From assembly GCA_964572955.1 (NCBI GenBank), contig CAZNGY010000008.1:1-52111 (forward strand): 52,111 nt of DNA, given 5' to 3'. This document shows positions 1 to 52,111 of this stretch, piece after piece. This stretch comes from an uncultured Lachnoclostridium sp. (GTDB lineage: Bacteria > Bacillota > Clostridia > Lachnospirales > Lachnospiraceae). A program made the position numbers and the translations under genes. A model generated the notes under the pieces. It did not search any database. It was given only the letters and a program-made list of their open reading frames with translations, and was not told the DNA's origin. Each line of letters starts with the position of its first letter. Within the stretch, counting starts at the first letter, position 1.

Positions 1-136
1 AATACCGACCTCCATTCGTTAGATTATTGGTCTAACTTTTGGGGGTCGGTACAAATCTGTGCTTTTTCTAATTAATCAATTCATTTAAGATGACTACTGC
101 CTTATAGGTCACTCTTCATCATCCGTTTACCATCAA

Positions 137-322
137 TTAATCTTCTGTAGAGATAATCTCACGCTTGTTGTATGAACCGCAAGCCTTACATACTCTGTGA
201 GGCATCATAAGTGCTCCGCACTTGCTGCATTTTACGAGTGCTGGTGCTGTCATCTTCCACTGCGCACGGCGACTGTCTCTTCTTGCCTTTGAATGTTTAT
301 TCTTTGGACAAATAGCTCCCAT
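137..322 (-). CDS. rpmF: 50S ribosomal protein L32
   Basis: 61-aa basic protein with the CxxC...CxxC zinc-ribbon pattern (KCSKCG...CKACG) and an N-terminal KxKxSKARRDxRR region typical of L32. Confidence 0.85.
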   Translation of the reverse strand: MGAICPKNKHSKARRDSRRAQWKMTAPALVKCSKCGALMMPHRVCKACGSYNKREIISTED

Positions 323-424
323 TCTTTACACCTCCTATCACTTTCGGATTTCCGCATAACTTATCTGTCAGCAGACGTATGAAAGCATTATATTACAGTG
401 TGTTTTCTTTGTCAAGAAATTATT

Positions 425-1618
425 TTATTTTGAAACAAGAGCTGTTGTCTCACATGCAATTGCATATTCCTCATTTGTAGGTATTACAAGAACCTTTACC
501 TTAGAATCCGGTGTTGAAATTATGATTTCCTCTCCTCTGACTGCATTTTTGCTGTCATCTATAGTAATTCCAAGGTATCCGAGATACTCACAAACCATCT
601 TTCTTACTGCACCGTCATTTTCACCGATACCGGCTGTAAATGCAATTGCCTCAACACCGTTCATGGCTGCCGTATATGCTCCGATATACTTTGCTGTTCT
701 GTAACAGAAAACATCCCTTGCTTCTTTTGCAAGTTCATTTCCTTCTTTAGCAGCATTATCAAGATCACGGAAATCGGATGATACACCTGACATACCTTCT
801 ACACCACTCTTTTTATTGAGTACATTCATAACTTCACTTATTGAAAGATTCTCTTTATTGGCTATAAACTCAAGTACAGCCGGATCAAGATCACCGGATC
901 TTGTTCCCATCACAAGACCCTCAAGTGGAGTAAGACCCATTGATGTATCTACTGATTTTCCGTTAAGAACTGCTGATACCGATGCCCCGTTACCAAGGTG
1001 ACATACAATCACTTTACTATTGTCCGCATCAAGACCTGCTACGTCAATTACTCTCTTGCTTACATAGCTGTGTGAAGTTCCGTGGAATCCGTAACGACGC
1101 ACTTTATAATTCTCATAATACTCGTGTGGAAGACCGTAAAGATATGCTTTCTTTGGCATTGTCTGATGAAATGCCGTATCAAATACTGCAACCTCAGGTA
1201 CTCCAGGCATAAGCTTTCTGCAGGCATTGATTCCAATAATGTTTGCCGGATTATGAAGAGGTGCAAGATCGTTACATGCTTCAATTGCTTTTACAACCTC
1301 ATCATCAATCACTACTGACTTATTGAATGTTTCTCCGCCGTGTACGACTCTGTGTCCTACAGCCTCAACTTCATCAAGAGATTTAATTATTCCGTACTCT
1401 TCATTTGTAATTGCTGAAAGAACCGCACTTACTGCACACTTATGGTCAGGAAGATCAAGTGTAAAAGTCATTTTTTCTTTACCTGCAGGCTTGTAAACAA
1501 GACGTCCGTCAATTCCTATTCTTTCACAAAGACCGCTCACCATTGCAAGACCTGTCTCTGAATCAATAAGCTGATATTTTAATGAACTGCTTCCGCAGTT
1601 AATTACTAAAACTTTCAT
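425..1618 (-). CDS. ackA: acetate kinase
   Basis: 397 aa. N-terminus MKVLVINCGSSSLKYQL plus later acetate/propionate kinase signatures (GFHGTSH, VHLGNGASV). Its start overlaps the preceding gene junction. Confidence 0.95.
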   Translation of the reverse strand: MKVLVINCGSSSLKYQLIDSETGLAMVSGLCERIGIDGRLVYKPAGKEKMTFTLDLPDHKCAVSAVLSAITNEEYGIIKSLDEVEAVGHRVVHGGETFNKSVVIDDEVVKAIEACNDLAPLHNPANIIGINACRKLMPGVPEVAVFDTAFHQTMPKKAYLYGLPHEYYENYKVRRYGFHGTSHSYVSKRVIDVAGLDADNSKVIVCHLGNGASVSAVLNGKSVDTSMGLTPLEGLVMGTRSGDLDPAVLEFIANKENLSISEVMNVLNKKSGVEGMSGVSSDFRDLDNAAKEGNELAKEARDVFCYRTAKYIGAYTAAMNGVEAIAFTAGIGENDGAVRKMVCEYLGYLGITIDDSKNAVRGEEIIISTPDSKVKVLVIPTNEEYAIACETTALVSK

Positions 1619-1636
1619 ATACTCCTCCTATAAATA

Positions 1637-2632
1637 TTAGTTTGCTGCTGCCTGTACTGCCGTAATTGCAACTACGCCGACAATATCGTCCGCTGAACAT
1701 CCACGGCTAAGGTCATTTACCGGCTTTGCTATTCCCTGGCATACCGGTCCATATGCTTCTGCTTTAGCAAGTCTCTGTACAAGCTTGTATCCAATATTTC
1801 CGGCGTCAAGATCAGGGAAGATAAGTACATTTGCCTGTCCTGCAACGGATGAACCCGGTGCCTTGCTTGCGCCTACGGACGGAACCATTGCAGCATCTGC
1901 CTGAAGTTCATAATCAATTGCAAGGTCAGGTCGTAACTCTGTTGCAATCTTACCTGCCTCAATAACTTTGTCTACATCAGCATGTTTTGCACTGCCCTTA
2001 GTTGAATGACTGAGCATTGCTACCTTTGGCTCTTTCTCTGTTAAAAGTTTGAATGATTCTGCTGAAGAAATTGCAATTGCTGCAAGTTTTTCAGGATCAG
2101 GATTCTGCTCAAGACCACTGTCTCCGAATACAAAAATACCGTTTTCACCATATTCGCAATTTGGTACAACCATAAGGAAGAATGCTGAAACAAGCTTTGT
2201 TCCCGGTTTTGTCTTAATTATCTGAAGAGATGGTCTGAGAGTATTTGCTGTAGAATGACATGCACCTGATACAACACCGTCTGCCGCTCCCATCTTAACC
2301 ATCATACATGCATAATACATAAAGTCTGTTGTAAGAAGCCTCTCAGCCTCTTCAGGAGTCATTCCCTTTGCTTTTCTGAGTTCCGCAAGTGCATCTCTGT
2401 ACTCCGGAAGCTCATTTGCGGTAATAGGATTTACAACCCTGATTCCTTCAATGTCAAGTCCTGCCGCTGCAGTCTGAATCATCTCTTCAGTTGCAAGAAC
2501 TATAACATCCGCAATCTCCTCTTCTTTCACCTTAACTGCTGCCTTCCATGTTCTTTCATCCATGCCTTCCGGAAGCACGATAGTCTTTTTGCAAGCTTTT
2601 GCTCTTGCCTTAATCTGATCAATAAATGCCAT
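1637..2632 (-). CDS. pta: phosphate acetyltransferase
   Basis: 331 aa, PTA/PTB family. Lies immediately upstream of ackA in the classic pta-ackA arrangement. Confidence 0.92.
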   Translation of the reverse strand: MAFIDQIKARAKACKKTIVLPEGMDERTWKAAVKVKEEEIADVIVLATEEMIQTAAAGLDIEGIRVVNPITANELPEYRDALAELRKAKGMTPEEAERLLTTDFMYYACMMVKMGAADGVVSGACHSTANTLRPSLQIIKTKPGTKLVSAFFLMVVPNCEYGENGIFVFGDSGLEQNPDPEKLAAIAISSAESFKLLTEKEPKVAMLSHSTKGSAKHADVDKVIEAGKIATELRPDLAIDYELQADAAMVPSVGASKAPGSSVAGQANVLIFPDLDAGNIGYKLVQRLAKAEAYGPVCQGIAKPVNDLSRGCSADDIVGVVAITAVQAAAN

Positions 2633-2867
2633 GAGAAAAATCTCCCTTTCATATATTATTTTGTAAATACTTTTTATTATGCAGATTTATCTGCCTTTAT
2701 CTGTGATGTTCTCCTCAGAGAAACAGGACGGATACTTATAAAAACCCTTGTCAATTATACTCCTATGACTTTTTAAAGACAAGTACGAAATCTTTATTAT
2801 CGGAATATTTAGCATTATTGCCTCTTTTAGGGCATATATTTCAAACAAAGGTCAGAGGATTTATATT

Positions 2868-5468
2868 TTGAAAGATTCTTATATGTTAAACCGAACTTCA
2901 CTTATACAGAGTCTGAAAACTGATAAAGAAAAGGGGCTCAGCCCCCATGAGCGCAAAGTCCGGCTTATAAAATACGGTAAAAATACTCTGCCTGAAAAAA
3001 AGAGAAAAAGCTTTATTATGCGTTTTTTCTCCCAGTTCGCCAATTTCATGATTCTCATACTTCTGATTGCCGCAGGACTTTCTCTATATACTTCTTATCT
3101 TGCAGGACAGACCGACTTTACTGAACCTGCTATAATTCTTGCAATTCTGATTCTCAACGCTTTTCTGGGTGCCGTTCAGGAATCACGTGCCGAAAATTCC
3201 CTTCAGGCATTAAAAAAATGCCAGTCGCCCAAAGCAACCATTTTATGCAATGGGAATTATATAGTAATTCCTGCCGAAGAACTTGTTCCCGGCGATATAA
3301 TAAGCCTTCATCAAGGCTCCGTTGTTCCTGCCGACGCAAGACTTATTGATGCGGTTTCACTCTGCACAAACGAGTCAGCTCTTACCGGTGAGAGTCTTTC
3401 CGTCACAAAAAACGCATCCTCATCATTCAATAAAGAAGTTACTCTCGGAGACCGTAAAAATATGATCTATTCCTCCACCATAATAACTTCCGGACACTGT
3501 ACTGCTCTTGTAACCGAAACCGGTTCCGATACTGAAATCGGACATATCGCCGAGATGCTCAATACAGAAACATTGCCTGTCACTCCGCTTATGAATAAGA
3601 TGAATTCCCTGAGTCGTGTTCTTGGTATTTCGTGTATAGTCATATGTATTTTTATCTTCCTTATCGGAATTTATCGAAACATGCCGCTCACCGAAATGTT
3701 TCTTACAAGCATAAGTCTTGCCGTTGCCTCAATTCCCGAAGGACTTCCTGCCGTTGTCACAATAATGTTAAGCATAGGAGTTATGCGGCTCGCAGGACAG
3801 CGATGTATAACAAGGAACCTGTCTGCCGCCGAGACACTCGGTCGTGTTACCGTAATATGCAGTGACAAAACCGGAACTCTTACCAGGAATAAAATGACTC
3901 TTGCCGGTTATTTTGTTCCATCGTCACCCAAACCCGTAACAATCAGGAATCCCCTAAAAAGTTATGAAACTCTGTCCAAAATTCTTAAATCTGCATACAT
4001 AAACACCTCTATTGAGGGAAATAATGGTGATGCTACCGAAAAGGCAATTGCTGAAGCTGCCTCTGAACTCAAAATTCCTAAAATGCATGGCAGGGAAAGA
4101 AAAATATTTGAAATTCCCTTTAACTCCGAACGTAAATACATGGCAAGCTTTATATCTGATGACAAACATACCGTTTTATATGTCAAAGGTGCAATCGACC
4201 GTGTACTGCCGATGTGTGTAAATAGTGATTTTTCCACTGCAAACAAAATCAATGGTTATTTTACCAACGAAGCCTATCGTGTACTTTGCGTTGCATCAAA
4301 AAAACTTTCTTCTGACGAATGTACTTTTATGAAACATGTAATTAAATCTGATTCCTTTAACACTGCGATTTCTAACGACATTCAAGACAAATTACTGAAA
4401 GGTCTCAGTTTCGAAGGTCTTTTAGCCTTTTCCGACCCTCCAAGACCTGAAGTAAAAAAAGCAATTGAAAAAGCAATGAATGCCGGAATCCATACAGTTA
4501 TGATTACCGGAGATCATGTAAACACTGCAATTTCCGTTGCAAAGGAATTAGGTATTCCCTGCAAAAATGCCGTCACCGGTGCAGATCTTGAGAAAATGAG
4601 TGATGAAATGCTTATAAAACAGTGTTCAGACTGCTTTATTTTTGCCAGAGTTTCTCCTCATCACAAAGTCAGACTGGTCAAGGCTTATCAATCACTAGGA
4701 AATTGTGTTGTCATGACCGGCGACGGAATCAATGATGCTCCTGCACTAAACACCGCTGACATAGGTGCTGCCATGGGTCTTAGCGGCACGGATGTGGCAA
4801 GAGATGCCGCTGATCTGGTTCTTACGGATGATAATTATTCTACTATAGTAGACGCTATTTTCTGCGGCAGGGGTATAATAGAAAATATACAAAAATCCAT
4901 ACATTTCCTCCTTTCATGCAATACCGGTGAAATTCTTACCGTGCTTTTTGCCCTGCTTGCAGGGCTCCCTGCTCCCCTTGCCGCAATTCAGCTTTTATGG
5001 ATTAATCTGATAACAGATTCACTCCCTGCAATAGCTATAGGGCTGACTTCACCATCTTCAGACGTCCTTTTCGGTAATCCTGTTTCAAACCAAAAAGCCT
5101 TTTTCTCAAGAACCGAACTTTTCAGGATTCTGCTTGAAGGGTCTCTTATTGCTGCAATCTCACTCGTCGCATATACTGTTTACGGATGCACCGGATGTTT
5201 TATCGTTCTCGGAATGAGTGAACTTATGCATTCATTTAATTTTAAAAGTAAAAAAAGCCTCTTCAAGAGACTTCCTCACAATCCATATTTAAATCTTTCA
5301 TTTTTGATATGTTCCGTTCTACAGCTGGGAGTTGTTCTCATCCCCTCCGCTGCCGCATGTTTTTCGTTAACTCCTCTTACAGCAAAAGAACTTATTTCAC
5401 TGATTCTCCTGAGTTCAAGCATAATTCTTATAAGTGAATTCGAAAAGATACTGTATAAGGATAAATAA
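2868..5468 (+). CDS. P-type cation-transporting ATPase, PMCA/SERCA-like Ca2+ pump
   Basis: 866 aa with the phosphorylation motif CSDKTGTLT, TM4 PEGLP, the hinge GDGINDAPAL and multiple TM segments. The annotated ORF begins with TTG; an in-frame ATG at 2883 is an alternative start. Confidence 0.9.
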   Translation: MKDSYMLNRTSLIQSLKTDKEKGLSPHERKVRLIKYGKNTLPEKKRKSFIMRFFSQFANFMILILLIAAGLSLYTSYLAGQTDFTEPAIILAILILNAFLGAVQESRAENSLQALKKCQSPKATILCNGNYIVIPAEELVPGDIISLHQGSVVPADARLIDAVSLCTNESALTGESLSVTKNASSSFNKEVTLGDRKNMIYSSTIITSGHCTALVTETGSDTEIGHIAEMLNTETLPVTPLMNKMNSLSRVLGISCIVICIFIFLIGIYRNMPLTEMFLTSISLAVASIPEGLPAVVTIMLSIGVMRLAGQRCITRNLSAAETLGRVTVICSDKTGTLTRNKMTLAGYFVPSSPKPVTIRNPLKSYETLSKILKSAYINTSIEGNNGDATEKAIAEAASELKIPKMHGRERKIFEIPFNSERKYMASFISDDKHTVLYVKGAIDRVLPMCVNSDFSTANKINGYFTNEAYRVLCVASKKLSSDECTFMKHVIKSDSFNTAISNDIQDKLLKGLSFEGLLAFSDPPRPEVKKAIEKAMNAGIHTVMITGDHVNTAISVAKELGIPCKNAVTGADLEKMSDEMLIKQCSDCFIFARVSPHHKVRLVKAYQSLGNCVVMTGDGINDAPALNTADIGAAMGLSGTDVARDAADLVLTDDNYSTIVDAIFCGRGIIENIQKSIHFLLSCNTGEILTVLFALLAGLPAPLAAIQLLWINLITDSLPAIAIGLTSPSSDVLFGNPVSNQKAFFSRTELFRILLEGSLIAAISLVAYTVYGCTGCFIVLGMSELMHSFNFKSKKSLFKRLPHNPYLNLSFLICSVLQLGVVLIPSAAACFSLTPLTAKELISLILLSSSIILISEFEKILYKDK

Positions 5469-5487
5469 AAAAAGATATGCATTAATT

Positions 5488-5529
5488 TATATGCCGCTTC
5501 CAAATCTTAAATCCAGAAAGCGGCATATA
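5488..5529. terminator. bidirectional rho-independent terminator between the convergent ATPase gene and ribH
   Basis: Perfect inverted repeat TATATGCCGCTTC...GAAAGCGGCATATA flanked by A/T runs. Confidence 0.7.
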
Positions 5530-5576
5530 TTCCTCATATCTTATCACTTGGTATTTCAATCCGTATTCAGTTAACC

Positions 5577-6050
5577 TTAGATTTTCTCAATAAGATTTAC
5601 CATTTCAATTGCCGAAAGTGCACAATCGTATCCTTTGTTGCCTGCCTTGCTTCCGGCTCTTGCTATTGCCTGTTCAATATTTTCTGTTGTGATCACACCA
5701 AACAGTGTAGGCACACCTGTTACAAGTCCTACATGTGCAACACCCTTTGAAACTTCACTGCATACATAATCATAATGAGTTGTATCACCTCTGATTACTG
5801 CACCTACACATATAACAGCGTCATATTTTCCCGATTCTGCCATCTTCTGTGCCACCAAAGGAATTTCAAAAGCTCCCGGCACCCATGCTGCCGTGATGTT
5901 ATCCTCTTCCACTCCGTGTCTTACAAGACCATCAACTGCACCGCCAAGAAGTTTATTAACGATGATTTCATTAAATCTTGACGCAACAATCCCTACCTTC
6001 ATTCCCTCCGGTGCTACAACTTTTCCTTCCAAAAGATTAATCTGTTTCAT
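5577..6050 (-). CDS. ribH: 6,7-dimethyl-8-ribityllumazine synthase
   Basis: 157 aa. MKxxxGxxxAxGxKxGIVxSRFNExI signature. Overlaps ribBA by 14 nt. Confidence 0.93.
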
Positions 6051-7302
6051 TTTTTATCCTCCATTGTTTATTTTCTGTTTCTACATCTATTTCCTTAAAA
6101 ATATGTCCCATTTTCTCTTTCTTGGTACGCATATAAAAAAGGTCATATTTCTGCGGTTTAATTTCAATCGGAATTCTTTCTGTTATTTCAATTCCAAAAT
6201 CTCCGAGTCCATATATTTTTTCCGGATTATTGGTCAGCAGTCTTAAAGTTTTTACTCCTAAATCTTTAAGGATTTGAGCCCCTACCCAGTATTCTCTTAA
6301 GTCCGGTGCAAATCCAAGCATAACATTTGCTTCAACAGTATCAAATCCCTGTTCCTGAAGCTCATATGCCTTTAATTTGTTTATAAGCCCGATTCCGCGT
6401 CCCTCCTGACGCATATAAAGGATTATTCCGCGCCCCTCTTTTTCAACCATTTCCATTGCACGCTGAAGCTGTTCTCCGCAATCACACCTGCTCGAACCAA
6501 ACACATCTCCCGTCAGGCATTCAGAGTGAACACGACACAACACATCCTTTCCGTCTCCAATGTCCCCCTTTACAAGCGCAACATGATGTTCTCCTGTTAC
6601 ATCATTAACATATCCTTTTATCGTAAACTCGCCATATTTCGTCGGAAGCATTGCATCGGCAACCCTTTCCACATGCTTCACGTTTGTGCGTATATAATTC
6701 TGCAGGTCTGCAATGGTAATAAATTTGAGGTTATATTCTTTTGCCAGCTTATGAAGATTTTCTGTCCGCATCATTGTGCCGTCATCTTCCATTATCTCAC
6801 AGCACACACCACATGCCTTAAGTCCTGCCAGTGTACATAAATCAACCGTTGCTTCCGTATGACCGTTTCTGACAAGAACACCACCTTTTCTTGCAGTAAG
6901 CGGAAAAACATGTCCCGGTCTTCTGAATTCCGACGGACTGACTCCGTCTTCACAGCATTTTCTCATTGTATAGGCTCTTTCTTCTGCTGATATTCCCGTT
7001 GTGGTATCTGAATGGTCAATTGAAACCGTAAATGCCGTACAATGATTATCAGTATTGTTCTCAACCATTTGTGGCAGTCCGAGTTTTTCTGCCATTTCAG
7101 CACTCATTGGAGTACAGATAAGACCTTTTGCATGACATGCCATAAAGTTTATGTTTTCCCTTGTAGCAAATTCAGCAGCACAAATCATATCACCCTCATT
7201 TTCCCTGTCACTGTCATCCGTTACCAATATTATTTTTCCGGCTCTGAGATCATCCAAAGCCTCATCTATAGAATTATATTTATATTCCATACCAACCTCC
7301 AT
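6037..7302 (-). CDS. ribBA: bifunctional 3,4-dihydroxy-2-butanone-4-phosphate synthase / GTP cyclohydrolase II
   Basis: 421 aa. DHBP synthase N-half ([12 protein letters not shown]) and GTP cyclohydrolase II C-half ([21 protein letters not shown]). Confidence 0.95.
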
Positions 7303-7308
7303 TACGTA

Positions 7309-7983
7309 TCAATATCCAAGTTCCCTCAGCATATCCATTGATACACCAAACTCCTTACTCTTTTCCTGATTTTCAATCTGCAGTGTTCCACCGCCGCCAT
7401 AACTTAAGAATCTCTCAACATACTTACCTACAATATCATTTTCAAGATTCACAATATCTCCCGGTTTTTTCAGAAGCAGACCGGTTTCCTGTCCTGTATG
7501 AGGTATTATCGAAACCGAAAAATCTGATTTACCAAGGTCTGCAACCGTAAGGCTTATTCCGTCAATTGCTATAGAGCCTTTCATCACTATGAATTTCAGA
7601 ATATCTGCTGACGTTTCTATCGTAACCCAAACCGCATTCTGTTCTTTCCTCATTGATTTTATTTTTCCGGTTCCGTCAATATGCCCGGAAACAATATGTC
7701 CTCCAAATCTTCCGCCGCAAAGCATTGCTCTTTCAAGATTCACAGGTGAACCGCACGAAAGAGAGGCCAGACTGCTCCTTCTCACTGTTTCAGCCATAAC
7801 ATCGGCCGTAAACGAATCAGACTGCAGTGAGGTCACCGTAAGACAAACTCCGTTTACTGCAATACTGTCACCTATTTTAGTGCCTTTTAAGACCTCATCG
7901 GCTGCTATCATAATACTTCCGGAACTTCCTGAAAAATTCATTTTTCTGACAGTTCCCTGTTCCTCAATTATACCGGTAAACAT
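7309..7983 (-). CDS. ribE: riboflavin synthase alpha subunit
   Basis: 224 aa. Begins MFTGIIEEQG with a duplicated lumazine-binding fold. Confidence 0.9.
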   Translation of the reverse strand: MFTGIIEEQGTVRKMNFSGSSGSIMIAADEVLKGTKIGDSIAVNGVCLTVTSLQSDSFTADVMAETVRRSSLASLSCGSPVNLERAMLCGGRFGGHIVSGHIDGTGKIKSMRKEQNAVWVTIETSADILKFIVMKGSIAIDGISLTVADLGKSDFSVSIIPHTGQETGLLLKKPGDIVNLENDIVGKYVERFLSYGGGGTLQIENQEKSKEFGVSMDMLRELGY

Positions 7984-8004
7984 ATATTCGAAAGGCCCTT
8001 TAAT

Positions 8005-9111
8005 TTAAAAGGCCTGTTCCTCCTTTTTAATTCTCTCATAACTCAAGCGCACATCTTCGCCTATCTGCTTCACACCGCAAAGTCTTAGTCTGCAGGCTTT
8101 GTCTATCTCACCTATTCCTTCTCCTCCGACCGGAGACTTTGCCGTCTTTCCTCCGAAAATCTTTGGAGCAACATAGACCTCCGCTCTGTCTATCAAATCA
8201 TTCCTGAGAATAGAATCATTTAATTCACCGCCACCTTCAACCAGAACACTGTCAATTTTGTTCTGCCCCAAAAACTTTATGAGTCGCTTTACGTCAACCC
8301 TTCCTCTGTCATCAGGCACAAAGACCGTCTCTATCCCCATTGCCTCAAGTTCATCCCTTTTTCCCTTATTCTCAATTCCATATGCTACAATCGTACGATA
8401 TTTATCTGCTGTACGGCATATATTGGATTCAGTCGGAATTCTCAAAGCAGAGTCACATATTATCCTGACAGGACTTTTCAGATTATCTCCTCTTGCATTA
8501 AGCATCGGGTTATCAGCCAGTACCGTTCCTATTCCCGCCATTATTCCCATATACCTGTGTCTTAATCCGGCAACATCCTTTCTGGCTTCTTCACCGGTAA
8601 TCCACTTGGATTCTCCGGTCACCGTAGCAATTTTTCCGTCTGCCGTCATTGCATATTTTAAAACCACATAAGGCATTCCTGTTGAAATATACTTAAAAAA
8701 AACCGGATTCAGTCCGTCACATTCTTTCCTCATGAAATCATTTTCTACCGTAATTCCGTTTTCCCTGAGAATCCCCGCTCCTTTTCCCGAAACAAGCGGA
8801 TTAGGATCTCTTGAACCTATTACCACACGGGAAATTCCTGAATTTATAATCGCTTCAGTACATGGCGGTGTCTTGCCATAATGACAACACGGCTCAAGTG
8901 TAACATAAATTGTTGCACCTTCAGCAGATTCCGTAAGTGATGCTATTGCATTTCTCTCAGCATGAAGTTCTCCATACCTTTCATGAAATCCCTCACCTAT
9001 AATTCGCTCACCTTTTACAATTACGGCTCCAACCATGGGATTAGGATTTACATATCCCTCTCCTTTTTCAGCAAGCTCAATTGCTCTTCTCATGTAAACT
9101 TCATCTTTCAT
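8005..9111 (-). CDS. ribD: bifunctional riboflavin biosynthesis deaminase/reductase
   Basis: 368 aa. CMP/dCMP deaminase zinc motif (HAERNAI...TLEPCCHYGKTPPC) plus a C-terminal RibD reductase domain. First gene of the rib operon. Confidence 0.93.
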   Translation of the reverse strand: MKDEVYMRRAIELAEKGEGYVNPNPMVGAVIVKGERIIGEGFHERYGELHAERNAIASLTESAEGATIYVTLEPCCHYGKTPPCTEAIINSGISRVVIGSRDPNPLVSGKGAGILRENGITVENDFMRKECDGLNPVFFKYISTGMPYVVLKYAMTADGKIATVTGESKWITGEEARKDVAGLRHRYMGIMAGIGTVLADNPMLNARGDNLKSPVRIICDSALRIPTESNICRTADKYRTIVAYGIENKGKRDELEAMGIETVFVPDDRGRVDVKRLIKFLGQNKIDSVLVEGGGELNDSILRNDLIDRAEVYVAPKIFGGKTAKSPVGGEGIGEIDKACRLRLCGVKQIGEDVRLSYERIKKEEQAF

Positions 9112-9207
9112 AGTGTACCTCTTTATCCATAAAGTTCGTATCCTGCTCCGTCATATACCAAAAACAGCGGCTGAAAATTATATCGTGCCACAAAAAAAGA
9201 CTTTCAC

Positions 9208-9252
9208 GCAACAAAAAAACAGACTCCGAAACCTATGCTTCAGAGCCTGTAA
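9208..9252 (-). terminator. intrinsic terminator of the FMN riboswitch expression platform
   Basis: Minus-strand RNA CAGGCUCUGAAGC-AUA-GGUUUCGGAGUCUG forms a 13-bp stem with G-U pairs and is followed by UUUUUUUGUUG. It lies about 70 nt after the aptamer and about 100 nt before the ribD ATG. Confidence 0.65.
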
Positions 9253-9287
9253 TCATTAAATCACAGTTAAAAGAATAATCATGATAA

Positions 9288-9412
9288 AACTCTTCTCACA
9301 TCCAGACTATACTGTCGGCTCCGGAATCTGACCGGATCATGCCAAATATGGCTCGCGGGCTGTACCGCCGGTAGGGAATTCCAAAAGGTCACCCTGCCCT
9401 GAAGATTCATTC
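9288..9412 (-). ncRNA. FMN riboswitch (RFN element) controlling the ribDE(BA)H operon
   Basis: Minus-strand RNA contains CUUCAGGGCAGGGUGA..AUUCCCUACCGGCGGUA..AGCCCGCGAGCC..GAUCCGGUCAGAUUCCGGAGCCGACAGUAUAGUCUGGAUGUGAGAAG. This matches the conserved RFN cores GGGCAGGGUGAAAUUCCC.ACCGGCGGUA and AGCCGACAGU.AAGUCUGGAUG. Confidence 0.88.
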
Positions 9413-9478
9413 AAATTACATCTGCCATTATAACACAAAAGAATTTACTGTCAACAATTCACTTTTATCATCTGTCTT

Positions 9479-11122
9479 TTATTCCGTTTTTCGCAAATTA
9501 TCCCTCAAAGCTGAAATAAACTCTCCGAATACTATCGGCTTCTTCACATAACCGTTCATATTATTTGAATATATGCTCATCTCCGTTTCTTTGGAAACAT
9601 TAGCCGTTATTGCAATTACCGGAATTTCATTTGTATTTCTATTTGCCGCCTTTATCATACGTGAAGTTTCCAAACCGTCCATTCCCGGAAGCATCAGATC
9701 CATAAGGACTAAATCATAATAATCTTTAGGACTTTTTGAAAAAATCCTTACCGCTTCATATCCGTCCGCTGCAACATCTGCCTTTGCTCCTATAAGACTT
9801 ACAAATTCACTTATAACCATTGTATTTGTCTCATTGTCATCAACCACAAGAAATCGTTTATCTTTAAATAAACCATTATCCAGCTCAAGGAGATTCACAT
9901 ATCCGCTCTTTTCAGATTCATTTTCCTCATTCTCATTATCAGCGTAATATCTGAAATCCATGTTGAGGGTTACCCTGGTTCCTACATCAATGCTGCTTTC
10001 CATATAAATTTCACCATTCATTTTATCGAGAATCTTTTCAGCAGCATAAAGACCAAGTCCCTGTCCTTTGATTTCCCTTTTTTCATCCCTTTTTTCCCTT
10101 GTGAACGGTTCAGTGCATTTTTTCAGAAAATCCTCCGACATTCCCATTCCGGTATCTTCAAATATGAATGTATACCTCGCACAGTTTTCTATCGAAGACG
10201 GCATTTCCATCATGCCTATACTTACGCTTCCGCCCTGTCTGTTATAGATTACTGCATTTGATATAATCGCGTAGATTACGGTTTTAAGTCTTGACCTGTC
10301 ACTATATACAATGTGGTGCTTGGTTCTCTCCGATATGTTGAATTTTATTTCCTTTTTTAGAATTTCCGGCTTAAGTTCTTCAATCACCTCTTCTGTAATC
10401 GTATCGAAGCAGCAAAGCTCCTCCTCAAGCTTTTCACCATCACTTTGAAGTCTTGTTATCTCTAAAATACAATCAACCTGTTTCAGGAGTTCATTTCCGG
10501 CACCGATTATTCTCCTAAGATATTTTTCAACCCTGTCCGGCCTGTCAATATTCATAAGTGCCAGGTTTGAATTTCCCAAGACGGTTGCTATCGGTGTTCT
10601 TATTTCATGAGAAATATTCTCCAAAAACCTTGTTCTGGATTCACCTGCTATTCTGTTTTTTTCCACGAGACTGCTTATAATGTTAATCCTTACACTCTCA
10701 TCGGCAATTATATCCTCAATTCTTCTTATCATGAGATAAGCGTGAGTCGGTATTCCGTTACTGACTTTTCCGGAGGTGAATCCGGCAAGACACCATTCTT
10801 CACCTCCTTTTATCTTTTTTCTTTTATATCGGCACTCCGTATGATTGTTTACAATGAGTTCCCTTTTAATATATTCGATTGACATCGCATTGGAGACTCT
10901 TTCAAAATCATCCTGAGAAAGTGTTTCCCCAAGAATATGCTTCATGGTCTTTGTATATGAACCCGGCTCAAAATTTTCGGAATATCGGGGATACAGCATA
11001 ACAAAGGTATCATCTTCAAGATTTATCTCATAAATCTGACTGTAATTAAAAACCGTTGAAAGAAGCGCTGAATTTAACAATTCCTGATCACTGTATCTGT
11101 CTGTAGGCCTATCTGTTTCCAT
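9479..11122 (-). CDS. cytoplasmic hybrid sensor histidine kinase (HisKA-HATPase-REC) with an unassigned ~150-aa N-terminal domain
   Basis: 547 aa. H-box ISHEIRTPIATVLG, G-boxes (DTGMGM, GQGLGL) and a C-terminal receiver (LVVDDNETN...LVLMDLMLPGMDG). No obvious TM segment. The start overlaps the GH3 stop by 14 nt. Confidence 0.8.
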   Translation of the reverse strand: METDRPTDRYSDQELLNSALLSTVFNYSQIYEINLEDDTFVMLYPRYSENFEPGSYTKTMKHILGETLSQDDFERVSNAMSIEYIKRELIVNNHTECRYKRKKIKGGEEWCLAGFTSGKVSNGIPTHAYLMIRRIEDIIADESVRINIISSLVEKNRIAGESRTRFLENISHEIRTPIATVLGNSNLALMNIDRPDRVEKYLRRIIGAGNELLKQVDCILEITRLQSDGEKLEEELCCFDTITEEVIEELKPEILKKEIKFNISERTKHHIVYSDRSRLKTVIYAIISNAVIYNRQGGSVSIGMMEMPSSIENCARYTFIFEDTGMGMSEDFLKKCTEPFTREKRDEKREIKGQGLGLYAAEKILDKMNGEIYMESSIDVGTRVTLNMDFRYYADNENEENESEKSGYVNLLELDNGLFKDKRFLVVDDNETNTMVISEFVSLIGAKADVAADGYEAVRIFSKSPKDYYDLVLMDLMLPGMDGLETSRMIKAANRNTNEIPVIAITANVSKETEMSIYSNNMNGYVKKPIVFGEFISALRDNLRKTE

Positions 11123-13931
11123 CTATAAACTGTCCTTTGCCTGCATATTCAATTTTCATGCTCTTTAATTTCAAACCGTTTCTTGCAACATGAAGACGCA
11201 TGGTACTGAATCTTGAATAAAAATCTACAGTCCTTTCAATACTTCTGTCTTCATCGGCACTTCCTCTGAACGAAAATGTTGCCACCGGTATTCCGGTACT
11301 GAATAAAGTACAAGGTATCTGTGCCACTTCGCTTAAAGCTGATGATCCTGTAAGTGTTATTCTGTACATTCCCGTCTTTTCCATATCAAGTGTAATTATG
11401 TAGTCCGTTCCGGCTTTTGATTCCCTGTCATCAAGACGAATCTCTGCCTCATCAGAAATTTCAACAACAATAACGCTGTCCGACGTAACGCCGCCTTCAT
11501 CTTCTTTCCTATTTATTATCTCAATTTCCGTTCCGTTTCCCATCATACGCCTCATCGCTTCGGTTTCTATTGTAAACCTTAATATATTGCAGGCGCTTCT
11601 CTGAAGCTCACTTCTGTTAACTCTGCCATCTGCCAGTGCTTCCGCAATATTGTCTCCGTCCTTATTCCACGATGAATCCGAACATACCATATAAAGATCA
11701 TTCTGTGAACGGACCATCTGAGCATAATTGGTAATGCACTGTTTTCCGCCTCGCTCATTAATGGCAGCCCACCAGTCAGTCATCACAATTCCTTTATATC
11801 CCCACTGTTTTCTGAGAATTGTTGTATTAAGGTCAAAATTTCCGGCAGTCCAAAGTCCGTTTACCGAACCATATGTTGTCATTATGGACCTTGCATATCC
11901 GCTCTTAACCGCCATTTCAAAGCCTTTAAGATATATTTCTCTCAATGCACGTTCAGAAATTACTGAATCTATAAAGTTTCTTCTGTGCTCCTGGTTATTT
12001 CCGCAGAAATGCTTAATTGTACCTGAAGCACCGGATATATGCAGTCCTTTAAGAATGGCTATCGCAAACTTTCCGGTAAGGTACGGATCTTCCGAAAAAT
12101 ATTCAAAATTTCTTCCGTTAAAAGGATGTCTCTGAATATTGATTCCCGGTCCGAGAAGATTATCAACCCTGTTTGCCGTCATTTCAAGGCCGGTGAACGA
12201 ATAAAGTTCGCTTACAAGCTCAGTATTAAATGTTGATGCTTCCATTGTTCCGTTAGGCATACTGAATGCCTTAACTCCACTGTCAAGTCTCATTCCTGAA
12301 GGTCCGTCATCACAGCATACTGCCGGCACTCCAAGTTCCTGAAGTCTCTTATTCGCACCTGCAAAAGCCGCTGCCGTCCCCGGTGTGACCTTTGAACTTC
12401 CCATACCCTCACCTCTTATTATGCAGCAAAGGTCATCATCATTAAGCTGTGCGACAAATTCTTCAATTGATAAATTTCCTTCTACAACATCTTTTAACTT
12501 ATATGTTGTATCCGTCTGCTGTATCTCCGCAGGCATATATTTTACTCTTCTCTCATTTTCCGAAGGTTCTGCCCAAGGTACAGGCTCAACTCCGCATACG
12601 TTCTCTCCCCTGTCATTTTTTTCAAGCTTTATTCTTTCAAACGGACGAACCGGCGCAAGTGCGCTCTCAAACTTTTCTACAACAATAGTATCCTCTATTT
12701 GAAGGGTTTCACATAAACTTACATTTCTTATGCTGTCACCCGCATAGAAACTTATTTCTCCTTTTTCCAATATGCTGCAATACTGATAACCGCTTATTCC
12801 GCTATCATCATATGAAGCAAGCTGATATGGATCAACGTCTATTATCACTGTCTGCGTCTCTCCCGGATTCAATTCCTTAGTTTTTGCAAAACCGCAAAGT
12901 ACCATTTCCGGTTTTCCCAGTCTGCCTCCTGATGCGGATGCATATATCTGAACTACCTGCTTACCTTTTGCTTTTCCCGTATTTGTAACCCTTACACTTA
13001 TTCTGACCAATGCATTCTGCACATTTTTACCGTTTATACCGCAAAACTCTTTTCCCTCACCGTCAATTACCATCAATGCTTCCGGTTTTGTCTCAAATTC
13101 AGTATATGAAAGTCCGTAACCGAAAGGATATCTTACTTTATCCTTTGCGAATGTCTCAAAATATCTGTATCCGACATAAATATCCTCTGAATAAAAGTCA
13201 ACGTCATCGTTTCCAAAATTTTTATCTGCAGGATTGTCCGATACACTATACGAAATCGTTGTCGTCAAATGACCGCTCGGAGAAACTTTTCCGGTAAGAA
13301 CATCAGCCGTTCCGTCTCCTCCCGTCATGCCTCCCTGCCATACATACATAACGGCATCCGGCTTATACTTATCCTCAAATCCCATGTCTATAATTCCGCC
13401 GACATTAAGAAGTACAACCATGTTCTCAAAGTTTTTTCTTACCTTTTCAAGGAGTGATTCCTCAATTTCGGTCAATCTGTATGATCCGGGTTCATCTGCC
13501 ACGTCTCTGTCCTCACCGGCTGTTCTTCCGATGATACAAAGAGCAACATCCGATACCTCTGATGCTCTTTTAACATCCGTCTCGGAGATATCCATTTCAT
13601 CCTGACTCCAAGGCTCATTTCCCCAACCAATTCCTTCATTAATCGGATGGGTTTCTTCCCATTTTTTATATATATCTGACAATTCCTCATTAATCTTTAC
13701 GTGTCCGCTTTTTCTCAAACCTTCAGGAATATCCGTCACCTTACTTACGTTAACCATTCCTCCCGAACCTGTTCCGCTTTTATAATAGTAATTCTGTATT
13801 CTTCCAAAAATTGAAATTTTCTGTTCCTTTTTAAACGGAAGCACTCCGTTGTTTTTTAAAAGTACACATCCCTCTGCTACCGTCTGTCTTGCAGTATCCT
13901 CATATTTTTTCCAGTCAAGTATCTTCTTCAT
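11109..13931 (-). CDS. glycoside hydrolase family 3 beta-glucosidase-like enzyme with permuted domain order
   Basis: 940 aa. The GH3 C-terminal-type domain sits at the N-terminus (GCVLLKNNGVLPF...KISIFG) and the catalytic-nucleophile region KGIVMTDWWA later. AAGGAGAAG RBS upstream of the start. Confidence 0.85.
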   Translation of the reverse strand: MKKILDWKKYEDTARQTVAEGCVLLKNNGVLPFKKEQKISIFGRIQNYYYKSGTGSGGMVNVSKVTDIPEGLRKSGHVKINEELSDIYKKWEETHPINEGIGWGNEPWSQDEMDISETDVKRASEVSDVALCIIGRTAGEDRDVADEPGSYRLTEIEESLLEKVRKNFENMVVLLNVGGIIDMGFEDKYKPDAVMYVWQGGMTGGDGTADVLTGKVSPSGHLTTTISYSVSDNPADKNFGNDDVDFYSEDIYVGYRYFETFAKDKVRYPFGYGLSYTEFETKPEALMVIDGEGKEFCGINGKNVQNALVRISVRVTNTGKAKGKQVVQIYASASGGRLGKPEMVLCGFAKTKELNPGETQTVIIDVDPYQLASYDDSGISGYQYCSILEKGEISFYAGDSIRNVSLCETLQIEDTIVVEKFESALAPVRPFERIKLEKNDRGENVCGVEPVPWAEPSENERRVKYMPAEIQQTDTTYKLKDVVEGNLSIEEFVAQLNDDDLCCIIRGEGMGSSKVTPGTAAAFAGANKRLQELGVPAVCCDDGPSGMRLDSGVKAFSMPNGTMEASTFNTELVSELYSFTGLEMTANRVDNLLGPGINIQRHPFNGRNFEYFSEDPYLTGKFAIAILKGLHISGASGTIKHFCGNNQEHRRNFIDSVISERALREIYLKGFEMAVKSGYARSIMTTYGSVNGLWTAGNFDLNTTILRKQWGYKGIVMTDWWAAINERGGKQCITNYAQMVRSQNDLYMVCSDSSWNKDGDNIAEALADGRVNRSELQRSACNILRFTIETEAMRRMMGNGTEIEIINRKEDEGGVTSDSVIVVEISDEAEIRLDDRESKAGTDYIITLDMEKTGMYRITLTGSSALSEVAQIPCTLFSTGIPVATFSFRGSADEDRSIERTVDFYSRFSTMRLHVARNGLKLKSMKIEYAGKGQFIDGNR

Positions 13932-13944
13932 GTTCTTCTCCTTA

Positions 13945-14469
13945 CTAATTCATTATCTTATCAACGATACCGCAAAGTACCTTTACGGTATCACTCTGGT
14001 TGTACTGTTTATTAAGCAGATAAGCATAATAGCTGCCGTAAATCATGTATGAAAGCTCTACGTTTTTCTGCATATCATCCCTGTATTCAGGCTTTATGCC
14101 AAACAAAAGCTTCTTTATGGATTCATCTATTTTTTCAGGCAGCATACTGCTCCTGCTTCCCGAAAACAATATACCTATCATATGTTTCTTTGCATCATAT
14201 GCTAAAAACAGATTAGCCGTAAACTCTGCAGGATTTTCAAACACATTTTCAGGATTTTCTATAGTATCAATTATCCCTTCAATCACTTCCGTTTCCAGTT
14301 TCGATGATAAATCGTATATATCCCTGTAATGTACATAAAAGGTTGACTTGTTTATGTCTGCCGTTCTGCATATTTCTGTAACGGTGATTTTTTCAAGTTC
14401 CTTGTGCTGCCTTATACTTATAAAGGCATTTATTATACTTTGGCGGCTTCGCCAAACCCTTTTATCCAT
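13945..14469 (-). CDS. TetR/AcrR-family transcriptional regulator
   Basis: 174 aa. N-terminal HTH (RQSIINAFISI...ITVTEICRTADINKSTFYVHYRD). Strong RBS GGAGAAGGAGG. The stop lies 13 nt before the GH3 start. Confidence 0.65.
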   Translation of the reverse strand: MDKRVWRSRQSIINAFISIRQHKELEKITVTEICRTADINKSTFYVHYRDIYDLSSKLETEVIEGIIDTIENPENVFENPAEFTANLFLAYDAKKHMIGILFSGSRSSMLPEKIDESIKKLLFGIKPEYRDDMQKNVELSYMIYGSYYAYLLNKQYNQSDTVKVLCGIVDKIMN

Positions 14470-14713
14470 ATACCTCCTTCTCCATTTCCGACTCTTTTTT
14501 ATATTAGTTGTTTATCAGACCATATTCTTTTTTAGTTGTTTAACCAACTATATTCGTATTTTGACGGCTGACTTTTCGTCCTATATCAGATAGTATAATT
14601 TGTAATCAGACAGGTGTCTACAAAAAATATTTGTCATTTTTCGACAATTCTTTGTCAAATGTCGAATTACGATCTTATATGAATGATTTTTTTACATCAG
14701 ATTGGGGGTCAAA

Positions 14714-16489
14714 ATGGATTTTTACAATTTTTACACCGGAAAAGAATTTGAAGCATATGAATTTCTCGGAGCTCATACATATTGGGGTGGAACAACCTTC
14801 CGTACTTTTGCTCCGGCCGCTGCCGGAATTTCCGTAATATGTTCCTTTAATAATTGGAATGAAGTACCAATGAACCGTATTCATGACGGTAATTTTTGGG
14901 AAGTAAGCATCAACGGAACCATGTCCGGAGATATGTACAAATACCGCATTTACAAACATGATGGTTCATATACCGACCATGCAGACCCATACGGTTTCTT
15001 CTCTGAACTCCGTCCCGGTTCTGCATCAATAATATATGACATTAAGGCATATGAATTTAATGACAGAAAGTGGATGAAAAAAAGAGCCGGTCTTCCCGAT
15101 GGTCCTCTGAACATCTATGAAATACACTTTGGCTCATGGCAGAAAAAAAATGATTCTGATACAAACGGTTTTTACAATTACACTGAACTGGCTGACAGAA
15201 TCATTCCTTATCTTAAAGAGAAAGGATACAATGCACTCGAAATTATGCCGTTAAACGAATATCCTTGTGATGAATCCTGGGGTTATCAGTCTACCGGATA
15301 CTTTTCTCCTACTTCAAGATACGGAAATCCGGACATGCTGAGAGAGTTTATTAACAAATGTCATAACAACGATATTGCTGTAATCCTTGACTTTATTCCT
15401 GTACACTTTGCAATAGATGATTTCGGATTAAGAAACTATGACGGCACAGCACTTTACGAATTTCCTAACAGTTCCGTCGGTTATAATGAATGGGGAAGCT
15501 GTAATTTCATGCATTCTCGCGGCGAAACCTGTAGTTTTCTGCAGTCATCCGCCAATTTCTGGTTCAGCGAATATCACTTTGACGGATTAAGAATGGATGC
15601 CGTAAGTAACCTTATTTACTGGCAGGGAGATTCATCAAGAGGTGAAAACAAATCTGCAATAAAGTTTCTTCAGACAATGAACAAAGGACTTAAAGACAGA
15701 CATCCTGACTGTCTGTTATTTGCAGAAGACTCTTCTTCATGGCACGGCGTTACACATCCTGTTGAAAACGGAGGTCTCGGCTTTGATTTCAAATGGGATT
15801 TAGGCTGGATGCATGATACTCTTGATTATTTTGCTACCGGACCTGATTACAGAAGCAACTGTTATCACAAGCTTACTTTTTCCATGATGTATTACTACAA
15901 TGAAAAATATATTCTTCCGCTTTCACATGATGAGGTTGTTCACGGAAAAGCAACCATTTTGCAGAAGATGAGTGATTTGTACGAGGGAAAATTCAGACAA
16001 GCAAAAGCTTTTTACATGTTTATGTATGCACATCCCGGAAAGAAACTTAATTTTATGGGAAATGAAATAGGTCAGCTCCGTGAGTGGGATGAAAAAAGGG
16101 AGCAGGATTGGGATATATTAAAATATCCGATTCATGACGAATTCAGCCGTTTTATGGCGAATTTAAACAATCTTTATCTGGCACATCCTGCACTCTCTGC
16201 ATGGGATTACCGTCAGGACGGATTTAACTGGATCGACTGCAATCTGGTTTCCCAGAACATCTACTCTTTTATAAGAAATTCAGATAATGAATCCATTCTC
16301 GCCATTTTCAACTTTTCCTGCTATACAAAGGAATATGATTGCGGTATCGGAGATTGCAGTCTCAAACTTCTTTTTTCAAATGACGATGACTTTTCATCAG
16401 TCGAGGTAAACCAAAACCGCACTTCCGATGGCTCTTCTTCATTCATACTTCCGCCGTTCTTTGCGGCATTCTATCTTATTGAGCGCTGA
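14714..16489 (+). CDS. glgB: 1,4-alpha-glucan branching enzyme (GH13, short form)
   Basis: The GH13 catalytic region includes HFDGLRMDAVSNLIYW and a C-terminal all-beta domain. GGGGG RBS 6 nt upstream of the ATG at 14714; the ORF track begins at an upstream TTG at 14702. Confidence 0.9.
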   Translation: MDFYNFYTGKEFEAYEFLGAHTYWGGTTFRTFAPAAAGISVICSFNNWNEVPMNRIHDGNFWEVSINGTMSGDMYKYRIYKHDGSYTDHADPYGFFSELRPGSASIIYDIKAYEFNDRKWMKKRAGLPDGPLNIYEIHFGSWQKKNDSDTNGFYNYTELADRIIPYLKEKGYNALEIMPLNEYPCDESWGYQSTGYFSPTSRYGNPDMLREFINKCHNNDIAVILDFIPVHFAIDDFGLRNYDGTALYEFPNSSVGYNEWGSCNFMHSRGETCSFLQSSANFWFSEYHFDGLRMDAVSNLIYWQGDSSRGENKSAIKFLQTMNKGLKDRHPDCLLFAEDSSSWHGVTHPVENGGLGFDFKWDLGWMHDTLDYFATGPDYRSNCYHKLTFSMMYYYNEKYILPLSHDEVVHGKATILQKMSDLYEGKFRQAKAFYMFMYAHPGKKLNFMGNEIGQLREWDEKREQDWDILKYPIHDEFSRFMANLNNLYLAHPALSAWDYRQDGFNWIDCNLVSQNIYSFIRNSDNESILAIFNFSCYTKEYDCGIGDCSLKLLFSNDDDFSSVEVNQNRTSDGSSSFILPPFFAAFYLIER

Positions 16490-16547
16490 GAAATAAAAAG
16501 CGCTGAAATTTTTGCCCTGCTAATGTTCATCTCTTTCGTAAAATAAA

Positions 16548-16630
16548 ATAAGGTGTAATCTTTATTCTGATATGTATCCATCAGACAATTCTGTCATGAT
16601 ACATTTTCATTAAAAAGATTACACCTTTTA
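16548..16630. terminator. long-loop inverted repeat, likely a bidirectional terminator between convergent glgB and proA
   Basis: AAGGTGTAATCTTT...(about 52-nt loop with internal GACA-ATTC-TGTC)...AAAGATTACACCTT, with T-rich tracts on both sides. Confidence 0.55.
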
Positions 16631-16637
16631 TTTTGTT

Positions 16638-17924
16638 TTAATCCGTAATCACATCCTCAAAATGAAACTCTCTGACCCCTGATGCGTAATCACCTACAAT
16701 ATTTCCATTTCCAAACAACTTATATTTGTATGTTACAAGCCCTTCAAGTCCGACCGGTCCCCTTGCATGAATCTTTCCGGTACTTATACCTACTTCTGCA
16801 CCGAAACCATACCTGAATCCGTCTGCAAATCTGGTTGAACAATTGTGATATACTCCTGCTGAATCCGTCATCTGCATAAAGTAAGCAACATGTTCCATAT
16901 TCTCTGATATTATGGCATCCGTATGATGTGAACCGAATGTATTAATATGTACACACGCTTCCTTCACGTCCTCAACCAATTTTACCGACATACATAAATC
17001 CAGATACTCTGTAGCAAAATCATCTTCATTCATTTCTTCACATCCGATAATTTCTGCAGCTTCCTTATCTCCTCTTACCTTAACTCCCGCACTCTTTAAT
17101 ACCTCATTAAGTTTTGGCAGAAACTCACTTGCAATGTTTCGGTTTACCAGAAGTGTTTCAACCGCGTTACATGCCGCAGGGTATTGAGTTTTGGAATCAA
17201 CAATAATTTTAACCGCTTTATCCATATCACATCCGTCATCTGCATAAATATGACAGATACCGTCTGCATGCCCCATCACCGGAATCTTTGTATTATCCAT
17301 TATATAACTTACAAATTTATTTGAGCCTCTGGGAATAAGCAAATCCACATATTTATCACATGCAAGAAGTTCATCAATTTCATTATGCTGTTCTGCCTGG
17401 AACATACATCCTTTAGGAAGACCTGCATCTGCAGCCGCTTTATATATGATATTAAAGATTGCCCTGTTGGTTGCTGCTGTTTCCTTACCGCCCTTTAGGA
17501 TTGCACAATTACCGCTTTTAAGGCAAAGTGACGAAATCTGAATCATTGCATCCGGCCTTGCCTCAAAAATAATACCGATTACACCTATCGGACAGCTTAC
17601 CCTGATAAGTTCCAAATCTCCATCAAGCTTTCTGTCTAATAAAACCCTCCCTACAGGGTCCGGAAGGCTTATCAGCTGATGAATTCCTTTTATGCAGTCT
17701 CTCAGTTTATCCTCTCCGAATTTCAAACGTTTCATCACCGATGATGCAATTCCGTTTTTTTCGGCATTTTCCATATCAATTGCATTGGCGGCAAAAATCT
17801 CATCTTTATCCTCAGAAAGCGCCTCTGCAATTTTCTTAAGAGCCTCGTTCTTCTGACTGTTGCTGAGTGCTGACATTACTGCTGCATCCAGTTTCATTTC
17901 CATTGCCTTTGTCTTTATGTCCAT
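16638..17924 (-). CDS. proA: glutamate-5-semialdehyde dehydrogenase (gamma-glutamyl phosphate reductase)
   Basis: 428 aa aldehyde dehydrogenase-fold protein with a ProA-type N-terminus and a catalytic Cys region. No proB lies adjacent. Confidence 0.9.
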   Translation of the reverse strand: MDIKTKAMEMKLDAAVMSALSNSQKNEALKKIAEALSEDKDEIFAANAIDMENAEKNGIASSVMKRLKFGEDKLRDCIKGIHQLISLPDPVGRVLLDRKLDGDLELIRVSCPIGVIGIIFEARPDAMIQISSLCLKSGNCAILKGGKETAATNRAIFNIIYKAAADAGLPKGCMFQAEQHNEIDELLACDKYVDLLIPRGSNKFVSYIMDNTKIPVMGHADGICHIYADDGCDMDKAVKIIVDSKTQYPAACNAVETLLVNRNIASEFLPKLNEVLKSAGVKVRGDKEAAEIIGCEEMNEDDFATEYLDLCMSVKLVEDVKEACVHINTFGSHHTDAIISENMEHVAYFMQMTDSAGVYHNCSTRFADGFRYGFGAEVGISTGKIHARGPVGLEGLVTYKYKLFGNGNIVGDYASGVREFHFEDVITD

Positions 17925-18039
17925 ATTTTCCTCCCCTATTATGATTTTCCTATATTTTATTCATACTGTCTCTAACGCCTGCTTAACGTGAAATCCAAAC
18001 GATTTTCCCTTTGATTACCAGGTTCAAATTCTGTCCGGT

Positions 18040-18681
18040 CTAAATTTTAACCGCTCTTACCGCATATCGGTCACTTCCTCCGTATGTACATGTAAACAAA
18101 GTAATGTCCCATTCCTCTGAACCTGAAAGCATTTTTTCCGTATCATACGCACTGATTGTATCGATCTGGATAACTCTGTAAGAATATGCCGTTCCTTCTG
18201 CATCAACAAAAATGATTATATCATCTGTATCAAGCGACTTTATTCCGCTGAAAAATGCCTTTAAATTATGGGCACATATAATAAGGTCATCATTTCCCTT
18301 ACTTCCGCTGTACCTGCACGCAGCGCTTTTCATTTTCTTCATATCCCAATCTGATGTAACCGGAAGGGTTATGTCAATTGCCGGAATGTTTATAACTCCT
18401 ATATATTCAACATCCTGTATAACAAATGTCTTTTCAACATATTCTTCCGGCAAAAGAGTATCCGAAGGGACAGCTGTCGACGGATTTTCTTTATTTCCTT
18501 CAAGTATCTCATTTATTGCTGCTTCATAATCTACATAGTCCGCTACTTCGTTCAAAACTCCTTCTGCAGCTTTTTCACACCTGTAATTATCAACTTCATT
18601 ATATAAAACAAGGGCTGATGCAAGAAATATCAGCACCGCCCCTGCCACAATAAATCCGTTTCCCGTGGATTTACTTTTCAA
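18040..18681 (-). CDS. sortase (second sortase of the pilus island, probably the anchoring / housekeeping-type enzyme)
   Basis: 213 aa. N-terminal TM anchor, catalytic His (ICAHN), TLFTC cysteine motif and C-terminal Arg (RYAVRAV). Overlaps the upstream pilin stop by 11 nt. Confidence 0.8.
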   Translation of the reverse strand: MKSKSTGNGFIVAGAVLIFLASALVLYNEVDNYRCEKAAEGVLNEVADYVDYEAAINEILEGNKENPSTAVPSDTLLPEEYVEKTFVIQDVEYIGVINIPAIDITLPVTSDWDMKKMKSAACRYSGSKGNDDLIICAHNLKAFFSGIKSLDTDDIIIFVDAEGTAYSYRVIQIDTISAYDTEKMLSGSEEWDITLFTCTYGGSDRYAVRAVKI

Positions 18682-19654
18682 TACTGTTTCTCCGTTCTGT
18701 TTTCTTTATCAGAAGGCCTGCTGCCACAAATATTATTCCGGCTGCCAAAAGAACCGGCACAGGCCACCAGAGCTGTCCTGTCTGAGGCAGTTTATCTGCC
18801 GGCGGCGTGATTTCCGTTCCCGGCTCATCACCACCCGATGAGGAACTTCCAAAGTATACATTCTGCACCCGGAATACATTTTCCTCATCAGCATATAAAA
18901 CCTTATATCCGTCAACCGCTGTAACTTCCTTGCAGCTCCACTCTTTCGTTGAATCACCTGTCCATGAATACTGCCAGTTGTTTTCTTCATTTAAAAGCAC
19001 ACTTGCAAAAAACTTACCGTCGCAAAAAATTTCAACATCAACAAAACTGCTCCTGTTTATTTCAAGCCCTTCATCTTTTAACCACAGCTTTTTAACCGAA
19101 TATTCAGCCATAACAGGATTTTCAGGAAGCTTATCCTCGCTTATTTTTGCCAATGCACTTAAATCTGCCGTGTTATTATCTGCATCCCACACTGCTGCTT
19201 CAAAAATTACCGGTGACATCTCATATACATAACCCAGATACTCATATTTATCTCCGTAAATGATATATATTCCGTCAGGGATATTTTCAAATACAGCCGT
19301 TCCGTCTGCTCCGCTTATCGCAGACGCCGATGGTTCCGCATTATCCGATTTAATCACATTTAAAAGAGATTCTGCAATTTCTGAAAGTTCCGACGACTTC
19401 ATGTCAACTTCCGGAACAATGCAGTTTTTAAACTCCTCATTATATTCGTAACTACCATCCGGCATTCTCCTTCCGACATAATACATGTCTATTTCCATGC
19501 CCTCTATTGTTTTAGTACCATCAACATTTTTGCAAATAACGCTTATGTCTCCAGTATCTTTTGTATTATTTTCACTTTCGGCAAATGCATATCCTGCCGC
19601 CAACACGACCATACATGTAAGTATGATCACTTTAGCAATCTTTTTTATTTTCAT
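18671..19654 (-). CDS. LPXTG-anchored minor/basal pilin candidate
   Basis: Signal peptide MKIKKIAKVIILTCMVVLAAGYAFA. C-terminal sorting signal LPQTG + hydrophobic stretch + KKTERR. GGAGGA RBS before the ATG at 19654; the ORF track extends 5 codons further to 19669. Confidence 0.6.
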   Translation of the reverse strand: MKIKKIAKVIILTCMVVLAAGYAFAESENNTKDTGDISVICKNVDGTKTIEGMEIDMYYVGRRMPDGSYEYNEEFKNCIVPEVDMKSSELSEIAESLLNVIKSDNAEPSASAISGADGTAVFENIPDGIYIIYGDKYEYLGYVYEMSPVIFEAAVWDADNNTADLSALAKISEDKLPENPVMAEYSVKKLWLKDEGLEINRSSFVDVEIFCDGKFFASVLLNEENNWQYSWTGDSTKEWSCKEVTAVDGYKVLYADEENVFRVQNVYFGSSSSGGDEPGTEITPPADKLPQTGQLWWPVPVLLAAGIIFVAAGLLIKKTERRNSIEK

Positions 19655-20528
19655 CACTATCCTCCTCATCTGCCTTCAATATTTTATTCAAAACAGCTTC
19701 TTTTGACGGCTTTTTCGTTTTTCCGCCAAACAGCCATACTATAATCAAAATTATTACAAGCGGACCTGCTATACAAGGTACCACAATCATCGGATCAACC
19801 TGTGTTGCATCCGCAGAAACAATATTCGACATCGTAGCCGCTTCAATATTTTCTATTCTCTTCCCTCGAACCAATAACCTGTGAGAATTTATACCATATG
19901 GCGTACATGTAACCAGAGTCACATAATCCTCACCACTTACTATTTCCAACTTTTCCGTATCATCCGGTTCTACAACCGAAATCATGTCAATCTGATAGGT
20001 ATATGTTTCATTCAATACCGTTATCGTAAAAATATCACCGGTAACAAGCTTATCAAGATCACTGAAAAGCTTTGCTGACGGCAAACCTCTGTGTGCCATC
20101 ACAACCGCATGTGTTCCCTCACCTCCGACCGGAAGTGACGTTCCCTGCAAGTGACCGATTGCCACATTAAGCACTTCTTCGCTGGTTCCATGATAAACAG
20201 GTAATGAAATTCCTATCTGGGGTATTGTTACATATCCCATTATCCCGCTTCCCGTAATATCAAGAATTTCGTAATAATTCTCGAGCTGTTTATATTCAAT
20301 CATCGGAAAATTCAGCTCTGCCAACTCTTTATTATACTTCTCTGCCTCTTCAATCAGCATTTCATACCGGTCATCATCAAGTGCCTCAACACTTTCCCGG
20401 TATGATGCTATCGCCTCCGACTGGCTTTTTGTATTCCACCAGTTACTAAATGCGGGATAAATTGTTATGCCTATTCCTGCTATTAATATAAGAACTAATA
20501 ATACTGTTGAAATACTGCTTTTTTTCAA
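19632..20528 (-). CDS. class C (pilus-polymerizing) sortase
   Basis: 298 aa. N-terminal TM, HAVVMAHRG His region, TLVTCTPYG, a conserved Arg (LLVRGKR) and the C-terminal hydrophobic anchor typical of SrtC. TTG start preceded by GGGAGG. Confidence 0.85.
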   Translation of the reverse strand: MKKSSISTVLLVLILIAGIGITIYPAFSNWWNTKSQSEAIASYRESVEALDDDRYEMLIEEAEKYNKELAELNFPMIEYKQLENYYEILDITGSGIMGYVTIPQIGISLPVYHGTSEEVLNVAIGHLQGTSLPVGGEGTHAVVMAHRGLPSAKLFSDLDKLVTGDIFTITVLNETYTYQIDMISVVEPDDTEKLEIVSGEDYVTLVTCTPYGINSHRLLVRGKRIENIEAATMSNIVSADATQVDPMIVVPCIAGPLVIILIIVWLFGGKTKKPSKEAVLNKILKADEEDSDENKKDC

Positions 20529-20550
20529 ACTGCCTGCCTCCCATATATCC

Positions 20551-20573
20551 TGCCGGCAGTTTTACTGCCGGCA
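20551..20573 (-). other. intercistronic stem-loop between the backbone pilin and srtC
   Basis: Perfect palindrome TGCCGGCAGT-TTT-ACTGCCGGCA (10-bp GC-rich stem) without a U-tract. A second palindrome CGGATTAGTTAATCCG sits right after the pilin stop. Confidence 0.5.
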
Positions 20574-20614
20574 ACATATTGGTTTAGTTATACGGATTAG
20601 TTAATCCGCTTTTA

Positions 20615-22066
20615 TTATTTTTCGTTCTGAACTCTCTTCTTTGTTATAAGAGCAACTCCTGCTGCAACAATAAGGATTCCGCCGACTACATAGAGAATTG
20701 TTGTACCGATTCCACCTGTTGTAGGAAGTGAAGAACCTGATTTGTTCATAATCTGAGCTGTAATCTGACCTTTTGCTGTATCAGCAGTAAAGTTTTCATT
20801 GTTTACTGTTAAAGAATTAAGCTTTTCATCGCTGTGATCTGCTGTTATTGTAAACTCAATATCAGCAATCTTGTTATATCCTGTAGGAGCCTTTGTCTCT
20901 TTAAGAATATAGTCTCCGTCATCAAGACCTGTTAATGTAAACGTATCATTCTTAGAGCCTGAAACAGTAAATGCCTTAAGTGGAGTTTCTACACCTCCCA
21001 CCTTCTTATAAAGAGTAAATTCTGCTCCGGAAAGAGGATTCTTATTCTCATCAACCTTGTTTACGATATACTCATATGTAAATACGATGGCTGAATCTTC
21101 TACTGTTTTACCTGTATCATTTGTGTTATTAGGGTTATTTGAATACTCAAGCTGAGCCTTGTTAGGGTTTCCCTCTGCCCCTATAACAGCATTTTCATTA
21201 AGCTTAGCTGTATATTCTACGATTACACTCTTGTCTGCTGCTGCATTTTCTACAGCCTTTAAATCTGTTATTGTTACATGGAATGAACAATCATCACTGG
21301 TTGATGTTTCAACAGTATACTTTGATGAATCAATAACTGTACCATCAACATAAACCTTTACATCGTTGTTAAATGTAAGTCCTTTTGAAAGAGTATCATG
21401 AAATACTAATTCATACTTATCATAATCAGCAAAGTTTTCAGGCAATGCTGTTTTAAGAAGGAATGGTACGTCATCTCCGATATCATAATCTGCAGAATCC
21501 TGCCATTCTGAGGTATTACCATTTGTGTCATTTACATCCTTAACACTTTTTGTTAATTCAGGCTGATCCTTTTTAGCTTTAATAGTTATGTTATCTGCCA
21601 CTACTTCAACAACATAAAGTGAATAACTCTCTGTGTTATTAGCTTTTCCTAAATCCTTGATAAGATAGTAGCCGCTCTCTACTTCAAGTGAGCTTGCGGA
21701 TGTTACTGTTCCGGCTGCATCGCTTTCTAAATTCACATAATTTAAAATTACTTCAAGCTTTTCTTTATCAGAACTGTTATTTACAGCGGTAAGAGCATTT
21801 ACAACGGCGTCGCCTACTGTATCTCCTACGTTTACGCTTTCACCAAGCTTAGCATTTTTTCCCCACTTAACATCAGCGAGCTTTATTATTGAGCCTTCAA
21901 CAGATGCCGTACCTGTGAAAATCTGGTACACTTCATAAGAATGATCGTCACCTTCTGCAACACTGATTGTGTACTTTGTTTCGTCAGCAAAAGCTGTCTG
22001 ACAAACCATTGCCGCAAGCATTGCTACCGTGAGTAAAACGCTTGCAATTTTTCTGATTCGTTTCAT
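20615..22066 (-). CDS. major (backbone) pilin candidate with E-box and LPXTG sorting signal
   Basis: Signal peptide MKRIRKIASVLLTVAMLAAMVCQTAFA (internal ATG preceded by AAAGGAGAAC; the ORF track extends to 22120). E-box-like YILKETKAPTGY. C-terminal LPTTGG + TM + KKR. Confidence 0.7.
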   Translation of the reverse strand: MKRIRKIASVLLTVAMLAAMVCQTAFADETKYTISVAEGDDHSYEVYQIFTGTASVEGSIIKLADVKWGKNAKLGESVNVGDTVGDAVVNALTAVNNSSDKEKLEVILNYVNLESDAAGTVTSASSLEVESGYYLIKDLGKANNTESYSLYVVEVVADNITIKAKKDQPELTKSVKDVNDTNGNTSEWQDSADYDIGDDVPFLLKTALPENFADYDKYELVFHDTLSKGLTFNNDVKVYVDGTVIDSSKYTVETSTSDDCSFHVTITDLKAVENAAADKSVIVEYTAKLNENAVIGAEGNPNKAQLEYSNNPNNTNDTGKTVEDSAIVFTYEYIVNKVDENKNPLSGAEFTLYKKVGGVETPLKAFTVSGSKNDTFTLTGLDDGDYILKETKAPTGYNKIADIEFTITADHSDEKLNSLTVNNENFTADTAKGQITAQIMNKSGSSLPTTGGIGTTILYVVGGILIVAAGVALITKKRVQNEK

Positions 22067-22136
22067 AATGTTCTCCTTTTCTTTTCGGCTGTGCCGATAA
22101 TATATCTTAATTGTTTTCACAAATTAAGCTTCTTTT

Positions 22137-22715
22137 TTAACGTGGCAATTTTCCAAATTCACTAAGAGGCCACAATCTTAAAATTACGGTTCCGATTACA
22201 TTTTCCTCTGCAATACAGCCAATTTCATCCGTTCGGCTATCAACCGAAGTTGCTCTATTGTCACCCATTACAAAATACCGGTCTGCCGGAACCTCATAAG
22301 GAAATTCTATGTCACAATCCCCTTTTGCTTTATTGATCACATAATTTTCTTCAAGCAGTTCACCGTTTACATAAATATTTCCGTCTGAATCTATATTTAC
22401 AGTATCTCCAGACACCGCTATAACTCTTTTCAAAAGAATTTTGTTGTTATGATAAAAAGCTATTATATCTCCGCTTTCAAACGTTCCCTGTCTCCTGCAG
22501 ATTACAAGCTGGTCATTTTCCATAGTAGGATTCATACTGTTTCCCGTAACTCTTAAAACCGGAAGTACCAGAGTTGCTATCAACACTGCTATTGCAGAGA
22601 CTACAATCAGAGAAGAAACCGTGCTTTTAAAAATTCTTATGTAATCACTTCTATACTTTCTTTTTCTAACGACATTTTCCAACTGTTCTGTCGTAGGCAG
22701 GTTGTCCTTTTGCAT
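22137..22715 (-). CDS. signal peptidase I (S26) embedded in the pilus operon, SipA/LepA-like position
   Basis: TM anchor, then SPase I boxes GNSMNPT (Ser), LLKRVIAVSGD (Lys) and GDNRATSVDSR. Start chosen at MQKDNL with a GAAGGAGAAAG RBS; the longer ORF would overlap the upstream small ORF. Confidence 0.85.
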   Translation of the reverse strand: MQKDNLPTTEQLENVVRKRKYRSDYIRIFKSTVSSLIVVSAIAVLIATLVLPVLRVTGNSMNPTMENDQLVICRRQGTFESGDIIAFYHNNKILLKRVIAVSGDTVNIDSDGNIYVNGELLEENYVINKAKGDCDIEFPYEVPADRYFVMGDNRATSVDSRTDEIGCIAEENVIGTVILRLWPLSEFGKLPR

Positions 22716-22731
22716 ACAAAACTTTCTCCTT

Positions 22732-22983
22732 CTATGACTTCGGTGAAGGTTTCTGCTCACCGGAACCATCATCCTTAAGAAGCCATCCGCAGAAGGCATC
22801 AACCTTACTGTTTGTTTCCTTCAGCAATCTGAGTATTTCACTGCCTGTCCCATTTTTTTCTTCTGCAAGCTTTGCTCTGAGTTCAATATTTTCATCTCTC
22901 AGCTCGTCAAGCTCACGCCGAAGAAGAAGCAGTATTTCCAGAAGTTCAGATTTACTGAGTTTTTTTAACTCTTTTTCCGTCAT
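22732..22983 (-). CDS. small coiled-coil hypothetical protein (83 aa) inside the pilus operon
   Basis: Heptad leucine-rich ELKKLSKSELLEILLLLRRELDELRDENIELRAKLAEEK. Fits exactly between the adhesin stop and the SPase start. No recognisable family. Weak RBS. Confidence 0.4.
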   Translation of the reverse strand: MTEKELKKLSKSELLEILLLLRRELDELRDENIELRAKLAEEKNGTGSEILRLLKETNSKVDAFCGWLLKDDGSGEQKPSPKS

Positions 22984-23045
22984 AAATCACCAACCGGCAG
23001 ACGATGTCACGGACATGAGCCGTCCGTCTCCACCGCCTGACTAAG

Positions 23046-26000
23046 TTATATTTTTGATGCTTTTTTTCTGATACCGAGTACCGCTCCTGCCAATGCCATA
23101 ACGGCAAATCCTGCAATCACCGCATACATACCGCCGTTTCCTCCGGTTTCAGGAAGTTCCACAGTGTCAAGTTTGTCGAGCGTATTGGTTAATGTTATGT
23201 TACCATTCATTCCCGAACCATTTCCGGAAATCGATGAAACAAAACCATCAACCGCATCCTCAACCACATAGTAATACAATTCTTTTCCGTCTTCATCTTT
23301 AAGAGAAAGTCCCTCTATCTGAAGAGTCCAACCGTCTGCTGCACTAAGTTTGTAATCATTAATCTTTGTAAGATTATTTGAATCCGGAAGTGTAGCACTC
23401 TTTATTGTTGAAGAATAAAGCGTTATCGAAATGTCACTTGGTGGGTTTTTAAGTTCATTACCGTTTCTGTCAAGCCATACCTTATTTATAAAGATGCCTT
23501 TTGAATTGATAACCGTAATCTTACCGCCTGAACCTGACACACCATTATTATCATATATTGGTGTAAAGCCCTCAACATCTGTTAATTCCTTAACGTAGTA
23601 ATAGTACTTTCTTCCGTATGCGTCAACACTGTCAAGGTTATCCCATGAATATGTCCATTTACCATCCGTACCACCCATAGAGATTTTTTCCATTAACTCT
23701 GCACCCGCAGGAACATCTCCTGAATCAGAACTCGTTAATGAACGATAAAGACCAAATTCGATTGTTTGCCCATCGTGCTTATCATTTCCGTCTGACCAGA
23801 TTTTCTCAATGTTAATCGAAACCTTTTTGCGGTTTTTTATATTGAGAGTGTTTCCTACTAATAAGGAAGTAATCTTCGATGTATGCACATCGTTACCTTC
23901 AGCATCAGTAAAATATTTACTGTTCAATGAAGAAATGAATTTTGATAAATCAGTATCATATACAAAATACTTATTATCACTGTAAGTCGTGTCATAACCT
24001 TCCGGAAAATCAACTTCTTCCAAGTAGTAAAGTGTATCCGAGTCTAACTTGAGTATAAACTCAGCTCCCTGCACTGTTGTATAGAAAAGACTCTCCGTTG
24101 GCTTTGTATCTGACCATGTCTTAACCACACTGTGACCTGCTTCATTTTTTTGAAGCTCTGTTGCATATACCCATTTCTTTGTTGTCGGCTCATACTTTGA
24201 AAGAACAAATCCCGCCTTGAGCTTTGTTCCCGTATCAGTTGCATCTACCTTACCGATTGTAAGTTCAAGCAATACCTTTGCTTCCGATGTATCATGTGCA
24301 ACGAAATCCGAACTATTACTGTCAAATGCCTGTCCGTACTGTGTATCTGCCGAAACAATGTTTGTTACCGGCATTGAATAGATTTCATCTGATGATGCCT
24401 GATAAACATATGTGATTCTCAGGTGTGTACTGTCAGGCACATCCATTTTAAGTTCCGCATCACCAAGCTTTTCATAATGTGTTATCTCAGCTTTTGCTGA
24501 TGTTGCAATTGTATAATCCGGAAGCCAGTCTGACTTTTTAAACAACACATATACATCGCCAGTAACCGTTTCATCAGATTCGGCTATAAATGAACATACC
24601 CAATTTCCCTCACTATCCTTCTTAGGCTGTGAGACAATTGTCAAATATTTTTTATTAGTCCATTGATTTATATAAAATACTGCAACCTCACTTATTACTG
24701 CATCCACATCTCCGCCTGACAGCGTTACAGTAAATTCATCACCATTTTTCACTCCCGGAATCGAAAATCCATCATATTTCCACTTCCAGTTATCATGTTC
24801 ACTATCTGTTGCCGGACTCATTGTTACTTCAGTAGTTGTAACCTTTTCCGGATTACTTGTGAACGTGTATGATGGAGTAGGAACAAGAGCCGTTGCATTG
24901 CCTTCACTGTCAACCTTCTCAAACTTTATGCTCTGAATCGACATATTGATAAGGTCCGCCGGACTTGCGTTGACCAAATAGCCCTTTTCGCCATTGTCAT
25001 TTACCTTATAGTAATAGGAACCGAATTTAAGCATATCAGTAAGGGTAACAATATCTTTTCCGTCTACCAGATCAAGCCCCATCGGATTGAATTCAACCGT
25101 ATATTCTATGTATCCGCCGACTGTCTGATTTGCAGATTTGTTTAAAGTGTCATCCGGAAGGAAATACTTAGGAGTTCCCGGTTCTACCGTAGTAGTCACC
25201 TTTGAAGTAGTATCAGTATCGTTTACGTCTTTAGCCTCATTGCTTATATCAAGACTGCCGCTTTCCAACTTGCCGTCAAGTGTTTTTATAGGAATATAAG
25301 CAGCATACTCAATAATAATTCTTTCACTCCCTACGAAACTACTGTAAAGAATAAACTTCACATTTTGCGTATCTCCGTCAATGCTCGTTTCGTATCTTCC
25401 ACGATAATCATTTTTTCCGAACATGTCTGAATATGTAAGTTTCCGTGTTCCATCAGCGTTCGTATAGTATAAATCGTCACTTGTTTCGAGAAGCCTGAAT
25501 CCCTCCGGCAGCTTATCAGATATATCTATTTCCTGATTATTGTACTCACCGTTTTCATTTAGAGTTATCTTCCATCTGAAAATATAGCAGTCCGTAAGTT
25601 TGCCATTAATTTCTACCCTCTGTGTTTCAAGCTTATCCGCATTTATAGGGCTTTCATAAACAGTTGTCTTTTCAAGCTTAACATCTCTTACAACATCGTA
25701 AGTGCCTTCTTTTTCTGCTTTAAATTTATCATCGTCATCCGCACTTACGGTATTCTTGAATACTACCTTATCTCCGGTACTCGTTCCATCAAGAGATATT
25801 TCCGATTCATAACTTACCCTGATTTCCTTTATTTCAGAAAACTTGGTTTTATCCGGATCCACAAGTTTTATTTCAAATCCTTTGCCTTCTTCATCCATTG
25901 TCAAGGTGTAATCAGTGTCCTTTACCAATGAACTGCTGCTTCCGCTAATCGGTACCACATCTACCTTTACGGAATCGGCTTTTATACTGAATTCAAGCTT

Positions 26001-28025
26001 ATCCCCACCCTTAATTTCGGATGTCATTGAATCGCTAATGGCAAAGCTGTCTTCAAAAACGTCCTTGTCACCATATAAATTAATCGTCCATGGTACAATA
26101 AGTTTTGTCTTATCATCCGAAAGCTTTGTAGTTCCAAGATCTTTTCTTGCAGATTTTTGTTTTTCATACGTTATTGTCTTGTCAGCTTCCAATGATATTT
26201 TATCTTTTTCTGCACTTACCTCATTTACTGTTGTATATGTTCCATCAGCATTTTTCGTTGAAAGCTCTTCATCATCGGCATCAGTATAATAGACAATGTC
26301 AATTGACCGTTTTCCCTGCCAATCCGGTATGAGCACACTTTCATCCACAGTGAGCTTTATCGTTCCGTCATCCTGAGCAGTATAAGTCACCCCGTTCGTC
26401 ATGGACACATCATACTTTCCGTCCTTAATTGCCTTACACAATCCCTTGTCCGTGATAACAAATCCATCAAGTCCTATACCGTCATCCGAGACATTATCCG
26501 TAAGTTTAATCGTCCATCTTATCTTGCCGCTGCCGTTATCTGCATAACCGCCCTTTTCAAGAGAGAACTGATTACGTTCTACTGTTTTCTCACTGTTTTT
26601 CCATGCAGTATTCTCCGGTGTCGAAATTGTTGCCGTGTTTTTATACCCATCATCCGACGCATCGGCACGATTAGGTGTCGTTATATAAGTAATTTCTATT
26701 TTTTTATTTTCAGTTCCCTCAGGAAACTTAATATACGGCTGTTCCCAGTTATTTTCTACTTGAATGACTTCAAATCCCGTAATTTCGGTTTTAGTCTCGC
26801 CATCCACGCCATTTATTTTAATAGAACCTGCATCAAGTCCTTTAAAAGCACTGTCCTTTAATATGAACTGATTGAAATCTGCACCTGTCGGATTGTCTAT
26901 GGTAATCGTCCAGGTGATTTTATCAGTATCACTGTCTGTCTGAACTCCGTATTCTATCTGTGCATTTTTTGAAATATTTATCTGTGAGTCCATTCTCACT
27001 GATTCTTTTTCCGTTTTTACGGTAGTTTCGTCAGGATCACGAAGACTAACCTCGTTGTTGTAAGTAGACCCGTTAATCAGTTCCTCCACTGTCGGATAGG
27101 TAACGTAGGTAATTGTCACTTCCTCAGCTTCCGTATCTCCCAATGTAAGTTTTTTGCTGTCTGCATCATAGCTCCACTCTCCATCATCCAAGGAACATGT
27201 AATGTTCTTTGCATCCTTGAACATCTTATCATCAAGAGTCAGATCCTTCAGGTTCGATTTTTTAGGATTCTGAAGCTTTACCGTCCATGCAATTGAACCA
27301 TCTTCATTAACACTGCCGGTTTTTTCAACTGACATCGGTCCATATTTGTAGCCGGAGACAGTAATCTCCCCTTCAGTTTTATCCTCCGTATTAAAATCAA
27401 AATTAATATCATCTTTGTCATCTTCGTTTTTCTTGCTGACATCTGCCGAAAATGAAAGGAACGCGGTCTTTTTATTGTCCTTGCTTACACTCAGCACGCT
27501 TTCCCTGAACTCATCATTAAACCTGATTACAACAAGGCCATTATCTTCAACTCTGTATGTACCTACAACCTTTCCTCCGTATACAACATTTCCAAGAGTA
27601 TCTGCGTCAGGATAACCGCCTGTTTTTACATTAATCAAGGCATTACCGCCTACATCTTCATTAAGATCATAGTATATGTAGTTACTTTTCTTCAACATTT
27701 CATCATACAACGAGAAATACATTTCGAATTTAACATTTATACTGCCGTCTCCGTCAATATCACCGACAATATTTCCGTTTTCATCCTTTGACTGCTCCAC
27801 GTTTACATTTGTAATGTCAGGAACGAAATGATACCAGTCATCTCCCGGTTTAGTATACGGACACGTAACTCCTCCTGCATCTTCAAGACTGACAGCCGGT
27901 TTAATAAGTCCTTTGGTCACAAACACAACCGCAACCAATGACAGGAATACCGATATTCCCAGCACAAATCTTCTGATTCTGCCATTCCTTACTGCCTGCT
28001 CAATTTTTCTATCTGAATTTTTCAT
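23046..28025 (-). CDS. giant LPXTG cell-wall-anchored adhesin (pilus tip adhesin candidate)
   Basis: 1659 aa. Signal/TM at the N-terminus. Thr/Asp/Lys-rich repetitive Ig-like composition. C-terminal LPETGG + hydrophobic segment + RKKASKI. First gene of the operon downstream of a consensus promoter. Confidence 0.7.
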   Translation of the reverse strand: MKNSDRKIEQAVRNGRIRRFVLGISVFLSLVAVVFVTKGLIKPAVSLEDAGGVTCPYTKPGDDWYHFVPDITNVNVEQSKDENGNIVGDIDGDGSINVKFEMYFSLYDEMLKKSNYIYYDLNEDVGGNALINVKTGGYPDADTLGNVVYGGKVVGTYRVEDNGLVVIRFNDEFRESVLSVSKDNKKTAFLSFSADVSKKNEDDKDDINFDFNTEDKTEGEITVSGYKYGPMSVEKTGSVNEDGSIAWTVKLQNPKKSNLKDLTLDDKMFKDAKNITCSLDDGEWSYDADSKKLTLGDTEAEEVTITYVTYPTVEELINGSTYNNEVSLRDPDETTVKTEKESVRMDSQINISKNAQIEYGVQTDSDTDKITWTITIDNPTGADFNQFILKDSAFKGLDAGSIKINGVDGETKTEITGFEVIQVENNWEQPYIKFPEGTENKKIEITYITTPNRADASDDGYKNTATISTPENTAWKNSEKTVERNQFSLEKGGYADNGSGKIRWTIKLTDNVSDDGIGLDGFVITDKGLCKAIKDGKYDVSMTNGVTYTAQDDGTIKLTVDESVLIPDWQGKRSIDIVYYTDADDEELSTKNADGTYTTVNEVSAEKDKISLEADKTITYEKQKSARKDLGTTKLSDDKTKLIVPWTINLYGDKDVFEDSFAISDSMTSEIKGGDKLEFSIKADSVKVDVVPISGSSSSLVKDTDYTLTMDEEGKGFEIKLVDPDKTKFSEIKEIRVSYESEISLDGTSTGDKVVFKNTVSADDDDKFKAEKEGTYDVVRDVKLEKTTVYESPINADKLETQRVEINGKLTDCYIFRWKITLNENGEYNNQEIDISDKLPEGFRLLETSDDLYYTNADGTRKLTYSDMFGKNDYRGRYETSIDGDTQNVKFILYSSFVGSERIIIEYAAYIPIKTLDGKLESGSLDISNEAKDVNDTDTTSKVTTTVEPGTPKYFLPDDTLNKSANQTVGGYIEYTVEFNPMGLDLVDGKDIVTLTDMLKFGSYYYKVNDNGEKGYLVNASPADLINMSIQSIKFEKVDSEGNATALVPTPSYTFTSNPEKVTTTEVTMSPATDSEHDNWKWKYDGFSIPGVKNGDEFTVTLSGGDVDAVISEVAVFYINQWTNKKYLTIVSQPKKDSEGNWVCSFIAESDETVTGDVYVLFKKSDWLPDYTIATSAKAEITHYEKLGDAELKMDVPDSTHLRITYVYQASSDEIYSMPVTNIVSADTQYGQAFDSNSSDFVAHDTSEAKVLLELTIGKVDATDTGTKLKAGFVLSKYEPTTKKWVYATELQKNEAGHSVVKTWSDTKPTESLFYTTVQGAEFILKLDSDTLYYLEEVDFPEGYDTTYSDNKYFVYDTDLSKFISSLNSKYFTDAEGNDVHTSKITSLLVGNTLNIKNRKKVSINIEKIWSDGNDKHDGQTIEFGLYRSLTSSDSGDVPAGAELMEKISMGGTDGKWTYSWDNLDSVDAYGRKYYYYVKELTDVEGFTPIYDNNGVSGSGGKITVINSKGIFINKVWLDRNGNELKNPPSDISITLYSSTIKSATLPDSNNLTKINDYKLSAADGWTLQIEGLSLKDEDGKELYYYVVEDAVDGFVSSISGNGSGMNGNITLTNTLDKLDTVELPETGGNGGMYAVIAGFAVMALAGAVLGIRKKASKI

Positions 28026-28131
28026 TTACCGAATTACCTCCAAAAACATACGGTTTTGATTTCTGTCAGATAAACTTTTCTTTTTATCTCTAAAAACGGG
28101 CGAACTTCCCCCAACCCATTTTCACACCTAT

Positions 28132-28160
28132 ATATTAATCACCTGAAGCAAATTTGTCAA
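28132..28160 (-). promoter_or_regulatory. sigma-A type promoter for the pilus operon
   Basis: On the minus strand: TTGACA - 17 nt - TAATAT, about 100 nt upstream of the adhesin ATG. Confidence 0.55.
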
Positions 28161-28242
28161 CCGCAGCAGTCATTTACACAAAAAATTAATAAATTTCAGA
28201 ATGCAAAACTTCTCAAGCAGCACCTGTATATAAAAAAAGCGA

Positions 28243-28271
28243 TTGACATAGTTTTTAAAACCACATATAAT
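28243..28271 (+). promoter_or_regulatory. perfect-consensus sigma-A promoter for degV
   Basis: TTGACA - 17 nt - TATAAT, about 60 nt upstream of the degV ATG. Divergent from the pilus promoter. Confidence 0.65.
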
Positions 28272-28332
28272 CAGTTTTAGAACGAAATAAGCAAAGAGTT
28301 TTCATAATATATGATAACCGTGGGAGGTAAAA

Positions 28333-29220
28333 ATGAGCACTTTCACTCTTTCCTGCTGTTCAACAGCAGACATATCAAAAGAACATTTCAAAGCAAGAGA
28401 CATAAAATATGTATGTTTCCATTTTGAGCTTGACGGCAAAGACTATTTTGACGATCTTGGCGAATCAGTTCCGCCTGACCGTCTTTATAAAGAAATGATA
28501 AACGGTGCTTCTACAAAAACTTCAATGGTGAGCGTCGGTGAATATAAGGAATTTTTCGAACCGTTTCTTAAAGAAGGTTCCGATATCCTTCACCTGACAC
28601 TTTCATCTGGAATTTCCGGCACATACACTGCTGCCGTTATAGCTGCCGATGAACTCAGAGAAGCTTACCCTGAAAGAAAAATTTATATTGTAGATTCATT
28701 CGCAGCATCCAGCGGCTATGGTCTGCTTATGGATAAGGCTGCCGACCTCAGGGACGAAGGCAAAAATATAGATGAAGTTCATGAATGGGTACTGAATAAT
28801 CGTTTAAAACTTCATCACTGGTTCTTCTCAACCGACCTTACATTCTATATCCGAGGCGGAAGGGTTACAAAGACTGCCGGTCTTGTAGGTCAGGTTCTTA
28901 AAATTTGTCCGCTCCTTAATGTGAGCAACGAGGGAAAACTTATCCCAAGAGAGAAAGTTCAATCCAAAAAGCGTGTAATCAAAAGAACCTTTGAAAAAAT
29001 GCTTCAGTATGCTCAGGATAGAGATGATTACAATGAAAAAGTTTATATCAGCCAGTCTGAATGCATTGATGATGCAAAAGCTCTTGCCACTCTCATTGAG
29101 GAACATTATCCGAAACTGAAAGGAAAAGTTGAAATAAATGACATAGGAGCCACAATCGGAAGCCATACAGGTCCGGGTACAGTGGCACTCTTCTTCTGGG
29201 GAGATGAAAGAACTGAGTAA
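28333..29220 (+). CDS. DegV-family fatty-acid-binding protein (FakB-like)
   Basis: 295 aa. DegV/EDD-fold signatures (LSSGISGTY, tandem alpha/beta). GGGAGG RBS. Confidence 0.85.
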   Translation: MSTFTLSCCSTADISKEHFKARDIKYVCFHFELDGKDYFDDLGESVPPDRLYKEMINGASTKTSMVSVGEYKEFFEPFLKEGSDILHLTLSSGISGTYTAAVIAADELREAYPERKIYIVDSFAASSGYGLLMDKAADLRDEGKNIDEVHEWVLNNRLKLHHWFFSTDLTFYIRGGRVTKTAGLVGQVLKICPLLNVSNEGKLIPREKVQSKKRVIKRTFEKMLQYAQDRDDYNEKVYISQSECIDDAKALATLIEEHYPKLKGKVEINDIGATIGSHTGPGTVALFFWGDERTE

Positions 29221-29228
29221 GAAAAAAA

Positions 29229-29257
29229 ATACCGCACATATGTGCGGTATTTTTTTA
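29229..29257. terminator. bidirectional rho-independent terminator (degV and the convergent EAL gene)
   Basis: AAAAAAAAT-ACCGCACATATGTGCGGT-ATTTTTTT, a perfect hairpin with A/T runs on both sides. Confidence 0.8.
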
Positions 29258-31696
29258 AGCTTCAGCATCAAGCATTCTGGAAAATTCTTCAAATGATACA
29301 GGTCTTGAAAAATAATATCCCTGCAGATAATCACATCCGTGTTCCGTAAGAAAATTAACCTGTTCTTCTGTTTCCGTTCCTTCGGCAATAACCTCTGCAC
29401 CCATATTGTGAGCCATATCTATTAATGAACATATTATACTTTCCGTTTTCCTATTCTGTCCTATTTTTCTTACAAATCCGATATCAAGTTTGATTATGTC
29501 AAAATCATATTCCGTAATCGTATTTATTGACGAATACCCCGTTCCAAAGTCATCAATAAGCAGTTTTGCACCAAGCTCCTTTATGGCACTCAAAGTGTTT
29601 TTGTTTGTTTCCGCAATGGAAACATACGAAGATTCGGTGATTTCAAAACGGCATAATTCCTTCATCGTTCCCACGTTCTTCATGTCCTCAATAATGTTTT
29701 CCATCATTTCTTCATCATAGAAATCCATTCTGGAAAGGTTTACTGATACGGGAACTATCCTTTTTCCTTCAATGGCACGTTTCTCAATATCTTCTCTTGC
29801 CTTTCTGAGTATGTACATATCAAGCTGGGAAACATGACCATTTTCCTCTAACCCCGGTATAAAAAGACCCGGCGTAAGGATTCCCCTTGTCGGATGTTTC
29901 CATCTTACAAGTGCTTCTGCTGATACAATCTTTCTCGTTTTAGTGTTGTATATAGGCTGATAGTACGGAACAAACTCCTCATTCTTCAATGCATCCGACA
30001 AAAGTCCCAGCACTTCATTCTTATCCACATACTTTTCTACCATTGTATCATCATAGAATTCATACGGTTTGGCATATTCATTTGTTACATATGAAACCGC
30101 CAGTTTGGCACGATCTATCATCGTACTTACTCCTACTGAATAATCATCTATCCTGTAGATTCCGCATCGCTGATAAATTGTCACAGTCTTTCCATCCCGC
30201 TCAAATCTCTCAGAACATACACTTCGTATGTTTTCTGCCGTGGATTTATCACGTCTTATAAGTGCTATAAAATGATCCGAACTGGATCTTGCCGTAATAA
30301 GCGGCTCTAGTTCGGAATTTCTGATACAGCCCATTACATACTTAATTGCACTGTCACCACCCTTTATACCGAACAATTCATTTACCGCCTTAAAGCTCTT
30401 TATGTCAAAATAATAAATATCAAATTTCTCGTCAGAACTGCTGTCCCTTAAAATCCGCATTGCATTTCTGATAAAACCTCGTCGGTTAAGTCCGTCAGTA
30501 AGCATATCCTGTTCTGAAATATCCGTAACATCTTCACCCGTAATAAGAACTATATTAAGTGATCTGTCAAATATCGTGTATCGGAATTTAATCAGATGCT
30601 GGTTTCTGTCAGAATCAAGAATTGTTATCGTAAAATCATAACTGCCCCTCTGCATTACCTGATTTTCTATATTTCTTATTGATACCGCCTGTACGAACTT
30701 AGTTCTTTCAAAAGGTGCTACATGCTTATGAAGCATTTCCTGATTCACTATATTATAATCGGTAACCTTATTTTCACGAAAAACCTTACTGTCCTTATTG
30801 AAGGTTATTTTCTTCATCATTATCGTTGACTGTGCAAGATCAATAATTCCGATAAATTTATACTCGTTTTCATATAAGAGCTTAGGAAGAAGTTCCTGTA
30901 CATACTTCTCTGTAAAGTCTGAAAATGCTAATTCTACATACCTTCTTCCCTTACCGGTTTTTTCATTAACATTTACTACAACTTTTAAGAGAATCCGCTC
31001 CGCATTTCCCGGAATATATCCGAACTGCATCTCTGCAAAGTTCTTTTTTTCATTACACATGCTCTTGAGACTGTCCGGCGAAAGAATTTTTCTGCATCGT
31101 TCCTGAGCACTTATCGTAGGACATCCATTTACAATCTTTGCGTACAAATCCGAATAACTGTCAAGTATCTCATAACCAAGGATGTTATTCTTCTCATTAA
31201 ACACCTGCACAACTCTGTCATTTTCAATGTCTACAACCATGCTTACGGCTTTTTCCGCTCCAACAGCTGCCATCGATTTGATAGCACAGAGTTCTTCGTA
31301 CCTTACTTTCTGAAGTTCAAAAAAATTCTTTATTCTGTTCTGAAGTATCCTTGTATTACAGGGATACGTATAGTAATCCACAATACCAAGATCAAATCCA
31401 CATTCTATATCTTCCGGTTCCTGATCCGACGAAAGAATGATAATAGGAATTTCTTTACCGTAATTTCTTTCCTTGATAAGAGAAAGCAGCGTCAGTCCAT
31501 CCATTTCGGGCATCACAAGATCAAGAAGCACAAGATCAACCTCATCACTTCTCTCATCCAGAATTTCAAGAGCTTCTTTTCCGTTTGATGCATTAATGAT
31601 ACTGTAGGTTTTCCCCAATACTTCATTAAGCATTTTTCGGTTCATTTCTGCATCATCAACAATTAAAATAACCCGTTTATCCATCATCGCAATCAC
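29255..31696 (-). CDS. response regulator with REC, degenerate GGDEF (SSDHF) and EAL domains; likely a c-di-GMP phosphodiesterase
   Basis: 813 aa. N-terminal receiver (ILIVDDAEMN...LVLLDLVMPEMDG). A GGDEF-like domain where RxGGDEF is replaced by RSSSDHF. C-terminal EAL with EALVRW and DDFGTGYSS. Confidence 0.85.
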   Translation of the reverse strand: MIAMMDKRVILIVDDAEMNRKMLNEVLGKTYSIINASNGKEALEILDERSDEVDLVLLDLVMPEMDGLTLLSLIKERNYGKEIPIIILSSDQEPEDIECGFDLGIVDYYTYPCNTRILQNRIKNFFELQKVRYEELCAIKSMAAVGAEKAVSMVVDIENDRVVQVFNEKNNILGYEILDSYSDLYAKIVNGCPTISAQERCRKILSPDSLKSMCNEKKNFAEMQFGYIPGNAERILLKVVVNVNEKTGKGRRYVELAFSDFTEKYVQELLPKLLYENEYKFIGIIDLAQSTIMMKKITFNKDSKVFRENKVTDYNIVNQEMLHKHVAPFERTKFVQAVSIRNIENQVMQRGSYDFTITILDSDRNQHLIKFRYTIFDRSLNIVLITGEDVTDISEQDMLTDGLNRRGFIRNAMRILRDSSSDEKFDIYYFDIKSFKAVNELFGIKGGDSAIKYVMGCIRNSELEPLITARSSSDHFIALIRRDKSTAENIRSVCSERFERDGKTVTIYQRCGIYRIDDYSVGVSTMIDRAKLAVSYVTNEYAKPYEFYDDTMVEKYVDKNEVLGLLSDALKNEEFVPYYQPIYNTKTRKIVSAEALVRWKHPTRGILTPGLFIPGLEENGHVSQLDMYILRKAREDIEKRAIEGKRIVPVSVNLSRMDFYDEEMMENIIEDMKNVGTMKELCRFEITESSYVSIAETNKNTLSAIKELGAKLLIDDFGTGYSSINTITEYDFDIIKLDIGFVRKIGQNRKTESIICSLIDMAHNMGAEVIAEGTETEEQVNFLTEHGCDYLQGYYFSRPVSFEEFSRMLDAEA

Positions 31697-32051
31697 ACTT
31701 TCTCTCTTCTGATTGTTTTCGTTTTATAAATAATCCTTCTGCAGGGTTTTCTTTTATCCCCTTCTTTTGCTTTTCACACTCAAACAAACTGTTACAAAAG
31801 CACTTTACCAAATTCGCTCAATAATCTTCTTTAATAGTATCATTCTCTTTAAAAAATCACAACCCAAAATACAAATTATTGATATTTTTTTGATTTTATC
31901 TATAAAACTGACATATTTTCATACAAATATGCAGATTGCATGTTCAGAGTAAAAATCGGCTTATTTTTCTCATACTTTTTACTCTTTCATCCTGACATTC
32001 CGGTCTTTGAAGAATAAAGCACCTGCCAAAACACTGCATGGCGGATTCTCT

Positions 32052-32522
32052 CTATTTCTTTTGTTTTGGTCTCTCTGATTTAATAACATTCTTGTAGAGA
32101 AATATATCTTTATTTTCTGTCACTACAAAGCTGTCTTTTTTTACATACTCCGCTGCTCCGTACTTTTTTGATACAGACTTGTGTTGTGCTGCCATTGCGC
32201 CTACAATAACGACCGCCGCCACTACTCCTATACCTATTGACCTTATCAGAATTCCAAATGAAAACGTTTCCGCCTCAAGTTTTACAACTTCTGTAGTGCT
32301 GAATTCTTCCTCATTTTCAGATTCTATGTCAAAGTCTGTGTCGGAATGAACACTAACCTTATCAGTTTTATATACATTCTCTGTTTCAATTGAATCTGCC
32401 TCCTCATATGAGAAGACAACTGCCGTATATTTTTCACATTCCCGGTCGGTATTTTCCGCAGAAGCCCCCGGTGAACACATCATTGTGAGACATAATGTAA
32501 AAATAAATAATGCATTTTTCAT
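32052..32522 (-). CDS. small bitopic membrane protein (signal peptide, acidic ectodomain, one TM, basic tail)
   Basis: 156 aa. MKNALFIFTLCLTMMCSPGASA signal, Glu/Asp-rich middle, then TM GIGVVAAVVIVGAMAA. AGGAGG RBS. Lies 20 nt after the upstream gene. Confidence 0.45.
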   Translation of the reverse strand: MKNALFIFTLCLTMMCSPGASAENTDRECEKYTAVVFSYEEADSIETENVYKTDKVSVHSDTDFDIESENEEEFSTTEVVKLEAETFSFGILIRSIGIGVVAAVVIVGAMAAQHKSVSKKYGAAEYVKKDSFVVTENKDIFLYKNVIKSERPKQKK

Positions 32523-32541
32523 AAATACCTCCTGACCGGTT

Positions 32542-33618
32542 CTATAATAAAATAAGCTGGAAAATAAGTGCTGCCGCCGACACTCCTAAGAAAATAAGTG
32601 TCGACAGCTTCAGACACTCGGTTTTATCAACCGGAAGATTTCCGACAAATTTCCCGGTTTGCCCGTTCATCGCAAACGTATAATTTTTTCCGTTCCATTT
32701 TGTTGTCAAAAGCCAAACCGGATAAAGCACATACTGACATTTACCGTTTTTAAACTTCACATTGCTTGATGTTGTTTCTACTGAAGAATAACCTGTAACC
32801 GTCTCCCTGAACTTATCAATTGTACTCTGCTTTATTCTTTCATTCGCTCTTTCTGAGCATTTATCCTTCTCAACATCATACCGATCCGCAAGATAACCTG
32901 CAAGATATGCTGTCTGAAACGTTTCTGCTGATGAAAAATCAAAAGGCTCTATTGATTCCATAAGTTCATCCGGCATTTTGCTCGAACCATCCACCGGAAC
33001 TCTCTGAAATCCCACTCTTCCCGAACGTATTATTTTATAATAGGATTTTTCAGTATAATCGTAACGGCTGTCACTCCAATGTCTTACCTTACATCCCTCA
33101 TATTTAATATGGGCATCCGTATCAGCATCAAACAGCCAGAACGGAACATAAATTCCCTTTATTTCGTCCAAACGGTTCTCATCCTTAAAAGCCTTAGGCA
33201 GTAGCCTTTTTCCCTGATAATGCTTTCTGAGTGCCGACTTAGCCGCCTCCTTATCATATTTGAACGGTATCACATAATCCGGCTTCAAGTCGCCTGAGAA
33301 CTGTCCCTTCAGAACTATCGGATTGTCACAATAAGGGCATGAAGTAGCCGCCATGCTTTCGTCTCCTACAATTTCGCCTCCGCAGGATTTGCAAATATAT
33401 GTTCTGAGTCCGTCAGTTTCACCGTCCTGCCATTCATTGGCTTCATTACTTTCCCAGACAACATCTTCCTCTTTTTCATTTTCAGGTTCACTATCATGAT
33501 TCATGAAATAATCCATTTCAAATTCGCTGTCGCAGTAAGGACACTTTACTTTTTGAACCGATGTATTGAACTCAACTGCACCTCCGCAGCACGGACATTT
33601 ATATTCCTGTAAATCCAT
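32542..33618 (-). CDS. zinc-ribbon protein with C-terminal TM anchor (YdjG/YdjH-like partner of the SPFH protein)
   Basis: Two CxxC...CxxC ribbons (YKCPCCGG...CPYCDSEF; CKSCGG...CPYCDNP). C-terminal hydrophobic helix. Start chosen at MDLQEYK after an intercistronic hairpin; the ORF track extends to 33678. Confidence 0.5.
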   Translation of the reverse strand: MDLQEYKCPCCGGAVEFNTSVQKVKCPYCDSEFEMDYFMNHDSEPENEKEEDVVWESNEANEWQDGETDGLRTYICKSCGGEIVGDESMAATSCPYCDNPIVLKGQFSGDLKPDYVIPFKYDKEAAKSALRKHYQGKRLLPKAFKDENRLDEIKGIYVPFWLFDADTDAHIKYEGCKVRHWSDSRYDYTEKSYYKIIRSGRVGFQRVPVDGSSKMPDELMESIEPFDFSSAETFQTAYLAGYLADRYDVEKDKCSERANERIKQSTIDKFRETVTGYSSVETTSSNVKFKNGKCQYVLYPVWLLTTKWNGKNYTFAMNGQTGKFVGNLPVDKTECLKLSTLIFLGVSAAALIFQLILL

Positions 33619-33644
33619 ATGTTTCCGCCTTTCATATGCCATAT

Positions 33645-33672
33645 TTAACAGAATCGGAGGCATATGCCTCCG
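33645..33672 (-). other. intercistronic perfect hairpin between the SPFH gene and the zinc-ribbon gene
   Basis: GAATCGGAGGC-ATAT-GCCTCCGATTC (11-bp stem). Confidence 0.5.
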
Positions 33673-33702
33673 ATTCAAAAAAGTTCGTTTTGTTAAACAA
33701 GT

Positions 33703-35121
33703 TTAATTAATAACATCTCCGTCATCGAAAACATCTCCGCATTCAGGGCAGAATTTTGGCGGATTCTTTGGATCTGCGGGTTCCCATCCGCATTTATCAC
33801 ACTTATAAAGCGGTTCTGCCGCAGGTTTCCTGGCACCACATTCCGGACAGAATTTCCCCTTATTTACAGCTCCGCATGTACAAATCCAACCCTGTGGCTG
33901 CTCCGGTTTTTTTGCTCCGCACTCCTGACAGAAGTTACCGACTGCCATTGCTCCGCAGGAACATTTCCATTCGCCTTCTTCCTTCTTTTTTTCAGGCTTC
34001 TTTGCTCCGCATTCAGTGCAGAATTTTCCTGTAGAAACAGCTCCGCAGGAACATTTCCATTCGCCCGCCTTTTTTCCTGCTTCACGTTCTGCGGTCTTCT
34101 TAGCTTCCTGTTCCTGACCCATTGCATAAAGACTCTGTGCATTCATACCGTTTGTCGAATTCATTGCCATTCCCATTCCCATAAATCCGGTCATTGCACC
34201 CGCCTTATTTCCGGCTGCAGTCTTCATTGCTTCTGCTTGAGCCTCTACTAATGTAGCACCCGCCATACTTGCATCTTTAAGCATTGCAGTACGCTGAGCC
34301 TGTTTAATTAATTCTGCATCTTCTTCCGGAAGTGTAAGTGTTCCGAGGGCTACGCTTACAACCTTTAAACCTCTGAGTTCTCCCCATTTTTTGGAGAGTT
34401 CTTCCATCATTGCTTCTTCAAGAGCCGCACTGTCTGCAACAAGCTGGTTTGGTCTGATTTCTTTTGCTGAAAGTTTTGCCATTGCAGGCTGAAGAGCACT
34501 TATAAATTCTGTCTTTAACTGCTTATCTATCTGTTCTCTTCTGAAATCATCCGTTACATTTCCGCAGACATTGGTATAAAAGAGCAATGGATTTTCAATT
34601 TTATATGAATAAACCCCCGAACATCTTACTGCCACATCAATATCAAGGTTTATCTTCGAATCAACAATTCTGAAAGGAATAGGATTACTCGTACCAAACT
34701 TGTTATCCATGAGTTCTTTCGTATTGAAATAGTAAATTCGCTGATCCTTTGCAGTGTCTCCACCATATGTAAATCTCTTGCCTATGGTTTTAAATGTTGA
34801 TATGATGCTGTCTCCGAGACTTCCTGAAAAAACAGAAGGTTCCGTTGAAGTGTCATATGTAAATTCTCCCGGTTCAGCACAAACTTCAACCACCTTGCCC
34901 TGCTCAACAATTATCATACACTGACCGTCAGCAACCGCAATCCCTGAACCATTCGTAATTATATTGTCACTTGCTTTTGTATTTGATGATTTAGCGGAAA
35001 TAACTTTCTTACCCTTTGTCATAAGAATGTTGTCTCCTAACGCCTCACAGTAAAAAAACTCCTTCCACTGATCTCCCAACACACTGCCGCCTGCACCTTT
35101 AAGTGCTTTAATTAATCCCAT
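33703..35121 (-). CDS. SPFH/Band-7-like protein of the YdjI family with four C-terminal tandem zinc-ribbon repeats
   Basis: 472 aa. The N-terminus MGLIKALKGAGGSVLGDQWKEFFYCEALGDN...GQCMIIVEQGKVVEVCAEPGEFTYDTSTEP resembles B. subtilis YdjI as recalled from memory. C-terminal repeats (GEWKCSCGA...FCxECGAKKP) x4. GAAGGGAGA RBS. Confidence 0.7.
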   Translation of the reverse strand: MGLIKALKGAGGSVLGDQWKEFFYCEALGDNILMTKGKKVISAKSSNTKASDNIITNGSGIAVADGQCMIIVEQGKVVEVCAEPGEFTYDTSTEPSVFSGSLGDSIISTFKTIGKRFTYGGDTAKDQRIYYFNTKELMDNKFGTSNPIPFRIVDSKINLDIDVAVRCSGVYSYKIENPLLFYTNVCGNVTDDFRREQIDKQLKTEFISALQPAMAKLSAKEIRPNQLVADSAALEEAMMEELSKKWGELRGLKVVSVALGTLTLPEEDAELIKQAQRTAMLKDASMAGATLVEAQAEAMKTAAGNKAGAMTGFMGMGMAMNSTNGMNAQSLYAMGQEQEAKKTAEREAGKKAGEWKCSCGAVSTGKFCTECGAKKPEKKKEEGEWKCSCGAMAVGNFCQECGAKKPEQPQGWICTCGAVNKGKFCPECGARKPAAEPLYKCDKCGWEPADPKNPPKFCPECGDVFDDGDVIN

Positions 35122-35222
35122 AACTAATCTCCCTTCAACTGATATCTTTTCACTGCTGTCTTCACAGACATTTTCATTATATCTGAATTTGTCGCATTAT
35201 ACAATATTCTGTAAAATTTTGC

Positions 35223-36065
35223 CTATAATTTGCCGAGTCTCTTAAGCAGATAAGGTATTTCCTTTTCAAACTCTACCCCATACCAACATCCGCTTTCCTT
35301 ATCCTTAACTGTTGTTTCAATACATTTTGCAGTATAATCTGCCGATACCGGCAAAGCCTCCTTCCAGTTAAGACCGTTCATAAGTGCTCCGGTAAACGTA
35401 CTTGCAAATATATCTCCGGTTCCATGGAAGGTTGCATCTATCCTGTCATTTTCATAGTAAAAATACTCATCATTTATACGGTCATATCCGTATGCTCCTG
35501 TCTTTCCGTCTTTAAAACCTACTCCGGTAAGTATTGAAATCTTTGCACCAAGGTCCGCAAGTTTTCCAAGCATTTCTTTTATGTATGCTTCATCGTAAAC
35601 TTCTTTATATTCCATTCCCGTCATAAATGATGCTTCCGTTATATTCGGAAGAATTATGTCGGCCTTTGAACAAAGAATTTCTGCCATCTTCGCTGCAAAG
35701 CTCTCATCAAATGCAGGATAAAGTTTTCCATTATCTGCCATTACCGGGTCAACAATAATAACATTCTTATCAGTTTTAAACTTATCAAAAACACCGGCAA
35801 CAATTTCAAGCTGATCTGCCGTTGCAATGTATCCTGTGTAAATTGCATCAAAATCTATTTTTTCATCTAACCAGTGATCCGTAATCGGATTAATCTGGTC
35901 TTCAAGATCCTTACATGTGAAATTCTTAAACATTGTATGTGTTGAAAGTACCGCTGTCGGAATAATTGCAGTTTCCACACCCATTGCAGAAATCACCGGA
36001 AGTGCCACCGTAATGGAACACTTTCCTACGCATGAAATGTCCTGAATTGTTAATATTCTCTTCAT
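35223..36065 (-). CDS. pdxK: pyridoxal/pyridoxamine kinase (PfkB/ribokinase superfamily)
   Basis: 280 aa. MKRILTIQDISCVGKCSITVALPVISAMGVE N-terminus typical of PdxK/PdxY, with a C-terminal GTGD anion hole. Confidence 0.8.
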   Translation of the reverse strand: MKRILTIQDISCVGKCSITVALPVISAMGVETAIIPTAVLSTHTMFKNFTCKDLEDQINPITDHWLDEKIDFDAIYTGYIATADQLEIVAGVFDKFKTDKNVIIVDPVMADNGKLYPAFDESFAAKMAEILCSKADIILPNITEASFMTGMEYKEVYDEAYIKEMLGKLADLGAKISILTGVGFKDGKTGAYGYDRINDEYFYYENDRIDATFHGTGDIFASTFTGALMNGLNWKEALPVSADYTAKCIETTVKDKESGCWYGVEFEKEIPYLLKRLGKL

Positions 36066-36125
36066 CTTTTTTTCAGCCGGTCTGTATGCCGGCTTTCCTC
36101 CTTTATATTAAATATATTTCCCCGA

Positions 36126-36728
36126 TTACTCACCAAGATGTTCGTAATCGCCTCTTTCAAATCTGTGATATGTTATTCTGAATCCATCATCTTCTACGCA
36201 ATATACATATGGATCCTTTTCGCCTTTTTCAAAAGAAAAACGATGTCCCATTCCATTTTCTTCTTCCTCTTCAACCGTAACATCTCCGTATTCTGAAGCG
36301 TAATTTTCAAAAACCTTCCTCACCTCATCCATTTTTCCGGATTTTACGGCAGCCAGAAAATCATTTAAAAAAGCCGGTGTTTCCACATTTTTTTCAATGT
36401 ATCTGCAGGCTTTCCCGCTTACCGTAATGCAAAATCTCTCTTTACCATAAGATATGCCGGAATCCGAAAGATAATCTGCCTTCTCCTTAAGTCTTTTCAC
36501 AATACATTTTTTTATTTCTTCATTATCTGTTTCCTTATCAATTGACAGATAACCGCACAATGCATTTTTAGGATAATAAAGCTTTATACCGGAATCATCT
36601 GTTCCGATTTTTACTTCCCATTCCTTCACAGTGTCCGTAATATGCTTCTCAAGTGTCATATTTTCCTTTCTCTCAGCGCTGTTATTAAAACCTTCGTCTG
36701 AATACGCATTATTCTGGTATGTTATCAT
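36126..36728 (-). CDS. hypothetical cytoplasmic protein
   Basis: 200 aa, acidic C-terminus, no recognisable motif. The start could be an internal Met (MTLEKH). Confidence 0.4.
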   Translation of the reverse strand: MITYQNNAYSDEGFNNSAERKENMTLEKHITDTVKEWEVKIGTDDSGIKLYYPKNALCGYLSIDKETDNEEIKKCIVKRLKEKADYLSDSGISYGKERFCITVSGKACRYIEKNVETPAFLNDFLAAVKSGKMDEVRKVFENYASEYGDVTVEEEEENGMGHRFSFEKGEKDPYVYCVEDDGFRITYHRFERGDYEHLGE

Positions 36729-36846
36729 ACAAAAAACAATTCTCTGACATTATATAACCATTTTTTCATTTCACCAACAATTTTTTTATTTTTTTAAGAC
36801 AATTCATCGCCTGCTTCTTTAGTCAAAAATATACTCTTAAGAAAAA

Positions 36847-36882
36847 ACAACCTCCCGTTATGTTTTCAAAACGGGAGGTTGT
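36847..36882 (-). terminator. rho-independent terminator of the lipoprotein gene
   Basis: ACAACCTCCCGTT-(9-nt loop)-AACGGGAGGTTGT followed on the minus strand by UUUUUUCUU. Confidence 0.75.
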
Positions 36883-36902
36883 TTCATTCAACTTTATAAA
36901 AT

Positions 36903-38177
36903 TTACTGTCTTGTGAGACTTCCGTCAAATACATATGAAGGGAGTTCAAGTGTATCTTTAGTACTGCCTTCTTCACATGCTACTGAAAAATAATCATACT
37001 GATTACCATCAGCAGGCTTTGTAATCCAGGAATCAAAATAGAAATCAAATGTCATCTTGCTGCCTGATTCATAGTAACTGTCAAGTTCTGAATTCCAGCT
37101 GTATGTGCCGTTATCTTTGCTTGCAAATTCAACAGTTGCCGGGAATGTATCCTCATCCTCGTCATACTCATCTGAAACAGTTACCGTAAGTGTTTCTCCA
37201 TCTGCGTTTGTACCTTTCCATGTTCCGGAGTATACACACTCAACTTCTTTTTCAATATCATCAATGTCATATAAGCTCCACTCTTTATCTGACTGATAAT
37301 AGTAATACTCGAGAGTTGCCGTTACGCTCATTTTAAGGTCATCACACTCGAAATCAAAACTTACATCTGTGTAAAGATAATTTGTTCCATCAGGTTCAGC
37401 ATCTTCAAGTTCAAAGTTTGTAACCTTTCCATCAGAGAAATATCTCGTATATCCGAGACATCTTACTCCACTGAAAGAATTCTTTAACTGTTCTGCAACC
37501 TCATCAGCCGTATAAGTGAACTTGTATTCATCGGTATATTCAAAGTCATAATCTGAATCTACTTCTACGTTGCTGTATGACCAGCCATAGTAGTATGAGA
37601 AATCTGCAGTTGCATTAAATGTATACTCACACATTGCTGTTTCTGCTGTCACTTCTACTTTAACGGTATCAATCATTTCTTCTTCGTCAAGATTGTGTTC
37701 CTTAATCTTAACTCCGGTAACATCACTGCTGTATACATAGATCGAATCGCTAAGGCTATAGCTTATGTCACCAAGAATTTCTTCCACTGTTTCGTCATCA
37801 ACTTCCTCTACAAGCTTCTGAACCAGATCTCCGTCCTTTTCAACTTCCTTACATTTCCACTTACTTTCCTTTTTATCTTTAAGCTTAAAAGTAAGATTAT
37901 ATTCCTGTGAATACTCAACAGGTCCATATGAGTAACTTACTGTTGCGTCTACTTTTGCCTTGTCCTTATCATCGTTAAGTTTAACCTTGTCAACTTTAAC
38001 ATCATATTTAATTTTGTTTCCATCTTCATCGGTTCTATCCTTGTCGATATAACCTTCATCTTCAATTGCATCTTCTACATCCTCTGCCGTAGGATTATCC
38101 GGACCGCCGCACGCTGTTGCGAAGAGCATTGTTGCAGCCATCACAAATCCGAAAGCAAGCATCTTAAGCTTTCTCAT
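36903..38177 (-). CDS. acidic Asp/Glu/Tyr-rich lipoprotein of unknown function
   Basis: Lipobox MRKLKMLAFGFVMAATMLFATAC|GG after an AGGAGG RBS (the ORF track extends to 38225). Very acidic with many YY/DED runs. Confidence 0.5.
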   Translation of the reverse strand: MRKLKMLAFGFVMAATMLFATACGGPDNPTAEDVEDAIEDEGYIDKDRTDEDGNKIKYDVKVDKVKLNDDKDKAKVDATVSYSYGPVEYSQEYNLTFKLKDKKESKWKCKEVEKDGDLVQKLVEEVDDETVEEILGDISYSLSDSIYVYSSDVTGVKIKEHNLDEEEMIDTVKVEVTAETAMCEYTFNATADFSYYYGWSYSNVEVDSDYDFEYTDEYKFTYTADEVAEQLKNSFSGVRCLGYTRYFSDGKVTNFELEDAEPDGTNYLYTDVSFDFECDDLKMSVTATLEYYYYQSDKEWSLYDIDDIEKEVECVYSGTWKGTNADGETLTVTVSDEYDEDEDTFPATVEFASKDNGTYSWNSELDSYYESGSKMTFDFYFDSWITKPADGNQYDYFSVACEEGSTKDTLELPSYVFDGSLTRQ

Positions 38178-38375
38178 TACAATTCCTCCTATGAATATAT
38201 ATTCTTCTAATCCATATGCCCGCAAAACCCGAAAATTCCGGCTTTTTTCATGGACTAAGCTTAGTTTATTAAATTTTTATATTTCTGTCAAGATTCAGTC
38301 CTTGTCGGTGTGTCCCGATACACACTCCATACAGCTGCACGTACAATATCTGTCTGAATACACGTCAGCCGCCTT

Positions 38376-39785
38376 TTATTCCTCTCCGTTCCAACAGTAT
38401 GTACATAACTGCGACTTATCTATGCCACAGGCTTCAAGCATATCATCAAGTCTGTTGAATCTTAAAGAAGTAAAATGAAGCTCTTTGCAGATTTCATCTA
38501 CCATTTTCTCATACTTCTCAGAATCCGGATTCGTATATTCCTTGAGGACTTCTTCCGTAACATTTCCGTTTTCAAGTCTCTCAATCACCCTTCTTGTAAT
38601 AAGATCCATTTCTGATGATGATCTTGAGAAATTAAGATATTTGCAGCCGTAAACCAACGGAGGACATGCCGGTCTTATGTGAACTTCCTTTGCTCCACTT
38701 GCAAAAAGATACTCCGTCGTCTCTCTAAGCTGAGTTCCTCTTACAATACTGTCGTCAATAAGAAGAAGCTTTTTATCTCTGATAAGATCCTCAACCGCCA
38801 ACAGCTTCATCTTTGCTATAAGATTTCTCTGGCTCTGTATCGTCGGCATAAAAGATCTTGGCCATGTAGGTGTATATTTTATAAAAGGTCTTGAAAACGG
38901 AATTCCTGACTCATTTGCATAACCGATTGCATGAGCAATTCCTGAATCCGGTACACCTGCAACAATATCCGGCTTAACCGTATCTCTTTTTGCCATCTTT
39001 GCACCACAATTGTATCTCATCTGCTCAACACTTAGGCCTTCATATGAACTTGCAGGATAGCCATAATATACCCAGAGAAATGTACATATTTTCATTTTAT
39101 TGCCGGGATGCTTAAGTGTTATACAGTTTTTATCCGTAATGACCACGATTTCTCCCGGTCCGAGTTCTTTATATGTTTTATATCCAAGATTTGCAAATGC
39201 ATAACATTCAAAAGCTGCACAGAATGCATCCTGTTTTTTACCGATTACAACAGGTGTTCTTCCGAACTTATCTCTGGCACAATATATACCCGATGAATTC
39301 ATCAGCAGAAGCGAAAGTGAACCATCAACCTTCTCAAGAGCATAACTTATACCCTCTATAAGATTTTCTTTCTGGTTTATCAGAGTAGCAATAAGTTCAG
39401 TGGCATTAATATCCCCTCCGCTCATTTCAAGGAAATGAGAATGACCGCTTTCAAAAAGTTCCGCTGTAAGTTCATCTATATTATTGATTTTACTTACCGT
39501 GGTAATTGCATATGTGCCGTGATGAGATCTCACAATAAGTGGCTGCGGCTCATAGTCTGATATACAGCCTATGCCGAGTCTGCCTTTCATCTCTTGAATA
39601 TCCTTGTCAAACTTGGTACGAAAAGGTGCATTTTCAATATTGTGAATAGACCTTTCAAAACCTGTTTCATCATTGTAAACTGCCATTCCTCCTCTTCTTG
39701 TCCCAAGGTGAGAATGATAGTCAACACCAAAAAACAAGTCAAAAACGCAGTCTTTTGAGGCTGCAACGCCCATGAATCCGCCCAT
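38376..39785 (-). CDS. amidophosphoribosyltransferase-like protein (PurF family, divergent N-terminus)
   Basis: Class II GATase-like N-domain with a short propeptide then Cys (MGGFMGVAASKD-C-VFDLFFG). PRTase motif LLLIDDSIVRGTQ. C-terminal Cys cluster (CPP..C.., CTYCWNG) resembling the PurF 4Fe-4S ligands. AAGGAGA RBS before the ATG at 39785. Confidence 0.65.
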   Translation of the reverse strand: MGGFMGVAASKDCVFDLFFGVDYHSHLGTRRGGMAVYNDETGFERSIHNIENAPFRTKFDKDIQEMKGRLGIGCISDYEPQPLIVRSHHGTYAITTVSKINNIDELTAELFESGHSHFLEMSGGDINATELIATLINQKENLIEGISYALEKVDGSLSLLLMNSSGIYCARDKFGRTPVVIGKKQDAFCAAFECYAFANLGYKTYKELGPGEIVVITDKNCITLKHPGNKMKICTFLWVYYGYPASSYEGLSVEQMRYNCGAKMAKRDTVKPDIVAGVPDSGIAHAIGYANESGIPFSRPFIKYTPTWPRSFMPTIQSQRNLIAKMKLLAVEDLIRDKKLLLIDDSIVRGTQLRETTEYLFASGAKEVHIRPACPPLVYGCKYLNFSRSSSEMDLITRRVIERLENGNVTEEVLKEYTNPDSEKYEKMVDEICKELHFTSLRFNRLDDMLEACGIDKSQLCTYCWNGEE

Positions 39786-40000
39786 CTGTCGTCTCCTTAC
39801 ATATTGCATTTTTCTTTGCTGGTTCTAAATCCAAACCAATTTATTTTAACAGTATTTTTTCATATATTCAAGTAGCAAAGAAAATTATAGTTTACTCTGA
39901 ATCCACTCATTATAAATCCCCATTCTTTCTGCTTCTGTACACTCTTTTACTTGCAAAGGCAATCCATGTTTCATATAATAACAGACAGGAGGAGATGTTT

Positions 40001-40654
40001 ATGGGTAAATATTCAATATTAAAAGGACATCCGTTTGAGTACAATAACACTGCGGATGATAATCATATCTTCATACGAACCGCTGCCGCCGGATACGATT
40101 ATTCCATAGCAATAAACGTATGTTCAAACAAGTATCCACGCTGCATGTACTACGCTCTCAAGAAGTTTTACTACGAGGACTTCACTGACACGACTCCTGA
40201 ATCCGTCATAACAGACACCATGATCAATGCTCCTATCGGACTTAGGACAATTAAGTCATATGATGAATTTAAGCTGTCATATAAAGAACAAAACTGGTTT
40301 GATGAAAGCGAAATGCTTATCGCTTCCCGAAAAAGCAATCCAAACAACATTCTCGGACGTGAAGTGATCAACCTTACAAAAGCGTCAATTGCCGAATGGG
40401 ATTCTTATGTATGTGCATTCGGAATCAGCTGGGGGCCAAAATCTGCACCCGATCGTTCGTTCGGCTTTTATCCCACCCGCGGCATCCATGACGTTCACTG
40501 CAACATAGAAAACGGTCACGATACACACAAAAAAAGACCCTCGTCTGTTCATGACGGGGCCCTGTTTTTTCATTTTCCTTCTAAGGGATGCTTCTACGGA
40601 ATTTTCTGTATGTTTCCCGGACAGCTTAACACTTCCACTCGTAACAAAACCTAA
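40001..40654 (+). CDS. DUF2278 (YukJ-like) family protein
   Basis: Blocks YSILKG, IAINV, FGISWGP, FGFYPTRGIHDVHCNIENG and HDGALFFHFP resemble the YukJ/DUF2278 pattern (YGVLKG...FGFLPGNGIHDIHMNQGN...DGALFIHFP) as recalled from memory. AGGAGGAG RBS 9 nt before the ATG at 40001. Confidence 0.55.
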   Translation: MGKYSILKGHPFEYNNTADDNHIFIRTAAAGYDYSIAINVCSNKYPRCMYYALKKFYYEDFTDTTPESVITDTMINAPIGLRTIKSYDEFKLSYKEQNWFDESEMLIASRKSNPNNILGREVINLTKASIAEWDSYVCAFGISWGPKSAPDRSFGFYPTRGIHDVHCNIENGHDTHKKRPSSVHDGALFFHFPSKGCFYGIFCMFPGQLNTSTRNKT

Positions 40655-40676
40655 AATCCTATTAATCTTTTTAACG

Positions 40677-40707
40677 GCAGCCTCTTTTATACGAGGTTGC
40701 TTTTTTT
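40677..40707 (+). terminator. rho-independent terminator after the DUF2278 gene
   Basis: GCAGCCTC-TTTTATAC-GAGGTTGC + TTTTTTT. Confidence 0.7.
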
Positions 40708-40723
40708 CTTATTTATCCTGATT

Positions 40724-41038
40724 CTACAGCAGTCTCATCACTATATCTGCAAGCAAAACCGCTCCGCAGCATGCAACCGCAACCTGAAAAAGATTTGCAC
40801 CAATCCAGGAAAGAATTACTCCTGTAACAAGTGCCAGAATTCCCATTATCCTTGTCTCTGTTCCGTAAATTATTGCCGGGAAAGTCATCACTGCCAATGT
40901 TACATAAGGCAGATAGTACAAAAAGGAACAGATAAATTTATTTTTGATTTTTCCTTTAATTAATGTAAGCGGAAGTATTCTGAGAAGTGATGAAACTGCT
41001 GCCGCCACCAATATGTATATATAAATATAATGTTCCAT
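40724..41038 (-). CDS. azlD: branched-chain amino acid transport protein AzlD
   Basis: 104 aa, three to four TM helices. Immediately follows azlC. Confidence 0.8.
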   Translation of the reverse strand: MEHYIYIYILVAAAVSSLLRILPLTLIKGKIKNKFICSFLYYLPYVTLAVMTFPAIIYGTETRIMGILALVTGVILSWIGANLFQVAVACCGAVLLADIVMRLL

Positions 41039-41749
41039 TTATTCTTCCTCCGAATGCGGAAATAAAACCGCTGCAATTGCCGAAATTACAACTGTCAGTA
41101 TAATGCATCTCATACTCTCTGAAAGTCCTGATATTACCGGAGCAGCCGATGCAATGTAACTTGCGAGAAAACTTGTAAGAACTACACCCGCAACAACTTT
41201 ATTCTGCCTTGCAGGCGGTATGATTATCGCCAGAAACATTCCGTAAAGAGCAACACTCAGTGCGTTTACCATTACCTGTGGGAGTATATTCCCGGCAATT
41301 ATGCCTATTGCCGTGCCCGATGCCCAACAGGGAATTGAAAGAATCATCAATCCATAAGCATAATACGGATTAACGTATCCCGGCTGTGCAATTTCCGCTC
41401 CAAAAATCTCATCCGTAATTCCAAATCCGATAAAAGCCCTGTGAAGCATTCCTGTTTTTTCAGAAATTCTCTGACTTAAAGCACAGCTCATAAGTACATA
41501 TCGTGCATTAGTTATCAATATTATAAGAGCCATTTCCCAATATGGAGAATTTGATTCAATAACCGTAAACTCTGCATATTCTCCTGCTGATGCATGGTTT
41601 AGTATACTTGAAATAAAACCCTGCAGCGGATCAAGTCCTGCACGCCTTGCCGCTATTCCAAGTGAAAAAGCAACTGCAAAATACCCCAGTGCTATCGGTA
41701 TACCGTCTCTCATACCCTTAACTACTGCTTCCCTATTTGTTCTGTTCAT
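41039..41749 (-). CDS. azlC: AzlC-family branched-chain amino acid permease
   Basis: 236 aa polytopic membrane protein with an AzlC-type N-terminus (GIPIALGYFAVAFSLGI). Confidence 0.85.
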   Translation of the reverse strand: MNRTNREAVVKGMRDGIPIALGYFAVAFSLGIAARRAGLDPLQGFISSILNHASAGEYAEFTVIESNSPYWEMALIILITNARYVLMSCALSQRISEKTGMLHRAFIGFGITDEIFGAEIAQPGYVNPYYAYGLMILSIPCWASGTAIGIIAGNILPQVMVNALSVALYGMFLAIIIPPARQNKVVAGVVLTSFLASYIASAAPVISGLSESMRCIILTVVISAIAAVLFPHSEEE

Positions 41750-41814
41750 CTTTCTTCCTTTCCGTACTGCAGAAATTCTTCTTTTGTCCGATTAAAATCA
41801 GGCAGATAACCGTG

Positions 41815-42648
41815 CTATACCGTTTTCTTTTTCAGAAAAACATCCGCATCATGCTGTCCTGTCTGATATACCGCTTCCAGCTTTTCCGGATCTTTTTCCG
41901 TTCTGCTTATGCCAAATGCCTTGTGCGGTCTTATTATGTCAATTTTTCCGTCTTCTGCCAGTTTTTCAAGTTCCGACATTTGATCATTATACATCTCATG
42001 TCTGTGTTTTATGCGATAATCAAGCTTCGGATATTTTCTTTTATAAAACATATCCGCCATAAGAGGGGATATCGGTTTTTTTACATAGCCATCTTCTTTT
42101 GTAAGTACAACCACCAATTCATCATATCCCATTTCAAGCATCTTTCTGTAAGGAATACTGTCTGTAATTGCTCCGTCAAGATAATAACCATTACCAATCT
42201 TTACCGGTTTCGAGACAAATGGCATCGAGCCTGAAGCTCTTAAAACATCCATCTGATCAAAAGCACTGTTTATACGAATATATTCAGGCTTTCCTGTTTC
42301 CACGTTGGTCACCACCGCATAAAAAGGTACTCCTGATTCCTTAAAAGTTTTATCATCAAACGGATCAAGTTCATAAGGTACTTTTCTGTATGCATAATCC
42401 GTATCGACAATGTTTCCGGTTCTGACTAACGGAAGCAGTCCCATATAGTTTCTGTCACTATTATATTTTTTGTTGTATCTGATTACTCTTCCTTTCTGGT
42501 TCGAGAGATAATTAATACCAAACAATGCACCTGCCGAAACACCTATAACAGCATCAAATCTTTCACCGTCTTCCATAAATCTGTCTAAAACACCGGCGGT
42601 GTACATACCTTTCATCGCACCGCCTTCCAGAACCAATGCTCTTTTCAT
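41815..42648 (-). CDS. patatin-like phospholipase
   Basis: Oxyanion GGAMKG and lipase serine GVSAGA motifs, with a downstream DGA/DGG aspartate. Start set at MKRALVLEGG, 8 nt after GGAGAG; the ORF track extends to 42669. Confidence 0.8.
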   Translation of the reverse strand: MKRALVLEGGAMKGMYTAGVLDRFMEDGERFDAVIGVSAGALFGINYLSNQKGRVIRYNKKYNSDRNYMGLLPLVRTGNIVDTDYAYRKVPYELDPFDDKTFKESGVPFYAVVTNVETGKPEYIRINSAFDQMDVLRASGSMPFVSKPVKIGNGYYLDGAITDSIPYRKMLEMGYDELVVVLTKEDGYVKKPISPLMADMFYKRKYPKLDYRIKHRHEMYNDQMSELEKLAEDGKIDIIRPHKAFGISRTEKDPEKLEAVYQTGQHDADVFLKKKTV

Positions 42649-42842
42649 TTTCATCGCTCTCCGATTCATGTTAATTAAATTTTGTCCTTTAAAAGACGTT
42701 TGATTATAATATCATTTTTACCGTTAAAAGTAAAGAAAAAGGACCGCCTTTCATAATCCCGCTCGTTTGGATTATATCTGCCGTCCTTCATCTCATTTTA
42801 TTTTAGGAGTATATTTAATCTGATTAAGTATTATCCGTTTTC

Positions 42843-44129
42843 TCAGATAACACGCATTCCGCCATATTTTCTGATTTTGAGTACACTGCACGCACCCTGT
42901 CCAAATAGTTTATTCATAGTCTCACTGTATTCAACAACTTTATCGTTTTTTACAAACGCCTGAATTGTTCCCGCAAAACCACCGCCATGCACTCTGCATA
43001 CACCGCTTCCGTCCCCAAGAACCGTCTCACTGACTGCCAGTGCTATTGATACATTCTGATGTCTTATATCATTGTTTGTATATACATTCTGAAGAAATTT
43101 ATATGAAGAATTTCCGGAAGCCTTTACGTTCTCCAGAAATTCATTGATTTTCAAGTTTTTAATTGCTGCCACTTCTTCCCGAACCCTGCCGTTTTCGTTA
43201 ATAAAGTGAAGTGCTCTGAGGAAAGCCCTGTCGCCAAAACGCTTTCTGATCTCCATTGAATTCTCAATCAAATCCTTTATTTCCACTCCGAGAAGCACCT
43301 CCTTGCCAAAGAAGGAAGCAACTGCTTTCATTTCGGCAGGCACTGCTGCATAATCAGCCGTAAGATCTGCATGTGATCCTTTTGTATCCGTTATACAGAG
43401 ACTGTATCCATAGCCCTCAAGGTCAAGTTCTACTTTTTCCACTACAGGCTCTGCCGGATTTGCAAAGTCAACATGAACGAGACTGCCTACCGAACATGCC
43501 ATCTGATCCATAAGTCCGCATGGTTTTCCAAAATAAACATTCTCTGCATACTGTCCGATTATTGCATTCGTAACTGCATCAATTTCCCCATCGTTATAAA
43601 GATATGATATTATTGTTCCAATAACCGTTTCAAATGCCGCCGATGATGAAAGTCCGGCACCTATAAGAACATCACTTGTTATGTATGCACAAAAACCGCC
43701 AATTTTATAGCCCCTGTTTTTTGCTCCGGCAAGAACACCTTTCACAAGAGCTTCCGTCGATTCTTTTTCACTTTCCTTCATCTCAATGTCTGTTGTATCA
43801 ATTATAATTTCTTTATAACCACCGGATACAAGTTTAATAACCGGTGTTTCTGTTTTACTGGCTACCGCAATGGCATCCATATTAATTGATGCTGCAAGGA
43901 TTTCTCCATGCTGATGATCTGTATGATTTCCGCCGACTTCACTTCTTCCCGGTGCACTGAAAATCTCCACCTCTGAATTCTTACCGTAAAGACACTCAAA
44001 TTTTTCTACTGCTTTAACGTATCTTGCAGTCTGATAATCAAGTCTGCTTTCGTCAACGTAAATATCCTTTAATAAATCCCTGAACTTTCCGCTTTTAAGC
44101 TGTTCCTTCAAGACTTCCGTTTTAATCAT
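42843..44129 (-). CDS. GHMP-family sugar kinase, galactokinase-like
   Basis: 428 aa. N-terminal PGRSEVGGNHTDHQHG (compare GalK PGRVNLIGEHTDYNGG). GHMP ATP motif region. C-terminal HGGGFAG. Confidence 0.7.
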   Translation of the reverse strand: MIKTEVLKEQLKSGKFRDLLKDIYVDESRLDYQTARYVKAVEKFECLYGKNSEVEIFSAPGRSEVGGNHTDHQHGEILAASINMDAIAVASKTETPVIKLVSGGYKEIIIDTTDIEMKESEKESTEALVKGVLAGAKNRGYKIGGFCAYITSDVLIGAGLSSSAAFETVIGTIISYLYNDGEIDAVTNAIIGQYAENVYFGKPCGLMDQMACSVGSLVHVDFANPAEPVVEKVELDLEGYGYSLCITDTKGSHADLTADYAAVPAEMKAVASFFGKEVLLGVEIKDLIENSMEIRKRFGDRAFLRALHFINENGRVREEVAAIKNLKINEFLENVKASGNSSYKFLQNVYTNNDIRHQNVSIALAVSETVLGDGSGVCRVHGGGFAGTIQAFVKNDKVVEYSETMNKLFGQGACSVLKIRKYGGMRVI

Positions 44130-44288
44130 AAACCCCTCCGAAAAACATTCTATAATCGTACTATATCTTTTGTTTACTAAAATGTCAATATTATTTTACT
44201 AAAAATATAGATGTTTTTATGTTTTTCTCTCGACAAAACACTATTATGTGTGTTATACTACTGTTTAGTAAACATTTCAGAGGTTATT

Positions 44289-45296
44289 ATGGCAACAATA
44301 AGAGATATTGCAAAAAAAGCAGGGCTTTCCCCTGCAGCAGTTTCAAGAATATTAAATAATGATGCAACACTAAGTGTTCCCGATGAAACAAGGCTCAAAG
44401 TTATAAACACTGCCAGGGAACTTAATTATGTTAAACCAAAACGTCACAAACAGAGTCCTCCCGCTTTTACAATAGGAGTTGTTCAATGGTTTACTTCCAA
44501 AGAAGAAAACAACGACAATTATTATCTGAAAGTAAGACAGGGTATAGAAGACTTTTGCATCAAGAATTCCATTGAACTTCTCCGTTTTTTTCACGATGAC
44601 GAAGACATCATGGAATCATTAAAAAACGTAGACGGACTAATATGTCTCGGTAAATTTTCAGAAATTGAGGTGGCCGAATTTATTTCCGTATGCAGTAGTG
44701 CCGTTTTTTTGGATATGCCTGTTGAAAATCACAGCATCACTTCACTCTCTCTTGATTTCGACAAAGCTGTGCGTTCCGTAATAGATTATCTTATTTCCCT
44801 CGGTCACTCCGAAATCGGTTTTCTTTGTGGAATAGAGTACGTCGGAGACAACAAACGTCTTATTGATCCTAGAATCACATCCTTCATGAGATACATGAAA
44901 CTTCTCGGAAAAAGCGGTGAAAGATATTTTAAAGAAGGTGTATTTTCATCCGAATCCGGTTATGAGATGATGAATGAACTCCTAAGCGGCGGTGATTATC
45001 CTACCGCTGTATTTGCGGCAAGCGATGCAATTGCATACGGAGCAATGCGGGCAATTCATGAACACGGTTTGAGTATTCCCCGTGACATCTCCATTATCGG
45101 TTTCAACGATATGGAACCAAGTGCGTTCATGACACCTCCGCTCACAACGGTTCATGCTCCGGCATATGATATGGGGCAGCATGGTGCCAACCTTTTATTC
45201 AGTGCCCCAAATCTCAACAGACAGACACCCCTCACCGCAAAACTGCCGTGCAGTCTCATAATAAGAGACTCCTGTGCAGCTCCATCAAAAAAATAA
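44289..45296 (+). CDS. LacI-family transcriptional regulator
   Basis: HTH MATIRDIAKKAGLSPAAVSRILN plus a periplasmic-binding-fold sugar domain. The internal ATG has an AGAGG RBS; the ORF track starts at an upstream TTG at 44211. Confidence 0.88.
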   Translation: MATIRDIAKKAGLSPAAVSRILNNDATLSVPDETRLKVINTARELNYVKPKRHKQSPPAFTIGVVQWFTSKEENNDNYYLKVRQGIEDFCIKNSIELLRFFHDDEDIMESLKNVDGLICLGKFSEIEVAEFISVCSSAVFLDMPVENHSITSLSLDFDKAVRSVIDYLISLGHSEIGFLCGIEYVGDNKRLIDPRITSFMRYMKLLGKSGERYFKEGVFSSESGYEMMNELLSGGDYPTAVFAASDAIAYGAMRAIHEHGLSIPRDISIIGFNDMEPSAFMTPPLTTVHAPAYDMGQHGANLLFSAPNLNRQTPLTAKLPCSLIIRDSCAAPSKK

Positions 45297-45298
45297 TA

Positions 45299-45362
45299 AA
45301 AGCGTAATGACTTTTTATATCGTTACCGGTAAATCCGGTAAAAACATAAGTCATTACGCTTT
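45299..45362. terminator. bidirectional terminator between LacI and ddh (long-loop inverted repeat)
   Basis: AAAGCGTAATGAC...(loop containing TTACCGGTAAATCCGGTAA)...GTCATTACGCTTT with T/A runs on either side. Confidence 0.55.
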
Positions 45363-45368
45363 TACTTT

Positions 45369-46349
45369 TTAAAGCATATTCTTTCTGAGTTCTTCAGCCG
45401 ATAAAGGACTGAGGTATGCAGGCGCAATATCAAAAACAGTCTTGCATCCTGTCTGTCCTTCTTTTGCCAATCTGTTTACAGCTCTTGCAAATGCGAGAAT
45501 TACGGAGGCTGTAAATTCCGGATTTGAATCCAGCTTTAAGCTGTATTCAATAACATGTGAATGTTCTTTTTCAGCTCCTGTAACTCCTGTTCTGAAAACA
45601 AAACCTCCATGAGGAATTTCTGCATGGTCTCTTGCGAACTCCTCTTCCGATATAAAATGCACGATTGTATCATAATCAGCAAAATAATTAGGCATATTCT
45701 TTATTGTATTTTCTATTTCTGCTGTGTCTGCTCCTTCTTCCGCTACCACAAAACATTCTCTTATGTGCTTCTGTCTTGTTGTAAGTTCCGGCATCGTTCC
45801 GCTTCTTACTGCTTCAAGAGCCGATTCTACAGGAATAGTATACTGTTTTCCGTTTTTAACTCCCTTTACTCTTCTGATTGCATCCGAATGACCCTGGCTC
45901 ACTCCTTTTCCCCAAAAAGTATAATCCTTTCCTTCCGGAAGAACTGCCGAACCATAAAGTCTCATAACGGAAAACATTCCCGGATCCCATCCGCATGAAA
46001 TCATTGCCACATTTCCATTTTCTTTTGCAGCCTTATCAACATTTGCAAAATGTTCAGGAATCCTTGCATGAGTATCAAAACTGTCTATTACATTAAAATA
46101 TTTAGCATATTCCGGAGTTTGGACCGGAAGGTCTGTAGCCGAACCTCCGCAAATAACCAAAACATCAATTTCATCTTTATGCTTTTCACATTCATCTGCC
46201 GAATAAACAGGAACACCTTCCGTCAAAGGTTTAACCGATTCCGGATTTCTTCTTGTAAAGATACATCCCAGTTCCATATCAGAATTCTGCTTTACAGCAT
46301 TTTCAACGCCTCTTCCGAGGTTTCCATATCCTAAAATACCAATCCTCAT
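45369..46349 (-). CDS. ddh: meso-diaminopimelate D-dehydrogenase
   Basis: Rossmann N-terminus MRIGILGYGNLGRG and a Ddh-type sequence throughout. The ATG at 46349 has a GGAGA RBS; the ORF track begins at a TTG at 46361. Confidence 0.85.
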   Translation of the reverse strand: MRIGILGYGNLGRGVENAVKQNSDMELGCIFTRRNPESVKPLTEGVPVYSADECEKHKDEIDVLVICGGSATDLPVQTPEYAKYFNVIDSFDTHARIPEHFANVDKAAKENGNVAMISCGWDPGMFSVMRLYGSAVLPEGKDYTFWGKGVSQGHSDAIRRVKGVKNGKQYTIPVESALEAVRSGTMPELTTRQKHIRECFVVAEEGADTAEIENTIKNMPNYFADYDTIVHFISEEEFARDHAEIPHGGFVFRTGVTGAEKEHSHVIEYSLKLDSNPEFTASVILAFARAVNRLAKEGQTGCKTVFDIAPAYLSPLSAEELRKNML

Positions 46350-46441
46350 ATTAATCTCCAATCTGCCTTTGGGCGCTTTAATTTACACAGCAAAGTATAT
46401 AATATACTCTTTCAAAAATCAACAACTTTGTATACAAGTTT

Positions 46442-47824
46442 TTAAATTGTATTTACCTGTTTTTCTTCCTTATTCATTTTTGATGCCGGACGCAGTACAA
46501 AAAGTGCAATAAAGTTCATCACCGCGGTAATTGATAAACTTACGGGATACGCAAGCATAATAATATTAAAGGTTTTGTAACGTGAAAACACTTCAAAAAT
46601 CCACAGCAGTCTCACACCGCATACTCCTGTAATTGCAAGTATTGCAGGAAGAACCGAGATTCTAAACCCCCTGAGATATCCGGAAACATTTTCATACAGC
46701 ATGCTGAAAGTATATGCCGTAAATATTATCAGCAGCCTTGTGTATCCTATTTTTATTACCTCCGGTTCAGGATTAAATATTGCCAAAAGATTCTTACCAA
46801 AAACAAGTGCCACTAATATAAATAAGGCTGTTGCAATAAAATCCTCTAAAATACTGATTGCCAAAATCCTCTTACATCTTTCCGGCTTTCCTGCACCGTA
46901 ATTCTGGCCGACAAATGTCGTACATGCCTGACCAAATGAACTTAATACATAATATACAAAACTTTCTATGCTGCATGCCGCACTTGATGCCGCGATCACT
47001 ACCGTACCCAGACTGTTTATTGATGACTGGATTACTATATTCGATAGTGAAAACACTGCTCCCTGAATGCCCGCGGGAAGACCTATTTTCAAAATCCCTA
47101 TAAAACATTTCCTGTCAAAGCGTATTTCTTTTATCTTTATTTTTATCAGCTTATCAGTTTTCATCATTTTATAAAAGAGTATTGCAGAACTTATCACATT
47201 TGATATCACCGTTGCCAAAGCCACTCCATCGACATTCATGTCAAAAATAACGACAAAACACAGATTAAGCAATACATTTATTACTCCCGATATCGTAAGT
47301 GCCGCCAACGGAAGTTTTGTTTCTCCAACGCTTCTAAAAACTGCCGCTTCAAAGTTAAAAAGAAGTATTGCCGGCATTCCCATAAGATAAATTCTCAAGT
47401 AATCACCGGCATATTCATATACATCTTTAGGGATATTCAGTAGTTTAAGTATATCATCAACAAAAACACCGCCGCATAACGCAATTAAAAGTCCTCCGAT
47501 CAATGCCGTAATAATTGCCGTGTATACGGTTTTTGAAACCGATTTATCATCATTTCTGCCTATTGCATTGGCAATAAGCACATTTGCACTTGCTGAAATC
47601 CCTATAAAAAAGTTCAGTATAAAACCTACAACCGGAGTATTTGCACCTACCGCTGCCACTGCAACCGTTCTGTCCCCGCTGGCAAAATTTCCTACAATTG
47701 CAATATCTGATGCATTAAACAACTGTTCAAGTATTCCTGTCGCAGCTACCGGCAACGCAAACATAAGAATCTTATTCCACAATGAACCGTTTATCATATC
47801 CATTCCGCTGTTTTCTTTTGTCAT
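46442..47824 (-). CDS. MATE-family efflux transporter
   Basis: 460 aa, 12 predicted TM helices, MATE N-terminal signature (LWNKILMFALPVAATGILEQLFNASDIAIVG). Confidence 0.88.
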   Translation of the reverse strand: MTKENSGMDMINGSLWNKILMFALPVAATGILEQLFNASDIAIVGNFASGDRTVAVAAVGANTPVVGFILNFFIGISASANVLIANAIGRNDDKSVSKTVYTAIITALIGGLLIALCGGVFVDDILKLLNIPKDVYEYAGDYLRIYLMGMPAILLFNFEAAVFRSVGETKLPLAALTISGVINVLLNLCFVVIFDMNVDGVALATVISNVISSAILFYKMMKTDKLIKIKIKEIRFDRKCFIGILKIGLPAGIQGAVFSLSNIVIQSSINSLGTVVIAASSAACSIESFVYYVLSSFGQACTTFVGQNYGAGKPERCKRILAISILEDFIATALFILVALVFGKNLLAIFNPEPEVIKIGYTRLLIIFTAYTFSMLYENVSGYLRGFRISVLPAILAITGVCGVRLLWIFEVFSRYKTFNIIMLAYPVSLSITAVMNFIALFVLRPASKMNKEEKQVNTI

Positions 47825-47888
47825 ATGCCCTCCTCTGTCTGAAAAACTGACATATACGCATTAAATATATATTGAAAATTCCTTCTTT

Positions 47889-49316
47889 TTACAATGAACC
47901 GTTATCATCCGCTTCAAAACAGGCTTCCATTGTTTCCAAAAAGTCTGACATATTAAGAGGTTTAATAAAAAATCCGTCAAATCCGAAGTTTTCAAGTCCT
48001 CGCAAACTGTCATTCTTTCCTTCTTCCCTTTGCAAATTCCCGGTACAATCAGCTCCCAGACCGGCCTTCCCATCCGCATCATTGCAATATCTGTTAGCAC
48101 TTACTGCAATAAGAGGAACCGATTCAGCATCACTTCTGTCAAGTCCTCTTATTTCTTCCGCTGCTCTGATTCCATCCATTATCGGCATTTTTATATCCAT
48201 TACGACCATGTCGTAATAATTCAAATCACTGCACGCATACATTTCAACCGCTTTTCTTCCGTTTTCAGCCTCTTCAACCACAACTCCGGTCAGCTCAAGG
48301 ATTTCCTTGCTCACTTCCCTGTTCAATTCATTGTCTTCCACTAAAAGAATTCTCTTATTACGATAATCCTTTTTTGTATATTTTTCCATTACTTTTTTCA
48401 GTTTTTCTTCATGTCTTTCTTCTTTATCCGTTTTTGATACATGTTCATTAATTTCAAGCGGAATCAGTTTAAGCCTGACAGTAAATTTTGAACCTTTTCC
48501 GTATTCACTGTCAATATCAATGCTTCCGCCGATCAAATCCAGACTCTTTTTTACAATTGACATTCCCAGCCCTGTTCCAAATATACCGGCTATCGTTTCG
48601 TCTTCTGCTCTCTCAAACGGAATGAAAATTTTACGAATAAACTCTTCTTTCATTCCATAACCATTATCTTCACAAACAAAAACATATTCTGATAAATCCT
48701 TGTTCAAGATATTTTCCGAAAGAGAAACATTAATAATTCCGTCATCCGGAGTGTATTTAACCGCATTTGCAATTATATTGTAAAAAATCTGTCTTATACG
48801 AAATCCGTCACCTTTCACTCTCTCATGTATAATTTCCTTGAACTCCAGATTAAGTGCATGATTCTTCTTTATCCTCTGATAATCAGTCATTTCCGCACTT
48901 TTGTGAACAGTCTCAATCAAACTGAATTCCTCATCTTTGCGGCATTTTTTATCCAAATCTGCTTTTGCCTCATTTAAAACATCATCTATAAGTATCATGA
49001 GATTATTTCCTGTCTCAGAAACCTTATTAAGACATTCTCTTACCTTTTTCTCATCATCAGCATAAAAAGCTGCAATCGATGACATCCCCATAATTCCGTT
49101 GACCGGTGTTCTGATATCATGAGCCAAATTATTCAAAAACTGCATTTTATCATCAGATTGTTTATATGCCTTCTGTATTTCATCACGAAGCTCGTTTGTT
49201 TCATCCCTTAACCTGTCAATTTCCTTTTCAAATCCGCTCCTGCATTTTCCGTAATACGTCACTCCTACGACAATCAATGCCGACAGTATGGCAATAATAA
49301 TCTCTTCTAAACTCAT
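47889..49316 (-). CDS. membrane-anchored hybrid sensor histidine kinase (TM-HisKA-HATPase-REC)
   Basis: 475 aa. One N-terminal TM. H-box LAHDIRTPVNGIMG. G-boxes DNGYGM/GTGLGMSIV. C-terminal receiver ILLVEDNELN...MVVMDIKMPIMDG with an extended insertion. Confidence 0.8.
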   Translation of the reverse strand: MSLEEIIIAILSALIVVGVTYYGKCRSGFEKEIDRLRDETNELRDEIQKAYKQSDDKMQFLNNLAHDIRTPVNGIMGMSSIAAFYADDEKKVRECLNKVSETGNNLMILIDDVLNEAKADLDKKCRKDEEFSLIETVHKSAEMTDYQRIKKNHALNLEFKEIIHERVKGDGFRIRQIFYNIIANAVKYTPDDGIINVSLSENILNKDLSEYVFVCEDNGYGMKEEFIRKIFIPFERAEDETIAGIFGTGLGMSIVKKSLDLIGGSIDIDSEYGKGSKFTVRLKLIPLEINEHVSKTDKEERHEEKLKKVMEKYTKKDYRNKRILLVEDNELNREVSKEILELTGVVVEEAENGRKAVEMYACSDLNYYDMVVMDIKMPIMDGIRAAEEIRGLDRSDAESVPLIAVSANRYCNDADGKAGLGADCTGNLQREEGKNDSLRGLENFGFDGFFIKPLNMSDFLETMEACFEADDNGSL

Positions 49317-49399
49317 AATCCGATTAAAAAATTCCTCTTTCCTAATTTATTGCATATTTTACATGATTTTTTGACATTTTTCGTGGTTTATATAAACTT

Positions 49400-50107
49400 T
49401 TATTCCAACTCACCCAAAATCTCACCAATTTTTCCGTATATACACAAATCCGCTTTATAATCCATGGCCGTTTTGTCTTTATTTATCAGCACCAGCTTGT
49501 TTCCGCGATAGTAATCTATGAATCCGGCTGCAGGATAAACCGTCAATGAAGTACCTCCGACTATCAAAACATCAGATTTTTTTATATACTCAATTGATTT
49601 CCTGATTATATCTTCATCCAGCCCTTCCTCATAAAGAACCACATCCGGTTTGATAATACCTCCGCACTCACATTTCGGAACCCCTGCAGTCTCCTGTATT
49701 TTGCTTATATCATAAAACCTTCCGCACTTCTCACAATAATTTCTAAGTACGCTTCCATGCAGTTCCAAGACTTCCCTGCTTCCCGCTTTCTGGTGAAGTC
49801 CGTCTATGTTCTGCGTAATTACTGCTTTAAGTTTTCCTTTCTTCTCAAGTTCCGCAAGAATCTTGTGAGCTTTGTTCGGCTGTGCATCCGGATACAGCAT
49901 TTTATCACGATAAAACCTATAAAACTCATTTGTATTTTTTCTAAAAAAACTATGACTTAATATTGTTTCAGGCGAAAATGCATACTTTTGATTATATAAT
50001 CCGTCCGTACTTCTGAAATCAGGTATATCAGATTCGGTACTTACACCTGCTCCTCCAAAAAACACAATATTACTGCTTTCAGCAATCCATTCCTTAAATT
50101 TTTCCAT
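49400..50107 (-). CDS. cobB: NAD-dependent protein deacylase (Sir2/CobB family)
   Basis: 235 aa. GAGVSTESDIPDFRS NAD-binding motif, a Zn-binding CxxC...CxC pair, and HGS catalytic His. Confidence 0.88.
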   Translation of the reverse strand: MEKFKEWIAESSNIVFFGGAGVSTESDIPDFRSTDGLYNQKYAFSPETILSHSFFRKNTNEFYRFYRDKMLYPDAQPNKAHKILAELEKKGKLKAVITQNIDGLHQKAGSREVLELHGSVLRNYCEKCGRFYDISKIQETAGVPKCECGGIIKPDVVLYEEGLDEDIIRKSIEYIKKSDVLIVGGTSLTVYPAAGFIDYYRGNKLVLINKDKTAMDYKADLCIYGKIGEILGELE

Positions 50108-50176
50108 GTATTACCTCCCGGTTTCACACTGTTAACAGACACGTTGTGTGCCTCAAGTCATTTTATATTTCTCATT

Positions 50177-50734
50177 TTAATCAAATATTTTTCCAAGTGT
50201 TTTGAAACATTCCCTTATGCGAAACTGCAGCTGCTCTGCGGTTTCCTCTTCTCCGCTTTTAAGCCAAGCCGTAAGAACTGCGGAAGTACAGGCAGTCAGT
50301 ATCGTCATCAGATAAGTTGTCTGCACCTCATCCATCTTGCTTTCTCTGAAAAAAAATTCCTTTGACGGAGTAAGATATTTCATATGTGCCTGAAAGATAA
50401 AATCCATTCGATTACTGTCAACAATGGCCTTTAACAGTGTCTTATTCTCCATCCAAAATTGAATAAAAACAAGTGTTGTTTCGTCGGTGTCTGAACTATT
50501 CAGCTCTTCATATGCCTTTCCTGCCTGCTCAAATATCCCGTCACACAGATATGAAAGTACGTCAGCTGTATTATCAAACAGGCGGTAAAAAGTTGATCTT
50601 CCCACCATGGATGCTTTTTGCACGTCTGTCACGGTAATTTCTGCAAAATCTTTTTTCTCTAAACACTTCAAAATGCCGTTTCCAACAAGTCCTGCAGATT
50701 TTTTTGCTCTCTTATCATTCGAGATATGATACAT
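50177..50734 (-). CDS. TetR/AcrR-family transcriptional regulator
   Basis: HTH ITVTDVQKASMVGRSTFYRLF. GAGGAGG RBS before the ATG at 50734; the ORF track extends to 50755. Confidence 0.75.
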   Translation of the reverse strand: MYHISNDKRAKKSAGLVGNGILKCLEKKDFAEITVTDVQKASMVGRSTFYRLFDNTADVLSYLCDGIFEQAGKAYEELNSSDTDETTLVFIQFWMENKTLLKAIVDSNRMDFIFQAHMKYLTPSKEFFFRESKMDEVQTTYLMTILTACTSAVLTAWLKSGEEETAEQLQFRIRECFKTLGKIFD

Positions 50735-50761
50735 CTTTACCTCCTCTTGTTCCACATATTT

Positions 50762-50804
50762 TGAAACTATTGTATCATTTTATGCTTATGATACAATAGT
50801 TTCA
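50762..50804. promoter_or_regulatory. candidate TetR operator in the divergent TetR / HXXEE-gene intergenic region
   Basis: Perfect 16-bp inverted repeat TGAAACTATTGTATCA-(11 nt)-TGATACAATAGTTTCA. Confidence 0.6.
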
Positions 50805-50842
50805 GAATATATTTTTTAAAGATTTTTTAAAAGGAGTAAATT

Positions 50843-51535
50843 ATGGAATCAATTATTAATGCTTGGCTTTCGATATGGCTTTATGTAATGGCTGCTATCG
50901 GTGTTTTTTTAAGCATCCTGGTTTACAAAAACCGTAGAAAATGGGATTCAATCAACACCATTTGCACTCTTGCCGTAATTGTCTTAGTACTTCACGTCAT
51001 TGAAGAATGGGTATTCCCCGGCGGACTCCACTATTCCTATAATTTCAGTCACGGTTCTTCCATTCTCAGCCGATATCCGATGAACAGACTAACCGACATG
51101 ATTACAAACTTCGGTGGTGTTCTTCTCGGCTGTTTCGTATTAAAATTTGGAGGATTTCGTAAACCTGCAGGAATTGCCATTATGCTTTTTTCTGCCTTTG
51201 AAGTAATAATACATATTGTTATCGGCATAAATTCCCTCCAGACATTTGGCGAGTACGGAATGAATACTCTATATTCACCGGGACTGATTACATCGCTGTT
51301 TGGGTTCCTGCCGATTACTGTAAGTCTTGCAATTCATTTATTCAAAAAAGAAAATCGAGCTTCCGTCAAACAGTGGATTATGGCAATACTCACAATGTTT
51401 GGTTTATGTTTTCTCTTTATTAATCTGCCTGAAATGATTTTAGGTGATGAAAACAGCCACTATAAATTTACGAATCGCGGATATTATGAACAGTTTGCAA
51501 ATGAATTTGAAACAAATAACAACTTTGAATATTAA
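50843..51535 (+). CDS. HXXEE-domain integral membrane protein
   Basis: 230 aa, about 6 TM helices. An HVIEEW motif lies in the first loop/helix. AAGGAG RBS. Confidence 0.65.
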   Translation: MESIINAWLSIWLYVMAAIGVFLSILVYKNRRKWDSINTICTLAVIVLVLHVIEEWVFPGGLHYSYNFSHGSSILSRYPMNRLTDMITNFGGVLLGCFVLKFGGFRKPAGIAIMLFSAFEVIIHIVIGINSLQTFGEYGMNTLYSPGLITSLFGFLPITVSLAIHLFKKENRASVKQWIMAILTMFGLCFLFINLPEMILGDENSHYKFTNRGYYEQFANEFETNNNFEY

Positions 51536-51639
51536 CCGTACTGTGAATGATTATCAAAATCTTATCAGTGATGATAAACGCTGTTACGAATGCTAAATAG
51601 TAGTTTGGGATGGTTTGTATGTATCATAGCATGGTTTTC

Positions 51640-52111
51640 CTGATTTTCAAATACTTTTTCGGTAGATTCATTCTTTGAACGCACCGAATTTTTCTTCCCA
51701 GCAGATCACTTCATAGAAGATTTCGAGCAAACCAAAGCCTATTTCTGACAGGAAATACTCCACATGAAGAGGAATTTCGTTAAACTGTTCCCTGTCATTC
51801 AGATGACGAACGTGGTGACAAGTGGTCATGGCAGCTTATAAAGCAGTAGCAGAGCTGCTTGTCCATCTGTTCCCAAGCACTATCGTCAGCTTGTTCATTA
51901 AAAATGAGCAAGCGATAGAAGTTTGAAAGCAGTGTCGATTTAGACATCATCCTTTACTTAGGGCTGTGCAATGGCGCAGGGTGGGCAACAACGCTTGATG
52001 GCAGGGATGCGATTCTGCTTGGCATTGAAAAAATCATTGAGCTGGAATAGCAGCGGGAAGCGACCATGCGCGCGTTGATTTTTCACGAAATCGGACATAT
52101 CTGGCATAAAA
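51640..52111 (+). pseudogene. possible decayed gene remnant ending in a HExxH (HEIGH) metallopeptidase-like motif; GC-shifted
   Basis: No ORF of 60 aa or more on either strand across about 570 bp. Protein-like fragments in shifting plus-strand frames (…AAYKAVAELLVHLFPSTIVSLFIKNEQAIEV*, …DGRDAILLGIEKIIELE-TAG-QREATMRALIFHEIGHIWHK) run to the window edge. GC is visibly higher than in the rest of the window. Confidence 0.3.

Follow-up and report, generated by a model that had tools for sequence, protein, structure and literature searches.

A cluster of seven genes in a 52,111-nucleotide stretch of DNA from an uncultured Lachnoclostridium sp. (hereafter the window) most probably constitutes a chromosomal operon for a three-component, covalently polymerized sortase-dependent pilus; judged from its sequence, we put the probability of this reading at roughly 0.8. 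The finding is solid and mostly ordinary, in that the operon is a modest variant of known sortase-dependent pilus operons, and the locus is one example of a widespread, unstudied seven-gene operon type of gut Clostridia. To our knowledge, work on sortase pili has centred almost exclusively on pathogens and a small number of probiotics. The present operon type occurs abundantly among dominant commensals of the gut, including Ruminococcus callidus and its relatives, other Oscillospiraceae, Blautia and Dorea. Its probable contribution there is to adhesion, whether to mucus, to fibre or to other cells.

The original prediction of a self-contained pilus operon was borne out: tip, shaft and base pilins, a polymerizing class C sortase and a second sortase are all encoded within 18040–28025, as seven co-directional minus-strand open reading frames (ORFs). 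The genes and associated elements, in the direction of transcription, are as follows.

28132..28160, minus strand: likely operon promoter, TTGACA-17-TAATAT, 10/12 versus consensus (sequence and conservation)
28091..28124, minus strand: 5' leader hairpin between an A-run and a U-run (RNA fold, conservation)
23046..28025, minus strand: tip adhesin, 1659 aa (ORF, Pfam, transmembrane [TM] prediction)
22732..22983, minus strand: small helical-hairpin protein, 83 aa, cytoplasmic, partner gene of the signal peptidase (conservation, AF2)
22137..22715, minus strand: signal peptidase I (S26A), 192 aa (profiles, motif alignment)
20615..22066, minus strand: backbone (shaft) pilin, 483 aa (profiles, conservation)
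20549..20609, minus strand: two hairpins between backbone pilin and SrtC, GCGGATTAACTAATCCG and GCCGGCAGtaaaaCTGCCGGC, without a U-run (read from sequence)
19632..20528, minus strand: class C (pilin-polymerizing) sortase SrtC, 298 aa (NF033745, motifs, TM segments)
18671..19654, minus strand: basal pilin, 327 aa (Cna_B, conservation)
18040..18681, minus strand: second sortase Srt2, 213 aa, proposed wall-anchoring enzyme for the basal pilin (Pfam Sortase, profile and fold searches)

The same seven genes are called by independent gene callers on near-identical contigs. Their junctions are short or overlapping, as described at the outset: +62 nt between the adhesin and the 83-aa ORF, +16 nt between the latter and the signal peptidase, +70 nt between peptidase and backbone pilin and +86 nt between backbone pilin and SrtC, followed by overlaps of 23 nt (SrtC and basal pilin) and 11 nt (basal pilin and Srt2). 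Profile matches confirm proA on one flank (529 bits) and a DegV-family gene on the other (237 bits). The locus had also been termed an island, a label we reject. Its GC content (0.36–0.41) equals that of the flanks, with no anomaly in base composition between locus and flanks, and the locus occupies the same degV...proA site in a lineage with a peptidase of just 68% identity. Given the flat GC and a site shared between lineages, we reject horizontal acquisition as an island.

The operon had been placed behind a perfect-consensus promoter. The sole 12/12 match (TTGACA-17-TATAAT, 28243–28271) sits on the plus strand, 62 nt ahead of the start ATG of degV; it faces away from the pilus operon and serves degV, and its orientation led us to reject it as the operon promoter. 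The operon's own promoter is likely the adhesin-proximal TTGACA-17-TAATAT (28160–28132). Its −35 and −10 boxes are kept in the 94%-identical relatives L002 and L003, and locus L009 has a TTGAAA variant. The leader hairpin is likewise kept in L002 and L003, with an analogous GGG...CCC-TTTT in L009; it is a possible attenuator or stabilizer, for which the evidence is weak because the folding-energy z-score of the leader as a whole is only −1.08. When scanned against Rfam, the leader gave no match to a c-di-GMP or other riboswitch at E ≤ 1. The single Rfam match in the whole window is to an unrelated FMN riboswitch. We can only speculate that the two hairpins between backbone pilin and SrtC serve differential expression.

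Sortases, basal pilin and the proposed route of assembly

In the assembly route that we propose, all three pilins would be exported through Sec and have their signal peptides cleaved by the operon's own signal peptidase I, perhaps with help from the 83-aa protein via the cytoplasmic tail of the enzyme. SrtC would cleave the LPxTG of adhesin and backbone, both of which bear LPxTGGxG, and, judging from the motifs and the SpaA/SpaCBA paradigm, would link each Thr to Lys165 in the backbone subunit that follows, thereby placing the adhesin at the tip. The partition of motifs and the pairing of genes suggest that Srt2 would take the basal pilin (LPQTGQLWWP, no triple glycine). A conserved Lys of the basal pilin, most likely Lys170, would receive the shaft, and transfer of this pilin to the cell wall would end growth.

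The assignment of SrtC to class C held, with 276 bits against model NF033745 (cutoff 160) and no class B model among its profile matches. The enzyme contains the motifs HRGLPSAKLF and TLxTCTPYG, has TM-like segments at both its N- and C-terminus (residues 1–30 and 242–271), and is encoded together with three pilins, as expected of a dedicated class C sortase. At the sequence level, the canonical lid motif DP[FWY] is missing from the window SrtC and found in only 4 of 47 relatives.

An LPQTG basal pilin (18671–19654) and a second sortase (18040–18681) were also found as anticipated. The basal pilin has one Cna_B domain, the conserved Lys170 and a Pro-rich tail, and its sorting signal lacks the triple glycine that adhesin and backbone have. 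Among homologues, an [LIV]PQTG signal occurs in 20 of 27 basal pilins versus 0 of 43 backbones. Srt2 directly follows 22 of the 23 complete basal-pilin genes, and a basal pilin precedes 25 of 26 Srt2 genes. Srt2 itself has a Pfam Sortase domain, an N-terminal TM only and a specific conserved motif, APCRYxGS, and it is a short sortase that fits no class. Its scores are 51 bits against class C (cutoff 160), 35 against the SrtD type (cutoff 140) and 30 against class D (cutoff 165); class A, B, E and F sortase profiles gave no match, and a fold search could not tell classes C, A, D and E apart. Of the polymerizing and anchoring class signatures expected of the two sortases, SrtC carries the first, and Srt2 stays below every class cutoff. 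The pairing of an [LIV]PQTG basal pilin with a short unclassed sortase looks under-described.

A comparable partition is known from SpaCBA-SrtC1 of Lacticaseibacillus rhamnosus GG, where an LPxTGGxG tip and backbone stand against an LPQTG base and the triple glycine is absent from the basal pilin (PMC5536039). In that system the class C sortase polymerizes and a different, non-class-C sortase handles the LPQTG basal pilin SpaB (PMC5536039, PMC8244301). Anchoring in L. rhamnosus GG is by the unlinked housekeeping SrtA, whereas the window has its short unclassed sortase right after the basal pilin; the L. rhamnosus operon also lacks the signal peptidase and small ORF present here.

Srt2 could instead be a further pilin polymerase, acting on the basal or tip pilin, with anchoring left to an unlinked housekeeping sortase. 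We regard this as rather unlikely, though a serious contender. Extra SrtC enzymes of the pneumococcal PI-1 and GBS islands incorporate basal or tip pilin. The closest solved relatives of Srt2 are class C polymerases (Ebp SrtC, 71.6 bits; C. perfringens SrtC and SrtC-1, E about 1e-9), so that Srt2 is perhaps a second polymerase and not an anchoring enzyme; islands that encode multiple class C sortases are well known (PMC8088525). However, the class C score falls far below its cutoff, class D and class A enzymes match almost equally, and a C-terminal TM anchor is present in 0 of 22 Srt2 relatives, compared with 46 of 47 SrtC relatives. No lid motif is conserved among Srt2 relatives, and the strict partner of Srt2 is a basal pilin without the class C triple-glycine mark. 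We therefore favour Srt2 as the putative anchoring enzyme.

The signal peptidase and its small partner gene

The operon encodes a signal peptidase I, as predicted (Peptidase_S26/TIGR02227, 126 bits; cutoff 47), and conserved motifs indicate that it is catalytically competent. The Ser60/Lys96 dyad is intact and invariant in 17 homologues of 59–94% identity, as are the motifs GNSMNPT, LLKRVIAVSGD and GDNRATSVDSR (S26A boxes B, D and E). These two residues align with the catalytic motifs of SpsB and with Asp/Gly in SipA of S. pyogenes, and among structure-database matches SpsB and other active peptidases outscore SipA (4n31, E 3e-10) and LepA (4k8w, E 3e-9). We reject a non-catalytic SipA-like chaperone, as Ser60/Lys96 are present where SipA has Asp/Gly. 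The protein has an N-terminal TM at residues 26–60 and a conserved cytoplasmic tail, and a Shine-Dalgarno sequence (AAGGAG) ends 10 nt before its ATG.

The 83-aa coiled-coil ORF reported upstream of the peptidase gene was confirmed at 22732–22983. Its product is conserved at 43–49% identity in distant loci and has no predicted TM segment, and its AF2 model (pLDDT 85) comprises two helices, at residues 11–44 and 46–71. The model has no PDB fold match below E = 2, and the protein has no Pfam family, with ten family members giving only sub-threshold coiled-coil noise. In 72 gene pairs the small ORF immediately precedes the peptidase, and 28 of these pairs overlap by 4 nt; one distant member lies in pilus locus L092, which has no peptidase. 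This adjacency suggests that the 83-aa protein may assist the peptidase via the conserved cytoplasmic tail. The tight pairing of a small coiled-coil protein without a Pfam family and an active peptidase looks under-described.

The intact dyad would also suit a general housekeeping type I enzyme that resides in the operon with no pilus role, beside an unrelated small ORF. The peptidase gene is the most conserved of the locus, its product is nearest to housekeeping enzymes such as SpsB, and in Streptococcus suis deletion of sipF, encoding an active-type peptidase, only weakened polymerization, with pili still made (PMC2797073), so that the window peptidase may be dispensable. Several observations make this explanation clearly unlikely. 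Among the best 80 of at least 494 relatives, the peptidase adjoins a giant LPXTG adhesin and pilus genes in essentially every locus with enough sequence. Peptidase copy number follows pilus-cluster number, with several clusters and several copies in L088 and L089, and the small ORF is tightly paired with the peptidase gene, in many cases overlapping it.

If the peptidase instead serves the pilus, as we prefer, its intact pilus-linked peptidase, with a conserved small partner, makes the operon a natural contrast to the still unsettled case of SipA. An intact peptidase with a partner, together with the operon's own putative anchoring sortase, offers genetic handles on the coupling of pilin processing to pilus termination. 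We speculate that the small protein and peptidase form a dedicated, hitherto unrecognized pilin-processing module of gut Clostridia, in which the partner docks on the N-terminal tail of the peptidase to time or gate cleavage of the atypical, long-N-region signal anchor of the adhesin, and that the short sortase represents a new class for pilus termination and anchoring, together making up a self-sufficient "Clostridial type" of pilus machinery. This combined scheme is tentative, and we consider it doubtful as a whole.

Shaft pilin and tip adhesin

The backbone pilin carries the E-box (YILKETKAPTGY) and the LPTTG sorting signal that were read in it originally, the latter within LPTTGGIGT. It matches TIGR04226 (99.7 bits; cutoff 30), GramPos_pilinBB (102 bits; cutoff 30.5) and SpaA. 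The candidate pilin-motif lysine, Lys165, lies in IKAKKD, which is not a literal YPKN, and is conserved in 41 of 44 homologues. Predicted intramolecular Lys-Asn isopeptide domains are indicated by two residue sets conserved among the 44 homologues, K173/D224/N302 or N310 and K337/E390/N441; E390 and the LPxTG are each found in 44/44, and L447-P-x-T-G-G-x-G454 is conserved.

The backbone pilin is of the RrgB/SpaA type. Full-length matches to 9uvr, 9uvm, 8wxd and 8wg6 (E 1e-81), the closest solved relatives, run end to end and include the K-x-D-x-P-x-L-T-K pilin-motif region, the E-box and the LPxTGGIGT. These entries are deposited as "Surface protein, putative" and "FimA fimbrial subunit-like protein, putative"; from the deposited names alone, we infer S. 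sanguinis SSA_1632 and SSA_1633 as their source (PMC2909906). Our literature search found no paper for these PDB codes. RrgB, GBS pilins and T6 of S. pyogenes (E 1e-13) are matched as well. The C. perfringens Cpp system (CppA, SrtC) contains detectable relatives of the window backbone and sortases, with CppA reaching only E 5e-20 versus 1e-81 for the best solved pilins.

The 1659-aa LPETG adhesin is present as proposed (23046–28025). It has two C-terminal Cna_B domains by Pfam, TM-like segments at residues 16–47 and 1631–1654, and an N-terminal signal/anchor with a long N-region. Its sorting signal reads ...VELPETGGNGG..., in which LPETGGNG directly shows the triple glycine. Pfam searches of five overlapping segments assigned no binding domain or family to the first ~1250 aa and no thioester domain to E = 1, with weak DUF11 and Cna_B matches alone; at this sequence level a cryptic domain is possible. 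The PDB contains no sequence match to the adhesin. Profile searches upheld the family assignments across the operon (Peptidase_S26, SpaA, Cna_B and Sortase), with TIGR04226/GramPos_pilinBB in the backbone and Cna_B in adhesin and basal pilin.

It is very improbable that the three LPXTG proteins are separate wall-anchored monomers. The adhesin by itself is large enough for a fibrillar adhesin, and the polymer reading draws on sequence only, but a class C sortase, pilin-motif Lys, E-box, isopeptide D2 domain (TIGR04226) and triple-glycine signals are jointly diagnostic of polymerized pili, and the closest solved relatives of the backbone are pilins.

Relatives and comparison with known pilus systems

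Relatives of the peptidase number at least 494 in species-representative genomes, spanning Ruminococcus, Oscillospiraceae, Acutalibacteraceae, Lachnospiraceae and others, and nearly all those with evaluable context lie beside pilus genes. This distribution overturns the view that pilus loci with an embedded signal peptidase are seldom found beyond the streptococci. A further case is C. perfringens VR-10B (cnaA-fimA-fimB), a Clostridial sortase pilus locus with an embedded signal peptidase (PMC8088525); it is FCT-like and uses a class B sortase, whereas the window's is of class C. The search for synteny in related Clostridia recommended earlier shows the operon type to be widespread, with a peptidase-first order as the usual one: among the best 80 loci, small ORF, peptidase, giant adhesin, backbone, SrtC, basal pilin, Srt2. 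Literature on sortase pili in Ruminococcus and other Clostridia yielded reviews, in which we found no description of this operon type.

The srtF cluster of S. suis (sipF-sfp2-sfp1-srtF) likewise encodes a dyad-retaining peptidase alongside two pilins, one ancillary and one major, and a class C sortase dedicated to them (PMC2797073). Its order, peptidase-adhesin-backbone-sortase, matches the canonical arrangement among the Clostridial relatives, from which the window departs by a shift of the adhesin to a place before the peptidase. The S. suis cluster as published lacks the small coiled-coil gene, basal pilin and second sortase, all of which are in the window, and its anchoring involves an unlinked SrtA, where the window encodes Srt2.

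The resemblance noted originally was to the FCT regions of S. pyogenes. It stands for gene order, since FCT-2/3/4 show the same order of roles (tip adhesin, SPase-fold protein, backbone, sortase, basal pilin; cpa-sipA-fctA-srtC-fctB), and fails for kinship. SipA is a detectable homologue of the window peptidase, but it is non-catalytic, with Asp48/Gly85 in place of the Ser/Lys dyad (PMC4049620). Related S. agalactiae clusters are said to carry an intact-dyad SipA homologue (PMC4049620). The FCT polymerase Spy0129 is a class B sortase (PMC3019223), in contrast to the class C SrtC here. Cpa-type adhesins have thioester domains, whereas our sequence search detected none in the window adhesin; the window backbone is of RrgB/SpaA type, and the small ORF and second sortase are extra in the window. 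Because relatives, including the one at the degV/proA site, start with the small ORF and peptidase, the FCT-like order is best explained by local rearrangement, being derived in the window lineage and not a sign of common descent. A true FCT homologue, horizontally acquired and with a SipA-type chaperone, is therefore already largely refuted and the least probable explanation of all: the shared order and the SipA, LepA and T6 matches speak for it, but the invariant dyad and higher-scoring active peptidases, the sortase class, the adhesin without a detected thioester domain, the peptidase-first relatives and the flat GC all oppose it.

The window's species is absent from the 80 species-representative loci, the best of which is 65% identical. 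The nearest assemblies, GCA_964584255.1 (94%) and GCA_051877895.1, are labelled Lachnospiraceae, and most 60%-level relatives bear the label Ruminococcus or Oscillospiraceae. Identities are 94/92% for the operon enzymes, 89% for flanking housekeeping genes and 76–82% for the pilins. The pilins thus appear to diverge faster than the operon enzymes, a pattern that looks under-described. Individual peptidase alleles are in some cases present on hundreds of contigs.

Operon organization and regulatory elements

The seven minus-strand ORFs of the locus are present at 18040-28025; gene calls made independently on near-identical public contigs return the same seven.

Genes of the pilus operon (window positions)
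23046-28025, minus strand: adhesin, 1659 aa, LPETGGNG
22732-22983, minus strand: small ORF, 83 aa, no family
22137-22715, minus strand: signal peptidase I, 192 aa, AAGGAG ahead of the ATG
20615-22066, minus strand: backbone pilin, 483 aa, YILKETKAPTGY, LPTTGGIG
19632-20528, minus strand: first sortase (SrtC), 298 aa, class C
18671-19654, minus strand: basal pilin, 327 aa, LPQTGQLWWP
18040-18681, minus strand: second sortase (Srt2), 213 aa, no class

Junctions within the operon comprise gaps of 62, 16, 70 and 86 nt, then overlaps of 23 and 11 nt, and the locus is flanked by proA (NF001221, 529 bits) and a DegV-family gene (TIGR00762, 237 bits). The perfect-consensus promoter originally assigned to the pilus genes belongs elsewhere: the sole perfect sigma-70 promoter, TTGACA-17-TATAAT (28243-28271), lies on the plus strand, 62 nt before the degV start codon and divergent from the pilus promoter, and is kept with an 18-nt spacer in the 94%-identical relatives L002 and L003. 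What precedes the pilus genes is TTGACA-17-TAATAT (28160-28132), kept in the 94%-identical relatives and recognizable in one 68% relative.

The 5' leader contains a hairpin (28091-28124, minus strand) with A- and U-runs on either side, which matches no Rfam family, is kept in L002 and L003, and has a counterpart, GGG...CCC-TTTT, in the related locus L009; it may serve as a leader attenuator. Two further hairpins, one a perfect 8-bp GC-rich stem, lie between the backbone pilin and SrtC genes (20549-20609, minus strand). Neither is followed by a U-run, and they may determine how much pilin is made relative to sortase.

Pilin subunits, signal peptidase and its putative small partner protein

The backbone pilin matches GramPos_pilinBB (102 bits), SpaA (60 bits) and the isopeptide D2 model TIGR04226 (99.7 bits; cutoff 30). 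Solved pilins 9uvr, 9uvm, 8wxd and 8wg6, whose deposited names are those of Streptococcus sanguinis SSA_1632 and SSA_1633, match it over its full length with E-values down to 1e-81; weaker matches include Clostridium perfringens CppA, GBS pilins, RrgB and the S. pyogenes T6 pilin. An alignment of 44 homologues from related loci reveals conservation of Lys165 (IKAKKD), at the pilin-motif lysine position just ahead of the D2 domain, of Lys173/Asp224/Asn302 or Asn310 and Lys337/Glu390/Asn441, and of the sorting signal L447-P-x-T-G-G-x-G454. The adhesin carries two C-terminal Cna_B domains; its first 1250 residues or so have no significant family match, and the protein has no PDB sequence match. 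Its LPETGGNG signal is of the triple-glycine type, as in the backbone pilin. This type has been described for class C sortase substrates and is absent from the basal pilins of L. rhamnosus GG (LGG) (PMC5536039).

The peptidase is recognized by Peptidase_S26 (117 bits) and TIGR02227 (126 bits; cutoff 47), and its Ser60 (GNSMNPT) and Lys96 (LLKRVIAVSGD) line up with the S. aureus SpsB catalytic motifs. We rejected a SipA-like chaperone reading, since this dyad occupies columns that are Asp and Gly in S. pyogenes SipA (4n31), substitutions reported as Asp48 and Gly85 (PMC4049620). Ser60, Lys96 and box E are invariant among 17 homologues of 59-94% identity. The intact dyad thus predicts that the pilus-linked peptidase is an enzyme. 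The pilus-linked peptidase already known from the S. suis srtF cluster also has its dyad intact, and its deletion weakened polymerization but did not abolish it (PMC2797073). The cytoplasmic N-tail of the window peptidase is also conserved: Pro7 and Tyr25 do not vary, and Gln11 hardly does.

Paired with the peptidase is the 83-aa small ORF, whose product lacks a TM segment and is predicted to be a helical hairpin (pLDDT 85); it belongs to no Pfam family, and the model has no PDB fold match. Its conserved family shares the invariant motif E-L-x-K-L-x(3)-E-L-L-E-I-L-L. An exhaustive profile search returned 3481 cluster representatives at E<=1e-3, of which 422 reach E<=1e-10, the weak end being doubtful given the coiled-coil profile. 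The peptidase lies directly downstream in 72 gene pairs, with a 4-nt stop-start overlap in 28 and a gap of at most 30 nt in 56, and more distant relatives also adjoin a peptidase and giant adhesin. We infer that the small protein may cooperate with the peptidase at the cytoplasmic face. In L092 (235-4347), a related locus, the distant family member P0160 comes after a SpaA pilin, a 342-aa sortase and an ORF of 243 aa that has no family. Signal peptidase is absent from this pilus locus, and therefore the link of the small protein may be to pilus loci generally, not to the peptidase as such.

Srt2 and the basal pilin

SrtC scores 276 bits against the class C model (cutoff 160). Srt2 retains the His, Cys and Arg of the sortase triad (AHNY, TLFTCT, R) along with a family-specific motif, APCRYxGS, and reaches no class-specific cutoff. 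In its profile search Ebp SrtC scores highest (71.6 bits), ahead of class D enzymes and C. perfringens SrtC (about 56 bits). Its AF2 model (pLDDT 82) has class C, A, D and E sortases among its matches, with comparable E-values. Srt2 has a TM segment at the N-terminus only; a C-terminal TM was found in 0 of 22 homologues versus 46 of 47 for SrtC.

The basal pilin contains a single Cna_B domain (28 bits; cutoff 22.3), and its sorting signal lacks the triple glycine. An [LIV]PQTG signal, followed by a conserved QLxWP, is present in 20 of 27 basal pilin homologues versus 0 of 43 backbone pilins. In 22 of 23 complete cases the basal pilin gene is directly followed by Srt2, and 25 of 26 Srt2 genes have one upstream. 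Together, the gene pairing, the features of Srt2 and the partition of sorting signals support a sortase dedicated to the basal pilin. A role for Srt2 as a second polymerase is possible; we favor cell-wall anchoring and termination. The basal pilin of LGG, SpaB, shares the LPQTG signal with that of the window and is processed by a non-class-C sortase (PMC8244301).

Distribution, divergence and genomic context

Ruminococcus and Oscillospiraceae are rich in peptidase homologues of about 60% identity, individual alleles of which are found on as many as 658 contigs. When one genome was scanned for each species, at least 494 relatives were recovered, with taxa including Acutalibacteraceae, Hominimerdicola, Blautia, Dorea, Fusicatenibacter and Intestinimonas in addition to those two. 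These numbers, and the embedded peptidase already known in Clostridia from C. perfringens VR-10B (PMC8088525), contradict the suggestion that such a peptidase is rare outside streptococci. Among the best 80 of these loci, 61 have recognizable pilus genes, and the recurrent annotated order is small ORF, peptidase, giant LPXTG adhesin, backbone pilin, SrtC, basal pilin and Srt2. Twelve of the remaining 19 end less than 5 kb past the peptidase. In nine of ten inspected, the region downstream of the peptidase holds an ORF, 1400-3300 aa or more in length, that extends beyond the locus end; L065 alone lacks one.

Relatives place the peptidase first, and one with 68% peptidase identity does so at the same degV...proA site; therefore, the adhesin-first order of the window, which mimics the cpa-sipA-fctA-srtC-fctB order of S. 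pyogenes FCT islands, is a local rearrangement. That shared site, and a GC content (0.36-0.41) equal to that of the rest of the window, identify the locus as a conserved chromosomal operon, not a recent island. Nor does it belong with the FCT islands, which have a non-catalytic SipA, a class B sortase and a thioester adhesin, whereas the window has an intact-dyad peptidase, a class C sortase and no detected thioester adhesin. The proposed mechanism of the operon is that of the SpaA/SpaCBA paradigm, and among described systems the S. suis srtF cluster comes closest in architecture. In the searchable literature, we did not find the seven-gene Clostridial arrangement described as a type, nor the small partner protein or the basal pilin/Srt2 pairing. 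We consider the finding solid but only moderately interesting.

Against L002, the closest distinct lineage, identities are 94% for the peptidase (the most conserved gene of the locus), 93% for the small ORF, 92% for SrtC, 89% for flanking degV and proA, 83% for Srt2, 82% for the basal pilin and 76% for both backbone pilin and adhesin. Divergence is faster in the exposed subunits than in the enzymes, a pattern typical of pili.

Where a locus holds several pilus clusters, it holds several peptidase copies. L088 (6311-10570) and L089 (5899-10567) contain two to three small-ORF/peptidase pairs, some on opposite strands, each adjoining separate sortase or pilin genes, an arrangement suggestive of tandem or divergent pilus clusters. 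In Ruminococcus callidus-type loci (L005-L007, 10657-19545; L095, 1708-9084), an adhesin of 3000-4100 aa directly follows the small ORF and peptidase and has GDSL-lipase domains between its Cna_B repeats, which would make it a pilus tip with an esterase.

Two genes from the pilus operon, an 813-aa response regulator with GGDEF and EAL regions (29255-31696, minus strand) matches c-di-GMP phosphodiesterases, all below equivalog cutoffs. It could connect c-di-GMP signaling with adhesion. No c-di-GMP riboswitch was detected in the leader of the pilus operon. A 190-aa ORF (28828-29400, minus strand) antisense to the 3' part of degV overlaps the neighboring gene and is probably not a gene. Elsewhere in the window, an FMN riboswitch (9286-9410, minus strand; RF00050, 100 bits versus a gathering score of 66) lies upstream of a riboflavin operon led by ribD (8005-9111). 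A conserved block adjoining glgB (9479-14469, minus strand) encodes a hybrid histidine kinase/response regulator, a 940-aa GH3 glycosidase and a small TetR-like regulator, and also flanks the locus in L001 and L002.
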